Assembly (NCBI GenBank): GCA_902626505.1
Contig: CACOFQ010000006.1
Coordinates: 1,382-65,381 of the forward strand
Reading direction: 5' to 3'
Length of the DNA stretch: 64,000 nucleotides
Origin: an uncultured Marinoscillum sp.
GTDB lineage: Bacteria; Bacteroidota; Bacteroidia; Cytophagales; MED-G16
A program made the translations under genes and the position numbers. Below, piece by piece: positions 1 to 64,000 of the stretch (the first letter of the stretch is position 1; every line of letters begins with the position of its first letter). The notes under the pieces are model-generated. The model saw only the letters and a list, made by a program, of their open reading frames with translations, ran no database searches and had not been told where the DNA came from.

Positions 1-1264
1 TATCCATTAGACCATCTTCAATAAAATCAACAAAATTAGAAGAATCAAATTCTAATATGCTAATTATTTCGTACAGAGGACAATCAAAATATTCTGCTAC
101 CTCATTAAAATCAACATAATAATTACACATTATTGAATTTATAACATGTCTAATTACTTTTTCATTATGAGTCAAGGAATACCCACGATAAACAGACAAG
201 TTGTTATCCTCTATATTTCTAATATATTCCATTGTATTTTTAAAATTTTGACTGTAAGCAGAATGTAATTGAGATATTGATGATGCCCCAAATCCATAAA
301 CCTGGCCCGTTGTTTGCCTTGTGCAATATCCTTGAAAATTACGGTGCAATTTTTTTTCTTTTAAGGCAATTGCAAAATCATCTTCAGGTTTAGAATAATG
401 GTCCATACCAATGGATATATATCCTGCTTGGGTAAGTTGATCGTAAGAATTCTCATACATTGTAGCTTTACTTTCGGAAGATGGAAACCCAATATCTTCT
501 AATATCTTCTGACGTGGAAGTACAGACGGGACATGAGCATAAGAAAACGTAACAATTCTATCTGTCCCTAAATTAATTGCTTTATCTATTGTCTCTTTGA
601 AACTATCAACTGTTTGTAACGGGAGTCCATATACTAAATCTATATTAGTTCCAGAGAACCCTGTATCTTCAATTTTTTTAACAATTTCTTCTATAGGTCT
701 CTTAGAAGGTCTTCGGTTGATGGCATCCAAAACGTCTTTTCTGAAATCTTGTATTCCAATTGATATTCTATTAAAACCATAATTTTTTAAAAGATCTATA
801 TGTCTAAATTCTAGATGTGCAGGATTACACTCGATAGCCATTTCATAATTTTCAGATAAATTAAAATTATCCTTTATTTTGTTGGTGATCTTTTCAATGT
901 ACTTATAAGAAATAGCATTTGGTGTTCCGCCGCCCCAATGAATTTGAGTTAAATTTCTTCGTCTATCTATTTTAGAGGAAACAAAATCAATTTCTTTCAT
1001 AACAGCATCAACATACCTTTCTAGAAAAGGACGAGAAAAACCAGTCTCTGTAGTACAGCCACAAAAGTGACAAATTTGAGGGCAGAAAGGAACATGAACA
1101 TATACAGAAACATTTCTTGGAGATTCATGATTTGATTTCTCAACACTTTTTATGTAATCATCATTTCCATAATTCTCATTAAAAAAAGTTGCTGGAGGAT
1201 AAGAAGTATAACGAGGTCCTGATGCGTTATATTTTTTTATAAGTTCTCTATAGTTTTTTATCAT
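1..1264 (-). CDS. hemN: Oxygen-independent coproporphyrinogen III oxidase (radical SAM), 3' end truncated by window edge
   Basis: Not in the ORF track; read manually. ATG at 1264-1262 overlaps the hemE stop. MIKNYRELIKKYNASGPRYTSYPPA..., radical SAM motif YVHVPFCPQICHFCGC, HWGGGTP; last gene of the hem operon visible here. Confidence 0.92.
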   Translation of the reverse strand, partial: MIKNYRELIKKYNASGPRYTSYPPATFFNENYGNDDYIKSVEKSNHESPRNVSVYVHVPFCPQICHFCGCTTETGFSRPFLERYVDAVMKEIDFVSSKIDRRRNLTQIHWGGGTPNAISYKYIEKITNKIKDNFNLSENYEMAIECNPAHLEFRHIDLLKNYGFNRISIGIQDFRKDVLDAINRRPSKRPIEEIVKKIEDTGFSGTNIDLVYGLPLQTVDSFKETIDKAINLGTDRIVTFSYAHVPSVLPRQKILEDIGFPSSESKATMYENSYDQLTQAGYISIGMDHYSKPEDDFAIALKEKKLHRNFQGYCTRQTTGQVYGFGASSISQLHSAYSQNFKNTMEYIRNIEDNNLSVYRGYSLTHNEKVIRHVINSIMCNYYVDFNEVAEYFDCPLYEIISILEFDSSNFVDFIEDGLMD

Positions 1265-2286
1265 TAATTTCTATTCCAATTAGTTTCTTTAATCCATTGA
1301 ACAACGTATTTAACTTTTTTATAATCAATATCAGGTAAAAATCCATGACCAAGATTAAATATCCAATCATCGTTATGTTCACCAAATTTTAATAAATTAT
1401 TTAAATATATGTCAATATCATCATATGATGAATAAAACAATCTAGGATTCATATTACCTTGAATTCCTACTTTACTATCTACAATTTTTCTAGCATATTC
1501 AATAGATAAATTCCAATCAATACTAACAAAATCACAAATATCTTTATTTATATACCTTAATCCATCATTAAAGTTTTTAGGGAAAAAAATTGTTGGCACA
1601 TTTTTTTGTTTTGCTGCCTCTAAAATTTTTGTTGACAAAGGTAAAATTAATTTTTTGTATAGTTCAGATGGTATGATTCCACAATAAGTTTCAAAGAGCT
1701 GAAAACAATCAATACCTGATGAGGCTTGACCCTGTACATACTCAATAGAAGCTTCAGTTAATTTTTCTAGTAAATAAACACTCTCCTTTTTGTTCGAATA
1801 AAAAAATTTTAGTGCATTGTTAAAACTCTTATCTTTTTCATCACCCCTAAACATAAAAAGGAATGTAGTAAGTGGACCCCCACAAAACCCTATAAGTGGA
1901 GTTTTTTTATTGATTGATTTAATCTGTTTTATATTAGAATATACGTAATCTAGTTTAGTTGCATCAAATGATAACGAACTAATGTTGTTTAAAGAAATTG
2001 GATTGTGAAATTTAGGGCCATTATCGGTAAATTCTAGTTTCATTCCTATTGATTCTGGAATAATTAAGATGTCAGAGAAAAGAATTGCAGCGTCAACACC
2101 TAAATCATCTATTGGCATTAATGTAACTTGAGATGCTAACTCTTTATTTTTCATCATATCATGAAAACTATATTTTAATTTAAGCTTTTGATAAGATGGG
2201 AGTATTCTTCCCGCCTGTCTCATAAACCATACTGGTGGTCTTGTAGTTTTATTTCCTGATAAAGTATCTAAAAAGATAGAACTCAT
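1264..2286 (-). CDS. hemE: Uroporphyrinogen decarboxylase
   Basis: PVWFMRQAGR, DAAILFSDIL, IFNLGHG motifs. Confidence 0.96.
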   Translation of the reverse strand: MSSIFLDTLSGNKTTRPPVWFMRQAGRILPSYQKLKLKYSFHDMMKNKELASQVTLMPIDDLGVDAAILFSDILIIPESIGMKLEFTDNGPKFHNPISLNNISSLSFDATKLDYVYSNIKQIKSINKKTPLIGFCGGPLTTFLFMFRGDEKDKSFNNALKFFYSNKKESVYLLEKLTEASIEYVQGQASSGIDCFQLFETYCGIIPSELYKKLILPLSTKILEAAKQKNVPTIFFPKNFNDGLRYINKDICDFVSIDWNLSIEYARKIVDSKVGIQGNMNPRLFYSSYDDIDIYLNNLLKFGEHNDDWIFNLGHGFLPDIDYKKVKYVVQWIKETNWNRN

Positions 2287-2288
2287 AT

Positions 2289-3569
2289 TTATAAATTCTT
2301 TAAAGCTATTTTATTTGACTTAATTATTTTATCAATGTCTCCATCAGATAAAGCGGTTGAAAAAAAACAACACTCATATTGAGAAGGTGGTAAATATATT
2401 CCCAAGTCCAACATGTTTTTAAAATACTTAGCATACTTATCTGTATCACAATTTAATGCATCATCAAAGTTAGATACGGAATTACTTTCAGTGAAAAACA
2501 ACGTCATCATGGACCCAACCCTATTAATTACTGCTTTAGAATCAGTTTCTTTAATATTATTAATAAACCCATCATAAATCTTCGCTGAAATATTTTCAAG
2601 GGTTTTGAATGTATTTAAATTAAGTCTTTTCAATACAGAAAGCCCAGCATTCATTGCGAGTGGATTTCCTGATAATGTTCCAGCTTGATATACTGGCCCT
2701 TTTGGAGCCAAAAAATTCATAATTTTCTTATTTCCACCGTAAGCTCCTACTGGTAGTCCGCCACCAATTACTTTTCCAAGTGTAGTAATATCGGGCAAAA
2801 CATTATAGAGTTCTTGTGCGCCACCAGCTGAAACCCTAAAGCCCGTCATTACCTCATCAAAAATTAAAAGGCACTGATGTCTAACTGACATCTCCTTTAA
2901 TGACTTTAGAAAATCGTAATTTGGAGTAACTAAACCCATATTTCCTGCAATAGGCTCAACAATTATTGCCGCTACATTATCTGTGTTTTTATTTAATATT
3001 TCCTCAACCGAACTCGCATCATTAAACCTTGCAATCATTGTATCTTTTGCAATATTTTTAGTAACCCCAGGACTATCAGGCAATCCTAGTGTTAATGCTC
3101 CTGACCCTGCCTTGATTAAAAAACTATCTCCATGGCCATGATAATTCCCAGCAAACTTTATTATTATTTCTTTATTTGTGTATCCCCTTGCAAGTCTTAT
3201 AGCGCTCATAGTAGCTTCTGTTCCTGAGTTAACCATTCTGACTGATTCAATTGACGGTACCATGTCAATTATTGTTTTAGCAATTTCCGTTTCGATGAGC
3301 GTAGGGGCCCCATAGGTTGTTCCTTGCTCCGAACATAAATTAATTGCAGAAATTGTTTCACTATCAGAATGTCCAAAAATTAGTGGTCCCCATGATGACA
3401 CACAATCTATGTATTCATTTCCGTCAATATCATAAAGTTTACTACCTAAACCTTTTTCAAAAAAAATAGGATCACATTTAACACTTTTAAATGCTCTCAC
3501 TGGAGAGTTAACGCCACCAGGAATTACTTCCAGAGATTCTTTAAATGCCTGGATGCTTTTTTTATACAT
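2289..3569 (-). CDS. hemL: Glutamate-1-semialdehyde 2,1-aminomutase
   Basis: IPGGVNSPVRAF, NSGTEATM, FDEVMTGFR, GKVIGGGLPVGAYGG, YQAGTLSGNP. Confidence 0.97.
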   Translation of the reverse strand: MYKKSIQAFKESLEVIPGGVNSPVRAFKSVKCDPIFFEKGLGSKLYDIDGNEYIDCVSSWGPLIFGHSDSETISAINLCSEQGTTYGAPTLIETEIAKTIIDMVPSIESVRMVNSGTEATMSAIRLARGYTNKEIIIKFAGNYHGHGDSFLIKAGSGALTLGLPDSPGVTKNIAKDTMIARFNDASSVEEILNKNTDNVAAIIVEPIAGNMGLVTPNYDFLKSLKEMSVRHQCLLIFDEVMTGFRVSAGGAQELYNVLPDITTLGKVIGGGLPVGAYGGNKKIMNFLAPKGPVYQAGTLSGNPLAMNAGLSVLKRLNLNTFKTLENISAKIYDGFINNIKETDSKAVINRVGSMMTLFFTESNSVSNFDDALNCDTDKYAKYFKNMLDLGIYLPPSQYECCFFSTALSDGDIDKIIKSNKIALKNL

Positions 3570-4542
3570 TTTTATTTAATTTTTCTGCGATTTCTAAAGC
3601 ATGATATGAAATTATTGCACTCGCTCCAGCTCTTTTCATTGATATTAAAATTTCAAAAATAATGTCAAATCTTTCAATCCAATTATTTCCTGATGCAGCA
3701 GCTACCATTGAAAATTCGCCACTTACATTATAAGCAATGATTGGAATATTAAACTTTGCTTTAACCCTATTAATAATATCCAAATAAGACATTGCGGGTT
3801 TAATAATAACAGCATCAGCGCCTTCGTTAATATCTAGTTCAATTTCTCGCATAGCTTCAGATGAATTTTTAAAGTTCATCTGATAAGTTTTTCTGTCTCC
3901 ATGAGAAGGCGAGTTATTAGCTGCATCTCTAAATGGTCCATAAAATGCTGATGCATATTTTACACTGTACGAAAATATAGGTGTTTTTTGAAAACCATTT
4001 TTGTCTAATGATTCTCTAATATGTAATACCCTACCATCCATCATATCTGAAGGGGCTAATACATCTGCTCCCGCTTTAGCTAACGATATTGCCTGCTTAG
4101 TAAGGTTTTCTACTGTTGTATCATTATCAACGTCTCCGTCTATAATCGTGCCACAATGTCCGTGAGTTGTATACTGACAATTACAAAGGTCTGCAATCAC
4201 TAAAATTTCAGGATATTTTTTTTTTATAAATTTCAAAGCCGTTTGAATAATACCATTCGAATTATGGGAAACGTGTCCGTGTTCATCTTTTTTTTCGGGA
4301 ACACCAAATAAAATAATACTTCGTATTTTGTTAGAAATTATTTTATCAAAAATTTCTGGCAGCATATCAATGGAGAACTGAAATTGATTTGGCATTGACC
4401 TAATTTCTTTTTTTATATTTTTACCATCACAAACAAAAACAGGGTAAATCAGATCCTCAACGCGTAAATGTGTATCTTCCACCATATCACGAATTATTGA
4501 ATTGTATCTCAATCTTCTAAGTCTTACGTTAGGGTAACTCAT
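3562..4542 (-). CDS. hemB: Porphobilinogen synthase (Zn-binding Cys type)
   Basis: RLRRLR, DLCNCQYTTHGHCG, APSDMMDGR, KYASAFYGPFRDAA, IIKPAM, AYNVSGE. Confidence 0.97.
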   Translation of the reverse strand: MSYPNVRLRRLRYNSIIRDMVEDTHLRVEDLIYPVFVCDGKNIKKEIRSMPNQFQFSIDMLPEIFDKIISNKIRSIILFGVPEKKDEHGHVSHNSNGIIQTALKFIKKKYPEILVIADLCNCQYTTHGHCGTIIDGDVDNDTTVENLTKQAISLAKAGADVLAPSDMMDGRVLHIRESLDKNGFQKTPIFSYSVKYASAFYGPFRDAANNSPSHGDRKTYQMNFKNSSEAMREIELDINEGADAVIIKPAMSYLDIINRVKAKFNIPIIAYNVSGEFSMVAAASGNNWIERFDIIFEILISMKRAGASAIISYHALEIAEKLNKNV

Positions 4543-4544
4543 TG

Positions 4545-5258
4545 TTAACTTATTTTTAAATTAGAAATAATTGACTGTGAAATTCCTTCATAACTTTGCA
4601 TTTTAGAGGTAAAAAGAGGGTTAAAGCCTTTCTCTTTTATAAATGAAGAGGTAGTTTCTCCTATGCTAATAATTGATGTTTTAGATACATCATATAAATT
4701 TTGAAAGGATAGAAAGCAGGAGGGACTTGTAAACACTGTGTAGGTCTCTTTTTTATTTAATAATGATTCTAAATTTCTATTCACAATTTTTATAAGCTCT
4801 GTTTTATACGGTACAAATTTCGTTAAATAACAAATCAATTTCAGATTTTCAAACAAGTAATTTTTTGCTAAGTTCCCCTGCACTAGCATAACCTTCTTTG
4901 ATTCAAGTATTTTAATGCTTTTTAAATCATCAAATAGAATATTAGAATAGCTTCTTTTAGCAGTATAGACTGAATCAAGTTTTTGTTTTTTAAGCTCTAA
5001 AGCTGTTTTTGATCCAATACATATTGATTTCATTGATGATTTATCCTGTGATTTTATATTTTTATGATCAAAGAAATATTTTACTCCGTTTTTTGAAGTG
5101 AAAATGAAATAATCGAAGTCACTTAATAAAAATTCTAAGTCCTGACTATAAGGTAAAGTTTTAATCATGGGAAAATGAAAGGTTTTAATACCTTTTTCAT
5201 TTAACATATTGAACCCTTCGGTTTCACCGTCATTAGTCAAAATAACATTATACCCCAT
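4545..5258 (-). CDS. hemD: Uroporphyrinogen-III synthase
   Basis: FIFTSKNGV, CIGSKTA, FTSPS, SIGETT motifs; position between hemC and hemB. Confidence 0.88.
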   Translation of the reverse strand: MGYNVILTNDGETEGFNMLNEKGIKTFHFPMIKTLPYSQDLEFLLSDFDYFIFTSKNGVKYFFDHKNIKSQDKSSMKSICIGSKTALELKKQKLDSVYTAKRSYSNILFDDLKSIKILESKKVMLVQGNLAKNYLFENLKLICYLTKFVPYKTELIKIVNRNLESLLNKKETYTVFTSPSCFLSFQNLYDVSKTSIISIGETTSSFIKEKGFNPLFTSKMQSYEGISQSIISNLKIS

Positions 5259-5273
5259 AATTATTATTTATAA

Positions 5274-6194
5274 TTAACGAGTTCCAGCAAGTATATCATC
5301 TCCTCCATTATTTAAAATTTTATGAGCAAGATCAACGCCGATATTTTTATTAGAGTTATACTCCAATTCGAGTATTTTGGTTATGGCTTCATTACCATTT
5401 AAAGATAGAACGGTACCTTTTATAATTAATTTATTATTCTCTATTTTACAATACGCACCAATAGGAGACGTACAACCTCCTTTAAGAGTTTTTAAGAATA
5501 AACGTTCCTGAGAGACACAGACCCTGGTTTTCTCATGGTTTAATTGCGAAACCATTTCTTTAATTTCACCTTCATTTCTTGTTTCAACTGCAATAGCACC
5601 TTGACTAGGAGCATTAAGCATTTGATTATCATCAAAAAAATTACTAACTCTTTCTAACATATTGAGACGTTGCAATCCTGCAGCTGCCAGAACTAATCCA
5701 TCACAATAATTATTGTCCATTTTATGAATTCTAGTATCAATATTCCCCCTTATACTAATAACATTTAACGATGGGTTAAGTCGTAATATTTGAGCTTTTC
5801 GTCTATTAGACGAGGTTGCAATTACAGAATTTGGTTTTAATTTATCAAAAGGTATATTATTAGATGAAAGAAAGGAATCACGGTGATCTCCTCTTTTTAA
5901 TATAGCAGCATGAAATAAATGTGGGTTTGTATCTACAGGCAAATCCTTCAGGCTATGAACAGCTATATCAATTTCACCTTTAATTAAGCTTTCTTGTATT
6001 TCTTTTACAAAAAAACCTTTTTCAATGGATGATTCAAGGGGCTCAGTCAAGAACTTATCTCCTTTAGTAACAATTTTTTTTAATTTAAAGGTATTATCTG
6101 GAAATAGCTCTTTTAATTTATTTAGGACAAGATTGGTTTGATATAAAGCTAACTTACTGCCTCTAGTACCTAAAACAATTTCCTTACTCATCAT
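5274..6194 (-). CDS. hemC: Hydroxymethylbilane synthase (porphobilinogen deaminase)
   Basis: GTRGSKLALYQ, AVHSLKDLP, TSSNRR, IRGNIDTR, GGCTSPIG. Confidence 0.97.
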   Translation of the reverse strand: MMSKEIVLGTRGSKLALYQTNLVLNKLKELFPDNTFKLKKIVTKGDKFLTEPLESSIEKGFFVKEIQESLIKGEIDIAVHSLKDLPVDTNPHLFHAAILKRGDHRDSFLSSNNIPFDKLKPNSVIATSSNRRKAQILRLNPSLNVISIRGNIDTRIHKMDNNYCDGLVLAAAGLQRLNMLERVSNFFDDNQMLNAPSQGAIAVETRNEGEIKEMVSQLNHEKTRVCVSQERLFLKTLKGGCTSPIGAYCKIENNKLIIKGTVLSLNGNEAITKILELEYNSNKNIGVDLAHKILNNGGDDILAGTR

Positions 6195-7440
6195 TAAATA
6201 TCTTTTTAATCACCTTAAGAGCATCTTTATCTTTTCCATTATCACTCGCCAATCGAATTTTTTTGACCAGGTGATCTGACAACTTACTATATACTCTATT
6301 CATTTTAATTTTTAGACTCTCATCATCTATGTTTTCTAAGGATGATTTTAATTTCATATTATTCTGGATCAAAATTTTAATCTTATTTTTTATTGACAAA
6401 ATTGATGGTCGAAGTTGTCTAGAGTTTGACCATTCATCAAACTCAATTAAAAAACTATCTATAATTTTTTGTGACTTTGTAATTTCAGCTTTCCTTTTAT
6501 TATAATTCTGATTTACTATGTCTTTAAGGTTATCAATATTTATTAAGTCAATATTTCCAATAGTTGAAATATCGTCATCTATATTTCTTGGAACAGAGAG
6601 ATCAATAAACAGTAAATTTTTATTCATTTTAAGATCATATTTTTTTTCTATATCCTTTTTTGAAATGAGCGGCTTTTCAGAAGAGGTAGAAAACACAACT
6701 ATATCTACATCATTAATCTTACTATGCATCTGTTTATAGGGGATGGTTTTTAAACTATAGGTATCAGCAAACCTTTTACCCTTTAATTTAGTTCTATTCG
6801 TTATAATAATATCTTTAACATTTTTATTTAGAAGATGTTTTACTAGTAATTGAGATGTTTCTCCTGCTCCAACACAAAGAAAATTTGTTTTATGTAAATC
6901 ATATTTTTTTGATATCATCTCCACTGCAGCATAACTTACTGATATGGCGCCTTTTCCAATATCAGTATTAGACCTAACATATTTACCTGTTTCGAATGAT
7001 TTTTGAAACATCCTTTCCAAAATTGGTCCTAACAAATTTTTATCCTTTGCATAATAAAAAGCATCTTTAATCTGATCAACTATTTGAAACTCGCCAATTA
7101 TCATTGACTCTAAACCAGATATTAATCTAAATAAGTGTCTCGATACCTCCATAGAACCTGTCTTTGTAGCGACATATGGAGAAAGGCCTTCAGAGTATTT
7201 CTTATATTTTACTAAACATTTCATTATCAAATGAAATATCTTTTTTTCCTCACCGATATGATTTTCGTATTCGTAATAAAGTTCTGTTCTATTGCAAGTT
7301 GATAAAATCACTAATCCTTCTATTGGACATTCGGTGGATAAAAGATCAAAAAACTCCATTTTTTCACTATCCTGAAAATAAAATTTTTCTCTAACCTCAA
7401 TGGGAGAAGTTTTAAAATTTATACTAATTAGTCCTATCAA
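6184..7440 (-). CDS. hemA: Glutamyl-tRNA reductase
   Basis: STCNRTE catalytic Cys, SGLESMIIGEFQI, VGAGET, DLSVPRNI; TTG start. Confidence 0.96.
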   Translation of the reverse strand: MIGLISINFKTSPIEVREKFYFQDSEKMEFFDLLSTECPIEGLVILSTCNRTELYYEYENHIGEEKKIFHLIMKCLVKYKKYSEGLSPYVATKTGSMEVSRHLFRLISGLESMIIGEFQIVDQIKDAFYYAKDKNLLGPILERMFQKSFETGKYVRSNTDIGKGAISVSYAAVEMISKKYDLHKTNFLCVGAGETSQLLVKHLLNKNVKDIIITNRTKLKGKRFADTYSLKTIPYKQMHSKINDVDIVVFSTSSEKPLISKKDIEKKYDLKMNKNLLFIDLSVPRNIDDDISTIGNIDLINIDNLKDIVNQNYNKRKAEITKSQKIIDSFLIEFDEWSNSRQLRPSILSIKNKIKILIQNNMKLKSSLENIDDESLKIKMNRVYSKLSDHLVKKIRLASDNGKDKDALKVIKKIFNDE

Positions 7441-7454
7441 ACCTTAATTTTTTG

Positions 7455-7462
7455 CAAAGCTA
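7455..7462 (-). promoter_or_regulatory. Bacteroidota sigmaA -7 element (TAGCTTTG) for the hem operon
   Basis: Matches TAnnTTTG, 15 nt upstream of the hemA start. Confidence 0.6.
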
Positions 7463-7527
7463 AATCTAAAATTCTTGATGGGATAATAATTAATTGAGAA
7501 TTTTAAATAAGGAAATAATTAAAATTT

Positions 7528-7546
7528 GTTTAGAATAAATCTAAAC
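7528..7546. promoter_or_regulatory. Putative Fur box 1 (GTTTAGAATAAATCTAAAC)
   Basis: Perfect 7-5-7 inverted repeat in the divergent hemA / iron-uptake intergenic region; motif recurs upstream of other iron genes. Confidence 0.75.
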
Positions 7547-7591
7547 TAAAAAATATTATCCCCGTTAAGTAAAGAATAATTATGAATGTTT

Positions 7592-7610
7592 ATTTGGAAT
7601 TATTCTAAAT
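7592..7610. promoter_or_regulatory. Putative Fur box 2 (ATTTGGAATTATTCTAAAT)
   Basis: One mismatch from ATTTAGAATTATTCTAAAT; just upstream of a TATAATTG -7-like element of the DUF4856-like gene. Confidence 0.78.
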
Positions 7611-7654
7611 AGAAAATATAATTGCAGAATTATTTAATAAAAAACAATAATATA

Positions 7655-8809
7655 ATGAAAAATTTAAAACAGATATTGGTAATGTTTCTTGGTATTTTCT
7701 TATTTGCATGCGAAGACGATACTGAAGAAGTAGTAGAGGTAGTAGTTACTCCCCCTGCAACATATGCCTTTGAAAGAAATGGACAGAGCACTGTCTCATT
7801 TAGTGGCCAGTCAGCAAGACTTGAAATGGCAGCTGAATTGGGAACATGGCTAAATACGCCAATTAAGACAGCTGCAGATTTAGACGCGATGTTTAATGAT
7901 GGAACAGGATTTGGTAATCCTGCATTAGCTGCATCTGGTAAAAAGCTTGGAAATAAAACTGCTTCAAGTTCGATAGCATCTTCAACAGTAAAGCCTCAAT
8001 TTGACGCACTAATTGTAGATGTTACAACTAATGTTTTTCCTAATGTTGCAAACGATGCATCAGCCGGAACTCCTGGAACCTATACGGATGCCGGAGGAGG
8101 AAGGACTGTTATCATTAATGGGAAAGGACACGAAATCAATCAATTATTTATTAAAGGGTTAATGGGAGCTTTAGTATGTGATCAGATTATTTGGGGTTAC
8201 CTTTCTAAAGGAAAGCTTGACGGAGGGACAAATGTAGCAGATAATGACGCGGGAACTTTAGTAGATGGCAAAACATATACTCAAATGGAGCACTATTGGG
8301 ATGAAGGTTTTGGTTACTTATATGGACTAGACACTGACCTCACTACTGCTGAAGTTGAAAAAGGTTCATCTGGCGGAGATGTTCTTGTTAGTAAATACAT
8401 GAATAAGGTTAATACATCAAGCTTACCAGGTATTTCTCAAGAAATCTATGATGCATTTAAGCACGGAAGAGCAGCGATTGTTGCTGGGGCTTATGATGTA
8501 AGAGATGAACAAGCCGATATTGTGACTACTAAGTTATCACATATCATTGGCAGAAAGGCTGCTGATTATTTAAAAAGCGGTGCTGATAAAATAGATGCAG
8601 GAACTTGGGCTGATGCTCACCATGCATTATCAGAAGGATGGGGATTTATTCTTAGCCTTCAATTTACTAAAGACCCAAATACTGGATCACCTTACTATTC
8701 TAACTCTGAAGTTAATAGCATGTTATCTCAAATCGATGATTTCTGGACAGTTGCTCCAGCAGATCTTAGAAGTATGGCATCAAGTATTGAGTCAAAATTT
8801 GGATTTTAA
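7655..8809 (+). CDS. DUF4856-like iron-regulated surface lipoprotein
   Basis: Start moved to ATG 7655 (MKNLKQILVMFLGIFLFAC lipobox); TYAFERNGQSTVSFSGQSAR, MEHYWDEGFGY and HHALSEGWGF motifs as I recall them for this family. Confidence 0.75.
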   Translation: MKNLKQILVMFLGIFLFACEDDTEEVVEVVVTPPATYAFERNGQSTVSFSGQSARLEMAAELGTWLNTPIKTAADLDAMFNDGTGFGNPALAASGKKLGNKTASSSIASSTVKPQFDALIVDVTTNVFPNVANDASAGTPGTYTDAGGGRTVIINGKGHEINQLFIKGLMGALVCDQIIWGYLSKGKLDGGTNVADNDAGTLVDGKTYTQMEHYWDEGFGYLYGLDTDLTTAEVEKGSSGGDVLVSKYMNKVNTSSLPGISQEIYDAFKHGRAAIVAGAYDVRDEQADIVTTKLSHIIGRKAADYLKSGADKIDAGTWADAHHALSEGWGFILSLQFTKDPNTGSPYYSNSEVNSMLSQIDDFWTVAPADLRSMASSIESKFGF

Positions 8810-8869
8810 TGTCATTATTCTAAACATAGTTTAATATTTAGATTTTCAGTTTAATGTCAAAATTATCCT

Positions 8870-8901
8870 AACCAGTGTTGTAATTCAACACTGGTTTTTT
8901 T
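8870..8901 (+). terminator. Intrinsic terminator / 3' stabilising hairpin
   Basis: AACCAGTGTTG-TAATT-CAACACTGGTT 11-bp stem followed by a T run. Confidence 0.85.
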
Positions 8902-8942
8902 AGTTTCGTTCTAATTCATAATAATTATAAATAATAAAAAAA

Positions 8943-10046
8943 ATGAAAAAATTTCTTTTAAGTATTATAATGGTGTTCGGTATTATTTCATCGTGTAATG
9001 ACACTGACGAAGTCATAGTTGGGCCAACATTTGATAGATCAATACTTTTAAATAATTGGTTTAATAACCATATCAATCCAAGTTTAAATAATTTTTCAAA
9101 TGAACTTTCACAATTAAAGTCAGACTTCACCAGCGCTAAAAATAATGGAATAGATATAGTTAGTCTTGAAAAATTAAGAAATTCATATAAAAGCACATAC
9201 AAGGCTTGGCAGTATGTGGAAATGTTTAACATAGGTAAAGCCGAAGAAATTTATTACACTGCTACTGTAAACATATATCCAGTTAATACAACAAGGGTAG
9301 AATCAAATATTAGCTCAGGTGACTATAATTTAAATAATCCAAATAATTATCCAGCTCAGGGATTACCGACTATAGACTACATATTATTTGGAATAGGTTC
9401 AACAGACACAGAAATCTTAGAAAAACTCAAAGATGAAGGAAAATACATGAATTATCTATCTTCAATTATTGAGGAGATGTCATCCAATACATCAAAGGTA
9501 GTAACTGACTGGGAAACGTATAAGGCTGAGTTCTTGAGCTCAACTGACAATACTGCTACATCTGCTGTTAACATGATGGTAAATGACTTTATATTTTATT
9601 ATGAAAAGGGGTTTAGAGCAAACAAATTCGGAATACCCGCTGGAGTATTTTCTTCTGCACCAATACCTGAAAATGTAGAGGCTTATTATTCTGGATATTC
9701 AAAAGATTTATCAATTGAAGCAATGGGCGCAATAAAAGATTTGTTTATTGGGAGACATCCTTTCAATGGAACAGTATATTCTGGATCTAGTTTAAAATCA
9801 ATTTTATTAGATTTAGATTCCAATGAAGGTCAGAACAATCTAGCTAATAAAATTGAAAGTAAAATAGATGTTGCTATCAATAAAATTAATAGCCTAGAGG
9901 AGAATTATTATAATCAAATTCAAAATGATAATAATAAGTTTTTACAAACTTATGATGCCATTCAAGAAGTTGTTGTTCTATTAAAAGTTGATATGTTACA
10001 GCTACTAAGCATTAATGTTGACTATGTTGACGCCGACGGTGATTAG
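8943..10046 (+). CDS. Imelysin-family (Peptidase M75-like) lipoprotein
   Basis: Lipobox IISSC; AWQYVEMFNIG, NIYP, QGLPTIDYILFG, C-terminal DADGD typical of imelysin-like iron-regulated proteins. Confidence 0.85.
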   Translation: MKKFLLSIIMVFGIISSCNDTDEVIVGPTFDRSILLNNWFNNHINPSLNNFSNELSQLKSDFTSAKNNGIDIVSLEKLRNSYKSTYKAWQYVEMFNIGKAEEIYYTATVNIYPVNTTRVESNISSGDYNLNNPNNYPAQGLPTIDYILFGIGSTDTEILEKLKDEGKYMNYLSSIIEEMSSNTSKVVTDWETYKAEFLSSTDNTATSAVNMMVNDFIFYYEKGFRANKFGIPAGVFSSAPIPENVEAYYSGYSKDLSIEAMGAIKDLFIGRHPFNGTVYSGSSLKSILLDLDSNEGQNNLANKIESKIDVAINKINSLEENYYNQIQNDNNKFLQTYDAIQEVVVLLKVDMLQLLSINVDYVDADGD

Positions 10047-10057
10047 TTTAAAATGCT

Positions 10058-11419
10058 GTGATTAATAAATATTTAGAAGAATATACTCCATCATATACAT
10101 TAGCTTTTTATAGGATAGGTTTTGGCGCACTTATGTGCTATAGTATCATTAGGTTTTGGTATAAAGGTTGGATTGAAGAGCTATACATTAAACCTGAATT
10201 TCATTTTTCTTACTATGGTTTTGAATGGGCAAAACCCATTGGAGAATACACCTATCTCATATTTTTACTTTGCTTTATCGCCTCTTTTTTCGTAATGATA
10301 GGATTCAAATACAGGGCTTCTATTTTTTTGTTTTTCTTGAGCTTTACATACATTGAATTAATGGATAAAACCACCTATCTAAACCACTATTATTTTATTA
10401 GTATTTTAAGTTTCTTACTAATATTTCTCCCCGCAAACGCAACATTCTCAATAGACAACATTCTCAATAATAAGAAATTTAGGAATATTCCAAAATGGAA
10501 TGTAGATGCCCTAAAACTTATTATAACGATTGTATATTTATATGCTGGAATAGCTAAAATGAATTCAGATTGGTTGTTTGAGGCTATGCCACTAAAAATA
10601 TGGTTACAATCAAAATATGACCTTCCTCTAATTGGCGGAAACCTACTACAAATGAGTTGGGTACACTTTGCAATGAGCTGGGGAGGAATGTTATATGATA
10701 TTAGTATACCATTTTTGCTTATTATAAACAGAACCCGAATAATAGCATTTCTATTAGTTATTTTTTTCCATGTATTTACTCTTATTTTATTTCCAATTGG
10801 TATGTTTCCTCATATTATGATTTTCAGCTCAATGGTATTTTTTAGTAGTGATTTTCATAAAAAAATAATTAATAAGCTAAAGGATCTTTTAATGAAAATA
10901 GGCATTAAAAAAAAGTCAAATAAAACTAAGATTGTAGAGTTATATAAAACCCCAAGGTCAAAACTATCATTAACTTTAGTTACATCTTTTTTTATCATAC
11001 AAGCCCTTCTTCCGTTTCGCTATCAAATGTATCCTGGTGAACTTTTTTGGCATGAACAAGGGTACAGGTTCTCTTGGAGAGTGATGTTAATAGAAAAGAT
11101 TGGATATACAAATTTCAAAATTAAAAATCCAAAAACAGGTACAAGCTTTATGGTAGATAGCTCTGAATTTCTTACCCCATTTCAACTAAAACAAATGAGT
11201 TTTCAACCCGATTTCATACTAGAGTTTGCTCATTATCTTGGAAAAAAATATTCTACAAAAAACAATTCAGTTGAAGTTTACGCAGACAGTTTTGTTGCCC
11301 TTAATGGAAGGCCAAGCAAAAGATTTATTGATCCTGACACTAATTTGTATAAAGAAAAAGAGTCCTTTAGAAATAAAACTTGGATATTACCACTAGAAGA
11401 TGAGATTAAAGGAATATAA
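10058..11419 (+). CDS. HTTM-domain / vitamin K-dependent gamma-glutamyl carboxylase homologue, membrane protein
   Basis: LAFYRIGFG, DKTTYLNHYY, YAGIAKMNSDW, FHVFTLILFPIGMFP, GYRFSWRVML, LNGRPSKRFIDP; multiple TM helices; GTG start. Confidence 0.88.
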   Translation: MINKYLEEYTPSYTLAFYRIGFGALMCYSIIRFWYKGWIEELYIKPEFHFSYYGFEWAKPIGEYTYLIFLLCFIASFFVMIGFKYRASIFLFFLSFTYIELMDKTTYLNHYYFISILSFLLIFLPANATFSIDNILNNKKFRNIPKWNVDALKLIITIVYLYAGIAKMNSDWLFEAMPLKIWLQSKYDLPLIGGNLLQMSWVHFAMSWGGMLYDISIPFLLIINRTRIIAFLLVIFFHVFTLILFPIGMFPHIMIFSSMVFFSSDFHKKIINKLKDLLMKIGIKKKSNKTKIVELYKTPRSKLSLTLVTSFFIIQALLPFRYQMYPGELFWHEQGYRFSWRVMLIEKIGYTNFKIKNPKTGTSFMVDSSEFLTPFQLKQMSFQPDFILEFAHYLGKKYSTKNNSVEVYADSFVALNGRPSKRFIDPDTNLYKEKESFRNKTWILPLEDEIKGI

Positions 11420-13826
11420 ATTTATTTTACTAATTATAATAGTGTCTTTTAATGTAGTTAAAGGGCAAAATAAAGTATATGGATTAATAGAAATTGAAGA
11501 AGATGGATTTTCAAATGATGAGGTTTTTATCTATGATGGAAATAATAAGTTTTTAACGACTACAAACAAAGAGGGATACTATGAGTTTTTTACCGATAAA
11601 ACTCAAATGAATATAATCTTCTTATTGGTAGGGTCACAATATGTGCAGAAAGAAGTTAATATATCTAAGGACACAGAAATAAATATAGTATTTGAGAAAA
11701 AAACACAAATTCTTTCTGAGGTTTTAATTAAAGGATATAAAATTAGAGAATTCCAGCTAAAAAGATTGAAAGATGTCGAGGGAACCTCGATTTTTGCAGG
11801 TAAAAAATCTGAAGTCATTTTAGTAGATCAGTCAATGGCAAACTTAGCCTCAAATAATGCTAGGCAAATATATAACCAGATTTCAGGACTAAATATTTAC
11901 CAAAATGATGATGCGGGAATTCAGCTACACATTGGGGGAAGAGGACTAGACCCGAATAGAACGTCAAACTTCAACACAAGACAAAATGAATATGATATAA
12001 GCGCTGATGTTCTAGGATATCCCGAAAGTTATTATACTCCTCCATCAGAAGCAATTAAAGAGATTCAAATAGTTAGAGGAGCAGCTTCGCTACAGTATGG
12101 AACACAATTTGGAGGGTTAATTAATTTTATTATGAAAGAGCCCACAAATAAAAAAATAGAATTTATAACGAGAAACACTATTGGTAGTAATAAACTCTTT
12201 ACAAATTTTTCAAGCTTAGGTGGAACCAACAAAAACTTCAGCTATTATACATATTACAATTATAAAATTGGTGATGGATTTAGAAATAATTCAGATTTTA
12301 TATCAAACAATTTATATACACATTTAGGATATAAAATTGGTGATAAAACAAAAATTTCAGGTGAAATATCATATCTAAATTATTTAGCTCATCAGGCTGG
12401 CGGACTATCAGATAGAATGTTTTCAATAGATCCTCTGCAAAGTAATAGATCTAGGAATTGGTTTGGACTAGATTGGTTACTATTTAACTTAAAGATTAAA
12501 CACAAGTTTGATAGTAATTCAAATTTATCATTAAACTTTTTTGGACTTGACGCAGAGAGAAATAGTATAGGGTTTAGAAGTAATAGAGTTGACCAAGTAG
12601 ATCCATTTACTGAACGAGATCTGATTAAAGGAAAGTTCAATAATCATGGCCTTGAAATAAAGTTTTTAAATAATTATAATTTTTTAAATAGAAAAAATGT
12701 GTTTGTAATTGGTGGAAAATATTATAAGTCGAAATCAACTAGCAAACAAGGTCCAGGATCAAATTTAGAAAATGCTGATTTTAACTTTTACATAGAAGAA
12801 TACCCTAATTATACTAATCAGTCTGACTATATATATCCAAATAAAAATCTAGCCTTATTTGGTGAAAACATACTTTATTTAACAGATAAAATATCTCTAA
12901 CTCCTGGTTTTAGATATGAAAATATTTTAACTAAAAGTAGAGGTTCGTTTAAACAAATTAATCTTGACGCAGCTGGAAATGTAATATATAATAACACTAC
13001 GTATGAGAATCAGAATAATAGAAGGGCATTTTTCTTATTTGGTTTAGGTTTTAGCTTTAAAACACCAAAAGATATTGAACTATACTCTAATATTTCTCAA
13101 AATTACAGATCTGTAACATTTGCAGATATAAGTATAATTAACCCATCATATGCTATTAACCCAAATATCTCAGACGAGAAAGGTATAACTATTGATCTTG
13201 GTTTAAGGGGTGAGATAAAAGATGTGATATCACTTGATCTAACATTATTCAATTTATTATATAAGAATAGGATTGGGTTTAGACAAAAGGAATTTAAAGA
13301 CGGAAGTGTTAAAAGCGAGAGAGGAAATATTGGTGATGCGTCAATCTATGGATTAGAGTCTAACATAGATTTTGATATCAATAATTTGATAATCAATAAT
13401 GATAATATGAGCTTAAACTATTTTATAAATACAGCATTAATTGATTCTAAATATTTAAGTTCATATATCAACGGTGTTGAAGGGAAAAAGGTAGAATTTG
13501 TTCCAAATATTAATTTAAAAACTGGCGTAAAGTTTGGGTTTAGTAATTTCATCTTTAATATTCAATATAGTTTTATATCAAAACAGTTTACAGATTCATC
13601 TAATGCCTTGGAAGGTAATTTAAGCGGAATCATTGGGCAAATACCAGAATACCAGTTATTGGATATTAGTTTATCTTACTTAATCAGAAATTTTAGATTT
13701 GAAACAGGAGTAAATAATGCAATAAACTCCTTATACTTTACACGAAGGGCAACTGGATATCCAGGTCCAGGCATAATTCCTTCACCTCCAAGAAATTTTT
13801 ATTTGACATTTCAAATAAAAATATAA
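11400..13826 (+). CDS. TonB-dependent outer-membrane receptor (FecA-like)
   Basis: Signal peptide, N-terminal carboxypeptidase-regulatory-like segment, plug motifs GGRGLDPNR and IQIVRGAASLQYG, C-terminal PRNFYLTFQIKI strand. Confidence 0.92.
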   Translation: MRLKEYKFILLIIIVSFNVVKGQNKVYGLIEIEEDGFSNDEVFIYDGNNKFLTTTNKEGYYEFFTDKTQMNIIFLLVGSQYVQKEVNISKDTEINIVFEKKTQILSEVLIKGYKIREFQLKRLKDVEGTSIFAGKKSEVILVDQSMANLASNNARQIYNQISGLNIYQNDDAGIQLHIGGRGLDPNRTSNFNTRQNEYDISADVLGYPESYYTPPSEAIKEIQIVRGAASLQYGTQFGGLINFIMKEPTNKKIEFITRNTIGSNKLFTNFSSLGGTNKNFSYYTYYNYKIGDGFRNNSDFISNNLYTHLGYKIGDKTKISGEISYLNYLAHQAGGLSDRMFSIDPLQSNRSRNWFGLDWLLFNLKIKHKFDSNSNLSLNFFGLDAERNSIGFRSNRVDQVDPFTERDLIKGKFNNHGLEIKFLNNYNFLNRKNVFVIGGKYYKSKSTSKQGPGSNLENADFNFYIEEYPNYTNQSDYIYPNKNLALFGENILYLTDKISLTPGFRYENILTKSRGSFKQINLDAAGNVIYNNTTYENQNNRRAFFLFGLGFSFKTPKDIELYSNISQNYRSVTFADISIINPSYAINPNISDEKGITIDLGLRGEIKDVISLDLTLFNLLYKNRIGFRQKEFKDGSVKSERGNIGDASIYGLESNIDFDINNLIINNDNMSLNYFINTALIDSKYLSSYINGVEGKKVEFVPNINLKTGVKFGFSNFIFNIQYSFISKQFTDSSNALEGNLSGIIGQIPEYQLLDISLSYLIRNFRFETGVNNAINSLYFTRRATGYPGPGIIPSPPRNFYLTFQIKI

Positions 13827-13867
13827 TTATTTAATATAAAAGATATATTTAAATTATATTAGCTGTT

Positions 13868-13886
13868 ATTTAAATTCATTCTAAAT
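13868..13886. promoter_or_regulatory. Putative Fur box 3 (ATTTAAATTCATTCTAAAT, extended by TGTT...AACA)
   Basis: Palindrome ending 7 nt before the start codon of the DUF6607-like gene. Confidence 0.7.
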
Positions 13887-13893
13887 AACAATA

Positions 13894-14814
13894 ATGATAA
13901 GATATGTCTTGATTTTATTTTTAATAATACCACTTTCCCTTTCGGCAAATAAAAAAAAGAAAAAAGATATAGAGGCAATTAAAGGTATGTGTGGGTGCAT
14001 GGATATCAAATTTGAATTTGCAGAAACAGTTTCTCCTAAAAAGGAATATAATTTTTATAAAAATTATTTATCAGGAGGAAGAGAGCTTGCCTTTATAGCA
14101 GAGGAAACCCCTAATAAATTGGTAATTCAGCATATTCTTGTGATAATGGATACTATGGTTATAAAGCACTGGAGACAAGACTGGATTTATGAGGGTGAGA
14201 CGATGTTTATTTACGATAAAGACCAGAAATGGGTTAAAAAAAGCCTAGCTAAAAAAGAAAGAAAAGGAAAATGGATTCAAAAAGTATATCAGGTAGATGA
14301 TAGCCCACGATATGAAGGTATTGGGACGTGGATTATGGTAGATGGGAAAACGTATTGGGAGAGTACATCAGACGCTCCTTTGCCTAGAAGAGAGTATAGT
14401 AAAAGAAGTGATTACAACGTATTAAAAAGAGGTAATAGACATGAAATAAAAGATTTTGGATGGGTTCATGAACAAGATAATGTTAAGATCATGAGAGGAG
14501 ATGAAGATGAAATTATTGCTGAAGAAAAAGGTTGGAATACCTATAAGAGGATAAATGAATCAAACTGCCAAGCAGCAATCGATTGGTGGAAAGAAAATAA
14601 AAATTATTGGAGACATGTAAGGACAGTATGGGATGAAAATTTTAAGGAAAAGAATGTAGTTTCACTTTATTCACAAATAAATAAGAGGCCTATGTTTAGC
14701 GAGTTTTTTGAACTAGGAAGCAAAGTTGAAGGTAAGGCTTCAGAAATTATTTCTGATGAAACAGAACTTATCAAAAATATTAAAACAATTATTGAAAAAT
14801 ATTCAAAAGAATAA
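13894..14814 (+). CDS. DUF6607-like secreted protein
   Basis: Signal peptide; AIKGMCGC, IKHWRQDW, YQVDDSPRY, PLPRREYSKRSDY, WVHEQDN motifs; iron-locus context. Confidence 0.7.
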   Translation: MIRYVLILFLIIPLSLSANKKKKKDIEAIKGMCGCMDIKFEFAETVSPKKEYNFYKNYLSGGRELAFIAEETPNKLVIQHILVIMDTMVIKHWRQDWIYEGETMFIYDKDQKWVKKSLAKKERKGKWIQKVYQVDDSPRYEGIGTWIMVDGKTYWESTSDAPLPRREYSKRSDYNVLKRGNRHEIKDFGWVHEQDNVKIMRGDEDEIIAEEKGWNTYKRINESNCQAAIDWWKENKNYWRHVRTVWDENFKEKNVVSLYSQINKRPMFSEFFELGSKVEGKASEIISDETELIKNIKTIIEKYSKE

Positions 14815-15780
14815 TTATTTAAAAAAATTCTTACATACTGGATCAAAATAAATCAGATCTTTTTTAGCAAAATCAACATATACATGTTTTTTTTCTGAAA
14901 TTGGCTTTTTAGAGAAGAAATGCCAAATCTCATTATCGAACCTTCCCTTAATTCTATATTCCTTACCTTGAAAGAAGCATTTTTCAACAGAAACTTTGTA
15001 ATTAGATTTTTTATTTACGTGTTTTATGTTTTCAGGCCTAACATAATACGTTTCATTACCAATAAAGAGTTTATTCATATCACCAAGAATTTCTGCACAA
15101 TAACAATTTGCAGGCTCACAATACATTTTAACTGGATTATCGTACTGCTGAAGTATTCCTGCTTTAAAAATTAATATTTTATCAGATATATTCATTGCAT
15201 CATTAATATCATGTGTTACTAAAATTGTTGTGGTATTAGTTTCTTTTACAATTTTAAAAATTTCCTCTTTCATTGATTCTTTTATAGTTGAGTCTAAATT
15301 ACTAAAGGGCTCATCAAGAAGAAGAAGTTCAGGCTCTCTGATTAATGCCCTAGCAATACATGCTCTTTGTTGTTCGCCTCCTGATAACTCATGAGGAAAT
15401 CTTTTTAAGAAATATTTTAACCCTGTTAATTTAAGAATGTATTCTAATTTAGAATAATATTTTTTTTCGAGATTAAACGTAATGTTTTCTTCTAAATTTA
15501 AATGTGGAAAAAGAGGGTAATCCTGAAAAACAAAACCGATTTTTCTTTCTTGAGGTTTAACAAAAATATTATTTTTATTAAGGTATTTAGAATTAAGTGT
15601 TATAGTCCCTGAATTAATTTTTTCTAGTCCAGATATACACTTTAAAAATGTAGTTTTTCCTGAGCCACTTTCTCCTAAGAACGAAATAAGTTCTCCTTTT
15701 TTCACTGAGAATGACAGATCTTTAATTATAGGATATTTACTGTCAAAAAACTTAACAAGATTTTTTACTTCAAGATACAT
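14815..15780 (-). CDS. fbpC: Fe3+ ABC transporter ATP-binding subunit (FbpC/FutC-like)
   Basis: GESGSGKT, FQDYPLFPH, LSGGEQQR, LLLDEPF; operon with permease and FutA. Confidence 0.85.
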   Translation of the reverse strand: MYLEVKNLVKFFDSKYPIIKDLSFSVKKGELISFLGESGSGKTTFLKCISGLEKINSGTITLNSKYLNKNNIFVKPQERKIGFVFQDYPLFPHLNLEENITFNLEKKYYSKLEYILKLTGLKYFLKRFPHELSGGEQQRACIARALIREPELLLLDEPFSNLDSTIKESMKEEIFKIVKETNTTTILVTHDINDAMNISDKILIFKAGILQQYDNPVKMYCEPANCYCAEILGDMNKLFIGNETYYVRPENIKHVNKKSNYKVSVEKCFFQGKEYRIKGRFDNEIWHFFSKKPISEKKHVYVDFAKKDLIYFDPVCKNFFK

Positions 15781-17365
15781 TTATTTGCTTATCAATAAAA
15801 CTCCTCAAAATTAATAACATCAAACTTCCTAATGTAATAATTACAAGAGAATATATTGCAGAGAGGGGTATCATTTCCTCAATTGCAAACTGATACGTTT
15901 GAGTTGCTAAAGTATCAAAATTAAAAGGACTAAGTATTAATGTAATAGGTAGCTCTTTCATAACATCAATAAAAGTCACAACAAAAGCACTAATTAAAGC
16001 AAACTTATTAATTGGCAAGTGTAATCTTCTTAATAGATTTAATGGATTTAAACCTAAATTTCTGCCTGTATCATCTATTGTTATGGGATGTTTATCTATA
16101 CTAGATTTGATAGGAGATTTAGCTACAGCAAGAAATCGAATTAAATATGCAAAAATAAGAACATAAAAAGTTCCTAAAAGAGAAGAATTACTAAATAGTA
16201 GAATAACCCCTAGACCTATTATAGCTCCAGGTAATGCATACCCTAATGATATCAAACTACTCACATAAGAATTTATTTTCGAATTTGATATTCTTTCAAC
16301 AAAAAGAAAAAATAGAGCAATAAAAATTATAATTATAGATGATAATGAGGAAACATAAATAGTATTGTTAGTTAATCGAAAAAGTTTATCAAAGTTTGTA
16401 ATAGCAAACGATTCAATAGTGTTATTTAAAATAAAAGAAAAGGGAATTAAAAAACCAAATAAAAAAGGAATTGAACAAATTAAAATAACCATTAAAGCTC
16501 TTGAACCTCCTAGACCTTTTACTTTATTCAACTGAGTATTTTTTTGATAATAAAACTTTGATTTACTCATTGAAAATCTATCAATTGCAAAAAAACACAA
16601 TACTACTAGCAACAAAATACATGCAAGTTGAATTGCACCATTAACATCTCCAAATGAATTCCAAGACCTAAAAATTCCAATTGTAAAGGTATTTACCCCA
16701 AAGTATTTAACCGCTCCATATTCATTTAATACCTCCATTATTACTAAAAACAAACCTGAAAAAATCGCAGGTCTGGATAATGGAAGTATGACTTTAAAAA
16801 AAGTTTGAATTTTCGATAACCCTAAGTTGCGTGATATATTAATATAATTAGAACCTATAAGACTAAAGGAAATTCTGGATGCGGTATATATATAAGGGTA
16901 TAAAGCTAACCCCAACAAAATTCCTAGTATCTCTACTTGTAAATAATCTCTGTTTATAATTTCAGCAAAAAAAGGACTTCTTTCTCTAAAAAAACTTTGT
17001 ATTGGTCCAGTATAACTTAATATATCTATATATGTAAAACCCATAATATACGAAGGTATAGCCAATGGAAGGTAAAGAACTATATCAAAGAAATTTCTCC
17101 CAAGAAAAGTATAATTGCTAATTATCCAAGCAGGAATTATTCCTAAAAATAATGCAGTTATAGAGGTTATAAGAATTAAATATAAAGTATTTAAGGTATA
17201 ATCAAACAACAAATTATCAAGTAGATATAGTAAAGTATCTGTGGTACCAGAAAAAAAATTTATAATTAAAATAATTACAGGAGCAAGTAAAATTATTGCA
17301 AAAATTACACTGCCAAAAACCCATCTTTTATTTTCAATAGCAAAAAAACGATGTATTATTTCCAA
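15770..17365 (-). CDS. fbpB: Fe3+ ABC transporter permease (FbpB/FutB-like)
   Basis: Duplicated TM domain; PLAIPSY, LPLSRPAI, EYGAVKYFGV, MKELPITLILSPFNFDTLA. Confidence 0.88.
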   Translation of the reverse strand: MEIIHRFFAIENKRWVFGSVIFAIILLAPVIILIINFFSGTTDTLLYLLDNLLFDYTLNTLYLILITSITALFLGIIPAWIISNYTFLGRNFFDIVLYLPLAIPSYIMGFTYIDILSYTGPIQSFFRERSPFFAEIINRDYLQVEILGILLGLALYPYIYTASRISFSLIGSNYINISRNLGLSKIQTFFKVILPLSRPAIFSGLFLVIMEVLNEYGAVKYFGVNTFTIGIFRSWNSFGDVNGAIQLACILLLVVLCFFAIDRFSMSKSKFYYQKNTQLNKVKGLGGSRALMVILICSIPFLFGFLIPFSFILNNTIESFAITNFDKLFRLTNNTIYVSSLSSIIIIFIALFFLFVERISNSKINSYVSSLISLGYALPGAIIGLGVILLFSNSSLLGTFYVLIFAYLIRFLAVAKSPIKSSIDKHPITIDDTGRNLGLNPLNLLRRLHLPINKFALISAFVVTFIDVMKELPITLILSPFNFDTLATQTYQFAIEEMIPLSAIYSLVIITLGSLMLLILRSFIDKQINVS

Positions 17366-18378
17366 CCGGTTCTATCAAATATTTTTAACGCTTCAGGCCT
17401 AAATTCACCTAGTGCATTTAAATTTAATTTGTCAATTTTAAAATCCCCCCAACTTTTTACAATATCTGAAGGCTCAACTAAGGAATTAGCAGGATATTCA
17501 TAACTATTATTGACATAAACTTCCTGAGCTTCCTGACTTGTAAGATACTCAATTAATTTAATTGCATTTTCTTTATTAGGTGAACTCTTAGTTAGTCCAA
17601 TTGCAGATATATTAATGTGACTTCCACGTTCACCAACTCCTTGATTTGGGAAAAAAACGGATACTGAATTACCAGCATTTAACTCTTCTTCTTTCTCAGA
17701 AGATAATAATAGCCCAATATAATAGGAGTTTACAATAGCAATATCTCCTTGTCCTGCAGCAATAGCTTTTACTTGATCTCTATCACTACCTTTAGGGTCT
17801 CGCGCAAAATTACTTACAACTGCAGAAGACCAGTCCTCAGTATTTTCAACTCCGAGGTTGGCCACTAGAGATGACATTAATGCTTGATTATATGCATTAG
17901 ATGATGATCTTACTAATATTCTATTTTTCCATTTTGGATCAGCTAAATCTTCATATGTACTAAGGTCGGATTCTTTTACTCTCTCTTTACTATAAACAAT
18001 AACTCTTGACCTATAAGTTATTGGAGCCCAAAACTCATCAGGGTCTCTTAAATCAGTTAGAATATTTTTATTAATATTTTGAGATTCAATTTTTTGTAAA
18101 ACACCAGCCTCCCTTGCGTTATACAATTTACCAGCATCTACCGTGACAAAGAGGTCTGCTGGAGAATTGTCACCTTCATTTTTTAATCTTTCAATCAATT
18201 GATCCGCATTAGCTTTTACCACATTAACCTTAATTCCTGTTTTCTCGGTAAAATTTTTATATTGTAATTCATCAACAGCATAATGCCTTTGGCTATATAA
18301 GTTAACTTCTCGTATAGATTCTTGATTAGTTGAACAAGCTGATATAATAAAGGTAAATAATAATAAAAATTTTCTCAT
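17356..18378 (-). CDS. futA: Fe3+ ABC transporter substrate-binding lipoprotein (FutA/FbpA-like)
   Basis: Lipobox ISAC; YSQRHY, RSSSNAYNQ, NSYY tyrosine ligands, SPADLFVTVDAG. Confidence 0.88.
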   Translation of the reverse strand: MRKFLLLFTFIISACSTNQESIREVNLYSQRHYAVDELQYKNFTEKTGIKVNVVKANADQLIERLKNEGDNSPADLFVTVDAGKLYNAREAGVLQKIESQNINKNILTDLRDPDEFWAPITYRSRVIVYSKERVKESDLSTYEDLADPKWKNRILVRSSSNAYNQALMSSLVANLGVENTEDWSSAVVSNFARDPKGSDRDQVKAIAAGQGDIAIVNSYYIGLLLSSEKEEELNAGNSVSVFFPNQGVGERGSHINISAIGLTKSSPNKENAIKLIEYLTSQEAQEVYVNNSYEYPANSLVEPSDIVKSWGDFKIDKLNLNALGEFRPEALKIFDRTGWK

Positions 18379-18386
18379 AATATGTT

Positions 18387-18405
18387 ATTTAGATTAATTC
18401 TAAAC
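18387..18405. promoter_or_regulatory. Putative Fur box 4 (ATTTAGATTAATTCTAAAC)
   Basis: Palindrome 8 nt upstream of the futA start, in the futA/fumC divergent region. Confidence 0.78.
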
Positions 18406-18496
18406 TGCAATTAAATAAATAATTATGTAAAAACAAATCAAGTCATTGATGAATCTTGCTAAACAAAAGATATTTATATTTAATTTTATATTAAAT

Positions 18497-19885
18497 ATGA
18501 AAGAAAGAACTGAAAAAGATTCAATTGGAAATATCCTTGTTGACTCTGAAAAATACTGGGGGGCACAAACACAAAGGTCTTTACAGAATTTTGATATTGG
18601 GTTTGAGAAAATGCCATGGGAAATAATAGAAAGTTTTGCGGTATTAAAAATGGCAGCAGCAGAAACAAATTATGATTTAGGTGTTTTAGATAGGAAAAAA
18701 ATGGAAGTTATAGTAGGGGTATGTGGAGAGATAATTGATGGAAAACTAATGGATCATTTTCCATTATCAGTGTGGCAAACTGGATCAGGAACACAATCAA
18801 ATATGAATGTAAATGAGGTGATAGCTAATAGAGCACATGTGGTTATGGGCGGAAAGCTAACTGACAAAATAAAAAAAATACACCCAAATGATGATGTAAA
18901 CAAATCTCAATCATCAAACGACACATTTCCAACTGCAATGAACATGTCAGCATATCATTTACTAAGCAGCTATACAATTCCATGTATAGAGAGTTTAGCT
19001 AAAGAAATAAAAAATAAATCAAGAGAATTTAAAAATATTGTAAAAATAGGAAGAACTCATTTTATGGATGCAACTCCTCTTACATTAGGAATGGAGTTTA
19101 GCGGATACTCTACACAACTTGAAAACTCAATTAAAAATATAAAAGAATCACTTAATCACCTTTCAGAATTAGCTTTAGGTGGTACAGCAGTAGGAACCGG
19201 ACTTAATACTCCAAAGGGGTATTCTAAGTTGGTAGCAGAAAAAATTTCAGAGATAACAGGTTATAATTTTAAATCCGCCAAGAATAAATTTGAAGCTCTA
19301 GCAGCAAATGATGCTATGGTAAAGGCGTCTGCAGCACTAAAAGGTTGTGCAGTTGCATTAATGAAAATAGCTAATGATATAAGAATGCTATCATCTGGAC
19401 CGAGAAGTGGTATAGGAGAAATTATTTTACCAGCTAATGAACCCGGATCCTCAATTATGCCAGGAAAAGTAAACCCCACACAATGTGAGGCAGTAACTAT
19501 GGTCTGTTCACAAGTTATGGGAAATGATGTGGCCGTTACAATTGGTGGAATGAGTGGACATTTCGAACTAAATGTTTTCAAACCAATGATTGCGCATAAT
19601 GTTTTAAACTCAGCGAGATTACTTGGGGATGTAGCCGCTTCATTTAGTCAAAACTGTATAATTGGAATCAAAGCAAATTCATCAGAAATACAAGAAAAAC
19701 TTGATAAATCATTAATGTTAGTAACAGCTTTAAACACTCATATAGGGTACGATAATGCTGCAAAAATTGCAAAAAAAGCACATAAAGAAGGCCTGACCTT
19801 AAAAGAGGCTGCTCTAAAATTAAAATTAGTTTCTGAAAAAGACTTTGATAAGTGGGTTGATCCAAAAAAGATGATTGGAAAATAA
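18497..19885 (+). CDS. fumC: Class II fumarate hydratase
   Basis: [42 protein letters not shown]; start moved to ATG 18497. Confidence 0.97.
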
Positions 19886-20650
19886 ATGATTGTTTATAAA
19901 AGCTCAGAACAAATTGAACTTATAAGAGAGAGTGCGTTGTTAGTTTCCAAAACACTAGGAGAACTAAAAAAATATATATTTCCTGGTGCAATTCCCATAG
20001 AGCTGGATAAAATAGCAGAAACCTTTATAAGAGACCATGGTGCTGAACCTGGGTTCTTAGGAATGTATGACTTTCCAAATTCACTTTGTATCTCAATTAA
20101 TGAAGAGGTTGTTCACGGAATACCTAAAAATAAACCACTGAAAAATGGAGATATTGTTTCAATTGATTGCGGGGTACTTAAAAATAATTATTATGGTGAC
20201 CACGCATATACTTTTACTGTTGGGGATGTAGACGAACAAATTATTAAGCTTTTAGAAGTTACTAAAGAGTCTCTTTATAGAGGAATTAAGAAACTTGAAG
20301 TAGGAAATAGAATTGGAGATGTAAGCTCAGAGATTCAAAACTTTACAGAAAGTCACGGGTACGGAGTAGTAAGAGAGCTAGTTGGGCACGGTCTAGGAAA
20401 AAGCTTACATGAAGAGCCTGACATACCAAACTTTGGAATAAAAAATACTGGTCCTAAAATTCAAAATGGTCTTGTAGTTGCTATAGAACCTATGATAAAT
20501 CTTGGAGTCAAAGACGTTGAACAAAGTAACGACGGGTGGACTGTAGTGACTAAAGACAAAAAGCCTTCAGCTCATTTTGAGCATAATGTTGCGGTAATTA
20601 AAGGTAAACCAGAATTACTTTCAACCTTTGATTTTATTGAAAAAGACTAA
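19886..20650 (+). CDS. map: Type I methionine aminopeptidase
   Basis: CISINEEVVHGIP, DIVSIDCG, GHGLG, AIEPM, SAHFEH. Confidence 0.96.
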   Translation: MIVYKSSEQIELIRESALLVSKTLGELKKYIFPGAIPIELDKIAETFIRDHGAEPGFLGMYDFPNSLCISINEEVVHGIPKNKPLKNGDIVSIDCGVLKNNYYGDHAYTFTVGDVDEQIIKLLEVTKESLYRGIKKLEVGNRIGDVSSEIQNFTESHGYGVVRELVGHGLGKSLHEEPDIPNFGIKNTGPKIQNGLVVAIEPMINLGVKDVEQSNDGWTVVTKDKKPSAHFEHNVAVIKGKPELLSTFDFIEKD

Positions 20651-22145
20651 TATGCTCTAACATGCCGTCTAAGTATTTTCTGTCATTTGATAGTCTAGGT
20701 ATTTTATTTTGTCCTCCAAGTTTACCCTTTGACTTAAGCCAGTAATCAAAAAACCCAGTCTTTACAAAATGAACCTTTGGTTGCTTAATTGCAATATCCT
20801 TATATCTTTTAGCATCGTAATCTGAATTGATTTTTCTTAATTCTTCGTCTAATAAGTTTATAAACTTTTCTTTATTTTTTGGTTCTTCAATAAACTCAAT
20901 AATCCACTCGTGCGCACCTCTTTTTGTACCAGTAATAAAAATTGGAGCAGCAGAATAATTATAAAATGATACTGATAGTTTTTCACACGTTCTTGATAAT
21001 GCTAAATCAGCATTTTCAATAACCAATTCCTCACCAAATGCATTTATAAAATGTTTTGTTCTTCCTGTAATAAGAATTTTAAATGGACTTAAAGAGACAA
21101 ATTTAATTGTGTCACCAATTCTATATCTCCACAAACCTGAAAAAGTCGATATAACTAAAGCGTAATCTCTATTAAGTTTAACCCCAGAAATATCAGTTAT
21201 TTTTTTTGACTTTCTATCTTCAAACTCGTAAAACACACCATGGTTGGTAAGCAACAACATTGAATTAGAATTTGGGTCGTCCTGAAAAGCAAAGAATCCC
21301 TCAGAGGCATTATAAGTTTCTTGATAATTCATATGGGTTCTAGGAATTAACTCTTTAAACAAGCTTTTGTAAGGCAAAAAGGAAACAGCTCCATGAATAA
21401 AAAGCTCAAGATTTGGCCAAACTTCTAATATGTTTTTTTTATCAGTAATCTTAAGAACTTCCTTTATTAAAACAATGGTCCAAGTTGGAACTCCTGATAA
21501 GTTAGTAATGTTTTGTTTTGATGTGATTTCAGCCATTATTTTAATTTTCTTTTCCCATTCTGGCATAAGAGCTATATCAATACTTGGAGTTCTAAGATAT
21601 GATGCCCAAAAAGGAAGATTTTTTAATAAAATAGCGGAAATGTCGCCAGTGAAAATTTTTTTCTTATCATCATATGGGGTTATTTGTTTACTACCTCCAA
21701 GAGCCAAAGCTAGACCATCAAATAGTTTTGACTTCTTATTGTTTTTTAGGTAAACAGATAGTAAGTCTCTGCCTGCTTTCAAATGATTAAGATCTAAAGA
21801 TTCTTTAGAAACCGGAATGAACTTACTAACATCATTTGTGGTCCCAGATGACTTGGCGAACCAGGTTATTTCTTCAGGCCATATCACATTTTTATCACCG
21901 TTAAGAACACTTTTTATTTTTTTAAAAAAATCTTCATAATTAACAATTGGAACTTTTTTTGAATAATCATTATAAGATTTTATAGAACTAAAATTATACT
22001 CCTTTCCATATAAAGTATTTCTCCCTCTTTTAATTAATGTAGATAAAATTTGATTTTGATCTTTTTTAGCATTTGCCTTAAACTCCGATATAGATTTCTC
22101 TCTATTTTTTAAGAAAAAACGAGCAAAAGAAGTTAAAACACTCAT
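20634..22145 (-). CDS. GH3 auxin-responsive family acyl-adenylate/amido synthetase
   Basis: FAKSSGTT, YNASEGFF, GLWRYRIGD, GGQNKIPRL. Confidence 0.9.
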   Translation of the reverse strand: MSVLTSFARFFLKNREKSISEFKANAKKDQNQILSTLIKRGRNTLYGKEYNFSSIKSYNDYSKKVPIVNYEDFFKKIKSVLNGDKNVIWPEEITWFAKSSGTTNDVSKFIPVSKESLDLNHLKAGRDLLSVYLKNNKKSKLFDGLALALGGSKQITPYDDKKKIFTGDISAILLKNLPFWASYLRTPSIDIALMPEWEKKIKIMAEITSKQNITNLSGVPTWTIVLIKEVLKITDKKNILEVWPNLELFIHGAVSFLPYKSLFKELIPRTHMNYQETYNASEGFFAFQDDPNSNSMLLLTNHGVFYEFEDRKSKKITDISGVKLNRDYALVISTFSGLWRYRIGDTIKFVSLSPFKILITGRTKHFINAFGEELVIENADLALSRTCEKLSVSFYNYSAAPIFITGTKRGAHEWIIEFIEEPKNKEKFINLLDEELRKINSDYDAKRYKDIAIKQPKVHFVKTGFFDYWLKSKGKLGGQNKIPRLSNDRKYLDGMLEHISLFQ

Positions 22146-22147
22146 TT

Positions 22148-22879
22148 TTATAACTTTCTTTTTAGCTCAAACCTTTGACCTAAATATAACTTTCTGACTT
22201 GTTCATCAGAGGCAAGCTCTTCAGATGTTCCTGATTTTAGTAATTTTCCTTCAAACATAAGGTATGACCTGTCGGTAATTGATAAGGTTTCATCAACATT
22301 ATGATCTGTTATTAAGATCCCTATATTCTTCTTTTTTAAAGAATAAACTATGTTTTGGATTTCTTCAACCGCAATTGGATCAACTCCCGCAAAAGGTTCG
22401 TCTAATAAAATGAATTTAGGTTCGGTTGCTAAAGCCCTAGCAATTTCTGTTCTTCTCCTTTCTCCACCTGAAAGCACCATCCCTAAATTATTTTGAATGC
22501 CTTCAAGCCCAAACTCTTTTAAAAGCTTTTCTGCTTTTTCTTTTTGTTGATTTTGATCTAAACTTGTTCCCTCCAACACTGCTAAAATATTATCTTTTAC
22601 AGATAAATTTCTAAAAACTGATGCCTCCTGAGCTAAATACCCTATTCCCTTTCTTGCTCTCTTATACATAGGTAGCCTAGTGATATTTTCATTGCCGATA
22701 AACACTTCTCCTTCATCTGGTTTTATTAAACCAACGATTGAATAAAAAGTTGTTGTTTTTCCAGCTCCATTAGGTCCTAACAGCCCAACAATTTCACCTT
22801 GGTTAACACTTAGTGAAACGTTATCTACCACCTTTTTGGTGCCATAAATTTTAACTAATGAATTGGCTGATAACGACAT
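22148..22879 (-). CDS. lptB: LPS export ABC transporter ATP-binding protein
   Basis: [43 protein letters not shown]; start set at the second Met because a TATTTTTG -7 element lies at 22896-22903. Confidence 0.95.
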
Positions 22880-22950
22880 TTGGGTATTCATGCAACAAAA
22901 ATATATATAATTAGTTTATATTGTTAATTTTACAATTAAACCAAGTTAAA

Positions 22951-23529
22951 ATGTTAAGAAGAAATAAAGTTCGGCTTTTCTTTTTCTTTAAAAATTTTTT
23001 GAGAGGGCTTTTATTTTTTGCCGTAGCTCTTGGATTTTATAAAATTACATTTAGTTATTTAGACTTATCTTCTTTAAAAAATCAGATAACGTTTGATTTT
23101 CCTTCCTTTTTTGTTTTTCTGTTATTTTTTACATCTGAAGTTGTTTTAGGAATAATTCCACCTGAACTATTTATGATTTGGGCTATTACCTCCAAGCCAA
23201 TACAATCTTATCTATTTTATGTAATTATGTTTTCTGTATTATCATATACAGCTGGCTTTGTAGCATTTCTTTTTGGAAAATATTTACACAATACATGGTT
23301 GTATGATTTCATGAAAAGAAATATTATAGGAAAGTATGAAAGAAAAATCACTGCTTTTGGGTGGTTAGTGATAGTGGTAGCTGCAATAACACCTATTCCT
23401 TTTTCTGCAACATGTGCTGTTGTTGGCGCTGTAGGATTTGATAGAAAAAAATACCTGTTTTACTCTTTAGCAAGATTTATAAGATATGCTATTTATGGAT
23501 TTTTTATTTGGTTAGCCCACCCATTTTAA
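22951..23529 (+). CDS. DedA/VTT (YqaA-like) membrane protein
   Basis: GIIPPELF, AAITPIPFS, RFIRY motifs; hydrophobic; start uncertain. Confidence 0.65.
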   Translation: MLRRNKVRLFFFFKNFLRGLLFFAVALGFYKITFSYLDLSSLKNQITFDFPSFFVFLLFFTSEVVLGIIPPELFMIWAITSKPIQSYLFYVIMFSVLSYTAGFVAFLFGKYLHNTWLYDFMKRNIIGKYERKITAFGWLVIVVAAITPIPFSATCAVVGAVGFDRKKYLFYSLARFIRYAIYGFFIWLAHPF

Positions 23530-24659
23530 AAATCTGAGATCTCTATAATTTTATTAACTACATAATCCACTTCTTCTAAAGTATTGTACTTACTAAACGA
23601 AAATCGAACATTAACACACCCATCAACAGTAGGGATCTCTTTTAATACGTGGGAGCCGGAATCTGAACCACTAGAGCAAGCACTGCCTGCAGAAGCTGCA
23701 ATATTATTAATATCTAAATTAAACAAAAACATTTGTTGGTCATCAATATTTGGTATACTGACATTAAGAACAGTATATAAACTTTGGTCTATATCTGCAG
23801 ACATTCCATTAAACTTTACACCCTTTATTTTTTTTTCTAAAGATGAGATCATATGTCCTTTAAGTTTTTGGACTTTCTCTCTATGACTATCAAGATTATC
23901 ACTAGCTAAAGTTAAAGCTTCAGAAAGACCAATAATTCCATATACATTCTCAGTGCCTCCTCTCATATTTCTTTCCTGAGCACCCCCATGAATAAAGGGA
24001 GATATTTTATGCTTATTATTTAAGTACAAAAAACCTATTCCTTTTGGCCCATGAAATTTATGCGCAGAACCAACAACCCCATGAATATTTATATCATTTA
24101 GGTTAATGTTATAATGACCTATAGTTTGAACTGTATCTGAATGAAGAATTGTATTATACTTTTCACAAATTTTTGAAATTGTCTTAATGTCATTAAGGTT
24201 TCCTATTTCATTATTCCCATGCATAAGGCTTACAAGTGAATTTGTGTTTTTTCTAATTAAATTTTCTAAGTGAACATGATCAATTTCTCCTTTTTCATTA
24301 ATATTAACATACTTGATATTTATTTTATGTGACTTATTCAAATACTCACAACAATGTAAAACTGCATGGTGTTCAATCTTGGAGGTAATTATTGTATCGA
24401 TTTTTTTTTCTAGAACTGTATTTGTAATGAACATATTATCTGCCTCGGTTCCTCCTGAAGTAAAAAAAATTTCTCCTGGCTCACAACATAAAATTTCAGC
24501 AACTCTTGATCTAGACTTTTCAATAGCTGACTTTATTTCTCTACCTCTTTTATGAATTGATGATGGGTTACCAAAACCATTTTCCATGTAGGGAATCATT
24601 TTATCTAAAACCTTTTTTTCTAAGGGCGTAGTGGCAGCGTTATCGAAATATACATTCAT
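23526..24659 (-). CDS. iscS: Cysteine desulfurase (IscS/NifS family)
   Basis: YFDNAATT, FTSGGTEA, SAHKFHGPKG, SAGSACSSG catalytic Cys. Confidence 0.9.
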   Translation of the reverse strand: MNVYFDNAATTPLEKKVLDKMIPYMENGFGNPSSIHKRGREIKSAIEKSRSRVAEILCCEPGEIFFTSGGTEADNMFITNTVLEKKIDTIITSKIEHHAVLHCCEYLNKSHKINIKYVNINEKGEIDHVHLENLIRKNTNSLVSLMHGNNEIGNLNDIKTISKICEKYNTILHSDTVQTIGHYNINLNDINIHGVVGSAHKFHGPKGIGFLYLNNKHKISPFIHGGAQERNMRGGTENVYGIIGLSEALTLASDNLDSHREKVQKLKGHMISSLEKKIKGVKFNGMSADIDQSLYTVLNVSIPNIDDQQMFLFNLDINNIAASAGSACSSGSDSGSHVLKEIPTVDGCVNVRFSFSKYNTLEEVDYVVNKIIEISDF

Positions 24660-26020
24660 TATAAATGTAATTTAGAAATTATTTTATTAGATATCGCTGA
24701 AGCTTCATCTAATGTTTTAGCCTCAGAAATAATTCTAACTACAGGCTCAGTATTTGATTTTCTTATATGGGTCCAACTATTTTCAAAATTTATTTTTATT
24801 CCATCTCTTAAATCAATATTAAACTCAGAAAACTCTTCTGAAAAAGACTCAACTACTTTTTCTAAACTTCCTGAAAATTTAGTTTTAGACTTATGAATAT
24901 AATACTCCGGTAAAATTTGTTTTAATTCAGATAACTTTAAATTTCTTTCTGCAAGTAAGGTCAAAATTAAACCTATTCCAATAAGGGAATCTCTTCCATA
25001 ATGAGTTGACGGAAAAATAACACCCCCGTTTCCCTCACCACCTATATCTGCTTTTACCGCTTTCATTTTCTCAACAACATTAATTTCACCTACGGGAGCA
25101 GAAAAATATTCACCAGAATATTTTTCAGTAATTTTCTTCAAAGCTAAAGATGACGAAAGATTTGAACAGGTAATTGGTTTTTTTATTTTAGAAATTAAAT
25201 GTTCAGCAGCCGCTACAAGAGTATACTCCTCACCGAAGGGCTCCCCTTTTTCATCAACCAAACATAGCCTATCAGCATCAGGATCAACAACTATACCTAA
25301 ATCAAAATCTCCACCTTTAATTTCATTACAAATTTGGTCTATGTTTTCTGGAAGTGGTTCTGGATTATGAGCAAATTCGCCATTTGGCTCACAGTTTATT
25401 CTTTTTATTTTATTTACTCCTAAATGATCTAGAAACTTGGGAATGGCTATCCCCCCAACTGAGTTAATACCATCAACAGCAATTTTAAATTTTTTTTCAG
25501 AAATCTTATCGAGGGACACAAGTGCTTGAGAGCTTACTAGATTTATATGATCCCTTAGAGCATTATAATATTCTCGTACTTTGCCTGGGGTATCTGATTT
25601 TTTAATTTTTCTTTCTTTCTCCTCAATAATTAAAGAAACTTTTCCTGGAGATAAAAATTCACCATTATTGTCCAAAAGTTTAAGAGCATTCCATTTTTCA
25701 TCATTATGACTTGCAGAAATCATAATACCTCCTGAAGCGTTCATCTTTTTTGTGCAAATACCTAATGTAGGAGTTGTGACTAAACCAACGTCTATTACAT
25801 CGCATCCATTTTTGACTAATGTATCCAAAACAATTTTAGAAATGTGCTTACCTGATTTACGAGCATCTCTACCGACAACAACAACTTGTTTTAATTTATT
25901 AGAAATTATTTCTGAGTAGTAAGCTAGAGTAAATTGTTTTATATCATAATCTGAGAGTGATTCCCCTGGAATATTTTCTAGAGTACCTCTTATTCCAGAG
26001 ATAGATTTTATAAGTGTCAT
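24659..26020 (-). CDS. glmM: Phosphoglucosamine mutase / phosphohexomutase
   Basis: SISGIRG, ISASHN, DPDADR, GEGNGG, RKSNTEP. Confidence 0.85.
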   Translation of the reverse strand: MTLIKSISGIRGTLENIPGESLSDYDIKQFTLAYYSEIISNKLKQVVVVGRDARKSGKHISKIVLDTLVKNGCDVIDVGLVTTPTLGICTKKMNASGGIMISASHNDEKWNALKLLDNNGEFLSPGKVSLIIEEKERKIKKSDTPGKVREYYNALRDHINLVSSQALVSLDKISEKKFKIAVDGINSVGGIAIPKFLDHLGVNKIKRINCEPNGEFAHNPEPLPENIDQICNEIKGGDFDLGIVVDPDADRLCLVDEKGEPFGEEYTLVAAAEHLISKIKKPITCSNLSSSLALKKITEKYSGEYFSAPVGEINVVEKMKAVKADIGGEGNGGVIFPSTHYGRDSLIGIGLILTLLAERNLKLSELKQILPEYYIHKSKTKFSGSLEKVVESFSEEFSEFNIDLRDGIKINFENSWTHIRKSNTEPVVRIISEAKTLDEASAISNKIISKLHL

Positions 26021-26021
26021 T

Positions 26022-26216
26022 TTAATTTTTTTTACAATCAGTACCTGGAGTCACTGTTTTACCACAGTATCCACACTGTTCTCCTTTGGGGTTTAGGAAA
26101 GGGTTCTGAGAAGCACATGTACCTTTAAACTCTCCTCCTTTAATTAGAATTAATCTAAGAGATAGAGCGACAAAGAAAAAACCAACAAGTATTATAGCTA
26201 TTATTGTTTCGGTCAT
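26022..26216 (-). CDS. Small single-TM protein with four Cys (GTCAS...CGYCG...C)
   Basis: 64 aa from ATG 26216; TAACTTTG -7 element at 26222-26229; first gene of the glmM-iscS unit. Confidence 0.75.
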   Translation of the reverse strand: MTETIIAIILVGFFFVALSLRLILIKGGEFKGTCASQNPFLNPKGEQCGYCGKTVTPGTDCKKN

Positions 26217-26275
26217 AATTACAAAGTTATGCAATCAGTTTCTTATCTTTAGTTAATATAAAAAATTCTTTTATA

Positions 26276-27055
26276 ATGAAACCCAATAATAAGTTTGATG
26301 AATTAAAATCTATAATATCAGAACTTAGAGAAAAGTGTCCTTGGGACAAGAAACAAACTTTTAGTTCTTTAAGAAGATTGACTGTTGAAGAAGTATATGA
26401 ACTATCAGAAGAAATAATTAATAAAAAACACAGCGGAATTGAAGAAGAAGTTGGAGACTTATTATTGCATGTAATGCTTTATAGCCAAATAGGTGAAGAG
26501 CATAATAAATTTGACATATATTCTATTATAGAAAAACTAATTTCGAAACTAAAAAGAAGGCATCCGCATATTTACGAAAATAAACAAGACCTGACTAAGG
26601 AAGAAGTTGAATCAAATTGGGAAAAAATTAAAAAAACCGAAAAAAATATTGAAACGACTTTAGGAAATATTCCAAAAAGTATCCCCCCCATGATTAAAGC
26701 TATGAGAATACAGGAAAAAGTTAAAAGTGTTGGATTTGATTGGGACGAAACAAGTCAAGTTATCGAAAAAATTAAGGAAGAATTTAACGAAGTAAAGGAA
26801 GAAATTAAAAAATTAAACAACGATAAAAAAATTAAAAATGAAATTGGAGACCTTATGTTTTCAGTTATTAATTTAGCTCGATTTATAGGAATTGACCCTG
26901 AAGAATCCCTTGAAAGAACCAATATAAAATTCATCAATAGATTTAATGAGATGGAAAGAAAAATTCAAATAGACAGAAAAAATCTAAAAGATATGAGCCT
27001 AAAAGAAATGGACAGATATTGGGAAAAGTCAAAGAAAAAAAATGAGGAGCAATAA
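26276..27055 (+). CDS. mazG: Nucleoside triphosphate pyrophosphohydrolase
   Basis: CPWDKKQT, EEVYE, EEVGDLL, RRHPHI, GFDW, EIGDLMF. Confidence 0.95.
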   Translation: MKPNNKFDELKSIISELREKCPWDKKQTFSSLRRLTVEEVYELSEEIINKKHSGIEEEVGDLLLHVMLYSQIGEEHNKFDIYSIIEKLISKLKRRHPHIYENKQDLTKEEVESNWEKIKKTEKNIETTLGNIPKSIPPMIKAMRIQEKVKSVGFDWDETSQVIEKIKEEFNEVKEEIKKLNNDKKIKNEIGDLMFSVINLARFIGIDPEESLERTNIKFINRFNEMERKIQIDRKNLKDMSLKEMDRYWEKSKKKNEEQ

Positions 27056-28052
27056 AAAAGTTGAGAAAAGTAAATTTATAGTTGATGAAAATCAAACCAT
27101 GATTCGATTAGATAGATTTTTATTTGATAAAATACCAAATGTAACAAGAAATAAAATTCAAGAAGGAATAAAAAACAGTCAAGTCTTTGTTAATAAAAAA
27201 GTTGTGAAGCCTAGCTATAAAGTTAAATCCAAAGATATTATTGAAGTTGAAATTTTAAAAAACATAAGGCCTAACGACATAGAACCAGAGAATATAAAGC
27301 TAGATATAATTTATGAAGACAGAGAACTATTAATTATAAATAAGTCTGCAGGAATGGTGGTTCACCCTGCACATGAAAACTGGAACGGGACGCTGGTAAA
27401 TGCTCTTATTTATCATTTTAAAAACTTGCCTGAAATGGAAGGAAATGAAGGAAGGCCAGGGCTAGTCCATAGAATAGATAAAGAAACATCAGGCTTACTT
27501 GTCATTGCAAAAACTAACTTGGCTATGGAATCTTTAGCCAAACAATTTAAAAACCATTCAATTAAAAGAAAATACCAAGCTTTGGTTTGGGGGGTTCCTA
27601 AGGACAATAAAGGAACAATTAATGTAAACCTTGGAAGATCTCTCAAAGATAGAAGAATAGTAGAAGGATATGCAGATAACACCTTAGGGAAAAAAGCAAT
27701 AACTCATTACAATGTACTTGAAACTATTCATTATATATCATTAGTTGAGTGTGAATTAGAGACCGGCAGAACCCATCAAATTAGAGCTCACATGAAACAT
27801 ATTGGTCACCCTATTTTTTGTGATAAAACATATGGCGGAAATATTATCGTAAAAGGAAATAAGTTTACCAACTATAAAAGGTTTGTTGAGAATAGTTTTA
27901 AATTAATTGATAGGCAAGCTCTTCATGCTAAAAGCTTAGGTTTTGTTCATCCAAAAACAAAAAAAGAAATGTGGTTTGACTCAGAATTACCATACGATAT
28001 TCAAGAAGTAATATCAAAATGGAAAAAATACGAGAGGCCAGAAAATTATTAA
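27042..28052 (+). CDS. rluD: RluA-family 23S rRNA pseudouridine synthase
   Basis: S4 domain, NKSAGMVVHP, HRIDKETSG, LETGRTHQIRAH, RQALHA. Confidence 0.9.
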   Translation: MRSNKKVEKSKFIVDENQTMIRLDRFLFDKIPNVTRNKIQEGIKNSQVFVNKKVVKPSYKVKSKDIIEVEILKNIRPNDIEPENIKLDIIYEDRELLIINKSAGMVVHPAHENWNGTLVNALIYHFKNLPEMEGNEGRPGLVHRIDKETSGLLVIAKTNLAMESLAKQFKNHSIKRKYQALVWGVPKDNKGTINVNLGRSLKDRRIVEGYADNTLGKKAITHYNVLETIHYISLVECELETGRTHQIRAHMKHIGHPIFCDKTYGGNIIVKGNKFTNYKRFVENSFKLIDRQALHAKSLGFVHPKTKKEMWFDSELPYDIQEVISKWKKYERPENY

Positions 28053-29113
28053 ATCATCTTAGGATAACTACCAAGTAGCTTGATGTTATCTTCATATCTT
28101 TTAAAGATAATTTGAAAATTATTACTTAAATAATGACCCTCAAAATCAATATAGAAAACATATTTAAATTCAGTCCCTTTCTTTGCGGGCCTACTTTCAA
28201 GTTTAGTTAAATTGATTTTAGCGTCATGAAACTCTTGCAAGAATTTAGCAAGAACTCCATGCCCGTCAGTCAAATTAACTAATATGGATGTTTTGTCATC
28301 TTTAGATATCACTTCATTTTTAGTAGAAGATAGGATAACAAATCTGGTGTGATTATCTTTTGAATCTTCAATTTTATCAAATAGGATTGGAACCCCCTGT
28401 TGAACTGCAGCAAACCTTGAGCATATTGCTGCTGCGCCCTCTTTTTTATCAGCATACTTAACTGCAGCACTTGTGCTATTAACTGGTATACATTTTATGT
28501 CTTCTGAAAAATAATTTTCAATAAAATTGTTACATTGTTTGAACGCAATATCTTTTGAATAAATTGTATTTATGTTTTTAATGTCTTTTGCTCTAGTCGC
28601 AAAGGAAAAACTTATAGATAAAGGAAGCTCAGATATTATTTGGAGATTACTGACTCCTAAAAGATCGATGGTTTCCTGAACAATACCTTCTTGGTTATTT
28701 TCTAGTGGAATTATTCCGTATTTTGACTTTTTCAATTCAACTGACTTGAAAACAGACTTAATAGAATTAAGTGATAAGTATTTTGCCTGAGACCCAAAGT
28801 TGCTTTCAGCTGCCTGATGAGTGAAACTTCCTTCTGGGCCAAGATATGATATTCTTTCTGGCAATTCAATATTTCGAGCTGCAGCAAAAACTTCTTGAAA
28901 AATTGCCTTAATAGAATCAGCACTTAATTTTCCATTTGCTAAAGAGTGTAATCGCTCAATAATTTCTTTTTCTCTCTCAGGCCTATAGACACTTTCGTTA
29001 GAAGCATTTTTTAGTAATCCAATTTCATGAACTATATCCATTCTTTGATCAAGAAGATTTAAAATATCTGCGTCAATTTTATCAATTTTTGTTCTTAATT
29101 CTTTAATGTTCAT
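28049..29113 (-). CDS. pheA: Bifunctional chorismate mutase / prephenate dehydratase
   Basis: N-terminal AroQ domain (LRTKIDKID, YRPERE), YLGPEGSFTH, PLEN, NHTRF, ACT domain LTKLESRP, LLGSYP. Confidence 0.92.
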   Translation of the reverse strand: MNIKELRTKIDKIDADILNLLDQRMDIVHEIGLLKNASNESVYRPEREKEIIERLHSLANGKLSADSIKAIFQEVFAAARNIELPERISYLGPEGSFTHQAAESNFGSQAKYLSLNSIKSVFKSVELKKSKYGIIPLENNQEGIVQETIDLLGVSNLQIISELPLSISFSFATRAKDIKNINTIYSKDIAFKQCNNFIENYFSEDIKCIPVNSTSAAVKYADKKEGAAAICSRFAAVQQGVPILFDKIEDSKDNHTRFVILSSTKNEVISKDDKTSILVNLTDGHGVLAKFLQEFHDAKINLTKLESRPAKKGTEFKYVFYIDFEGHYLSNNFQIIFKRYEDNIKLLGSYPKMI

Positions 29114-29188
29114 TAATTTTATAGTTCGATTAATTTTTTTCACAAAATAACAATTTAAAAGTAAAAATTAATCATAATTTGTAGTTAT

Positions 29189-30448
29189 ATGGAAGACAAA
29201 AGATTATTTGATTTAATTGATCAAGAAAAAAAAAGACAATCAGAAGGCATTGAATTAATTGCATCTGAAAACTATGCTTCTGATGAAGTAATGGCAGCGG
29301 CAGGAAGTATTCTAACTAATAAATATGCAGAAGGACTACCAGGAAAAAGATACTATGGGGGTTGCTCTGTAGTAGATGAAATTGAAGATTTATGTAGAGA
29401 AAGGTTAAAACAGCTTTTTGATGCCAGCTGGGTAAACGTTCAGCCACACTCTGGAGCTCAAGCTAACGCTGCTGTAATGTTAGCAATTCTAAACCCTGGA
29501 GATAAAATTTTAGGTTTTGATCTAGCTCACGGAGGACATTTAACCCATGGTTCTCCCGTTAATTATTCAGGAAAAATTTATAAGCCTTTTTTCTATGGAG
29601 TAAACAAAGATGACGGATATATAGACTATAAGTCTTTAGAAGAGACAGCGAGAAAAGAAAATCCAAAATTAATAATATGTGGGGCGTCTTCATACAGTAG
29701 AGACTGGGACTATAAGTTTATTCGAGAAGTCGCTGACTCAATAGGGGCGTTAGTTCTTGCAGATATAGCTCACCCCTCAGGTTTAATATCTAGAGGACTA
29801 CTTAATGATCCTTTGGATTATTGTCATATTATAACCTCAACAACCCATAAGACATTACGGGGCCCAAGGGGTGGAATTATTATGATGAGAAATGATTTCG
29901 AAAATCCTTTTGGGATTAAAACTCCGAAAGGAACAACAAGATTAATGTCATCTCTTTTAGACTCTGGTGTTTTCCCGGGAACCCAAGGTGGTCCTCTTGA
30001 ACATATAATAGGGGCTAAAGCCGTAGCTTTTCAAGAAGCATTATCGGATAAATATCTAACTTATGTAGTTCAAGTTAAAAAAAACGCAAACATTATGGCC
30101 AAAGAATTTATGATGAGAGGATATGATATAATTTCAGGAGGCACAGACAATCACCTCATGCTAATAGATCTTAGAAACAAAAACATAACAGGTAAAGAAG
30201 CTGAAGAAAACCTAGGAAAAGCAGATATAACAATTAATAAAAATATGGTGCCATTTGACTCAGAATCTCCTTTTGTTACATCTGGAATGAGAATAGGAAC
30301 GGCAGCAATTACCACAAGAGGCATGCTAGAGGATGACATGATAAAAATTGTGGGCTTCATAGACAGGGTGATAAATGATGAGAAAGAAATTGACCAAGTT
30401 AGAAAAGAGATAAATGCCTGGGCTAGTAAATTTCCTCTACACAAATAA
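29189..30448 (+). CDS. glyA: Serine hydroxymethyltransferase
   Basis: [40 protein letters not shown]. Confidence 0.98.
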
Positions 30449-31242
30449 TGAAAAAAGAAAAGGAAATGTCTTTCATAGATCATCTTGAAGAATTGAGATG
30501 GCATATAATACGATCATTACTTGCAATTATTGTTTTTGCAATAATAGCTTTTGTTTCTAAAGACATTGTATTTGGAGTTATATTATTAGGCCCTTCGAAA
30601 AGTGACTTTTGGACATATTCTGCCCTTTGTAATCTAGGCCAACAGATAGGTGTATCTGCTTTTTGTATTGAAGAGCTTCCGTTTATAATTCAAAGTAGAC
30701 AAATGGCTGGACAGTTCATGATGCACATATCATCATCTTTTGTCATTGGTATAATTTTTGCTTTCCCTTATGCTTTTTGGGAGTTTTGGAGGTTTATTTC
30801 TCCAGGGCTTTATGTAAATGAAAAAAAAGCGGCTCGGGGAGCAACCTTTTATGTCTCTTTTTTATTTTTTATTGGTATCCTTTTTGGTTACTTTATATTA
30901 ACTCCTATTTCAATAAATTTTCTAGCTAACTATCAAATAGATCCTTCCATTTTAAATGAATTTGATATCATATCATATGTCTCAACTATTACAACTTTAG
31001 TGTTAGCCTCAGGCATGCTTTTTCAACTACCTATGGTAATCTATTTTTTAACAAAGGCTGGTATTGTTAATAAAGAAATTTTAAAAAATTACAGAAAACA
31101 TGCAATAGTAATAATTTTAGTTTTTGGTGCAATGTTAACTCCACCAGACCCTTTTAGTCAAATAGTAATGGCTGTGCCCTTGATTGGTTTATATGAAATA
31201 AGTATATTGATATCTGGCGTAGTTAAAAAAACATACAAATGA
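30448..31242 (+). CDS. tatC: Twin-arginine translocase subunit TatC
   Basis: MSFIDHLEELR, FISPGLY, FQLP, TPPDPFSQ, LYEISI. Confidence 0.95.
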   Translation: MKKEKEMSFIDHLEELRWHIIRSLLAIIVFAIIAFVSKDIVFGVILLGPSKSDFWTYSALCNLGQQIGVSAFCIEELPFIIQSRQMAGQFMMHISSSFVIGIIFAFPYAFWEFWRFISPGLYVNEKKAARGATFYVSFLFFIGILFGYFILTPISINFLANYQIDPSILNEFDIISYVSTITTLVLASGMLFQLPMVIYFLTKAGIVNKEILKNYRKHAIVIILVFGAMLTPPDPFSQIVMAVPLIGLYEISILISGVVKKTYK

Positions 31243-31667
31243 AAATAATTATTGGTTGTGACCATGCTGGGTTTGAATACAAAGAGATCCTAATTAATTT
31301 AATTAGAGAAAAAAAATTTCACTTTAAAGACTGTGGATGTTTTAGTGCTGAGTCAGTTGATTACCCAGATTATGCCCATGAAGTTTCAAAAGAAGTTTTA
31401 AAGAAAACAGATCACATTGGTGTTCTCATATGTGGTAGTGCGAATGGCGTTGCTATGGCAGCAAATAAACACAATGGGATAAGGGCTGCTGTTTGTTGGA
31501 ATAAAAAAACATCTGAAATGTCAATTACACACAATGACGCAAATGTTCTTTGTGTTCCTGCTAGATTTATCTCCCCCTCTGAACTTAAAGAAATTTTTGA
31601 TGCCTTTATAAGTTCACAATTTGAAGGCGGAAGACATAAGAATAGAGTAGACAAAATAAATTGTTAA
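31239..31667 (+). CDS. rpiB: Ribose-5-phosphate isomerase B
   Basis: GCDHAG, DYPD, CGSANG, HNDANV, FEGGRH. Confidence 0.95.
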   Translation: MKIIIGCDHAGFEYKEILINLIREKKFHFKDCGCFSAESVDYPDYAHEVSKEVLKKTDHIGVLICGSANGVAMAANKHNGIRAAVCWNKKTSEMSITHNDANVLCVPARFISPSELKEIFDAFISSQFEGGRHKNRVDKINC

Positions 31668-31668
31668 G

Positions 31669-32028
31669 GTGAAAAGACAAAGAATTGAAAAACATGAAAG
31701 TCTTTTACATAGGGTAATTAATGACTATATAATTAAAAAGGGCAAATCTTTTTTAAATAATGAGTTTATTACAATAATGGGTATTAAGCTCTCACCTGAC
31801 TTAAGTATCGCCTTGATTTTTATTAGCCCTCTTGATAATTCTAAATCAGATTTTATTGAAAAAAAGTTTCTAGAAAAAAAATATGATATAAAACAATATA
31901 TTGTTAAATCCATTGGAAAAAAAATTAGAAAAATCCCAGAAATTAAATTTATTATTGACAGCTCAGAGCATGAAGCTTCCAGAATAAACAAAATACTTTC
32001 TGACCTAAATATTCCCCCTAAAAAATAA
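31669..32028 (+). CDS. rbfA: Ribosome-binding factor A
   Basis: RQRIEK, LSPDLSIA, IRKIPEIKFIIDSS; GTG start. Confidence 0.85.
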   Translation: MKRQRIEKHESLLHRVINDYIIKKGKSFLNNEFITIMGIKLSPDLSIALIFISPLDNSKSDFIEKKFLEKKYDIKQYIVKSIGKKIRKIPEIKFIIDSSEHEASRINKILSDLNIPPKK

Positions 32029-32030
32029 AA

Positions 32031-33269
32031 ATGATGTTTCCTTTCAAAGCTGCATTAAGATTTATTTTATCAAAAAATAATAAAACATTTATCAATATTC
32101 TATCCTATATCTCCATTCTAACATTAAGTTTGGGGACAGCAGCAATGATTATAGTCCTTTCTGTTTATAATGGTTTAGAAAATACACTTAAGTCTATTTA
32201 TGAAGACTTTGACGCAGATATTAAAATTGAAAATATAGAGTCTAAATATTTTAATAATGACCTTATTTCAGATATCAAGGCCTTAGAAAACGTAGAGTCC
32301 GTTTCTGGAATATTAGAAAATAAAGTTATATTGCAACAAGATCAAAAAGAGGTAGTTGCCTACTTAAAAGGGGTTGATTCAAATTTCATTGAACAAAACA
32401 GAATTGTTAATAACTTGACAGAGGGGGATTTTGTTTTTGAAAAGAACAAATTAGAACACGCGGTTTTTGGGAGAGGTATAAAATATAGTCTTGGAATTAA
32501 TAGTAACTCGAATTTTCAAAACATAAAGGTTTTTGCACTTAATGAAGAAAAGGAACTAAAACCAAACACCATTCAAAAAAATTTATTTAATGATGAAAAT
32601 ATCAAAGTATCTGGAGTTTTCGCAATTGAGAATAGCTTTGATAATAATTATGTGTTCTCTTCCTTAAGTTTTGCACAAAAACTATTTAATAACACTAACA
32701 AAGTTTCCTCATATGAGGTGAAATTAAAAAATATAAATGAGATCAAAGAGACTAAATTGGCTATAAAAAATAAAATCGGAGAAGAATATATTGTTTTAAC
32801 CTCTATTGAACAAAGAGCGGGTCTTTATAAAATATTACAAACAGAAAAACTAGTAGTTTATATTGTCTTTGGAATTGTTCTTCTATTAAGTTCAATAAAC
32901 ATTTTCTTTCTATTAACAATGATGGGCGTTGAGAAACAAAAAGATATTGCGATAATGTTTTCTTTCGGTGCAAAAAGATTTCAAATAAGAAATGTTTTTA
33001 TAAGTCAAGGTATAATAATAGGTTTTTCGAGTGTTGTTTTGGGATCATTTATTGGGTTCATCCTAACCACACTGCAAAAAAAATTTGGTTTTATCTCTAT
33101 TCAAATGTCTAGCTCAATACTAGAGGCATATCCTATTGATTTTAATTTTACGGACATGATTATAATTTCAATAATGGTTTTAATAATTTCAGCAACAGCA
33201 TCAATATTTCCTGGCTTAATGTCTTCTTCAAAAAACAAAATATTTAATCTTAATAAATTAATTTCATGA
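32031..33269 (+). CDS. LolC/E (FtsX/MacB-type) ABC permease
   Basis: IVLSVYNGL, KGVD, EKQKDIA..GA, four TM layout with large periplasmic domain. Confidence 0.85.
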   Translation: MMFPFKAALRFILSKNNKTFINILSYISILTLSLGTAAMIIVLSVYNGLENTLKSIYEDFDADIKIENIESKYFNNDLISDIKALENVESVSGILENKVILQQDQKEVVAYLKGVDSNFIEQNRIVNNLTEGDFVFEKNKLEHAVFGRGIKYSLGINSNSNFQNIKVFALNEEKELKPNTIQKNLFNDENIKVSGVFAIENSFDNNYVFSSLSFAQKLFNNTNKVSSYEVKLKNINEIKETKLAIKNKIGEEYIVLTSIEQRAGLYKILQTEKLVVYIVFGIVLLLSSINIFFLLTMMGVEKQKDIAIMFSFGAKRFQIRNVFISQGIIIGFSSVVLGSFIGFILTTLQKKFGFISIQMSSSILEAYPIDFNFTDMIIISIMVLIISATASIFPGLMSSSKNKIFNLNKLIS

Positions 33270-33670
33270 AACTAAAAGTAGGAGATAATTACAAAGAAGA
33301 GTTTATTATAACACAGGAAATGGTAAATAAATTTGCCGAGCTAAGTGGTGACAAAAACCCACTGCATATAGACAAAGAATTTGCAGCACAAACTCGTTTC
33401 AAAAAACCTATTGTACATGGGCTGTTCTCTGTAACATCTTTTGGTAAAGTTATGGGGTCTAAATTTCCTGGGCACGGATCAGTACATGTTGGCCAAAACT
33501 TAAGTTTTAAAAAACCGCTATATCCTGACAAAAAATATGTTGTTTATGTTGAGTTAGTTAGGATAATTAAAGATAAGCATTTTGGGATATTTAAAACCCA
33601 AATCTTCGACACCAAAAACAACCTTATTGTTGATGGAACAGGAACTGCTCTTCATGAAGAAAAATTATAG
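33266..33670 (+). CDS. MaoC-family (R)-hydratase
   Basis: FAELSGDKNPLH, PIVHG, FPGHG. Confidence 0.9.
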   Translation: MKLKVGDNYKEEFIITQEMVNKFAELSGDKNPLHIDKEFAAQTRFKKPIVHGLFSVTSFGKVMGSKFPGHGSVHVGQNLSFKKPLYPDKKYVVYVELVRIIKDKHFGIFKTQIFDTKNNLIVDGTGTALHEEKL

Positions 33671-36115
33671 TTCGCTTGAACAAGTATGTAACAAATCTTC
33701 ATAAGATCCTATTGGGGAACCGTCAGGAGCTTTTAATGTATTTGGAAAAGTTGAATCTATCTTACCAGAAAAAAACTTATCTATTTTGCTTGAGAGAAAA
33801 TGGTAATGATATTCGTTTGAGTTTTTCTTGTCTAGTTCTTTTTTTAGATTTTTTAAGGAGAAATTTACTTGAGCACTAACTTCTTCATGAACGTTTTTAC
33901 TGTTTGATAGCATAAACATATGATTTAGCACATTGTGGTTTACCATTTTTGAAATCTCAACTTCCATGTCAGAAAGGGATAATGAGTTGTAATCCCTCAA
34001 GACTGTTTCGTTTATTATTTTATTTAATATAGTCAATAAACCTGGTTGTGTATATCTGTCTCTAGCCTTTAAAGTTAATAAGCGTGAAGCTCTTTCAGGG
34101 TGTAGTAACATTTTTAAAGTAAGGTTTGTAGCTGTTTCAGCCGCAGCAAGATAATCAAATGTAACGCCTGTTCTAGATTTAAATGTCTCTCGAGTTCTTT
34201 GGTAACCAAAAGCTCTTGGGGGAATTAGTGAAATTAGCCTTTTGGATAGAGAGAGGTTTTTTGGTTCTATAGAAGATAACAGTGATTCTAAAGCTTTCAT
34301 TTGTTGTGCTTGTGGTAACAACTTAGTTACAAGTTGTCCGTCTCCCTTAACAGCATAATTATATTCTAATCCACCTACTACTTTTGATGCTGCTTCAATT
34401 TGATACCTGTGCAACAAATATATTGGAACTAATACTTCCTCAATACTTGACATTGGCTCACCTAATTTTATTACATTATCTGAGAAATCATCAAGAACAT
34501 GTCTTCTAATTTTAAGAATTCTATTTAACTCTTCAGCGGCATCAAATCCATTGTCCCAAAGGTGAGATCTTGGATGAGCGCCCCCTGTAGGCCTAGAATC
34601 TTGATCTGATATAAAATAGATGTTATCTTTATATCCTTCGTCTAATATCTTATTAAGACTTTTCGCCTCATCTGACATAAACTCCCTATAACCCCAATTA
34701 ATTGCTAATTTATCCCATTCACCAATACCATGATCATATGCTTCTGATAGATCAACTTTATTATTAGAAAATTTAATAAGAGGGTGTGGATAATCCATAA
34801 CTGACTTTCTACCTCTAGCACTAGAAATAAAATTATGAGATAGCCCAATAGTGTGGCCAACTTCATGAGCAGATAATTGCCTTAGTCTTTTTATGGCCAT
34901 TTCTTCCATTAGATCAGTATCATTTTCTTTATTATATGGCCTTAATAACCCTTCTGCAATTAAATAATCTTGCCTGACTCTTAATGACCCTAAAGACACA
35001 TGCCCCTTAATAATTTCACCTGTTCTTGGATCAACCACTGATGCTCCGTATGACCATCCTCTTGTTGACCGATGAACCCATTGAATTACATTGTATCTCA
35101 CGTCTAACATGTCAGCCCCCTCTGGTAATAATTTAATCTGAAAAGCATTTTTAAATCCTGCGGTCTCAAATGCTTCATTCCACCAAGAAGCACCTTCTAT
35201 TAAAGCAGACTTGACTGGCTCAGGCACCCCTCTGTCTAGGTAATAAACTATTGGCTCTATAGCCTCACTAATTTCTGCATTAGGATTTTTTTTAATTAGT
35301 CTATGTCTTTTTATAAACATCGTGCGTAAGTCTTCTTCAATTGGACTAGCATAGTCATAAAATGATTGAGGGTTGAAGCCCGCTCTAGGATCAAACTTTC
35401 TTGGAGTATAGCCATCATCTGGAAGTTGAACAAAAGAGTGTCTTGTTCGTACTGAAAAACTTTCATTGTCAGGTGACACAGAACTAAGCCAACCTCCTGT
35501 TGAGACGCCTCTAAATGTTAAAAAAGCCTCAAGCTCAGAATTTAAAGGAAAATTTTTTGAATTTAAAACATCAAAAGATGATGACCTTTTATCAATTTTA
35601 AAAGACCCCTGCCTCCTTTGGTTTAATCTTTGAGATATTTTATGAGAATCCCTTATTACAAATTCTGAAGCGTCCAATAAAAATTTATTTTTTTCATGAA
35701 TCACAATATCGAAAGACCATAAAGTAGATTTTGCAAAAGCATCTTCTACAGCTTTAATTTCCTCTTGATTGCTAGATAAAGCTCTATATCTATAATTTGG
35801 TTGAACCATAAGAATTTTTGGACCCATCTTTATAAACTTGATAATCCGTGTTCCTCCAATTTGACCCCTATCTAAGCCTATGTCGTTAGAACCTAATCCT
35901 GCTGATAAATAATTAACATATATAAGCTCCTGACCTAACTTTTCAATTTCAATATATATTTTTCCTTTAGATTCATCCCAATAGTAGTTTATGAAGCCTT
36001 CTTTTTTTGTTAGATTAGAGACAAAGTCATTATAAGACGATTTATTGAAATTATTTTCTTTGCTAAATGCAAAAAAATTAAAAAAGAGAAAAAATAATAA
36101 TAAAGTTTTTTTCAT
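33665..36115 (-). CDS. Secreted zinc-dependent metalloprotease (DUF5117/DUF4953, EcxA-like metzincin)
   Basis: Signal peptide from MKKTLL; DPRTGEIIKG, HEVGHTIGLSHN, SVMDY Met-turn. Confidence 0.85.
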   Translation of the reverse strand: MKKTLLLFFLFFNFFAFSKENNFNKSSYNDFVSNLTKKEGFINYYWDESKGKIYIEIEKLGQELIYVNYLSAGLGSNDIGLDRGQIGGTRIIKFIKMGPKILMVQPNYRYRALSSNQEEIKAVEDAFAKSTLWSFDIVIHEKNKFLLDASEFVIRDSHKISQRLNQRRQGSFKIDKRSSSFDVLNSKNFPLNSELEAFLTFRGVSTGGWLSSVSPDNESFSVRTRHSFVQLPDDGYTPRKFDPRAGFNPQSFYDYASPIEEDLRTMFIKRHRLIKKNPNAEISEAIEPIVYYLDRGVPEPVKSALIEGASWWNEAFETAGFKNAFQIKLLPEGADMLDVRYNVIQWVHRSTRGWSYGASVVDPRTGEIIKGHVSLGSLRVRQDYLIAEGLLRPYNKENDTDLMEEMAIKRLRQLSAHEVGHTIGLSHNFISSARGRKSVMDYPHPLIKFSNNKVDLSEAYDHGIGEWDKLAINWGYREFMSDEAKSLNKILDEGYKDNIYFISDQDSRPTGGAHPRSHLWDNGFDAAEELNRILKIRRHVLDDFSDNVIKLGEPMSSIEEVLVPIYLLHRYQIEAASKVVGGLEYNYAVKGDGQLVTKLLPQAQQMKALESLLSSIEPKNLSLSKRLISLIPPRAFGYQRTRETFKSRTGVTFDYLAAAETATNLTLKMLLHPERASRLLTLKARDRYTQPGLLTILNKIINETVLRDYNSLSLSDMEVEISKMVNHNVLNHMFMLSNSKNVHEEVSAQVNFSLKNLKKELDKKNSNEYHYHFLSSKIDKFFSGKIDSTFPNTLKAPDGSPIGSYEDLLHTCSSEL

Positions 36116-36125
36116 GCTTGATGGT

Positions 36126-36608
36126 TTAGTTTGGGATGATAATTTCATGTGTGTCGTTTGGGTTTTTAAGTCTTATAGTTTGAAGATCGTTTAATGTCTC
36201 AAAATATATTAAATTTTCTTGATCTTTAAAAGAAGCAAATAAGCTTGAGTCTTTAATAATTAATTTTTTTATTTTTTTTACTTTCAATATTTCAAAATAA
36301 CAATTGATGGTGCCATTTATATATTCGTGCCCAAGATAATTTATATCTAGAGGCTTCCCGTTTATTATAAAGTCGATATTTTCCTGGAGATAGTTTTTGA
36401 TATTTTGATTTACAATCTCTTTGTTAGAGTTTAAAATATCAAAATTTGTTAATTGATTTTTTTTCTTAATCGCAAGTTCTAAATCATCAAAAAATATTTT
36501 TTTTTGAACTTCTATTGCTTTTCTTTTCGGGTCAAATTCCATGTATGATACGCTAACATAAAATTCATGTGGAAAAAAAATTGCAAGAAAAGAAAGTATT
36601 TTGATCAT
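36126..36608 (-). CDS. DUF6702-like protein
   Basis: HEFYVSV after short signal, FFDDLE; neighbour of M1 peptidase and HupE/UreJ as often seen in Bacteroidota. Confidence 0.6.
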   Translation of the reverse strand: MIKILSFLAIFFPHEFYVSVSYMEFDPKRKAIEVQKKIFFDDLELAIKKKNQLTNFDILNSNKEIVNQNIKNYLQENIDFIINGKPLDINYLGHEYINGTINCYFEILKVKKIKKLIIKDSSLFASFKDQENLIYFETLNDLQTIRLKNPNDTHEIIIPN

Positions 36609-36652
36609 TATTATTTAATAAATTTAATAACAATTTTTAACTGAATTAGATT

Positions 36653-37231
36653 ATGGACGTATTTAAAACTTGGTTTATGGTTGGATTTGATCATATATTA
36701 AATGTTCAAGCGCTTGATCATATTTTGTTTGTTTTGGCTTTGGTTGTTGTTTATAAACCTTCTATGATTAAACAAATCGTTATCTTAATTACCGCCTTTA
36801 CAATTGGGCATTCAATAACTTTAATTCTTTCAGCACTAGATATAATTTCTTATAATCAAAAGGTTATAGAGTTTTTAATCCCATTAACAATTGTTCTTAC
36901 CGCCTTAAATAATATAATAAACAGAAATAGAGTAATTAAAAAAGCTGTTACCGCAAATTATTTTATAGCGCTTGTTTTCGGACTTGTACATGGTCTAGGG
37001 TTTGCTAATTATTTAAAAGCATTACTTTTTAAAGGAAATATAGTATTAGAGTTGTTTTCTTTTAACGTTGGTATTGAGCTAGCACAATTAGTGGTAGTTG
37101 GTACTTTTTTGATTATTAGTTTTATTGGTTCAAATTATGTTTTCAAAACGAGAGAAAACTGGATCTTCTTTGTGTCTTCTGCTATTTTTGGTATAAGTTT
37201 GATGCTTACTTTAAACGCAAAATTTTGGTAG
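36653..37231 (+). CDS. HupE/UreJ-family membrane protein
   Basis: GFDHIL, DHILF, AFTIGHSITL, FGLVHGLGFA, FNVGIE. Confidence 0.85.
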   Translation: MDVFKTWFMVGFDHILNVQALDHILFVLALVVVYKPSMIKQIVILITAFTIGHSITLILSALDIISYNQKVIEFLIPLTIVLTALNNIINRNRVIKKAVTANYFIALVFGLVHGLGFANYLKALLFKGNIVLELFSFNVGIELAQLVVVGTFLIISFIGSNYVFKTRENWIFFVSSAIFGISLMLTLNAKFW

Positions 37232-37232
37232 A

Positions 37233-39485
37233 ATGAAAAAGTTTTTATTGTTTTTTTTATTGATTAGTAATGTGGTTTTTTCTCAGGGTTCATATGGTGA
37301 ATGGGAACAAAAATTTGAACAACTGGGAACAATGCTTCCAACCCCAAACTCATACAGAACTGCTTCTGGGGCGCCTGGTGTTGACTACTGGCAACAAAAA
37401 GCAGATTATAAAATTGACGTAACAATAAATGACGAAAACCAAACTCTTTATGGAGAGGAAGAAATAACGTACTTTAATAATTCACCTGACGTCCTAAGGT
37501 ATTTATGGGTACAGTTGGATCAAAATGTTAGATCTAATGAATCAAATACGCCTCTTGTTACCCCTTCAAAAATGTCAAAAACTTACAGTGGAAAAAGACT
37601 TCAAGGTTTAACTAACTCCTACACAAATATCAAAGGTGAAAAATATAATGGTGGGTTTAAAATTGCTTATGTTAAAGACATGAACGGTAAAGATATTAAC
37701 CATTCAGTAATTAGCACAATGATGAGGATAGATCTTGATGAACCTCTATCTAAAGGAGATTCTTACTCATTCAAAATTAAGTGGTCATATGAAATTAATG
37801 ATAGAATGAAGATTGGAGGAAGAGGTGGTTATGAGTATTTCCCTAAGGATAAAAACTTTAGTTATACTATAGCTCAATGGTTTCCAAGAATGGCTGTATA
37901 TGATGATAAGGAAGGCTGGCAAAACAAACAGTTTTTAGGAAGGGGGGAATTCGCTTTACCTTTTGGTGATTATGAGTTGAATATTACCGTCCCTGCGGAC
38001 TTCATAGTTGCTGCAACTGGGTCTTTACAAAACCCGAAAGAAGTCTTAAATAAAATTGAGCTAGAGAGATTAGAAAAAGCAAAAAAAACATACGATAAAC
38101 CAGTTATTATAACAACACAACAAGAAGCAGAAAAAAAAGAAAAAAATCCTATTAGTAACAAAACCAAAACTTGGAAGTTTAAAGCTGAAATGGTGAGGGA
38201 TGTTGCTTTCGCAGCTTCAAGAAAGTACATATGGGACGCGATGGCAGTGCAACTTGAAAATAAAACCCCACTCGCTATGTCTTATTATTCAAAAGAAGGT
38301 AATCCGTTGTGGGAAAAAGAATCAACAGTAGCTGTTGCAAATACTTTAAAAACATATTCTAAGCATACTATTGAATACCCTTATCCTGTAGCAATTTCTG
38401 TTCACGCTGCTTCTATAGGAATGGAATACCCAATGATCTGTTTCAATTTTGGCAGACCAAATGAAGACGGAACTTATTCAGACGCTACTAAATGGAGAAT
38501 GATTAGTGTAATAATTCATGAGGTGGGACACTTTTTTATTCCAATGATTATTAACTCCGACGAGAGGCAATGGACTTGGATGGATGAGGGCTTGAATACA
38601 TTTGTTCAGTCCCTAACACAGAGAGAATACTATAGTGATGGTCCACTTAGAAGAGGTACCGCTGAAAGTATTGTTGATTATATGAAAATGCCTAAAGACA
38701 TGTTAAGGCCAATCATGACTAACTCAGAACAAATAGCAAGTAGAGAGTTTGGTGCTAACGCCTACGCAAAGCCTGCTTCTGCTTTAAGTGTCTTAAGAGA
38801 AACGATTATGGGACCAGAACTTTTTGATTATGCCTTTAAAGAGTACTCTAGAAGATGGGCTTTTAAACACCCGGATCCGGCTGATTTTTTTAGAACAATG
38901 GAAGATGCTAGCGCTGTTGATCTTGATTGGTTTTGGAGGGGTTGGTTTTATAGTACAGATAATGTAGATGTAGGTGTAGAGAAAGTTAAGTGGTTTAAAA
39001 TGAGAAATATAAGTGAGCCGTTTGAAAACCAAGCAAAAGTGGAAGAGGAAAACATTAGAGGTAAAAACAAAAAACTTCCTTCAGACCCTGTTGATTTTGC
39101 AATGCCCTTTGAGCCTACGCTTTTCAGCTTTACAAACACAAACACAAATGAATATAGGGAGTTTAGAAATACCGTAAATGATGAGAATATAAAAATTGAA
39201 AACAGCGATAAGAACTTTTATGAAGTTACATTTGAAAATAAAGGAGGTTTAGTAACACCTTTAATTATCGAATGGACATATGAAGATGATTCTCAAGAAA
39301 TTGAAAAGATCCCTGCTGAAATTTGGAGATTTAATGAAAAAATCGTCACAAAGGTTTTTGTCAAAGACAAAGTGGTAAAAAACATTAAGCTAGATCCACT
39401 TAAAGAAACGGCTGATGTCAACACAGATGATAATAATTTCCCTAGATTAGTAATTAAAAGTAATTTCGATAGGTTTAACAACTAA
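37233..39485 (+). CDS. M1-family aminopeptidase, secreted
   Basis: YRTASGAPG..YWQQ, GMEYPM, HEVGH...WMDEG, YAKP, WAFKHP. Confidence 0.9.
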   Translation: MKKFLLFFLLISNVVFSQGSYGEWEQKFEQLGTMLPTPNSYRTASGAPGVDYWQQKADYKIDVTINDENQTLYGEEEITYFNNSPDVLRYLWVQLDQNVRSNESNTPLVTPSKMSKTYSGKRLQGLTNSYTNIKGEKYNGGFKIAYVKDMNGKDINHSVISTMMRIDLDEPLSKGDSYSFKIKWSYEINDRMKIGGRGGYEYFPKDKNFSYTIAQWFPRMAVYDDKEGWQNKQFLGRGEFALPFGDYELNITVPADFIVAATGSLQNPKEVLNKIELERLEKAKKTYDKPVIITTQQEAEKKEKNPISNKTKTWKFKAEMVRDVAFAASRKYIWDAMAVQLENKTPLAMSYYSKEGNPLWEKESTVAVANTLKTYSKHTIEYPYPVAISVHAASIGMEYPMICFNFGRPNEDGTYSDATKWRMISVIIHEVGHFFIPMIINSDERQWTWMDEGLNTFVQSLTQREYYSDGPLRRGTAESIVDYMKMPKDMLRPIMTNSEQIASREFGANAYAKPASALSVLRETIMGPELFDYAFKEYSRRWAFKHPDPADFFRTMEDASAVDLDWFWRGWFYSTDNVDVGVEKVKWFKMRNISEPFENQAKVEEENIRGKNKKLPSDPVDFAMPFEPTLFSFTNTNTNEYREFRNTVNDENIKIENSDKNFYEVTFENKGGLVTPLIIEWTYEDDSQEIEKIPAEIWRFNEKIVTKVFVKDKVVKNIKLDPLKETADVNTDDNNFPRLVIKSNFDRFNN

Positions 39486-40444
39486 AAAGGAAGGTTTTCA
39501 AGGTCAACATTCCCTCCGGTTAAGATAATTGCAACTTTTTTATTTCTAAAATTCTCCTTTTCTTTTAAAAGAGCAGCTAGCGGAACTGAGCATGAAGGCT
39601 CACATACTATTTTTAATCTTTCCCATATTAACTTCATAGCTGATACAATCTCTTCCTCACTTACTGTTATAATTTTTTTTGTGCCTTTTTTAATTATTTT
39701 AAAAGTGCGTTCCGACAATGATGTTTTTAAGCCATCAGCAATAGTTGTTGGTTTATTTACTGGGATTAGTTTGTTTTTGGCAAAAGATTGATAAGCATCT
39801 GAAGCTTTGAGTGGTTCCCCTAATATAACTGTAGTTAAAGGTGAAAAAATTTGTGTTGATAAAATTGTTCCAGAAGCAAGCCCGCCTCCGCCAACGGGGC
39901 AAATAATAAAATCAAAACCATTTTCTTCTTCAAAAATTTCCTTAGCACAAGAGGCTTGACCGCTAATCACATCATCGTTATCAAACGGATGTATAAAATT
40001 AGCGCCAGTTTTATTAATAATTTTTTTGCAAGTATCAATTCTCGACTTTTCATTATTGTCACATAAATAAACCTGAGCGCCATACCCTTTTACAGCAACA
40101 ACTTTAATTTTCGGTGCTCCTTTTGGCATTACAATATGTGCTTTTGAATTAACAATTTTAGATGAAAGAGCAACCGCCTGAGCGTGGTTTCCTGATGAGT
40201 GGGTAACAAAACCTTTTCTTCTTTTTGTTAAAGAATAAGATAACACCGCATTTATTGCTCCTCTCATCTTGAAAGCTCCAATCTTTTGAAAATTTTCACA
40301 CTTAAAATAGATTTCACATCCTGCTTTTTTATTTATGGCATTAGAACACAATAGTGGTGTGTTATGTATATAAGGTTTAATTCTATCATGAGCAGATAAA
40401 ATTTTTGATCTATACGTATCTATATCTAATGTGCCTCTAGCCAT
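39482..40444 (-). CDS. PLP-dependent serine/threonine dehydratase / serine racemase
   Basis: KCENFQKIGAFKMRGA, HSSGNHAQA, PVGGGGL, TIADGL, TGGNVD. Confidence 0.88.
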   Translation of the reverse strand: MARGTLDIDTYRSKILSAHDRIKPYIHNTPLLCSNAINKKAGCEIYFKCENFQKIGAFKMRGAINAVLSYSLTKRRKGFVTHSSGNHAQAVALSSKIVNSKAHIVMPKGAPKIKVVAVKGYGAQVYLCDNNEKSRIDTCKKIINKTGANFIHPFDNDDVISGQASCAKEIFEEENGFDFIICPVGGGGLASGTILSTQIFSPLTTVILGEPLKASDAYQSFAKNKLIPVNKPTTIADGLKTSLSERTFKIIKKGTKKIITVSEEEIVSAMKLIWERLKIVCEPSCSVPLAALLKEKENFRNKKVAIILTGGNVDLENLPF

Positions 40445-43161
40445 GTTTTACCTGTACCTATTTCAACGGTTAAAGGAACATCAAATTCAATGATGTTCTC
40501 CATAATTTTTTTTACATTTTTTTCCATTTTATCTTTTTCAGATTTAACAACATCAAAAACCAACTCATCATGTACCTGCATAATCATTTTTGATTTAAGG
40601 TCTTCGGTGCGCATCCAATCAGAAATTTTAATCATAGCCAACTTAATTATATCTGCTGCGCTTCCTTGGATTGGTGAGTTAATCGCATTTCTTTCAGCAA
40701 ACCCTCTTAATGTAAAGTTTCTTGAATCTATATCTCTTAAGTATCGCTTTCTTCCTAATATGGTTTCTACATATTTTTTATCTTTTGCTTTTTTTATAGA
40801 ATTGTCCATGTATTCTTTTACTAATTTGAACTCTGTAAAATAGGAGTCTATTATTTCTTTTGCTTCCGACCTTGGAATATCCAGATTTTGAGATAGTCCA
40901 AATGGAGAAATCCCATAAATTATACCAAAATTAACCTCTTTTGCTCTTCTTCTCATATCCCCTGAAACCTCGTTTAAAGGCACATTAAAAACTTTAGAGG
41001 CTGTAATAGAATGAATGTCTTTTTCCTTTTTAAAGGCGCCAATCATTTCTGGGTCACCACTAAATGCCGCTATTAATCTAAGTTCTATTTGTGAATAATC
41101 TGCAGCCAAAATAAAATCACCGTCATTTCTAGAAATAAAAGCAGACCGAGTTTCCCTTCCTAATGCTGTTCTAATAGGAATGTTTTGTAGGTTTGGCTTA
41201 TTTGAACTTAATCTTCCTGTAGCGGTTACTGCTTGAGCATAGTCTGTGTGAATTAACCTATCAGATAAAGACACCATTTCAGGTAGTGCGTTTATATATG
41301 TAGAAAGAAGTTTCTTGTACTCCCTATATTCTAATATAAGATCAACGATTTTATTTTTTTTTGAAAGCTTTAAAAGAATTTCTTCGCCTGTTGAATATTG
41401 ACCTGACTTTGTTTTTTTAGGGTTTTCATCAATTTTTAATTTTTCAAAAAGAATAAGGCCAAGTTGTTTAGGAGATGAAATATTAAAACTCTCACCTGAA
41501 ATTTCAAAAACCTTAGATTGAGTTTCATCAATTAACTTTGATAACTTCTTTGACATTTGATCTAAAAAATCAATATCTATATTTACCCCATTAGATTCCA
41601 TTGAACACAAAACAAACATTAAAGGAAGCTCAACATCATAAAATAATTTTGATAACTTATTATCTTCTAATTCTTTTTCTAAAATACTTTTTAGAGTAAA
41701 AGTTATATCAGCATCCTCACAAGCATAATAGTAAACTTCTTTTGGGTCTAAGTCTGTCATCTTTTTTTGGTTTACACCAGCCTTTCCAATAATTTCCTCA
41801 ATCGGTATACATTTATGGTTTAAATAATTTTCAGATAAAACATCTAATTTATGGCTAGACTCCGGATTAATTAAATAGTGAGCTAACATCGTGTCAAACA
41901 CATTACCAGAAATGTATATCCCAAATTTTCTTAATACCTGAATGTCGTATTTAAGGTTATGTCCTATTATTTTAACTTCTGGGTTTTCTAAAAATGGTTT
42001 AATTTTATTAATAATACTTTCTGCGTTTTCTAGTGTTGGTATATAATAACCTTCATTTTCTTTGAAGCTTAATGCAATACCTGCTAATTCAGCTTCTTGA
42101 ATATTTAAACTAGACGTTTCGGTATCAACACATAGTGCTTTTTCTGGTTTTAATTTTGCCAAAAAAGCATCTAACTCTTTTTCGGTTATTAGACTGTATT
42201 TTACTTCTTTTTTTTTCTTAGGTTTCTCGTCATTAAAAAAACTCAATTGGCCCTCTTCTTCCAATAAAATCCCCGAAGAAACCATTCTGTTTTTAATGGT
42301 CCTAAATTCCATTTCATCCAAAAGAAAATTAAGGTCTTTACTGTTAGCTTTTTTTATTTTTAAATCATTTAGTTTTATATTCAAAGGAACATCAGTTTTA
42401 ATAATCGCAAGTTCTTTTGACATTAACGCTGATTGAGTATTTTCCTTTATTTTTATACCAACAGAACCTTTTATTTCATTTTTATGATCAATAATTCCTT
42501 CTATACTACCGTATTCTTTTAACAGCTTTTGAGCAGTTTTTGGGCCTACACCTGGGACACCTGGGATGTTGTCTACGCTGTCGCCTTGAAGCCCTAAAAA
42601 GTCTATTACCTGGTCAACTCTTTCAATTTGAAACTTCTGTAAAACCTCATCAACCCCTAAGATATCCACCCCCATACCCATAAATGCAGGTTTATATAAA
42701 AACACGTTGTCTTTTACAAGTTGTGCAAAATCTTTATCAGGAGTCATCATAAAAACCTTAGTGTTATTTTCTTTTGATATCTGATATGACAATGTGCCAA
42801 TTACATCATCCGCTTCAAATCCATCTTTTTCAACAATTTGAATGTTTAGATGGGTAAGGAATTTTTTAATTATAGGAATTGCTACTTGAATATCTTCCGG
42901 TTGTCTTTCTCTATTTGCTTTATATTCTGTAAAAATATCAGACCTAAATGTTGGGGCTTTAGTGTCAAAGGCCACTGCAAAATGAGTTGGTTTCTCTTTA
43001 TTAATTAGCTCTAAGAGCGTATTCAAAAAACCGTAGACAGCACTTGTGTTTAGACCTTTAGAATTAACTATTGGGTTTTTGCTAAATGCAAAGTGGGCCC
43101 TATAAATAAGAGCCATAGCGTCCAATAAAAAAACTTTGTTTATTCCTTCCAATTTTGACAA
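40426..43161 (-). CDS. polA: DNA polymerase I
   Basis: LDAMALIYRA, EADDVIG, GDSVDNIPGV, DTET, TGRLSS, ADYSQIELR, QVHDEL. Confidence 0.98.
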   Translation of the reverse strand: MSKLEGINKVFLLDAMALIYRAHFAFSKNPIVNSKGLNTSAVYGFLNTLLELINKEKPTHFAVAFDTKAPTFRSDIFTEYKANRERQPEDIQVAIPIIKKFLTHLNIQIVEKDGFEADDVIGTLSYQISKENNTKVFMMTPDKDFAQLVKDNVFLYKPAFMGMGVDILGVDEVLQKFQIERVDQVIDFLGLQGDSVDNIPGVPGVGPKTAQKLLKEYGSIEGIIDHKNEIKGSVGIKIKENTQSALMSKELAIIKTDVPLNIKLNDLKIKKANSKDLNFLLDEMEFRTIKNRMVSSGILLEEEGQLSFFNDEKPKKKKEVKYSLITEKELDAFLAKLKPEKALCVDTETSSLNIQEAELAGIALSFKENEGYYIPTLENAESIINKIKPFLENPEVKIIGHNLKYDIQVLRKFGIYISGNVFDTMLAHYLINPESSHKLDVLSENYLNHKCIPIEEIIGKAGVNQKKMTDLDPKEVYYYACEDADITFTLKSILEKELEDNKLSKLFYDVELPLMFVLCSMESNGVNIDIDFLDQMSKKLSKLIDETQSKVFEISGESFNISSPKQLGLILFEKLKIDENPKKTKSGQYSTGEEILLKLSKKNKIVDLILEYREYKKLLSTYINALPEMVSLSDRLIHTDYAQAVTATGRLSSNKPNLQNIPIRTALGRETRSAFISRNDGDFILAADYSQIELRLIAAFSGDPEMIGAFKKEKDIHSITASKVFNVPLNEVSGDMRRRAKEVNFGIIYGISPFGLSQNLDIPRSEAKEIIDSYFTEFKLVKEYMDNSIKKAKDKKYVETILGRKRYLRDIDSRNFTLRGFAERNAINSPIQGSAADIIKLAMIKISDWMRTEDLKSKMIMQVHDELVFDVVKSEKDKMEKNVKKIMENIIEFDVPLTVEIGTGKTWLEAH

Positions 43162-43210
43162 AAAATATAATCAATAAAAACTAATATGTATATTAGATTA
43201 AAAAATTTTA

Positions 43211-44833
43211 ATGAAAAATAAAATTAAATTTTATTTGGGGTTATTTTTCCTTATAACTTCTTCTTTTTTGTTAATTCAAAAAAAGGATATATCTGTAAAT
43301 GATATCAAAAAAGCTTTAAGGTTGTCAGGAGTAACTTTCAATGAAAAAGACATTCAAACTATGGCCCCATATGTGATAAGAAATAAAAATTCTTATGTTA
43401 ATATGAGGGAGTATAATTTAACAAAAGATAATGTGCCTGCCTTTAATTTTTCAGTTAATAACCTGCGATCAAAAAAAACGAAATATACATTTGAGGATAT
43501 TAAAACAAAACTACCAAGTAATAAAAAAGATATTCCCTTTTTAAGTATTGGTGAACTTTCCTATCTAATAAAAAACCAAATAATATCTTCATTAGAACTT
43601 ACCAAAATATATCTTGAAAGAATCAAATTATTTGATAAAAAACTAAATGCATTTATTACCATAACGGAGAAATTAGCTTTAAAACAAGCTGAGAATGCAG
43701 ACGATGAGATCAAAAAAGGTATGTATAGAGGAGAACTTCATGGAATACCATACGCAATAAAAGACCTTGCCTCTTTCCCAAACTATCCAACAACATGGGG
43801 AGCTATGCCTTTTAAAAACCAACAATTTGATGAAAAAGCTTTAGTAATAAAAAAACTAGAAGAAGCTGGCGCTGTAATGCTTGGTAAGTTGTCCTCTGGC
43901 TCATTGGCTAGAGGAGATGTATGGTTTGGAGGCAAAACAAAAAATCCTTGGAATTTAGAACAAGGATCGAGTGGTTCATCTGCTGGCTCTGCGGCTGCTG
44001 TTTCAGCTGGTTTAGTTCCTTATGCTATAGGGACAGAAACCTTAGGGTCAATTATCTCTCCGTCGACCCGGTGTGGAGTTACGGGATTAAGACCTACATA
44101 CTCCTCAGTTCCAACTGATGGCTTTATGACTTTATCTTGGACTATGGATAAGGTTGGTCCTATTGCGAGGTCTCCAAGAGATTGTGCGATTGTTTTTAAT
44201 ACAATAAAAGAAACAAATAATACCAACACGATAAATTTTAATTTTGATCAGAAGATAAATAGTTTAAAAATAGGCTACCTAAAAAGCCTTTTTGATAATG
44301 ATACTTCCCGTTTTTATAACAACAATATTAAAACAATCACCCTAGCTAAAGAACTTTATGATCTTAACCCTATAGAGCTTCCTAAAAACTTTCCTTTTAG
44401 TGTTTTTGATATTATTTTACGGGCTGAAGCTGGCGCTTTTTTTGATTCTTTTTTATTAAAAGGACTTGATTCTTCAATGGTTGAACAAGGTGAAAGATCA
44501 AGAGCTAATTCTCTTAGGCAGTCGAAGTTAATACCAGCTGTTGAGTACATTCAAGCAAACAGGCATAGAAAAATACTTATTGACGAAACAGATGAATTAT
44601 TTAAAAAATATGATTTAATATTATCTCCAAGTTTTGGTAAAAATCAAATGTTAATTACGAACCTAACTGGACACCCTGCTTTATCATTACCTAATGGTTT
44701 TGATGATGAGGGAAGCCCAACTAGTATATCTATTATTGGTAATTATGGTGCAGAGGACAAAATACTATATTTTGCAGAGCTCTTAAATAATATGATAAAG
44801 TTTAATAATAATAAACCACCATTATTCTATTAG
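43211..44833 (+). CDS. Amidase-signature family amidase
   Basis: GIPYAIKD, GSSGSSAGSA, GTETLGSI; N-terminal signal/anchor. Confidence 0.9.
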   Translation: MKNKIKFYLGLFFLITSSFLLIQKKDISVNDIKKALRLSGVTFNEKDIQTMAPYVIRNKNSYVNMREYNLTKDNVPAFNFSVNNLRSKKTKYTFEDIKTKLPSNKKDIPFLSIGELSYLIKNQIISSLELTKIYLERIKLFDKKLNAFITITEKLALKQAENADDEIKKGMYRGELHGIPYAIKDLASFPNYPTTWGAMPFKNQQFDEKALVIKKLEEAGAVMLGKLSSGSLARGDVWFGGKTKNPWNLEQGSSGSSAGSAAAVSAGLVPYAIGTETLGSIISPSTRCGVTGLRPTYSSVPTDGFMTLSWTMDKVGPIARSPRDCAIVFNTIKETNNTNTINFNFDQKINSLKIGYLKSLFDNDTSRFYNNNIKTITLAKELYDLNPIELPKNFPFSVFDIILRAEAGAFFDSFLLKGLDSSMVEQGERSRANSLRQSKLIPAVEYIQANRHRKILIDETDELFKKYDLILSPSFGKNQMLITNLTGHPALSLPNGFDDEGSPTSISIIGNYGAEDKILYFAELLNNMIKFNNNKPPLFY

Positions 44834-44835
44834 TT

Positions 44836-45981
44836 ATGAGATGTCAAAAAAATAAATTTATAATGTCAGGTCGAAAAACTTATTTAAACTGTGCATACAT
44901 GTCTCCAATGCTTAAAAAAGTTGAGAGGGCAGGAATTAAGGGGTTAAAAATAAAACGGTCACCACATAAGCTTCAACCATCTGATTTTTTCACTGGTGTA
45001 AATAATTTAAAAAGACAATTTGGAAATCTTATTAACACAACAGACTATGATAGGATTGTGTTAATTCCTTCCGTTTCATATGGGGTTGGAAACGTAACAA
45101 ACAACATAAAATTAAAAGAATCTGAAAATGTTGTGTTAATTGGAGATCAGTTTCCTAGCAATGTTTATCCTTGGATGTCTCTTACAAAAAAATATAAGGC
45201 TAAATTAAAATTTGTTAACAAGCCAAAAAATTCATCTAAGTGTGGTTTTATGTGGAATGAGGCTGTTCTTAAGTCAATTAATGAAAAAACCAAAGTGGTG
45301 TCAATGGGGATTGTTCATTGGGCTGACGGAACTATATTTGACCTTGAAAAAATAAGAGAAAAAACCAATAAAGTTGGGGCAATGTTAATTGTTGATGGCA
45401 CACAATCAATTGGTACTATGCCTTTTGATTTGAAAAAAGTGAAACCTGATGCGTTAATTTGTGCAGCATATAAATGGTTAATGGGCCCTTATGGTTTTGG
45501 TGTAGCATACTATGGAAATAAATTTGATGATGGACTTCCTATAGAAGAAAGTTGGATAAACAGAAAAAACAGTGAAGATTTTTCCCAATTAATTAATTAC
45601 CAAGAAGAATATGGAGCAGGATCTAAAAGGTACTCTATGGGACAACAAAGTAGTTTTATCAATGTTAACATGTTATCAGCGGGAATAAAACAAATTCAAA
45701 CTTGGGGTGTAGAAAACATATATAATTACATAACCAATATAACAAAACCTTGTTTCGATATGTTAGACAAGTCAAGAGTGTGGTTTGAGGAGGATGAGTA
45801 TAGGGCTTCTCATCTTTTTGGCTTGAGGCCAAAAAAAAACCTAGAAAAAATATTAAAAAAAATAAAAGATAAAAATATTCATATATCATTAAGGGGTGAC
45901 AGCATAAGGGTTTCTCCCTCAGTATATAATAAACAATCTGATATAGAAAGGTTGTTTAAATGTATAGCAGAAAATGCGTAG
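44836..45981 (+). CDS. Aminotransferase class V-fold PLP enzyme
   Basis: YLNCAYMSP, FPSN, DGTQS, YKWLMGPYG, IRVSP. Confidence 0.85.
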   Translation: MRCQKNKFIMSGRKTYLNCAYMSPMLKKVERAGIKGLKIKRSPHKLQPSDFFTGVNNLKRQFGNLINTTDYDRIVLIPSVSYGVGNVTNNIKLKESENVVLIGDQFPSNVYPWMSLTKKYKAKLKFVNKPKNSSKCGFMWNEAVLKSINEKTKVVSMGIVHWADGTIFDLEKIREKTNKVGAMLIVDGTQSIGTMPFDLKKVKPDALICAAYKWLMGPYGFGVAYYGNKFDDGLPIEESWINRKNSEDFSQLINYQEEYGAGSKRYSMGQQSSFINVNMLSAGIKQIQTWGVENIYNYITNITKPCFDMLDKSRVWFEEDEYRASHLFGLRPKKNLEKILKKIKDKNIHISLRGDSIRVSPSVYNKQSDIERLFKCIAENA

Positions 45982-48835
45982 TTTTTTTAAAATATTCTTT
46001 TTATCTGTTTTGTGTTATTCAGTTGGATATTCCCAATTTGAAAAATCTGAATTAGCACCACCAGGAATAAAGTGGTATGAAAAAAGAAGTAAAAACTTTA
46101 TAGTCTATTTCCCTAAAGAATTAGACTCAATTGCAAATTATACCATTTCATTTTTAGAAAATAACATAAACAAATTAAAGCTTAACCCAGAAGATAAAAT
46201 AAGAAAAAGTAGAATAATATTACATAATCAAAATAGTATTCCAAATGCTTTTGTAACATCTAGCCCCAGAAGAAGTGAGTTTTACGTAAATGCAAAAACT
46301 GAATCCCCTCACTTTTTACACAACAACAATTGGGTGGACTTGTTAGCTGTTCATGAATTCAGGCATCTTGTACAAAGAGAGGTAGGATATAATAATTTTT
46401 TTAATAAGATGGTTCATTATTTTTTTGGAGAGAGTCAGTCTTCTTTAATAAGTAGGTCTACTGCACCTAATTGGTATTGGGAAGGTGACGCGGTGTATTT
46501 AGAAACAACTATTGGTGATTATGGAAGAGGAAGAATACCGCGTTTTACTCTAACGACACAAATGAATTTAAATTCAAAAAACAAAATAAAATATGAAAGA
46601 CAAACATTAGGAAGTTTTAAATATAAAACGCCTAATGAATATGAGACGGGTTATTTGATGGTAAAATATCTAAATGAAAAATTCAGTCAAAACACGTTTA
46701 ACAAAATTGTAAAAAAAGCGAATAAGCAATCTTTTTTGCCCGTCCCTTTTTATAGGGCATTAAAAAAAGAAACGAAAGAAAACTATAAAGAAGTTTATAA
46801 AAACAGCTTAGCGTCTCTACCAAAAAAGACAAATTATATAACCAAAAAATCACTTAACAAAAGAAGTAATAATGTGTTTTCTAGTTTAATATATCCAACA
46901 GTAACCGAAAATAAAGATGTTGTTGTTATTAGGCAAGGTTATGGAAGCTATCAAGATTTTAGAGTAATTGACAAAAGTGGAAACATTTCTCTTTTATTCA
47001 CACCAGGAATTGTTAATGATTTTGGAAGAATACCGCTAGCAAAAAACAAAATAGCTTGGTTAGAGTTCGATAAAGACCCTAGGTGGGATAAAAGAGTTTA
47101 TTCGGCTGTTAAAATATTGGACATGAGAACAAAAAAACTTATTAAGAATAAAATTAAAGGTTATTTTTCATCTTTAGATTTATCTCCTGATGGTAAAAAT
47201 TTTGTTGTTTTAGAAAATAATCTAAACGGGTCGCAAAGTTTTGTGATATATGATGTTTTATCTCAAAAAAAAATTAAAGAATATACATTCGGGGCTGGAA
47301 TAATTTCCTCTTTAAAGTACTCAAATAAAGAAAACTTAATTGGAATAAAAACCGCTCAAGGAGAAAAAAGTGTTTTTATTTTTAATTTAAATCTAAATAA
47401 AAAAAACACCCTTTTTTCAACAAAAAAAAATATAGGTTGGCCAACATATCAAAACGAAACCTTAATTTTTTCAACCTCCCACAATGGGTTTGAAGAGATT
47501 TTTATTCATAAAACAAAAACAAAAGAAACATTTATTTTAGATGGGCATAAACTTGGTAGCTACTATCCTTTTTTAACTAATGATAATTCTGAAATATATT
47601 ACTCGTCAATGGGAGAGTTTGGGTTTGATGTTTATAAAGCAAGTGTAGAAACAGAAAATTTACCTGCTAAAACAATTAAACAAAACAAAACAAAAAAAAC
47701 ACCCACAAAATATATTCCCACAAAAAGTTTTCCCACAAAAAAAACAAATAGATTTTTTGAGGCAATAAAACCCACTTCATGGGGAATAAGTGATTATTCC
47801 TTGTCGGAAAAAGGATTAGACTACATAACATTGGGGCTTGATTCTCGTGGATTATTCGGTGACTTATTGTTTGGTGGGGGTTATAGGTTTGATATAAGAG
47901 ATAAAAAAACTGACAAATATTTTAATTTAAGTTATCAAGGGTTTTACCCAATTATAGATTTTTCAATATCATCTTCTAATGACTCTTTCACACAAAATAT
48001 TATATTAAATAATCAAGAAAGTTATGACACGATATACGACGCTAACATAAAATTCAAAACAGAAGATTTTTCAATGGGTGTTAGGGTGCCTTTGTCTTAT
48101 ACTAGAGGAAAATACTTCACTTCATTCTTAGGTAGTCTTAGTTTATATCATGAACGATTCAAAGATTTTTATACAACTTCAATAGGGAGCGCTTCATCAA
48201 AGTTCCCATTGGTTACCACAAGAAATACAAGATCTTATTTTTCGACTTTACTTCTTTATTCTAGAAAATATAAAAAAGGAAAAAGACAAGTGTATAATCG
48301 ATTTGAACAAACTGTGTTAATTGAGGGAAAAAAAACATTAGAAAATAGTGATTATTCTGGTTCATACGTCAGGTCTGATATTTATTTAGCTTTTCCTGGA
48401 TTTAAAAACACCCACTCCGCAAGATTAAAGGCCAGGGTTGAAGCTCAAGAAAAGGTTGATTATTTATTTAGAAATAATATTAATTTTATAACAGGGTATC
48501 AAAATCTTTTTAATTTTTCAAATTTTGTTGGTTGGGGATTAGAGTATGAGCTCCCATTGTTTTATCCTGACTTTGCAATTGGTCCAATTGCATATATTCA
48601 AAGAGTAAGAGGATCTACTTTTTTAAACGGAGGTTCCATAAATGGATTTAGTCAAACCTCACCTAATATTCAAGAAACACCTAAGAGTGCAGGTGTTGGT
48701 TTTACCCTGGATCTTAATTTATTTAGACAATCCTTTCTTTTTGAATTTGGAGTAAAATATGCCTATGTTTTTGATGTTAATGAAGGGTCACAAGGAAGTA
48801 CTATACAGTTGAGTTTAGGAAGTATTACTTTCTAA
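45974..48835 (+). CDS. Large outer-membrane protein: HExxH peptidase-like N-domain, TolB-like propeller, C-terminal beta-barrel
   Basis: Signal peptide; NAFVT, VHEFRH, WYWEGDAV; LDLSPDGK propeller motif; alternating aromatic beta strands, terminal Phe. Confidence 0.6.
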   Translation: MRSFFKIFFLSVLCYSVGYSQFEKSELAPPGIKWYEKRSKNFIVYFPKELDSIANYTISFLENNINKLKLNPEDKIRKSRIILHNQNSIPNAFVTSSPRRSEFYVNAKTESPHFLHNNNWVDLLAVHEFRHLVQREVGYNNFFNKMVHYFFGESQSSLISRSTAPNWYWEGDAVYLETTIGDYGRGRIPRFTLTTQMNLNSKNKIKYERQTLGSFKYKTPNEYETGYLMVKYLNEKFSQNTFNKIVKKANKQSFLPVPFYRALKKETKENYKEVYKNSLASLPKKTNYITKKSLNKRSNNVFSSLIYPTVTENKDVVVIRQGYGSYQDFRVIDKSGNISLLFTPGIVNDFGRIPLAKNKIAWLEFDKDPRWDKRVYSAVKILDMRTKKLIKNKIKGYFSSLDLSPDGKNFVVLENNLNGSQSFVIYDVLSQKKIKEYTFGAGIISSLKYSNKENLIGIKTAQGEKSVFIFNLNLNKKNTLFSTKKNIGWPTYQNETLIFSTSHNGFEEIFIHKTKTKETFILDGHKLGSYYPFLTNDNSEIYYSSMGEFGFDVYKASVETENLPAKTIKQNKTKKTPTKYIPTKSFPTKKTNRFFEAIKPTSWGISDYSLSEKGLDYITLGLDSRGLFGDLLFGGGYRFDIRDKKTDKYFNLSYQGFYPIIDFSISSSNDSFTQNIILNNQESYDTIYDANIKFKTEDFSMGVRVPLSYTRGKYFTSFLGSLSLYHERFKDFYTTSIGSASSKFPLVTTRNTRSYFSTLLLYSRKYKKGKRQVYNRFEQTVLIEGKKTLENSDYSGSYVRSDIYLAFPGFKNTHSARLKARVEAQEKVDYLFRNNINFITGYQNLFNFSNFVGWGLEYELPLFYPDFAIGPIAYIQRVRGSTFLNGGSINGFSQTSPNIQETPKSAGVGFTLDLNLFRQSFLFEFGVKYAYVFDVNEGSQGSTIQLSLGSITF

Positions 48836-48879
48836 TTTTTTAATTATAAAAATTAATTTATAATTTCGAAAAAAAAAAT

Positions 48880-49005
48880 ATGTTCCCTACTAATCCTGCT
48901 GTAACTGATGGTGTTGAATTGTTTGTTTGGATTGTTGTTGTTTTAATAAGTTTTGTTGGGGCTGTTTCAATTATTGATTTTCGAAACGTAAAGAAAAAAG
49001 GTTAA
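48880..49005 (+). CDS. Small single-TM protein, 41 aa (MFPTNPAVTDGVELFVWIVVVLISFVGAVSIIDFRNVKKKG)
   Basis: Below ORF-track cutoff; TAATTTCG -7-like element at 48861-48868, A-rich leader, hydrophobic helix plus basic tail. Confidence 0.6.
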   Translation: MFPTNPAVTDGVELFVWIVVVLISFVGAVSIIDFRNVKKKG

Positions 49006-49109
49006 AAATCTGAGTCTTTCTTGTGGTTGCTAACCTTGCTATTTGGAACAAAGACTGAACAAAGTATCGCTGAAACAAACAACACAATAATTAACATTAA
49101 CATTTCCAT
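49002..49109 (-). CDS. Small hydrophobic protein, 35 aa (MEMLMLIIVLFVSAILCSVFVPNSKVSNHKKDSDF)
   Basis: Below ORF-track cutoff; consensus TATATTTG -7 element at 49124-49131 and A-rich leader. Confidence 0.55.
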   Translation of the reverse strand: MEMLMLIIVLFVSAILCSVFVPNSKVSNHKKDSDF

Positions 49110-49206
49110 AGTTTACTTTTTTGCAAATATACCTAAGGTTTAACTAAAAATATATTCACAACTTTAAAAAGTTTTCTTGTTATTTATATAAGTTTTTTAT
49201 GTAAAA

Positions 49207-49629
49207 TTGTTTGTGCAAAACCCATTTCATTTAGCTTTTCCGGTTAACAATATTGAAGAAACAAAACTATTTTATAAAAAACACCTCAAGTGTAAAATAG
49301 GTCGGGAAGATGTTAAGTGGGTTGATTTTGACTTTTTTGGCCATCAACTTTCTGCTCACTTAAAACCTGATGAATTAAAAAACTCAAAAAAAAACTCAGT
49401 AGATGGTAAAGAGGTTCCTGTTAGACATTTTGGAGTGATATTAGAGTGGGAACAGTGGCACAGCCTTGCTGATGAGCTTCAATTAAACAAAACAGAATTT
49501 ATAATAGAGCCTTATATAAGGTTTAAGGGAGAGGTTGGAGAACAAGCAACTATGTTTTTTTTAGACCCTAGTGGGAACGCTTTAGAGTTTAAATCTTTTA
49601 AGGACCCAAAACAGGTTTTTGCTAAGTGA
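49207..49629 (+). CDS. VOC/glyoxalase family protein
   Basis: [47 protein letters not shown]; start may be GTG 49213. Confidence 0.88.
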
Positions 49630-49634
49630 TGGTG

Positions 49635-50384
49635 TTATCTTAAATAGCTCCCAGCGTTTATATCTATAGTAGATCCGGTACTGTGGTCCATTTTTCCTGA
49701 AGAAATTAACGCAACTACCGGAGATATGTCTTTAGGTTCCGTAAGCCTATCGAGTTGAATTCCTTTTTTGACCAATTCTTCTCCGTTTTTTTCTATAAAA
49801 CTTTTTGCCATATCTGTGTTAACAAAACCCGGAGCAATACTAAAAGCTAAAATATTATCCTTTTTCCCAAAAGACCTTGCTATTGTTTTAGTTAAAGAAA
49901 CCAACCCACCTTTAGAACAAGCATAGGAGATAAAATCCTCAACCTCTCCCCTAAATGCTGCTCTAGAGGTTATGTTTATGATCCGCAGTCTTTTCTTAAT
50001 ATTTTCTTTTCTTTTCTTTAAAATAAACTCTTTACAAATTAAAGCTGGGGATTTAAGGTTTGTGTTGATTGTTTTGTCAAACTCATCTGTCCATACTTTT
50101 AAATCATTTTCTATAGGGGAAGATTGAGCAATACCGGCGTTGTTTATAATTGTGTCTGGAACCCCTATGTGTTTGGATGTTTTTTTAAAAAGTTTAATAG
50201 CACCAGACTCTTTAGATAAGTCTGATTTTACGTAGTGTATATTTTCTTTGTTGTTACCAAAATAATTATAGAGTTTTTTATTGTTAGAGTTATAATGAAG
50301 TACAAAAGTATTTTTGGTGTCATAAAGGTCTTTTGCTATTTGTAGGCCTATACCATTAGAGGATCCTGTAATTAATATTTTCAT
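49635..50384 (-). CDS. SDR family NAD(P)-dependent oxidoreductase
   Basis: ITGSSNGIG, NNAG, YACSK, IAPGFVNT; start moved to ATG 50384. Confidence 0.9.
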   Translation of the reverse strand: MKILITGSSNGIGLQIAKDLYDTKNTFVLHYNSNNKKLYNYFGNNKENIHYVKSDLSKESGAIKLFKKTSKHIGVPDTIINNAGIAQSSPIENDLKVWTDEFDKTINTNLKSPALICKEFILKKRKENIKKRLRIINITSRAAFRGEVEDFISYACSKGGLVSLTKTIARSFGKKDNILAFSIAPGFVNTDMAKSFIEKNGEELVKKGIQLDRLTEPKDISPVVALISSGKMDHSTGSTIDINAGSYLR

Positions 50385-50453
50385 TTCTCTCTTTTTTTTG
50401 AACAAAAATATTCTTTTTTGCAAACTAATTTTCATATCATGAGTTAAAATAAC

Positions 50454-53400
50454 ATGTCAACTTCTGAAATAATTTCTATGTATAAAGACAGGCTCAAGGT
50501 TGTTGAGCTTCAATCAGAGGTTTCTAAAAAAAACAATGTTTATATCTCTGGTTTGTCAGGAAATCTTAATGTAATCGTTCCTTTAGCTATAACACAAAAC
50601 GATTCTATGAGTCATTGTTTTATTCTTAATGACAAAGAAAAGGCTTTAATTTACTACAGCAACCTTTGTAACTATTTAAAAAACGAAAAGGTTTATTTCT
50701 TTCCATATTCTTTTATAGCTCCTTATGATAACGAGCTTATTAATAACGCAAACGTTGTTATGAGAACTGAGGTAATTCAAGCGCTTATCCAGAAAAGAAA
50801 AGAAAAAACTTACATTGTCACTTACCCAGAAGCTTTATTTGAAATGTTTCCTGAGGAAAGGATTCAAAAAAAACTATCCCTAAGTTTAAAGAAAAAAGAG
50901 GGCGTCTCTTTAGACAAACTAACAGAAATGATTGAAGAAAAAGGGTTTAATAAGGTTGATTTTGTTAACGAGCCTGGAGAGTTTGCTTCGCGAGGAAATA
51001 TAATTGATGTTTTTTCATATTCTTATAAAAAACCTATTCGAATAGAATTAGATGGTGATGTTGTTGAAAGATTAAGATTGTTTAATGTTGAGTCACAACT
51101 TACAGAAGACGATGTTGGTTCTGTGAATATAACCTCAAACAAAAAACACGAGGGCGCATCTAGTAAACATGTAACCTTATTAAGTTTTTTAAAAGAAAAT
51201 TGGTGTGTTTGGAATGATGGAATTAGTTTATCCGCTAACATTATTGATAAAAAATATAAAGAAGCTGAAAAAGTATATAGTGATATTAAAAGAAAAAGTA
51301 AGGTTATGTTAAGTTTATCTCCTAAAAGAATTTTTCTTAGTAAAAAATCTTTTTTAAAAGAAATAAACTATTTTAAAATAATCCAGTTTGGTGGTGAAAA
51401 ATCAAAAAAGAGTAATTGTATAAAGTATAAATATAAAGCTAGCCCTCAACCAAACTTTAACAAAAACCTATCATTATTAGTTGATGATCTTAAGGAACAT
51501 AATTATAATAACTATAAACTAAACATATCTTTTCAATCTGAAGAACAATCTAGAAGGTTAGCCTCCTATTTCGAGTCAGTTGGATTTATTGTAACATACA
51601 ATAAACTGATTTCAAAAATGAGTGAGGGCTTCATAGATCACGAAACTAAAGAGGTGTTTTATACAGACCACGAATTATTTAATCGGTTTTTTAAACACAC
51701 CCACTCTCCAAAAATTCAAAAAAAACAAAAAAACCCAATAAAAGACAGAAACGAGTTAAAAGCGGGTGATTATGTGGTTCATATTGACCATGGTGTGGGA
51801 AGGTTTGTTGGTTTAGAAAAAATGAAATCGAACGAAATCGACCGTGAGGTTTTAAGGTTGGTTTACAAAAACAATGATGTTGTTTTTATAGATGTAAACT
51901 CTCTTCATAAAATCGCGAAATATTCAAGCTCAGGAAGCACTCCAACCCTAAACAACTTAAACAACCAAGAGTGGACCAGAAAGAAGAAAAAGATTAAATC
52001 AAAAATGGTTGATATGGCTAACGACCTTATTAAACTATATCTTAAAAGAAGAGAAGCTCAAGGGTTCTCTTTTCAAGAAGATAATTACTTACAAATAGAG
52101 CTTGAGTCTTCATTTGTTTACCAAGACACCCCCGATCAAATTAAAACAACAATAGAGGTAAAGAAAGATATGGAGAGTTCTTTTCCAATGGATAGGTTAG
52201 TTTGTGGTGATGTTGGTTTTGGAAAAACAGAAATTGCAGTCAGGGCTGCATTTAAAGCTGTCTGCTCAAACAAACAGGTTTTAATTTTAGTTCCAACAAC
52301 AATACTTGCATACCAACACTATAAAACGTTTCAAAAAAGATTAGAGCGGTTTCCTGTTACTTTAGATTATTTGTCTCGGTTCCGGTCAACAAAAGAAAGA
52401 AACAAAATTATTAAAGACTCTAAAGAGGGTAAGATTGATATTTTAATTGGAACACATTCTGTTTTAGGAAAAAAAATAAAATTTAAAGATTTAGGCTTGT
52501 TAATTGTAGATGAAGAGCAAAAGTTTGGTGTTGCTTTGAAAGAGAGAATCAAAAGACAAAAGCTCAACCTTGATTGTTTAACATTAACCGCAACCCCCAT
52601 ACCAAGAACCCTTCATTTTTCTTTAATTGGGGTTAGGGATATTAGCATAATTAGAACCCCCCCCACAAACAGACAAGCGGTACATACAGAGGTTTTGACT
52701 TTTAATGAAACAGAAATAAGAGACATTATAAATAACGAACTCTCTAGGTTTGGCCAGGTTTTCTTTGTTCATAATAGGGTTGAAAACATTTACGAAATTG
52801 CCAGCATAGTTCAAAAATTAGTTCCTAACGCCAAGGTTAAAGTAGCACACGGACAACTCAAAGGAGACGCGCTTGAAAAAACCATTTTAGAGTTTGTTGA
52901 TGGTAAGTTTGATGTTTTAATTTCAACTAACATAATTGAATCTGGTTTGGACATCCCTAATGCTAATACTATAATTATTAATCAAGCCCATATGTTTGGT
53001 TTATCCGACCTACATCAGATGCGTGGACGGGTTGGTAGATCAAACAGAAAAGCTTTTTGTAGGCTATTGGTTCCTAAGTTAAACAACCTGAATGTTGATG
53101 CTAAAAAAAGGCTATTAGCCTTAGAAGAATTCTCAAACTTAGGTGATGGTTTAAATATTGCCTTAAAAGACTTAGACATAAGGGGGGCTGGAAATTTGTT
53201 GGGAGGAGAACAGAGTGGTTTTATAAACGATCTTGGGTTTGAAACCTATAACAAAATTTTAGACGAAGCTTTAACCGAAATAGACTTGCCTAAAAAACAA
53301 AATAACATTCAAAGGTTTGTCACAAGCAACTGTTTGGTAGACACGCACGAAAAAGCTTATATACCAAAAGAATATATATCGAACTCAAACGAAAGGTTAA

Positions 53401-53783
53401 AAATGTATGGTTTGATTGAAGAAAAATCAAAAATGAATCTTTTTGATGAAATTATAATCGTATTTAAAGATCGTTTTGGCCCCCCGCCCAAAGAGCTTGA
53501 GCGTTTAATAGATGTTATGAAAATTAAAAACTACGCGTCTAAATTTGGTGTAGATAAAATTATAACAAAAAAAAGCAAGACGTCTTTTGTTTATTTCAAC
53601 AACAACAAAAACAATAAAGAAAAACAAGAAATGGTTTTAACAATGCTTGAAAAACTTACTAAAAGTGGTCACAAAACAAATGTAAAAGAGAAAAACTCCC
53701 AACTTTGTGTTATTACTAATTCTTTAGTTTCTGTTAAAGAAACGTTAGTTTTTTTAAAAAAAAACACAAAAAAAACACAATAA
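50454..53783 (+). CDS. mfd: Transcription-repair coupling factor
   Basis: PGEFASRG, GDYVVHIDHGVG, CGDVGFGKTE, DEEQKFG, TATPIPRT, QMRGRVGRS, DLDIRGAG. Confidence 0.97.
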   Translation: MSTSEIISMYKDRLKVVELQSEVSKKNNVYISGLSGNLNVIVPLAITQNDSMSHCFILNDKEKALIYYSNLCNYLKNEKVYFFPYSFIAPYDNELINNANVVMRTEVIQALIQKRKEKTYIVTYPEALFEMFPEERIQKKLSLSLKKKEGVSLDKLTEMIEEKGFNKVDFVNEPGEFASRGNIIDVFSYSYKKPIRIELDGDVVERLRLFNVESQLTEDDVGSVNITSNKKHEGASSKHVTLLSFLKENWCVWNDGISLSANIIDKKYKEAEKVYSDIKRKSKVMLSLSPKRIFLSKKSFLKEINYFKIIQFGGEKSKKSNCIKYKYKASPQPNFNKNLSLLVDDLKEHNYNNYKLNISFQSEEQSRRLASYFESVGFIVTYNKLISKMSEGFIDHETKEVFYTDHELFNRFFKHTHSPKIQKKQKNPIKDRNELKAGDYVVHIDHGVGRFVGLEKMKSNEIDREVLRLVYKNNDVVFIDVNSLHKIAKYSSSGSTPTLNNLNNQEWTRKKKKIKSKMVDMANDLIKLYLKRREAQGFSFQEDNYLQIELESSFVYQDTPDQIKTTIEVKKDMESSFPMDRLVCGDVGFGKTEIAVRAAFKAVCSNKQVLILVPTTILAYQHYKTFQKRLERFPVTLDYLSRFRSTKERNKIIKDSKEGKIDILIGTHSVLGKKIKFKDLGLLIVDEEQKFGVALKERIKRQKLNLDCLTLTATPIPRTLHFSLIGVRDISIIRTPPTNRQAVHTEVLTFNETEIRDIINNELSRFGQVFFVHNRVENIYEIASIVQKLVPNAKVKVAHGQLKGDALEKTILEFVDGKFDVLISTNIIESGLDIPNANTIIINQAHMFGLSDLHQMRGRVGRSNRKAFCRLLVPKLNNLNVDAKKRLLALEEFSNLGDGLNIALKDLDIRGAGNLLGGEQSGFINDLGFETYNKILDEALTEIDLPKKQNNIQRFVTSNCLVDTHEKAYIPKEYISNSNERLKMYGLIEEKSKMNLFDEIIIVFKDRFGPPPKELERLIDVMKIKNYASKFGVDKIITKKSKTSFVYFNNNKNNKEKQEMVLTMLEKLTKSGHKTNVKEKNSQLCVITNSLVSVKETLVFLKKNTKKTQ

Positions 53784-53828
53784 GCTTTTAGTTTATTTGT
53801 TATTTCTTCTCAAGAACTGATTTTTTTG

Positions 53829-53836
53829 TATTTTTG
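53829..53836 (+). promoter_or_regulatory. Bacteroidota -7 element (TATTTTTG) for gldJ
   Basis: TAnnTTTG about 30 nt upstream of the ATG. Confidence 0.5.
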
Positions 53837-53865
53837 ATAAAAATTTATAACCACAAAAGTTAGTT

Positions 53866-55080
53866 ATGAAAAACGTTTTTGTTTATATGTTTCTGTGTTT
53901 TGTTGCTTTTGGGTGTTCGGTACTTCCCTTTGGAAACTCTAACCCCTCTGCAAGAAACCCCGGCTCAACTAGCACAACAACTAATTTAGAATATTTTTCT
54001 GACTCGTACGCTGAAGAGGATGAGGAAGGGTTCACAGTTGCTGATTTTGGGGGGCAACCTCCAGGACCAAACCAGGTTTTAGTCCAAGGGGGGCGTGCTG
54101 TTTTGGGAACATATGAAGAAGATGTGTTTTATACACATGATAACGTTGAAAGAACTGTTACGGTGCAATCTTTTTTTCTGGACCAAACAGAAATAGCTAA
54201 TATACACTGGTTAGAGTACCTTCATTATATTGGTAGAGACTCAAGCGAAACATATTACCAAAGTGCTCTACCAGATACTACTGTGTGGGAAAAAGAACTT
54301 GCTTTCAATACACCTTATGTAAGTAATTATTTAAGGTATCCTGGTTTTAGATATTATCCTGTTGTTGGGGTAAGTTGGGAACAAGCTGTTGATTATTGTA
54401 GGTGGAGAACAGAAGCTGTCAATAAACAAAGGGCTATGGAATATTTTGGAGAAGATTATATTGATGGAGACATTCCACCTATTGAGTCTGGTATTTACCT
54501 TCCTGAGTTTAGGTTACCAACCGAAGCAGAATGGGAATACGCCGCATATGGACAAATTGGTGATCAGTGGTTAGATGAAAACCAAACACAAAGAAGATTA
54601 TACCCTTGGGATGGAAGAACAATAAGAAGCTCTAAAAGAGGAAATGTTGGAAAGTTTCAGGCAAACTTCAAAAGAGGGAGAGGGGATTATGCTGGTATAG
54701 CTGGAGCGCTTAATGATGCGGGGTTTGTAACTATGAACATTTACGAATACGCCCCAAATGATTTTGGCTTATACAATATGGCTGGTAATGTTAATGAGTG
54801 GGTTTTTGATATTTACAGACCATTAAACTTTCAAGATATGGAAGATTTAAACCCTATTAGAAAAAGTGACTTCCTAGATTCGGAAGAAAATTATGACTCA
54901 GAAAACTTTAACTCTATGGTAAGTAATAAGTCCAGAGTTTATAAGGGTGGTTCGTGGGCTGACGGTGCAATGTGGTTGTCTCCAGGAACAAGAAGGTTTT
55001 TAGATCAAGATTCTTCTTCAGCAACAATTGGCTTTAGGTGTGCAACAACAGCCTTGGGTACAGCGGGTAACTGGAACTAG
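53866..55080 (+). CDS. gldJ: Gliding motility lipoprotein GldJ-like (FGE-sulfatase/SUMF1 domain)
   Basis: Lipobox AFGC; LPDTTVW, YPVVGVSW, RLPTEAEWEYAA, ANFKRGRGDYAG, GLYNMAGNVNEW, RVYKGGSW, IGFRC; GldJ versus GldK not fully resolved. Confidence 0.7.
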   Translation: MKNVFVYMFLCFVAFGCSVLPFGNSNPSARNPGSTSTTTNLEYFSDSYAEEDEEGFTVADFGGQPPGPNQVLVQGGRAVLGTYEEDVFYTHDNVERTVTVQSFFLDQTEIANIHWLEYLHYIGRDSSETYYQSALPDTTVWEKELAFNTPYVSNYLRYPGFRYYPVVGVSWEQAVDYCRWRTEAVNKQRAMEYFGEDYIDGDIPPIESGIYLPEFRLPTEAEWEYAAYGQIGDQWLDENQTQRRLYPWDGRTIRSSKRGNVGKFQANFKRGRGDYAGIAGALNDAGFVTMNIYEYAPNDFGLYNMAGNVNEWVFDIYRPLNFQDMEDLNPIRKSDFLDSEENYDSENFNSMVSNKSRVYKGGSWADGAMWLSPGTRRFLDQDSSSATIGFRCATTALGTAGNWN

Positions 55081-55182
55081 AAGCGCTGATCGACCAAACC
55101 AAACTAATACAAATATATTTTCGTATAATATAGGTTAAAGTGTTTGAAACAAAACAGACACACAAATTTATACGATAACAAA

Positions 55183-55572
55183 ATGTTTGTAAAAATACCA
55201 TCAATTAAAGAGAATGTTTCTGTGGTAGAAAGCTTCATTGAAAATGTTGGTGAAAAAATAAGAATTGAAGAGTCTATATATGGCAATGTCTTGGTTTCGG
55301 TAACAGAGGCGGTAAATAATGCTATTGTTCACGGCAACAAAGAAGATAAAAACAAAAAAGTTAAGCTAGCGTTAAAACAAAACAAAAAAAGTGTGAGGTT
55401 TGTTGTTGAAGATGAGGGTGTTGGTTTTGATTTTGATAACTTACCCGACCCAACCAACCCCAAAAACATAGAAAAAGTAAAAGGAAGAGGTATTTTTCTT
55501 ATAAGGAGCCTTTCTGACAAAACAACTTTTAAACACGGCGGAAGAACAGTAGAAATGCTTTTCAAACTTTAA
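55183..55572 (+). CDS. RsbW-like anti-sigma/Ser kinase ATP-binding protein (HATPase_c_2)
   Basis: EAVNNAIVHGN, DEGVGF, GRGIFLI; start could be upstream at 55144. Confidence 0.85.
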   Translation: MFVKIPSIKENVSVVESFIENVGEKIRIEESIYGNVLVSVTEAVNNAIVHGNKEDKNKKVKLALKQNKKSVRFVVEDEGVGFDFDNLPDPTNPKNIEKVKGRGIFLIRSLSDKTTFKHGGRTVEMLFKL

Positions 55573-55573
55573 A

Positions 55574-56002
55574 ATGTATCTAACTAACTTTTTTTCTGAA
55601 AAAAAAGACTTTAAAGGTTACAACAAAAAAAGAATAAGGTCTTTGATAAAAGAAATTTCTAAGTTAGAAAGAAAGAAATTAGTTTTTATTAATTGTATTT
55701 TTTGCTCTGACAATTACTTACTAGAAATAAACAAAAAATATCTTCAACATAACGACTACACAGACGTAATTACCTTTGATCACAAGGAAAGCGCAGAAAA
55801 CATAGAGGGAGATATTTACATAAGCATAGACAGGGTAAAAGAAAACGCTAAAAAATACAAAGAAAATGAGGAAAAAGAACTTATAAGGGTAATAACACAC
55901 GGAACGCTACACCTTATTGGTTATAAGGACAAAACAAAAAAAGAAAAAGATATTATGACCCAAAAAGAAAATAAATATATTTCTTTGTACAAAAAACCAT
56001 AA
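55574..56002 (+). CDS. ybeY: rRNA maturation RNase YbeY
   Basis: INKKYL, TDVITF, GDIYIS, HGTLHLIGY. Confidence 0.92.
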   Translation: MYLTNFFSEKKDFKGYNKKRIRSLIKEISKLERKKLVFINCIFCSDNYLLEINKKYLQHNDYTDVITFDHKESAENIEGDIYISIDRVKENAKKYKENEEKELIRVITHGTLHLIGYKDKTKKEKDIMTQKENKYISLYKKP

Positions 56003-56018
56003 TGTTCCACGTGGAACT
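56003..56018. promoter_or_regulatory. parS centromere-like site (TGTTCCACGTGGAACT)
   Basis: 15/16 match to the TGTTCCACGTGGAACA parS palindrome, in the 24-bp ybeY-mnmG gap. Confidence 0.88.
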
Positions 56019-56026
56019 TTTCAATA

Positions 56027-57877
56027 ATGTTTGCAAAATATGATATAATAGTGGTTGGCGCTGGCCATGCAGGCTGTGAGGCTGCTGCTGCTGCTGCAAA
56101 TATGGGCTCAAAGGTTCTTTTGGCAACAATGAACATGGGCACTATTGCCCAAATGTCCTGTAACCCTGCGGTTGGTGGTGTGGCAAAAGGACAAATTGTG
56201 AGAGAAATTGACGCGTTAGGTGGTTTGACTGGTATAATCACAGATGAAAGCGCCGTTCAGTTTCGTATGCTTAATTTGTCCAAAGGTCCAGCGATGTGGT
56301 CTCCAAGAGCACAAAGTGATAGGGCTATGTTTGCTGAGAAGTGGAGGTCTTTGCTTGAAAAAAACAAAAACATAGATTTTTGGCAAGAAATGATCATGAG
56401 TATAATGGTTAAAAAAAACAAAGTTGTTGGTGTTAAAACATCGCTTGGTTTAGAAATTCAATCTAAGGCTGTGGTTTTAACAAACGGGACGTTTTTAAAT
56501 GGGGTTATACATGTCGGAGAAAAAAACTTTGGCGGTGGAAGAACGGGAGAAAAGTCTTCAAAAGGAATAACAGAACAACTTGAAGCGTTGGGTTTTGTGT
56601 CTGGTAGAATGAAAACCGGTACCCCTCCAAGGTTGGACGGAAGGACAATAAATTATGGTCTAATGGAAGAACAAAAGGGGGATGAGCGCCCTGGTCTTTT
56701 TTCTTTTAAGTCAAAGAAAGGTTTGAAAAAACAGCTTTCTTGTCATATTACATATACTAATAAAAAGACCCATACAATTTTAGAGGGTGGGTTTTCAAAG
56801 TCGCCAATGTTTAATGGAAGAATTAAAGCTATAGGTCCTAGATATTGCCCGTCAATTGAAGATAAAATTACTAGATTTTCTGAAAGAGACCGTCATCAAA
56901 TATTTGTTGAGCCAGAAGGGTGGAATACTGTTGAGGTTTATGTAAACGGGTTCTCAACCTCTCTACCAGAAGACACACAACTAAAAGCCTTAAGAAGTAT
57001 TAGGGGGTTTGAAAAGGTCAAAATGTTTAGGCCCGGTTATGCTATTGAATACGATTATTTTCCTCCAACCCAATTAGAACACACGTTAGAAACAAAACCA
57101 ATAGAAAACCTTTATTTCGCTGGGCAAATAAACGGAACAACCGGTTACGAAGAAGCAGCCTGTCAGGGATTGGTTGCTGGGATTAACGCACATAACAAAA
57201 TATTAAAAAAAGATCCTTTCGTTTTGTCTAGGTCCCAAGCATATATAGGTGTGTTAATTGATGATTTAATTAACAAAGGAACAGACGAGCCCTATAGAAT
57301 GTTCACTTCCAGGGCTGAACATAGGATTTTACTAAGACAGGACAATGCAGATATAAGACTTACGAGACTTGGTTATAAAATTGGGCTTGCTGATAAAAAA
57401 AGAATTGAAGAGTTACAAAAAAAAGAAAAAGATATTGCTTCTTTGGAAAAGGAGATAAAAACAGAAAAGCTAATACCTGAAAAAGTAAATAAGTTTCTTT
57501 GTTCTGTTGGTTCTGCAAAAATAAAAGAAAAAAAGACACTTAGAGCTCTTACAAAAAGACCGAATGTCTCTTTAAACGATTTATTGTGCATGGCTGAGTT
57601 AAAAAAAGACTATAAAAAAGAAGTTATTGATCAGGTGGAGATTAATTTAAAATACGAGAGTTACATAAAAAAAGAAACAGAGGTTGTTGAAAAAATTGAA
57701 AGGCTTGAAAACAGTAGAATACCTGCTTCTTTTAATTATTCAGGTGTTGCGTCGTTGTCAGCGGAGGGTAAAGAAAAGCTGAATAAAATAAAACCTAAGT
57801 CAATAGGTCAAGCTTCTAGAATTAGCGGGGTTTCTCCGTCTGATGTTTCGATTCTCATGGTTTATTTAAAAAAATAA
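56027..57877 (+). CDS. mnmG: tRNA uridine 5-carboxymethylaminomethyl modification enzyme
   Basis: VGAGHAGCEAA, MSCNPAVGG, KTGTPPR, GPRYCPSIEDK, GQINGTTGYEEAA, EPYRMFTSRAE. Confidence 0.98.
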   Translation: MFAKYDIIVVGAGHAGCEAAAAAANMGSKVLLATMNMGTIAQMSCNPAVGGVAKGQIVREIDALGGLTGIITDESAVQFRMLNLSKGPAMWSPRAQSDRAMFAEKWRSLLEKNKNIDFWQEMIMSIMVKKNKVVGVKTSLGLEIQSKAVVLTNGTFLNGVIHVGEKNFGGGRTGEKSSKGITEQLEALGFVSGRMKTGTPPRLDGRTINYGLMEEQKGDERPGLFSFKSKKGLKKQLSCHITYTNKKTHTILEGGFSKSPMFNGRIKAIGPRYCPSIEDKITRFSERDRHQIFVEPEGWNTVEVYVNGFSTSLPEDTQLKALRSIRGFEKVKMFRPGYAIEYDYFPPTQLEHTLETKPIENLYFAGQINGTTGYEEAACQGLVAGINAHNKILKKDPFVLSRSQAYIGVLIDDLINKGTDEPYRMFTSRAEHRILLRQDNADIRLTRLGYKIGLADKKRIEELQKKEKDIASLEKEIKTEKLIPEKVNKFLCSVGSAKIKEKKTLRALTKRPNVSLNDLLCMAELKKDYKKEVIDQVEINLKYESYIKKETEVVEKIERLENSRIPASFNYSGVASLSAEGKEKLNKIKPKSIGQASRISGVSPSDVSILMVYLKK

Positions 57878-57878
57878 G

Positions 57879-58700
57879 ATGTTGTGTAATATTTGTGGGT
57901 CAAAGAAAACAAGTCTAAAAACAGAAACCCAAGACTTTGCTTATTCTGGAAAACGTTTTAAAATAATAAAGTGTAATAATTGTAATGCGATGCAAACATA
58001 TCCTTTCCCAGAAAAAACAGAAAGATATTACGATACAAAAAATTATGACTCTTACAACACAAAAACCTCTTTTTTGGGGGGGTTGTACAGATTGGTTCAA
58101 AAAATAAATGTAAAATATAAACTCTCGTTGTTAAAAGGGGAGGGACCGAAGCTTTTAGATTATGGAGCTGGTTCTGGTTTTTTCGTTAACTACGCAAACA
58201 CAAAGGGTTATGACGCTTTTGGGTATGAGCCTGTTAATAAAACTAAAAACAGCCGAATATATAATAAAAAGACAGATTTCGAATCAAAAAAATATGACAT
58301 AATAACGCTTTGGCATGTGTTAGAACACACTAAAAACCCCGTAAAGCTTTTAAAAGATTTTAAAAAAACACTCAAAACAAATGGTGTTGTTGTTGTTGCT
58401 TTACCCAACACTGATTCATACGATAACTTTATTTATAAAAAACATTGGTCCGGATACGATGTTCCGAGGCACCTTTATCATTTTAATAAAGCCTCTTTTC
58501 GTTTTTTAGTTAAAAAGGTTGGTTATAGAATAGTAAAAACAAAACCTTTATATTTTGACTCTTTTTATGTTTCTATGCTTAGTGAAAAATATAAAAAAAA
58601 CCCTTTGTGGTTTATTTTTGGTTTTTTTAACGGTTTTTTATCTAATTTATTAGCCCTTTATTCCAAAAATCATTCTAGTATTATTTATATTATAAAATGA
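57879..58700 (+). CDS. Class I SAM-dependent methyltransferase with N-terminal CxxC pairs
   Basis: CNICG / CNNC, LDYGAGSG, LWHVLEH, DVPRHLYHF. Confidence 0.85.
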   Translation: MLCNICGSKKTSLKTETQDFAYSGKRFKIIKCNNCNAMQTYPFPEKTERYYDTKNYDSYNTKTSFLGGLYRLVQKINVKYKLSLLKGEGPKLLDYGAGSGFFVNYANTKGYDAFGYEPVNKTKNSRIYNKKTDFESKKYDIITLWHVLEHTKNPVKLLKDFKKTLKTNGVVVVALPNTDSYDNFIYKKHWSGYDVPRHLYHFNKASFRFLVKKVGYRIVKTKPLYFDSFYVSMLSEKYKKNPLWFIFGFFNGFLSNLLALYSKNHSSIIYIIK

Positions 58701-60436
58701 TTTATAGGTTCATTTGGGTAATTTCATTAATGTGTTTTGGTTGTGCTCAGATGAGGCCATTAACTGGTGGAGATAAAGACACAATACCGCCAAACATTAT
58801 TCAAACTACACCTAATAATTTATCCACAAACATTATAGGTAATGATTTTTATTTTGTTTTTGATGAGGTTATTGATGGGTCAAAACTTAAAGAAAAGCTG
58901 ATTATATCTCCTTTTTATGACGGGAATTTTGATTCTAAAATAAAAAAAAACACACTATTGTTAACCTTTGATTCTTCTTTTAATAAAGAAACAACTTACA
59001 TATTTAGCTTTGCAGACGGTATCTCTGATATAACCGAAGGAAACCCATCTATATATTCTAAGTTTGTTTTTAGTACCGGGAACAAAATAGACTCTTTTTT
59101 TGTCTCTGGCTTAGTTTTTGATCCTTTAGATAACGAGTTTCTAGAAGGCGCTGTTGTTGGTCTTTATAATGAGGAAGATAGTTTTGATTTATTTAAAAAG
59201 AAACCAACTTATTTTTCTTTAACAGATAAAAATGGTTTTTTTAAAATAGAAAATATAAAGTTAGGAAAATACACAATATACGCCTTTGCAGATGAGAATA
59301 AGAATTTTAAAGCTGAATATAAAGCTGAAAAGTTCGGTTTTGTTGGTTCTCCAATCGAGGTTTCTAAGTCCTTAGATAAGTTTCTTATTCCTGTATTTAA
59401 TGAGGATTTAACTCCTATCAGTATACAAAGAACAAGAAAAAGAGGTTCAATTTTTGATGTTGTTTATAATAAAAAAATTAAAAATTATACTATAGACAGG
59501 TCAGACTTGACACATTCTTTATACGATAACAATACGGTTTCTTTTTTTAATAAAAATAATAATTTAGATTCTGCATTAGTGATTTTATCAGCTTTCGATG
59601 AAACAAACAAAAAAACTATCGATACTTTTTATGTTCATTTTAGCAAAGAGAAAGAAAAAAACATAAAAATAAATAAGAAGTTTATTGTTGATTCAGACAA
59701 TGTTAACGATACTGTTACTTATATTCTAGAAACGAATGTACCGCTTAATGATTATAATTATAAATCTAACTTTTATATTGATACTGTTAAAGTACCTGAT
59801 TATTATTTTATAGATAAAAAAACAAAAAAAAATAATAATACAGTTGAAGGAAGTTTATTTGTTATTATAGACTCCATTAATGTTTTTTTGAAAAATTTAA
59901 AAGAAAAAATTACTAATGATAGTTTGGGGTTTGAAAGTGATTCTCTTTATAGAGCTTACAAAAGATATTATGGGCGGTTAAATACCAATAAAATAATATA
60001 TAAAATTAAAAAAGGAGAATTAATAACTTTTACGGGCGATACTTTAGGAGAAATAAAAAAAGATTTTAATTTAAAAGAAGATGAATATTTTGGAGGTGTT
60101 AATGGTTTAATCTCAGATAAAAAAAACAATGGTCCTTATGTTGTTAGTCTTGTTTCTGAAAACTTATCTAAAATATTAAAAAATGAAACAAAAGCCCCAA
60201 ATTTTAAATTTACAAAAATAGAACCTGGAAAATATTATTTAAAAATATTTAAAGATAAAAACAACAATAGAAGGTGGGACTATTATAGTATAACATCTAA
60301 AAAACAAAGTGAAACAATTTTATATTTCGAAGAATTAATAGAGGTAAGGTCAAATTGGTCAATTGAAGATATAATAGTTGATGTTGATTTACTTGTTGAT
60401 AAATTGTTTTTAGAAGACAGTTTGTTCGTTAATTGA
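58697..60436 (+). CDS. Ig-like (Big_5) domain lipoprotein
   Basis: Lipobox FGCAQ, LTGGDKDTIPP, FDE, DITEGN, FSTG. Confidence 0.75.
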   Translation: MIYRFIWVISLMCFGCAQMRPLTGGDKDTIPPNIIQTTPNNLSTNIIGNDFYFVFDEVIDGSKLKEKLIISPFYDGNFDSKIKKNTLLLTFDSSFNKETTYIFSFADGISDITEGNPSIYSKFVFSTGNKIDSFFVSGLVFDPLDNEFLEGAVVGLYNEEDSFDLFKKKPTYFSLTDKNGFFKIENIKLGKYTIYAFADENKNFKAEYKAEKFGFVGSPIEVSKSLDKFLIPVFNEDLTPISIQRTRKRGSIFDVVYNKKIKNYTIDRSDLTHSLYDNNTVSFFNKNNNLDSALVILSAFDETNKKTIDTFYVHFSKEKEKNIKINKKFIVDSDNVNDTVTYILETNVPLNDYNYKSNFYIDTVKVPDYYFIDKKTKKNNNTVEGSLFVIIDSINVFLKNLKEKITNDSLGFESDSLYRAYKRYYGRLNTNKIIYKIKKGELITFTGDTLGEIKKDFNLKEDEYFGGVNGLISDKKNNGPYVVSLVSENLSKILKNETKAPNFKFTKIEPGKYYLKIFKDKNNNRRWDYYSITSKKQSETILYFEELIEVRSNWSIEDIIVDVDLLVDKLFLEDSLFVN

Positions 60437-60700
60437 CTTTATTATAAAAATATCAATACTTTATTAACAGATATATATTAACATATTATTTTATTATTGA
60501 TATTATATATATATGTATCTAATTGATTAGCAATCTTTTATATGTATATAATATGTTTATTAAATATTAATATTTGTTATAAACATATCAACATTATATA
60601 TAATAAATATATTTTAATCCTTAATTAAATAATTAATTTATATAATAACAATGTTGAAAATTATATTTACAAAACACCTATAATTCATTAAGGAATTTTT
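60390..60700. other. Candidate chromosomal replication origin (oriC)
   Basis: Very AT-rich 281-bp gap with DnaA-box-like 9-mers: TGTTGATAA 60394, TTATTAACA 60461, ATATTAACA 60475, TTATAAACA 60577, ATATCAACA 60585, TGTTGAAAA 60652; within 5 kb of parS and mnmG. Confidence 0.6.
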
Positions 60701-60717
60701 GTATCCTTGTCTAAAGA

Positions 60718-63120
60718 ATGAATAAAATATCAATTAAAAAAGTAGGAGTTATTGGATCTGGAATAATGGGGTCTAGAATAGCTTGTCATTTAGCTAACGT
60801 TGGCTTAGAAGTTATTCTTCTTGATATACCACCTAAAAAATTAAACGAAAAAGAAAAAAAACTAAAAAAAAATATAAAAAACAAAGATGTCAAAAATAGG
60901 ATTGTTGACGAATCACTTTTAACTGCAGTTAAATCTAAACCTTCACCCTTATTTACAAAAAGTAACTTAAATAATATAAAAACAGGAAACTTAGAGGATG
61001 ATTTATTTTTATTAGCCTCAGTTGATTGGATTATTGAAGCTGTTGTTGAGAATTTAGAAATAAAAAAGAATGTTTATGATTTAATAGAAAAACACAGATC
61101 AAACAAAACAATTATATCAACTAATACATCCGGTATTCCTATTAATCAAATATCTAAAGGTAGATCAAATAATTTCAAAGAATTATTTTTAGGTACCCAC
61201 TTTTTTAATCCCCCTAGATACTTAAGATTGTTAGAAATAATACCAGGTAAGGAAACAAAAAAAGCCGTAATTGATTTTTTTATGGATTTTGGTTCAAAAA
61301 CTTTAGGTAAAGAAACGGTAATTTGTAAAGACACACCAGCATTTATTGCTAACCGCTTAGGAATATATTCTTTAATGTCAACTATTCATTCGGTAGAAAA
61401 ATTTAAAATGAAAGTTGCAGAGGTTGATTTCTTAACAGGGCCAATTATTGGTAGACCAAAATCAGCTACCTTTAGAACTATGGATGTTGTTGGTTTAGAT
61501 ACTGCTGTTAACGTTTCTAACAACTTGTTGAAAGATCTAAAAAATGATGAATCATTATCTATGTTTAAACTTCCTGATTCAGTAAAAAAATTATACAAAA
61601 ACAAACAATGGGGGGATAAAACAGGAAGTGGTTTTTACAAAAAAGAGGTGGACGAAAAAGGAAAGAAAACATTTTTTGAAATAAACTTAAACACTGGTAA
61701 ATACGAAACCTACGAAAAAAATCAAGATATAGAACTATTAAACATAAAAAAAGAAGAAAGTTTAGATAAACGAATTACTGATTTAGTTTTTCTCAAAACA
61801 AAACATGGTGACTTTTATAGGTCTATTTTTTATGATTCCTTTCGATATTGTTCTTTGCGCATACCTGAGGTAAGTGATGATATTTATAAAATAGATAAAG
61901 CTATTTGTTCTGGTTTTGGATGGAAAAAAGGCCCTTTTGAAACATGGGACGCAATAGGAGTAGAAAAAGTTTATAACGAAATGTTAAAAATCAACCTAAA
62001 ACCCGCAACTTGGGTTGAGGAAATGTTGTCTTTAGGAATAAAATCATTTTATAAATTTTCGAACAACAAAAAACACTTTTATGACATTCAAGAAAAACAA
62101 TATAAACCCGTTCCGGGATCAGAAGGCTTAGTTGTTCTTGATGCTTTTAAAGAAAACGACGTTGTTTGGTCCAATAAAGGGGTGACTTTATACGACATAA
62201 AAGACGGTGTCTTGAATCTTGAGTTTCATACTAAAATGAACACAATGGGTAAGGATGTTTTAGAAGGAATAAATTACGCTATCGATATTTGTGAAAAGCA
62301 ATATACTGGGTTGGTTATTGCAAACGAAGCAGACTATTTTTCAGCTGGTGCCGACTTAGGAACGGTTTTTATGCTTGCCGGAAATAGAGATTTTGATACA
62401 ATAGAAAAATCTATAGATGCTTTTCAAAAAACAACAATGAGGGTAAGATATTCGTCGGTTCCTGTTGTGGTGGCAACATCTGGATTGGCTCTTGGGGGCG
62501 CGTGTGAACTTAGTATGCACGCAGACGCAGTTCAAGCACATAACGAAACATACATGGGTTTGGTAGAATTAGGAGCAGGCCTCATTCCCGCAGGAGGAGG
62601 AACAAAAGAAACCGTATTAAGGGTTTCGTCAGAATATTCTAAAGGGGACCCTGAGTTTAATAAACTAATGGAATCTTTCATGACGATTGCTTCAGCTAAA
62701 GTAAGCACCTCAGCATTAGAAGCACAAGAAATGGGATTTTTCAAAAGAACAAAAAACACAGCAAACAGAACAAACCTTATAAAAGACGCAAAAAACAAAG
62801 TTTTAAACATCGCTTCTTTAGGGTATGTTAAACCAACAATAAAAAAGAAAATTAAAGTTCATGGAAGGTCTGCATTAGCAATGTTTAACGCAGGAATAGA
62901 AACCATGAAACAAGGTATGTATATTACGGACTATGATCAAAAACTTGCACAAAAACTTGCACACATTATGTGTGGTGGAGACCTAACTCAGGAGTGCTAT
63001 GTAGATGAACAATATTTGTTAGACTTAGAAAGAGAAACAATGGTAAGCCTCTGTGGTGAAGAAAAAACACTTCAAAGAATGCATTCCATTTTATTTAAAA
63101 GAAAACCATTAAGAAATTAA
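60718..63120 (+). CDS. 3-hydroxyacyl-CoA dehydrogenase / enoyl-CoA hydratase (FadN-type)
   Basis: IGSGIMG, EAVVE, STNTSG, HFFNPPRY, FSAGADL, GGACE, ELGAGLIPAGGG, KPLRN end. Confidence 0.92.
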   Translation: MNKISIKKVGVIGSGIMGSRIACHLANVGLEVILLDIPPKKLNEKEKKLKKNIKNKDVKNRIVDESLLTAVKSKPSPLFTKSNLNNIKTGNLEDDLFLLASVDWIIEAVVENLEIKKNVYDLIEKHRSNKTIISTNTSGIPINQISKGRSNNFKELFLGTHFFNPPRYLRLLEIIPGKETKKAVIDFFMDFGSKTLGKETVICKDTPAFIANRLGIYSLMSTIHSVEKFKMKVAEVDFLTGPIIGRPKSATFRTMDVVGLDTAVNVSNNLLKDLKNDESLSMFKLPDSVKKLYKNKQWGDKTGSGFYKKEVDEKGKKTFFEINLNTGKYETYEKNQDIELLNIKKEESLDKRITDLVFLKTKHGDFYRSIFYDSFRYCSLRIPEVSDDIYKIDKAICSGFGWKKGPFETWDAIGVEKVYNEMLKINLKPATWVEEMLSLGIKSFYKFSNNKKHFYDIQEKQYKPVPGSEGLVVLDAFKENDVVWSNKGVTLYDIKDGVLNLEFHTKMNTMGKDVLEGINYAIDICEKQYTGLVIANEADYFSAGADLGTVFMLAGNRDFDTIEKSIDAFQKTTMRVRYSSVPVVVATSGLALGGACELSMHADAVQAHNETYMGLVELGAGLIPAGGGTKETVLRVSSEYSKGDPEFNKLMESFMTIASAKVSTSALEAQEMGFFKRTKNTANRTNLIKDAKNKVLNIASLGYVKPTIKKKIKVHGRSALAMFNAGIETMKQGMYITDYDQKLAQKLAHIMCGGDLTQECYVDEQYLLDLERETMVSLCGEEKTLQRMHSILFKRKPLRN

Positions 63121-63121
63121 A

Positions 63122-64000
63122 ATGAAAGAAGCGTATATAGTTTCGGGATTAAGGTCCCCTGTAGGAAAAGCAAAAAAAGGCGGACTTAGGTTTATACGAC
63201 CAGACGACCTTGCCGCAACCATTATTAAAAAACTTGTTGAAAACGTTGAGGGGCTAGAGGGTAAAATGGTTGATGACCTAATTGTTGGCAACGCAGTACC
63301 TGAAGCAGAACAAGGAATGCAAATGGCTAGGTATATTTCTTTACTCTCTTTACCTAAGGAGGTTCCTGGTTTTGTAATCAACAGATATTGTGGATCAGGC
63401 TTAGAAGCAATTCACTTAGCCTGCGCGAAAATTAACTCTGGTTCAGCAGATTGTGTTATTGCGGGAGGCACCGAGTCTATGAGTATGGTTCCAATGACCG
63501 GATATAAATCAGCACTAAATTATAATATTTCTCAAAATAATCCAGAATACTATTTAAACATGGGGCTAACCGCTGAAAAGTTAGCTATAGAGTATGATAT
63601 TAAAAGAGAAGACTCAGACTTGTTTTCATTAGAGTCCCACCAAAAGGCTGTAAAAGCGATTGAAAATAAAGTGTTTGATAAAGAAATACACCCTATTGAT
63701 GTAGAGGAGATAACAGTTGTTGATGGAAAGAGAAAATCAAACAAATGGACGGTTAAGGAGGATGAAGGACCACGTAAAACAACAACAATTGAAGTTTTAT
63801 CTTCACTTAGGCCAGCATTTAAAGTGGGAGGTCAGGTAACCGCAGGAAACTCTTCTCAAATGTCCGATGGCGCTGCTTTTGTTGTGGTAATGTCTGGTGA
63901 AATGATTAAAAAACTTAATCTTCAACCTATTGCCAGAATGGTTTCTTATGCTACCGCTGGGGTTGAACCAAGCATTATGGGAATTGGTCCAGCTAAAGCT
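63122..64000 (+). CDS. fadA: Acetyl-CoA C-acyltransferase (thiolase), truncated by window edge
   Basis: Not in the ORF track; read manually: MKEAYIVSGLRSPVGK, NRYCGSGL catalytic Cys, AGGTESMS, TAGNSSQMSDGAA, MGIGP. Confidence 0.92.
   Translation, partial: MKEAYIVSGLRSPVGKAKKGGLRFIRPDDLAATIIKKLVENVEGLEGKMVDDLIVGNAVPEAEQGMQMARYISLLSLPKEVPGFVINRYCGSGLEAIHLACAKINSGSADCVIAGGTESMSMVPMTGYKSALNYNISQNNPEYYLNMGLTAEKLAIEYDIKREDSDLFSLESHQKAVKAIENKVFDKEIHPIDVEEITVVDGKRKSNKWTVKEDEGPRKTTTIEVLSSLRPAFKVGGQVTAGNSSQMSDGAAFVVVMSGEMIKKLNLQPIARMVSYATAGVEPSIMGIGPAKA

Follow-up and report, generated by a model that had tools for sequence, protein, structure and literature searches.

Among the closest described systems to the locus reported here are Fur-regulated cassettes of imelysin, di-haem oxidoreductase (DHOR) and imelysin-like genes, PA4370-PA4373 of P. 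aeruginosa and VC1264-VC1266 of V. cholerae (Xu et al. 2011, PMC3143127). The working of imelysin cassettes has been unsolved since 2011, and the module described below bears on it. For its membrane enzyme, an HTTM protein, the reference is human GGCX. In the parts of PMC12647623 covered here, Lys218 of GGCX is the catalytic base and takes part with Trp223 and Asp263 in quinol deprotonation, the Glu/CO2 site consists of Asn159, His160, Phe299 and Tyr395, and loops LL3, LL7 and LL9 shape the Glu pocket. MloH, a bacterial HTTM enzyme cited in those parts and in the covered parts of a bioRxiv preprint, reportedly carboxylates an aspartyl residue in an antibiotic pathway, acting on a biosynthetic intermediate and not on a protein. 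There are many bacterial homologues of vitamin K carboxylase (the enzyme of this locus is matched at E up to 0.001 by 4709 clusters at 50% identity), and MloH is the only one named with a role in the literature covered, in part, here.

In Riemerella anatipestifer four consecutive genes, RAYM_09779-09794, are up 2.1 to 3.1-fold under iron restriction (PMC5609570, Table 4). Their product names are TonB receptor, 'vitamin K-dependent gamma-carboxylase', imelysin lipoprotein and hypothetical protein; the carboxylase-like gene is not discussed in that paper.

Locus organization

The window is the whole 64-kb stretch of DNA that was analysed, part of a 1.55-Mb assembly. Five co-oriented open reading frames on its forward strand at 7655-14814 had been described in a sequence-only reading, and profile matches were obtained for all five (Table 1). 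The overlap of the HTTM frame with the receptor start, claimed in the same reading, is 20 nt (g3-g4), and the gap between g2 and g3 is 11 nt. The five genes are not a single transcription unit, since g1 is followed by a terminator-like hairpin of its own and separate boxes precede g2 and g5.

Table 1. Features of the locus and its flanks, with positions in the window
Feature	Position	Strand	Profile match
hemC	5274-6194	-	
hemA, divergent from g1 across Fur-box region	6184-7440	-	
Fur-box-like palindrome, 3 mismatches, hemA/g1 intergenic region	7528-7546		
Fur-box-like palindrome, 1 mismatch, 44 nt 5' of g1 ATG	7592-7610		
g1, DUF4856 lipoprotein	7655-8809	+	DUF4856 E 2.5e-92
Terminator-like hairpin, then T run, 3' of g1	8870-8896	+	
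Fur-box-like site, 3 mismatches, 5' of g2	8914-8932		
g2, IPPA-type imelysin-like lipoprotein	8943-10046	+	Peptidase_M75/imelysin (PF09375) E 1.2e-25
g3, HTTM + VKGC lumenal domain membrane enzyme	10058-11419	+	HTTM E 1.2e-73, VKGC E 1.6e-55
g4, TonB-dependent receptor	11400-13826	+	Barrel E 3.2e-25; Plug E 2.5e-05
Fur-box-like site, 3 mismatches, 5' of g5	13868-13886		
g5, RhuH-family haemophore (Pfam DUF6607)	13894-14814	+	DUF6607 E 2.1e-106
FutC-like ATPase	14815-15780	-	
FutB-like fused permease	15770-17365	-	
FutA-like binding protein	17356-18378	-	
Fur-box-like site, 2 mismatches, between futA and fumC	18387-18405		
fumC, class II (iron-free) fumarase, divergent from futA	18446-19885	+	

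Translated from the ATG at 7655, g1 carries a lipoprotein signal ending in ...LFAC, with TTG at 7622 as an alternative start of the frame. Residues G141, K167, Y248, Y305, H323 and E327 are invariant, and the AF2 model (pLDDT 91.8) found no fold match in the PDB. The receptor g4 is composed of a signal peptide, a CarboxypepD_reg-like domain, a plug and a barrel. Its nearest solved relative is FecA, and its best matches are receptors of the siderophore and ferric-dicitrate types, below the curated cut-offs.

Conservation of the module

The sample comprised every match to the VKGC lumenal domain in 301 Bacteroidota genomes, which gave 74 HTTM loci and divided the set into 63 HTTM-bearing genomes and 238 others. 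The order g1>g2>g3>g4 on one strand was found at 44 of the 74 loci, and at 68 of 77 scorable loci among the best 80 in genome_contigs; the linkage of HTTM, imelysin and TonB receptor genes described earlier is thus recurrent in a gene-neighbourhood survey. The g2-g3 order was constant in 129 loci. The conserved core consists of the DUF4856 lipoprotein, the imelysin-like lipoprotein, the HTTM/VKGC enzyme and the TonB receptor, and the operon is widespread in marine Bacteroidota. The module had been read as one of five genes; four of these hold, and the DUF6607 gene, which encodes a RhuH-type haemophore, does not, DUF6607 being present at 0 of 74 other sampled HTTM loci. The recurrent flanks tested are housekeeping genes (LysE, HMGL-like protein, IMPDH), and no biosynthetic genes recur in the module. 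RNA-library contigs record presence only. A second class of HTTM paralogues lies in the order ribF>HTTM>serS at 7 loci, a housekeeping context which indicates that HTTM enzymes have roles outside iron uptake.

Probable iron regulation

The 19-nt Fur box predicted for R. anatipestifer served as query with at most 3 mismatches; this consensus is itself a prediction, supported by EMSA on four other promoters (PMC5609570). The 64-kb window contained 8 strand matches at 5 sites, all five in the HTTM locus, compared with a mean of 0.55 matches in shuffled controls (0 of 100 shuffles reaching 8), and the whole 1.55-Mb assembly contained 29 sites at the same threshold. The three palindromic boxes noted earlier from the letters alone are therefore real, above chance, and match the predicted R. 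anatipestifer Fur box. A site with at most 3 mismatches lies 5' of g1 orthologues at 32 of 46 loci, versus 23 of 916 upstream regions of other ORFs. A Fur gene was found in the source genome. The earlier proposal of iron regulation is backed by the boxes of this locus, by those 5' of g1 orthologues and by the R. anatipestifer RNA-seq table, and the locus is very probably an iron-regulated uptake module.

The HTTM/VKGC enzyme and quinone supply

The g3 product has an HTTM membrane domain followed by a VKGC lumenal domain (PF05090 248 bits, PF22777 188 bits; cut-offs 27.7). It aligns to residues 59-506 of human GGCX (E 1e-44), that is, to the HTTM domain and the first lumenal domain, and ends at human residue 506, so that it lacks the C-terminal lumenal part that the animal enzyme has beyond ~506. 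Candidate catalytic residues are N109, H110, K167, W172, D214, F250 and Y336. All 54 of 54 module copies keep the equivalents of N159, H160, K218, W223, D263 and F299 of human GGCX; at the Y395 position 43 of them have Y, 10 have F and 1 has C. By homology with GGCX the catalytic face probably points towards the periplasm. Unlike the case of GGCX, no propeptide-like or propeptide-bearing substrate was seen.

A VKOR match occurs in 6 of the 63 HTTM-bearing genomes, compared with 44 of the 238 others, and the source genome gave none; the canonical vitamin K cycle thus does not appear to be generally present. The assumption, taken over from the phylum, that menaquinone is used is unsafe for this organism: in none of 13 genomes of the source genus did a MenB match exceed its cut-off, and the 89% complete assembly yielded neither MenD nor MqnA. 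A MenA-like match in this assembly falls below its cut-off, and a MenD-like match is acetolactate synthase.

The imelysin-like protein and its predicted complex with HTTM

In g2 the motif reads G140-x-P-x-x-D145. It is of the GxxxxE type, with Pro in place of the His of GxHxxE, and aligns with G-I-P-G-L-E of IPPA; a profile of 37 g2 orthologues matches the whole length of the IPPA structure (3pf0; E 1.8e-25). A DGD C-terminus is present in 129 of 129 HTTM-adjacent imelysin-like proteins, in g2 as D365-G366-D367. The g2 tail is coil in the single-chain model (pLDDT 52), and the corresponding tail is disordered in the IPPA crystal. A lipobox occurs in nearly all orthologues of both g1 and g2.

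Structure prediction of complexes, suggested earlier as a check, separates the HTTM/imelysin-like pair from the controls: scores were 0.72, 0.73 and 0.71 versus 0.00 for the best control, with contacts agreeing by at least 77% and a partner pLDDT of at least 85. When the method was calibrated, 58 of 80 solved complexes attained the mark applied, as did 2 of 110 mismatched pairs. In the predicted complex the imelysin-like protein sits on the periplasmic face of HTTM. The HTTM interface includes residues 106, 108-110, 245-250, 342-343 and 346-350, counterparts of GGCX loops LL3, LL7 and LL9, and that of the imelysin-like protein includes tail residues 358-366. Taken together, these two lists of contact residues, which are not a list of tail pairs, suggest that the g2 tail may lie at or near the catalytic pocket. 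On this modelling a direct partnership of the two proteins is fairly probable. Among g1 orthologues the Glu residues of the acid-rich N-terminus are not conserved; if a protein substrate exists, the C-terminal tail of g2 is the better candidate.

The tail is not specific to HTTM loci but is a feature of the IPPA-type family as a whole. Psychrobacter IPPA (3pf0), from a cluster of the di-haem type, ends in DGD, as does a DHOR-adjacent imelysin-like copy in another genome (G172), and a further locus (G239) has the order hydroxylase>DUF4856>imelysin(DGD)>receptor without HTTM. It is thus possible that the tail works with whichever enzyme is the partner, and this would suit a redox role as much as modification. 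A DHOR gene stood beside the canonical imelysins of Bacteroidota at 5 of 5 loci tested, in keeping with the suggestion that HTTM takes the position of DHOR; no DHOR gene (DUF1111, PF06537) was found in the 89% complete assembly, and HTTM adjoins g2 instead.

Neighbouring iron genes

The g5 product matches RhuH (PDB 8xjc; E 1.4e-81). Its H92 occupies the position of His96, which ligates haem in RhuH, and all the residues that contact the propionates (R143, Y144, R170, R183 and Q198) are kept. By these alignments g5 is a RhuH-type haemophore, a neighbour outside the conserved module; a haemophore gene also lies directly 3' of the receptor in the nearest named relative (L084). The FutA-like protein matches 6g7n (E 1.1e-102), 2pt1 (E 5.3e-98) and FbpA 1q35 (E 7.7e-73), and the FutA/FbpA-type importer is complete in its parts, with a binding protein, a fused double permease and an ATPase. 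This FutABC ferric importer and fumC, with one common Fur-like box, round off the local iron island. The position of the module beside FutABC and the haemophore in a streamlined 1.55-Mb genome makes it likely to be a main iron-supply route for these bacteria.

Proposed function and alternatives

The best explanation, which is put forward tentatively, is a Fur-repressed outer-membrane iron-acquisition operon in which HTTM modifies the imelysin-like lipoprotein. Both lipoproteins would be exported and would receive their lipid on the periplasmic side of the inner membrane, where HTTM would bind the imelysin-like protein with the flexible D-G-D tail at or near its catalytic pocket. HTTM would then modify its partner. 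Most likely an acidic residue would be carboxylated in a reaction driven by quinol and O2, giving a malonate-type metal-chelating group; lipoproteins and receptor would capture iron and hand it on, and in this genome the neighbouring FutABC would take Fe(III) over the inner membrane. We infer that the lipoproteins are surface-exposed, and likewise the substrate and the chemistry. That HTTM carboxylates the imelysin-like protein is possible though doubtful, and a Leptospira orthologue is said to epoxidise vitamin K with carboxylase activity undetectable, which counts against carboxylation. Carboxylation of a DGD-tail aspartate to beta-carboxy-aspartate, a malonate-type chelator of Fe(III)/Ca, with the di-iron hydroxylase of the sister cassette forming beta-hydroxy-aspartate on the matching tail, is unlikely. 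If true, however, it would give bacterial homologues of vitamin K carboxylase their first protein substrate and also a first physiological role. The modified group would in effect be a siderophore carried by a protein, and the reaction a new post-translational chemistry in iron uptake.

Alternatively, HTTM may be a redox partner that leaves the protein unmodified. Working on the periplasmic side with membrane quinol and O2, it would oxidise or reduce iron that the imelysin-like protein carries, perhaps at the acidic tail, and so do the job that falls to DHOR or the di-iron oxygenase in sister cassettes. The enzyme slot is interchangeable, as seen in the 5 of 5 imelysin loci with DHOR, in the DGD copy beside DHOR and in the FA_hydroxylase-family gene that heads the G239 operon; the tail is common to Psychrobacter IPPA, the equivalents of the quinol-deprotonation residues K218, W223 and D263 are invariant, and the predicted complex fits equally. 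The equivalents of N159, H160 and F299, which hold the substrate carboxylate and CO2 and would be needless for a pure quinol oxidase, are however invariant as well, and the doubt about quinone supply applies here too. To our knowledge the HTTM fold has no known metal site, and we know of no electron transfer to metals in GGCX chemistry. The redox role is held to be somewhat unlikely.

Distinctly less probable is action of HTTM on a small molecule or lipid (a chelator precursor or membrane lipid), or as a scaffold or chaperone for lipoprotein maturation, with the lipoproteins as neighbours by regulation only. The intermediate used by MloH and the ribF>HTTM>serS paralogues agree with such a role, but the tight coupling of g2 and g3 (11-nt gap, constant order in 129 loci), the complex prediction that passes against controls and the lack of recurrent biosynthetic genes in the module speak against it. 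Import of haem or another metal instead of inorganic iron is very improbable: Fur family regulators and imelysin-like proteins are linked to other metals, hemA and hemC lie upstream, and a haemophore gene directly follows the receptor here and in the nearest named relative, but the haemophore has its own box and is absent from 74 of 74 other sampled HTTM loci, the receptor matches siderophore and ferric-dicitrate types (below curated cut-offs), and the adjoining ABC system is of the ferric FutA/FbpA type.

With modification of the imelysin-like lipoprotein as the preferred reading, the module combines intact catalytic residues and a predicted protein partner in an apparent iron-starvation operon, and offers a way into the function of the bacterial homologues.

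Comparison with known systems

Human GGCX (PDB 9l20, 9bvk) has 758 residues versus 453 in g3, and its C-terminal 250 residues are without counterpart. In a gappy part of the alignment g3 has Gln at the positions of R436 and H440. Unlike human GGCX, g3 is encoded in a probable iron-uptake operon, and VKOR does not co-occur with HTTM in the sampled Bacteroidota genomes, a further difference from the GGCX system.

RhuH of R. anatipestifer resembles g5 in that both genes have a Fur box (PMC11967795). The gene rhuH adjoins rhuR-rhuA, whereas g5 adjoins the receptor of the HTTM module, and the host of g5 is free-living and marine whereas R. anatipestifer is an animal pathogen. RAYM_09779-09794 of the same species share with the window, by annotation, four genes in matching order, and in R. 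anatipestifer these are induced by iron restriction (PMC5609570); this orthology is judged from product names and consecutive locus tags, not from sequence, in what are known as RNA-seq table rows only.

The DHOR cassettes (PMC3143127) and the window both encode an exported lipoprotein of the IPPA/PA4372 type, with Pro for the motif His and a DGD end, iron-regulated in the former and probably so in the latter, and in both an imelysin-like gene lies beside an oxygen- or peroxide-using enzyme. The window differs in having only one imelysin-like gene, and in the HTTM module the DUF4856 lipoprotein and the TonB receptor are fixed members, unlike in the DHOR cassettes. The G239 cassette shares with the window both lipoproteins and the receptor; its membrane enzyme belongs to the FA_hydroxylase family (membrane di-iron), where the window has HTTM. 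What seems to stay constant in these cassettes is the DGD-tailed imelysin-like protein, and the oxygen-using enzyme, whether di-haem, di-iron or HTTM, seems to be exchangeable.

Organization of the locus

Five ORFs on the plus strand occupy positions 7655-14814 of the window, and their Pfam assignments confirm the five co-oriented genes described in the sequence-only reading. They encode a DUF4856 lipoprotein (g1), an imelysin-like lipoprotein (g2), an HTTM protein related to the human vitamin K carboxylase GGCX (g3), a TonB-dependent receptor (g4) and a DUF6607 protein (g5). The most likely start of g1 is the ATG at 7655, which yields a lipoprotein signal ending in ...LFAC; the lipoprotein character of g1 and g2 is found in nearly all orthologues. 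The end of g2 lies 11 nt from g3, and g3 overlaps g4 by 20 nt, in agreement with the overlap of HTTM with the receptor start noted earlier. The features of the locus and related loci are summarized in the table.

Coordinates and assignments of the features discussed (window positions, unless a locus fetched from a sampled genome is named; L, locus; G, genome; C, contig; G000, genome of the window; DHOR, di-haem oxidoreductase)
Feature	Location	Strand	Assignment and setting
hemA and hemC	5274-7440	-	Upstream of g1, divergent from it
Fur-like box	7528-7546		Before g1
Fur-like box	7592-7610		Before g1, 1 mismatch
g1		+	DUF4856 (Pfam E 2.5e-92)
Strong hairpin with T run	8870-8896		3' of g1
Fur-like box	8914-8932		Before g2
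g2		+	Peptidase_M75/imelysin (Pfam E 1.2e-25)
g3		+	HTTM (Pfam E 1.2e-73), VKGC lumenal domain (Pfam E 1.6e-55)
g4		+	TonB-dependent receptor (Pfam barrel E 3.2e-25, Plug E 2.5e-05)
Fur-like box	13868-13886		Before g5
g5		+	DUF6607 (Pfam E 2.1e-106)
ABC importer			Downstream of g5, convergent; binding protein of FutA/FbpA ferric-iron type (6g7n, E 1.1e-102; 2pt1, E 5.3e-98)
Fur-like box	18387-18405		Between divergent futA (ferric binding protein) and fumC
fumC			Iron-free class II fumarase, divergent from the ABC importer
DGD-ending imelysin-like gene, not HTTM-adjacent	L085		3 genes from HTTM
DGD-ending imelysin-like gene, not HTTM-adjacent	G172		Beside a DHOR gene; HTTM elsewhere in G172
DGD-ending imelysin-like gene, not HTTM-adjacent	G239		VKGC lumenal domain not found in G239
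HTTM-less module variant (G239 operon)	L168 (G239:C16:52691-66000), 3334-9455	-	FA_hydroxylase-family membrane protein>DUF4856>imelysin(DGD)>receptor
DGD-tailed imelysin-like gene, DHOR and canonical imelysin together	L175 (G172:C2:1988086-2001696)
PAS + UbiA-family prenyltransferase fusion	L082:4317-5654 (in G000:C10)	-	445 aa, PAS N-terminal; weak MenA likeness

Metatranscriptome contigs from four marine runs of one study are near-identical to g1 over 7756-8868, with few differences, and end at 8830-8868, shortly 5' of the hairpin; g2, g3 and g4 are covered by short pieces only. Since such contigs can neither rank genes nor prove transcription, they are taken as a sign of presence only.

Conservation of the four-gene module

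Matches to the VKGC lumenal domain number 75, that of the window among them, and come from 63 of the 301 Bacteroidota genomes sampled. About 19 kb was fetched around each of the other 74 matches, and the ORFs were labelled by profiles built from the window's proteins. DUF4856>imelysin>HTTM>receptor stood in this order on a single strand in 44 of the 74 loci, and an imelysin-like gene lay immediately 5' of HTTM in 53; one more locus was truncated by a contig end, and about 20 held HTTM in other contexts. Among the latter were seven loci with a housekeeping setting, ribF>HTTM>serS, in which HTTM was 31-37% identical to g3. This second class of HTTM plus lumenal-domain protein occurs in the fixed order ribF>HTTM>serS>TPR>DUF4286 (L041, L043, L048, L051, L055, L056 and L061). 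A second sample consisted of the best 80 loci from assembled genome contigs. Most of these come from named marine Flavobacteriaceae, and Balneolales-like and Cytophagales-like genomes are also represented; Kordia algicida, Olleya marilimosa and Christiangramia species are among the sources. After exclusion of three loci with masked letters in the HTTM frame, 68 of the 77 scorable loci had the four-gene order.

The linkage of HTTM to imelysin and receptor genes recurs across genomes, and the earlier statement of a recurrent Bacteroidota cluster holds for g1 to g4; it does not hold for DUF6607, which was seen at none of the 74 loci in the first sample and at one of the 80 in the second. The single case, L084, comes from the nearest named relative and has the same layout as the window. 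The FutABC genes and hemA adjoin the module only in a few small marine genomes. Because DUF6607 is nearly absent and these adjacencies are rare, the unit is taken as four genes, and g5, FutABC and hemA are a local gathering of iron genes outside it. Adjacency of hemA was also seen in L084, L113, L114 and L149, from several small marine genomes; hemC joins it in the window. Those genes tested among the ones that recur at the flanks in Flavobacteriaceae (LysE, HMGL-like, IMPDH, a weak GDSL-lipase match, PD40, AhpC/TSA and DUF6029) were rejected as module parts, being housekeeping or iron-unrelated, and are read as inherited gene order.

In the open literature searched, neither a paper joining HTTM with imelysin nor the names DUF4856 and DUF6607 were found; HTTM in connection with iron and TonB-dependent receptors came up only in one unrelated preprint, and carboxylase- or imelysin-related iron literature on flavobacteria or R. 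anatipestifer was limited to an RNA-seq paper (PMC5609570) and an OMV proteome. Within that literature, the module figures solely as rows of the RNA-seq table.

Probable iron regulation

In a paper on the R. anatipestifer Fur regulon, a 19-nt Fur box is predicted and EMSA is reported on four box-bearing promoters (PMC5609570). The window was scanned with this predicted box, allowing at most 3 mismatches, with 100 shuffles as control. Five sites with 8 strand matches were obtained (shuffle mean 0.55), and none of the 100 shuffles reached 8; the palindromic boxes noticed at the promoters match this predicted box. The whole 1.55-Mb assembly contains 29 Fur-like sites, five of them in the 11 kb of the locus, and a Fur gene is present in the genome. 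The intergenic region with the first two boxes is common to hemA and g1. Genes of the futA and fumC types, between which the fifth site lies, are classic iron-uptake or iron-sparing targets in other bacteria.

Across the phylum, a Fur-like site (at most 3 mismatches, within 200 nt upstream, ORF starts taken as the longest frame) precedes g1 orthologues in 32 of 46 loci and other ORFs of the same loci in 23 of 916 cases. With the same longest-frame starts, the counts were 8 of 55 for g2, 1 of 76 for g3 and 0 of 52 for g4. Four consecutive R. anatipestifer genes (RAYM_09779-09794), annotated as TonB receptor, carboxylase, imelysin lipoprotein and hypothetical protein, show iron-restricted/iron-replete expression ratios of 2.1 to 3.1 in the same paper (PMC5609570, Table 4); judged by names and consecutive tags only, they resemble g4-g1.

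Only one site in the genome matches the Fur-box consensus perfectly. It is L002:3380-3398 (= G000:C3:65379), and the gene that it precedes by 79 nt (L002:2018-3301, minus strand) encodes a multihaem cytochrome c; Fur control may extend to an iron-rich respiratory complex. A sigma-70 promoter scan was uninformative (47 sites, 44.5 expected); Bacteroidota promoters differ in type from the sigma-70 kind.

The g1 and g5 proteins

The g5 protein matches the R. anatipestifer haemophore RhuH (PDB 8xjc, E 1.4e-81). According to PMC11967795, RhuH binds haem iron through His96 and contacts the propionates through R143, Y144, R170, R183 and Q198, and RhuH and three homologues bind haem, take it from haemoglobin and are under Fur-box control. 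All six residues are kept in g5 in the alignment.

Among 37 orthologues of g1, residues G141, K167, Y248, Y305, H323 and E327 are invariant. A Tyr/Tyr/His/Glu set of this kind would suit Fe(III). The AF2 model of g1 (pLDDT 91.8, pTM 0.88) gave no Foldseek match in the PDB at E<=0.001 (best E 0.37, query-normalised TM-score 0.13) and one unnamed cluster in a protein atlas (0.82). Assignment as an FEA1-related lipoprotein was too weak (NCBIfam 16.8 bits, cut-off 250), and a second imelysin was not convincing (hhalign of profiles, 63% probability over 69 columns). As a Gla-like target, the acid-rich N-terminus of mature g1 (CEDDTEEVVEVVV) was rejected because at this place the orthologues have stretches rich in Asp, Asn and Ser and lack a conserved Glu; such stretches are similar to the surface-export signal of Bacteroidota lipoproteins.

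The HTTM enzyme and its predicted partner

The g3 protein aligns with human GGCX over residues 59-506 (E 1e-44), and its N109, H110, K167, W172, D214, F250 and Y336 occupy the positions of GGCX N159, H160, K218, W223, D263, F299 and Y395 (residue roles from PMC12647623). The first six are retained in 54 of 54 module copies, in which the Y395 position holds Y (43), F (10) or C (1). The 21 non-module copies carry His at this position in 15 cases and retain the other catalytic residues. Homologues of g3 form 4709 clusters at 50% identity (E<=0.001), and its marine relatives are 70-80% identical.

The profile of 37 g2 orthologues matches Psychrobacter IPPA (3pf0) over its whole length (E 1.8e-25), with the g2 motif G-x-P-x-x-D aligned to the His-less IPPA motif G-I-P-G-L-E; by these sequence criteria, g2 is an IPPA/PA4372-type imelysin-like protein. 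The C-terminus is Asp-Gly-Asp (DGD) in 129 of 129 HTTM-adjacent imelysin-like proteins, the window's included, and in 3 of 23 that are not HTTM-adjacent. Psychrobacter IPPA also ends in DGD, its last six residues being disordered in the crystal. Since the ending occurs in IPPA and in non-HTTM copies, the tail marks the family and not the link to HTTM. The single-chain AF2 model of g2 has a pLDDT of 91.0; its final helix stops at residue 355, and the pLDDT of the last block is 52.

A complex of HTTM with mature g2 was predicted using a 37-row alignment for each and three controls. The scores were 0.72, 0.73 and 0.71, versus 0.00 for the best control, with contact agreement between runs of at least 77% and partner pLDDT of at least 85. 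In the tool's calibration, 58 of the 80 solved complexes reached this mark, as did 2 of the 110 mismatched pairs; the counts hold only roughly for this pair because the alignments were built for this analysis. Confident HTTM contacts include residues 106, 108-110, 245-250, 342-343 and 346-350, which are counterparts of the GGCX Glu-pocket loops; further contacts lie in the lumenal domain (362-367 and 412-420). On the g2 side, residues 234-239 and 344-356 and the tail (358-366) are among the contacts. In our reading, made from two residue lists and not from pairwise contacts, the g2 tail would reach the HTTM pocket. We know of no solved complex of the HTTM/imelysin-like kind; GGCX-peptide complexes exist and could bias the model.

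Quinone supply

Of the 301 genomes, 50 gave a VKOR match, and their overlap with the 63 HTTM-bearing ones comes to only 6 (computed intersection). It was not found in the genome of the window, nor was MqnA; as this assembly is 89% complete, missing genes are not proven absent. MenB above the cut-off was detected in 0 of 13 genomes of the genus (G000, G301-G312; completeness 54-95%). Elsewhere in the order, 7 of 8 families gave MenB above it. Matches in the window's genome (loci considered include L081, G000:C2:101000-114000, and L082, G000:C10:43500-50284) were rejected: the MenD-like match is an acetolactate synthase (ilvB), the MenB-like match a crotonase-like protein below the cut-off, and the MenA-like match a UbiA-family protein fused to PAS, scoring 86 bits where 264 are required. 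The general statement that Bacteroidota use menaquinone may not apply to this genus. Among the genome's genes is one for a multihaem cytochrome of the alternative-complex-III kind; as such complexes work on quinol, some quinone is expected. The low co-occurrence with VKOR and the menaquinone genes not found speak against a textbook vitamin K cycle.

Proposed function and comparison with known systems

The best reading is a Fur-controlled operon for iron uptake at the outer membrane, in which the membrane enzyme, a GGCX homologue of catalytically intact appearance, would have the DGD-tailed imelysin-like lipoprotein as its direct substrate or partner. The earlier interpretation is partly right: iron regulation and the linkage of HTTM with imelysin and receptor are supported, and DUF6607 falls away as a member. 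Carboxylation of the imelysin-like protein, in line with the first of its two models, and a pure quinol redox role in place of DHOR, in line with the second, are close rivals. In 5 of 5 loci tested, a DHOR gene adjoins the canonical imelysin of this phylum, a type that scores much higher against Pfam and lacks DGD. The G239 operon has an FA_hydroxylase-family membrane protein and no HTTM; the enzyme slot beside the imelysin-like gene is exchangeable. No DHOR match was obtained in the window's genome, and its two FA_hydroxylase genes both lie away from the locus. G172 also has a lone module-type HTTM, 54% identical to g3, in L045. Human GGCX differs from g3 in its C-terminal 250 residues, which have no counterpart in the bacterial protein. 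The module as a whole is classed with the known imelysin iron cassettes, as a variant of them.
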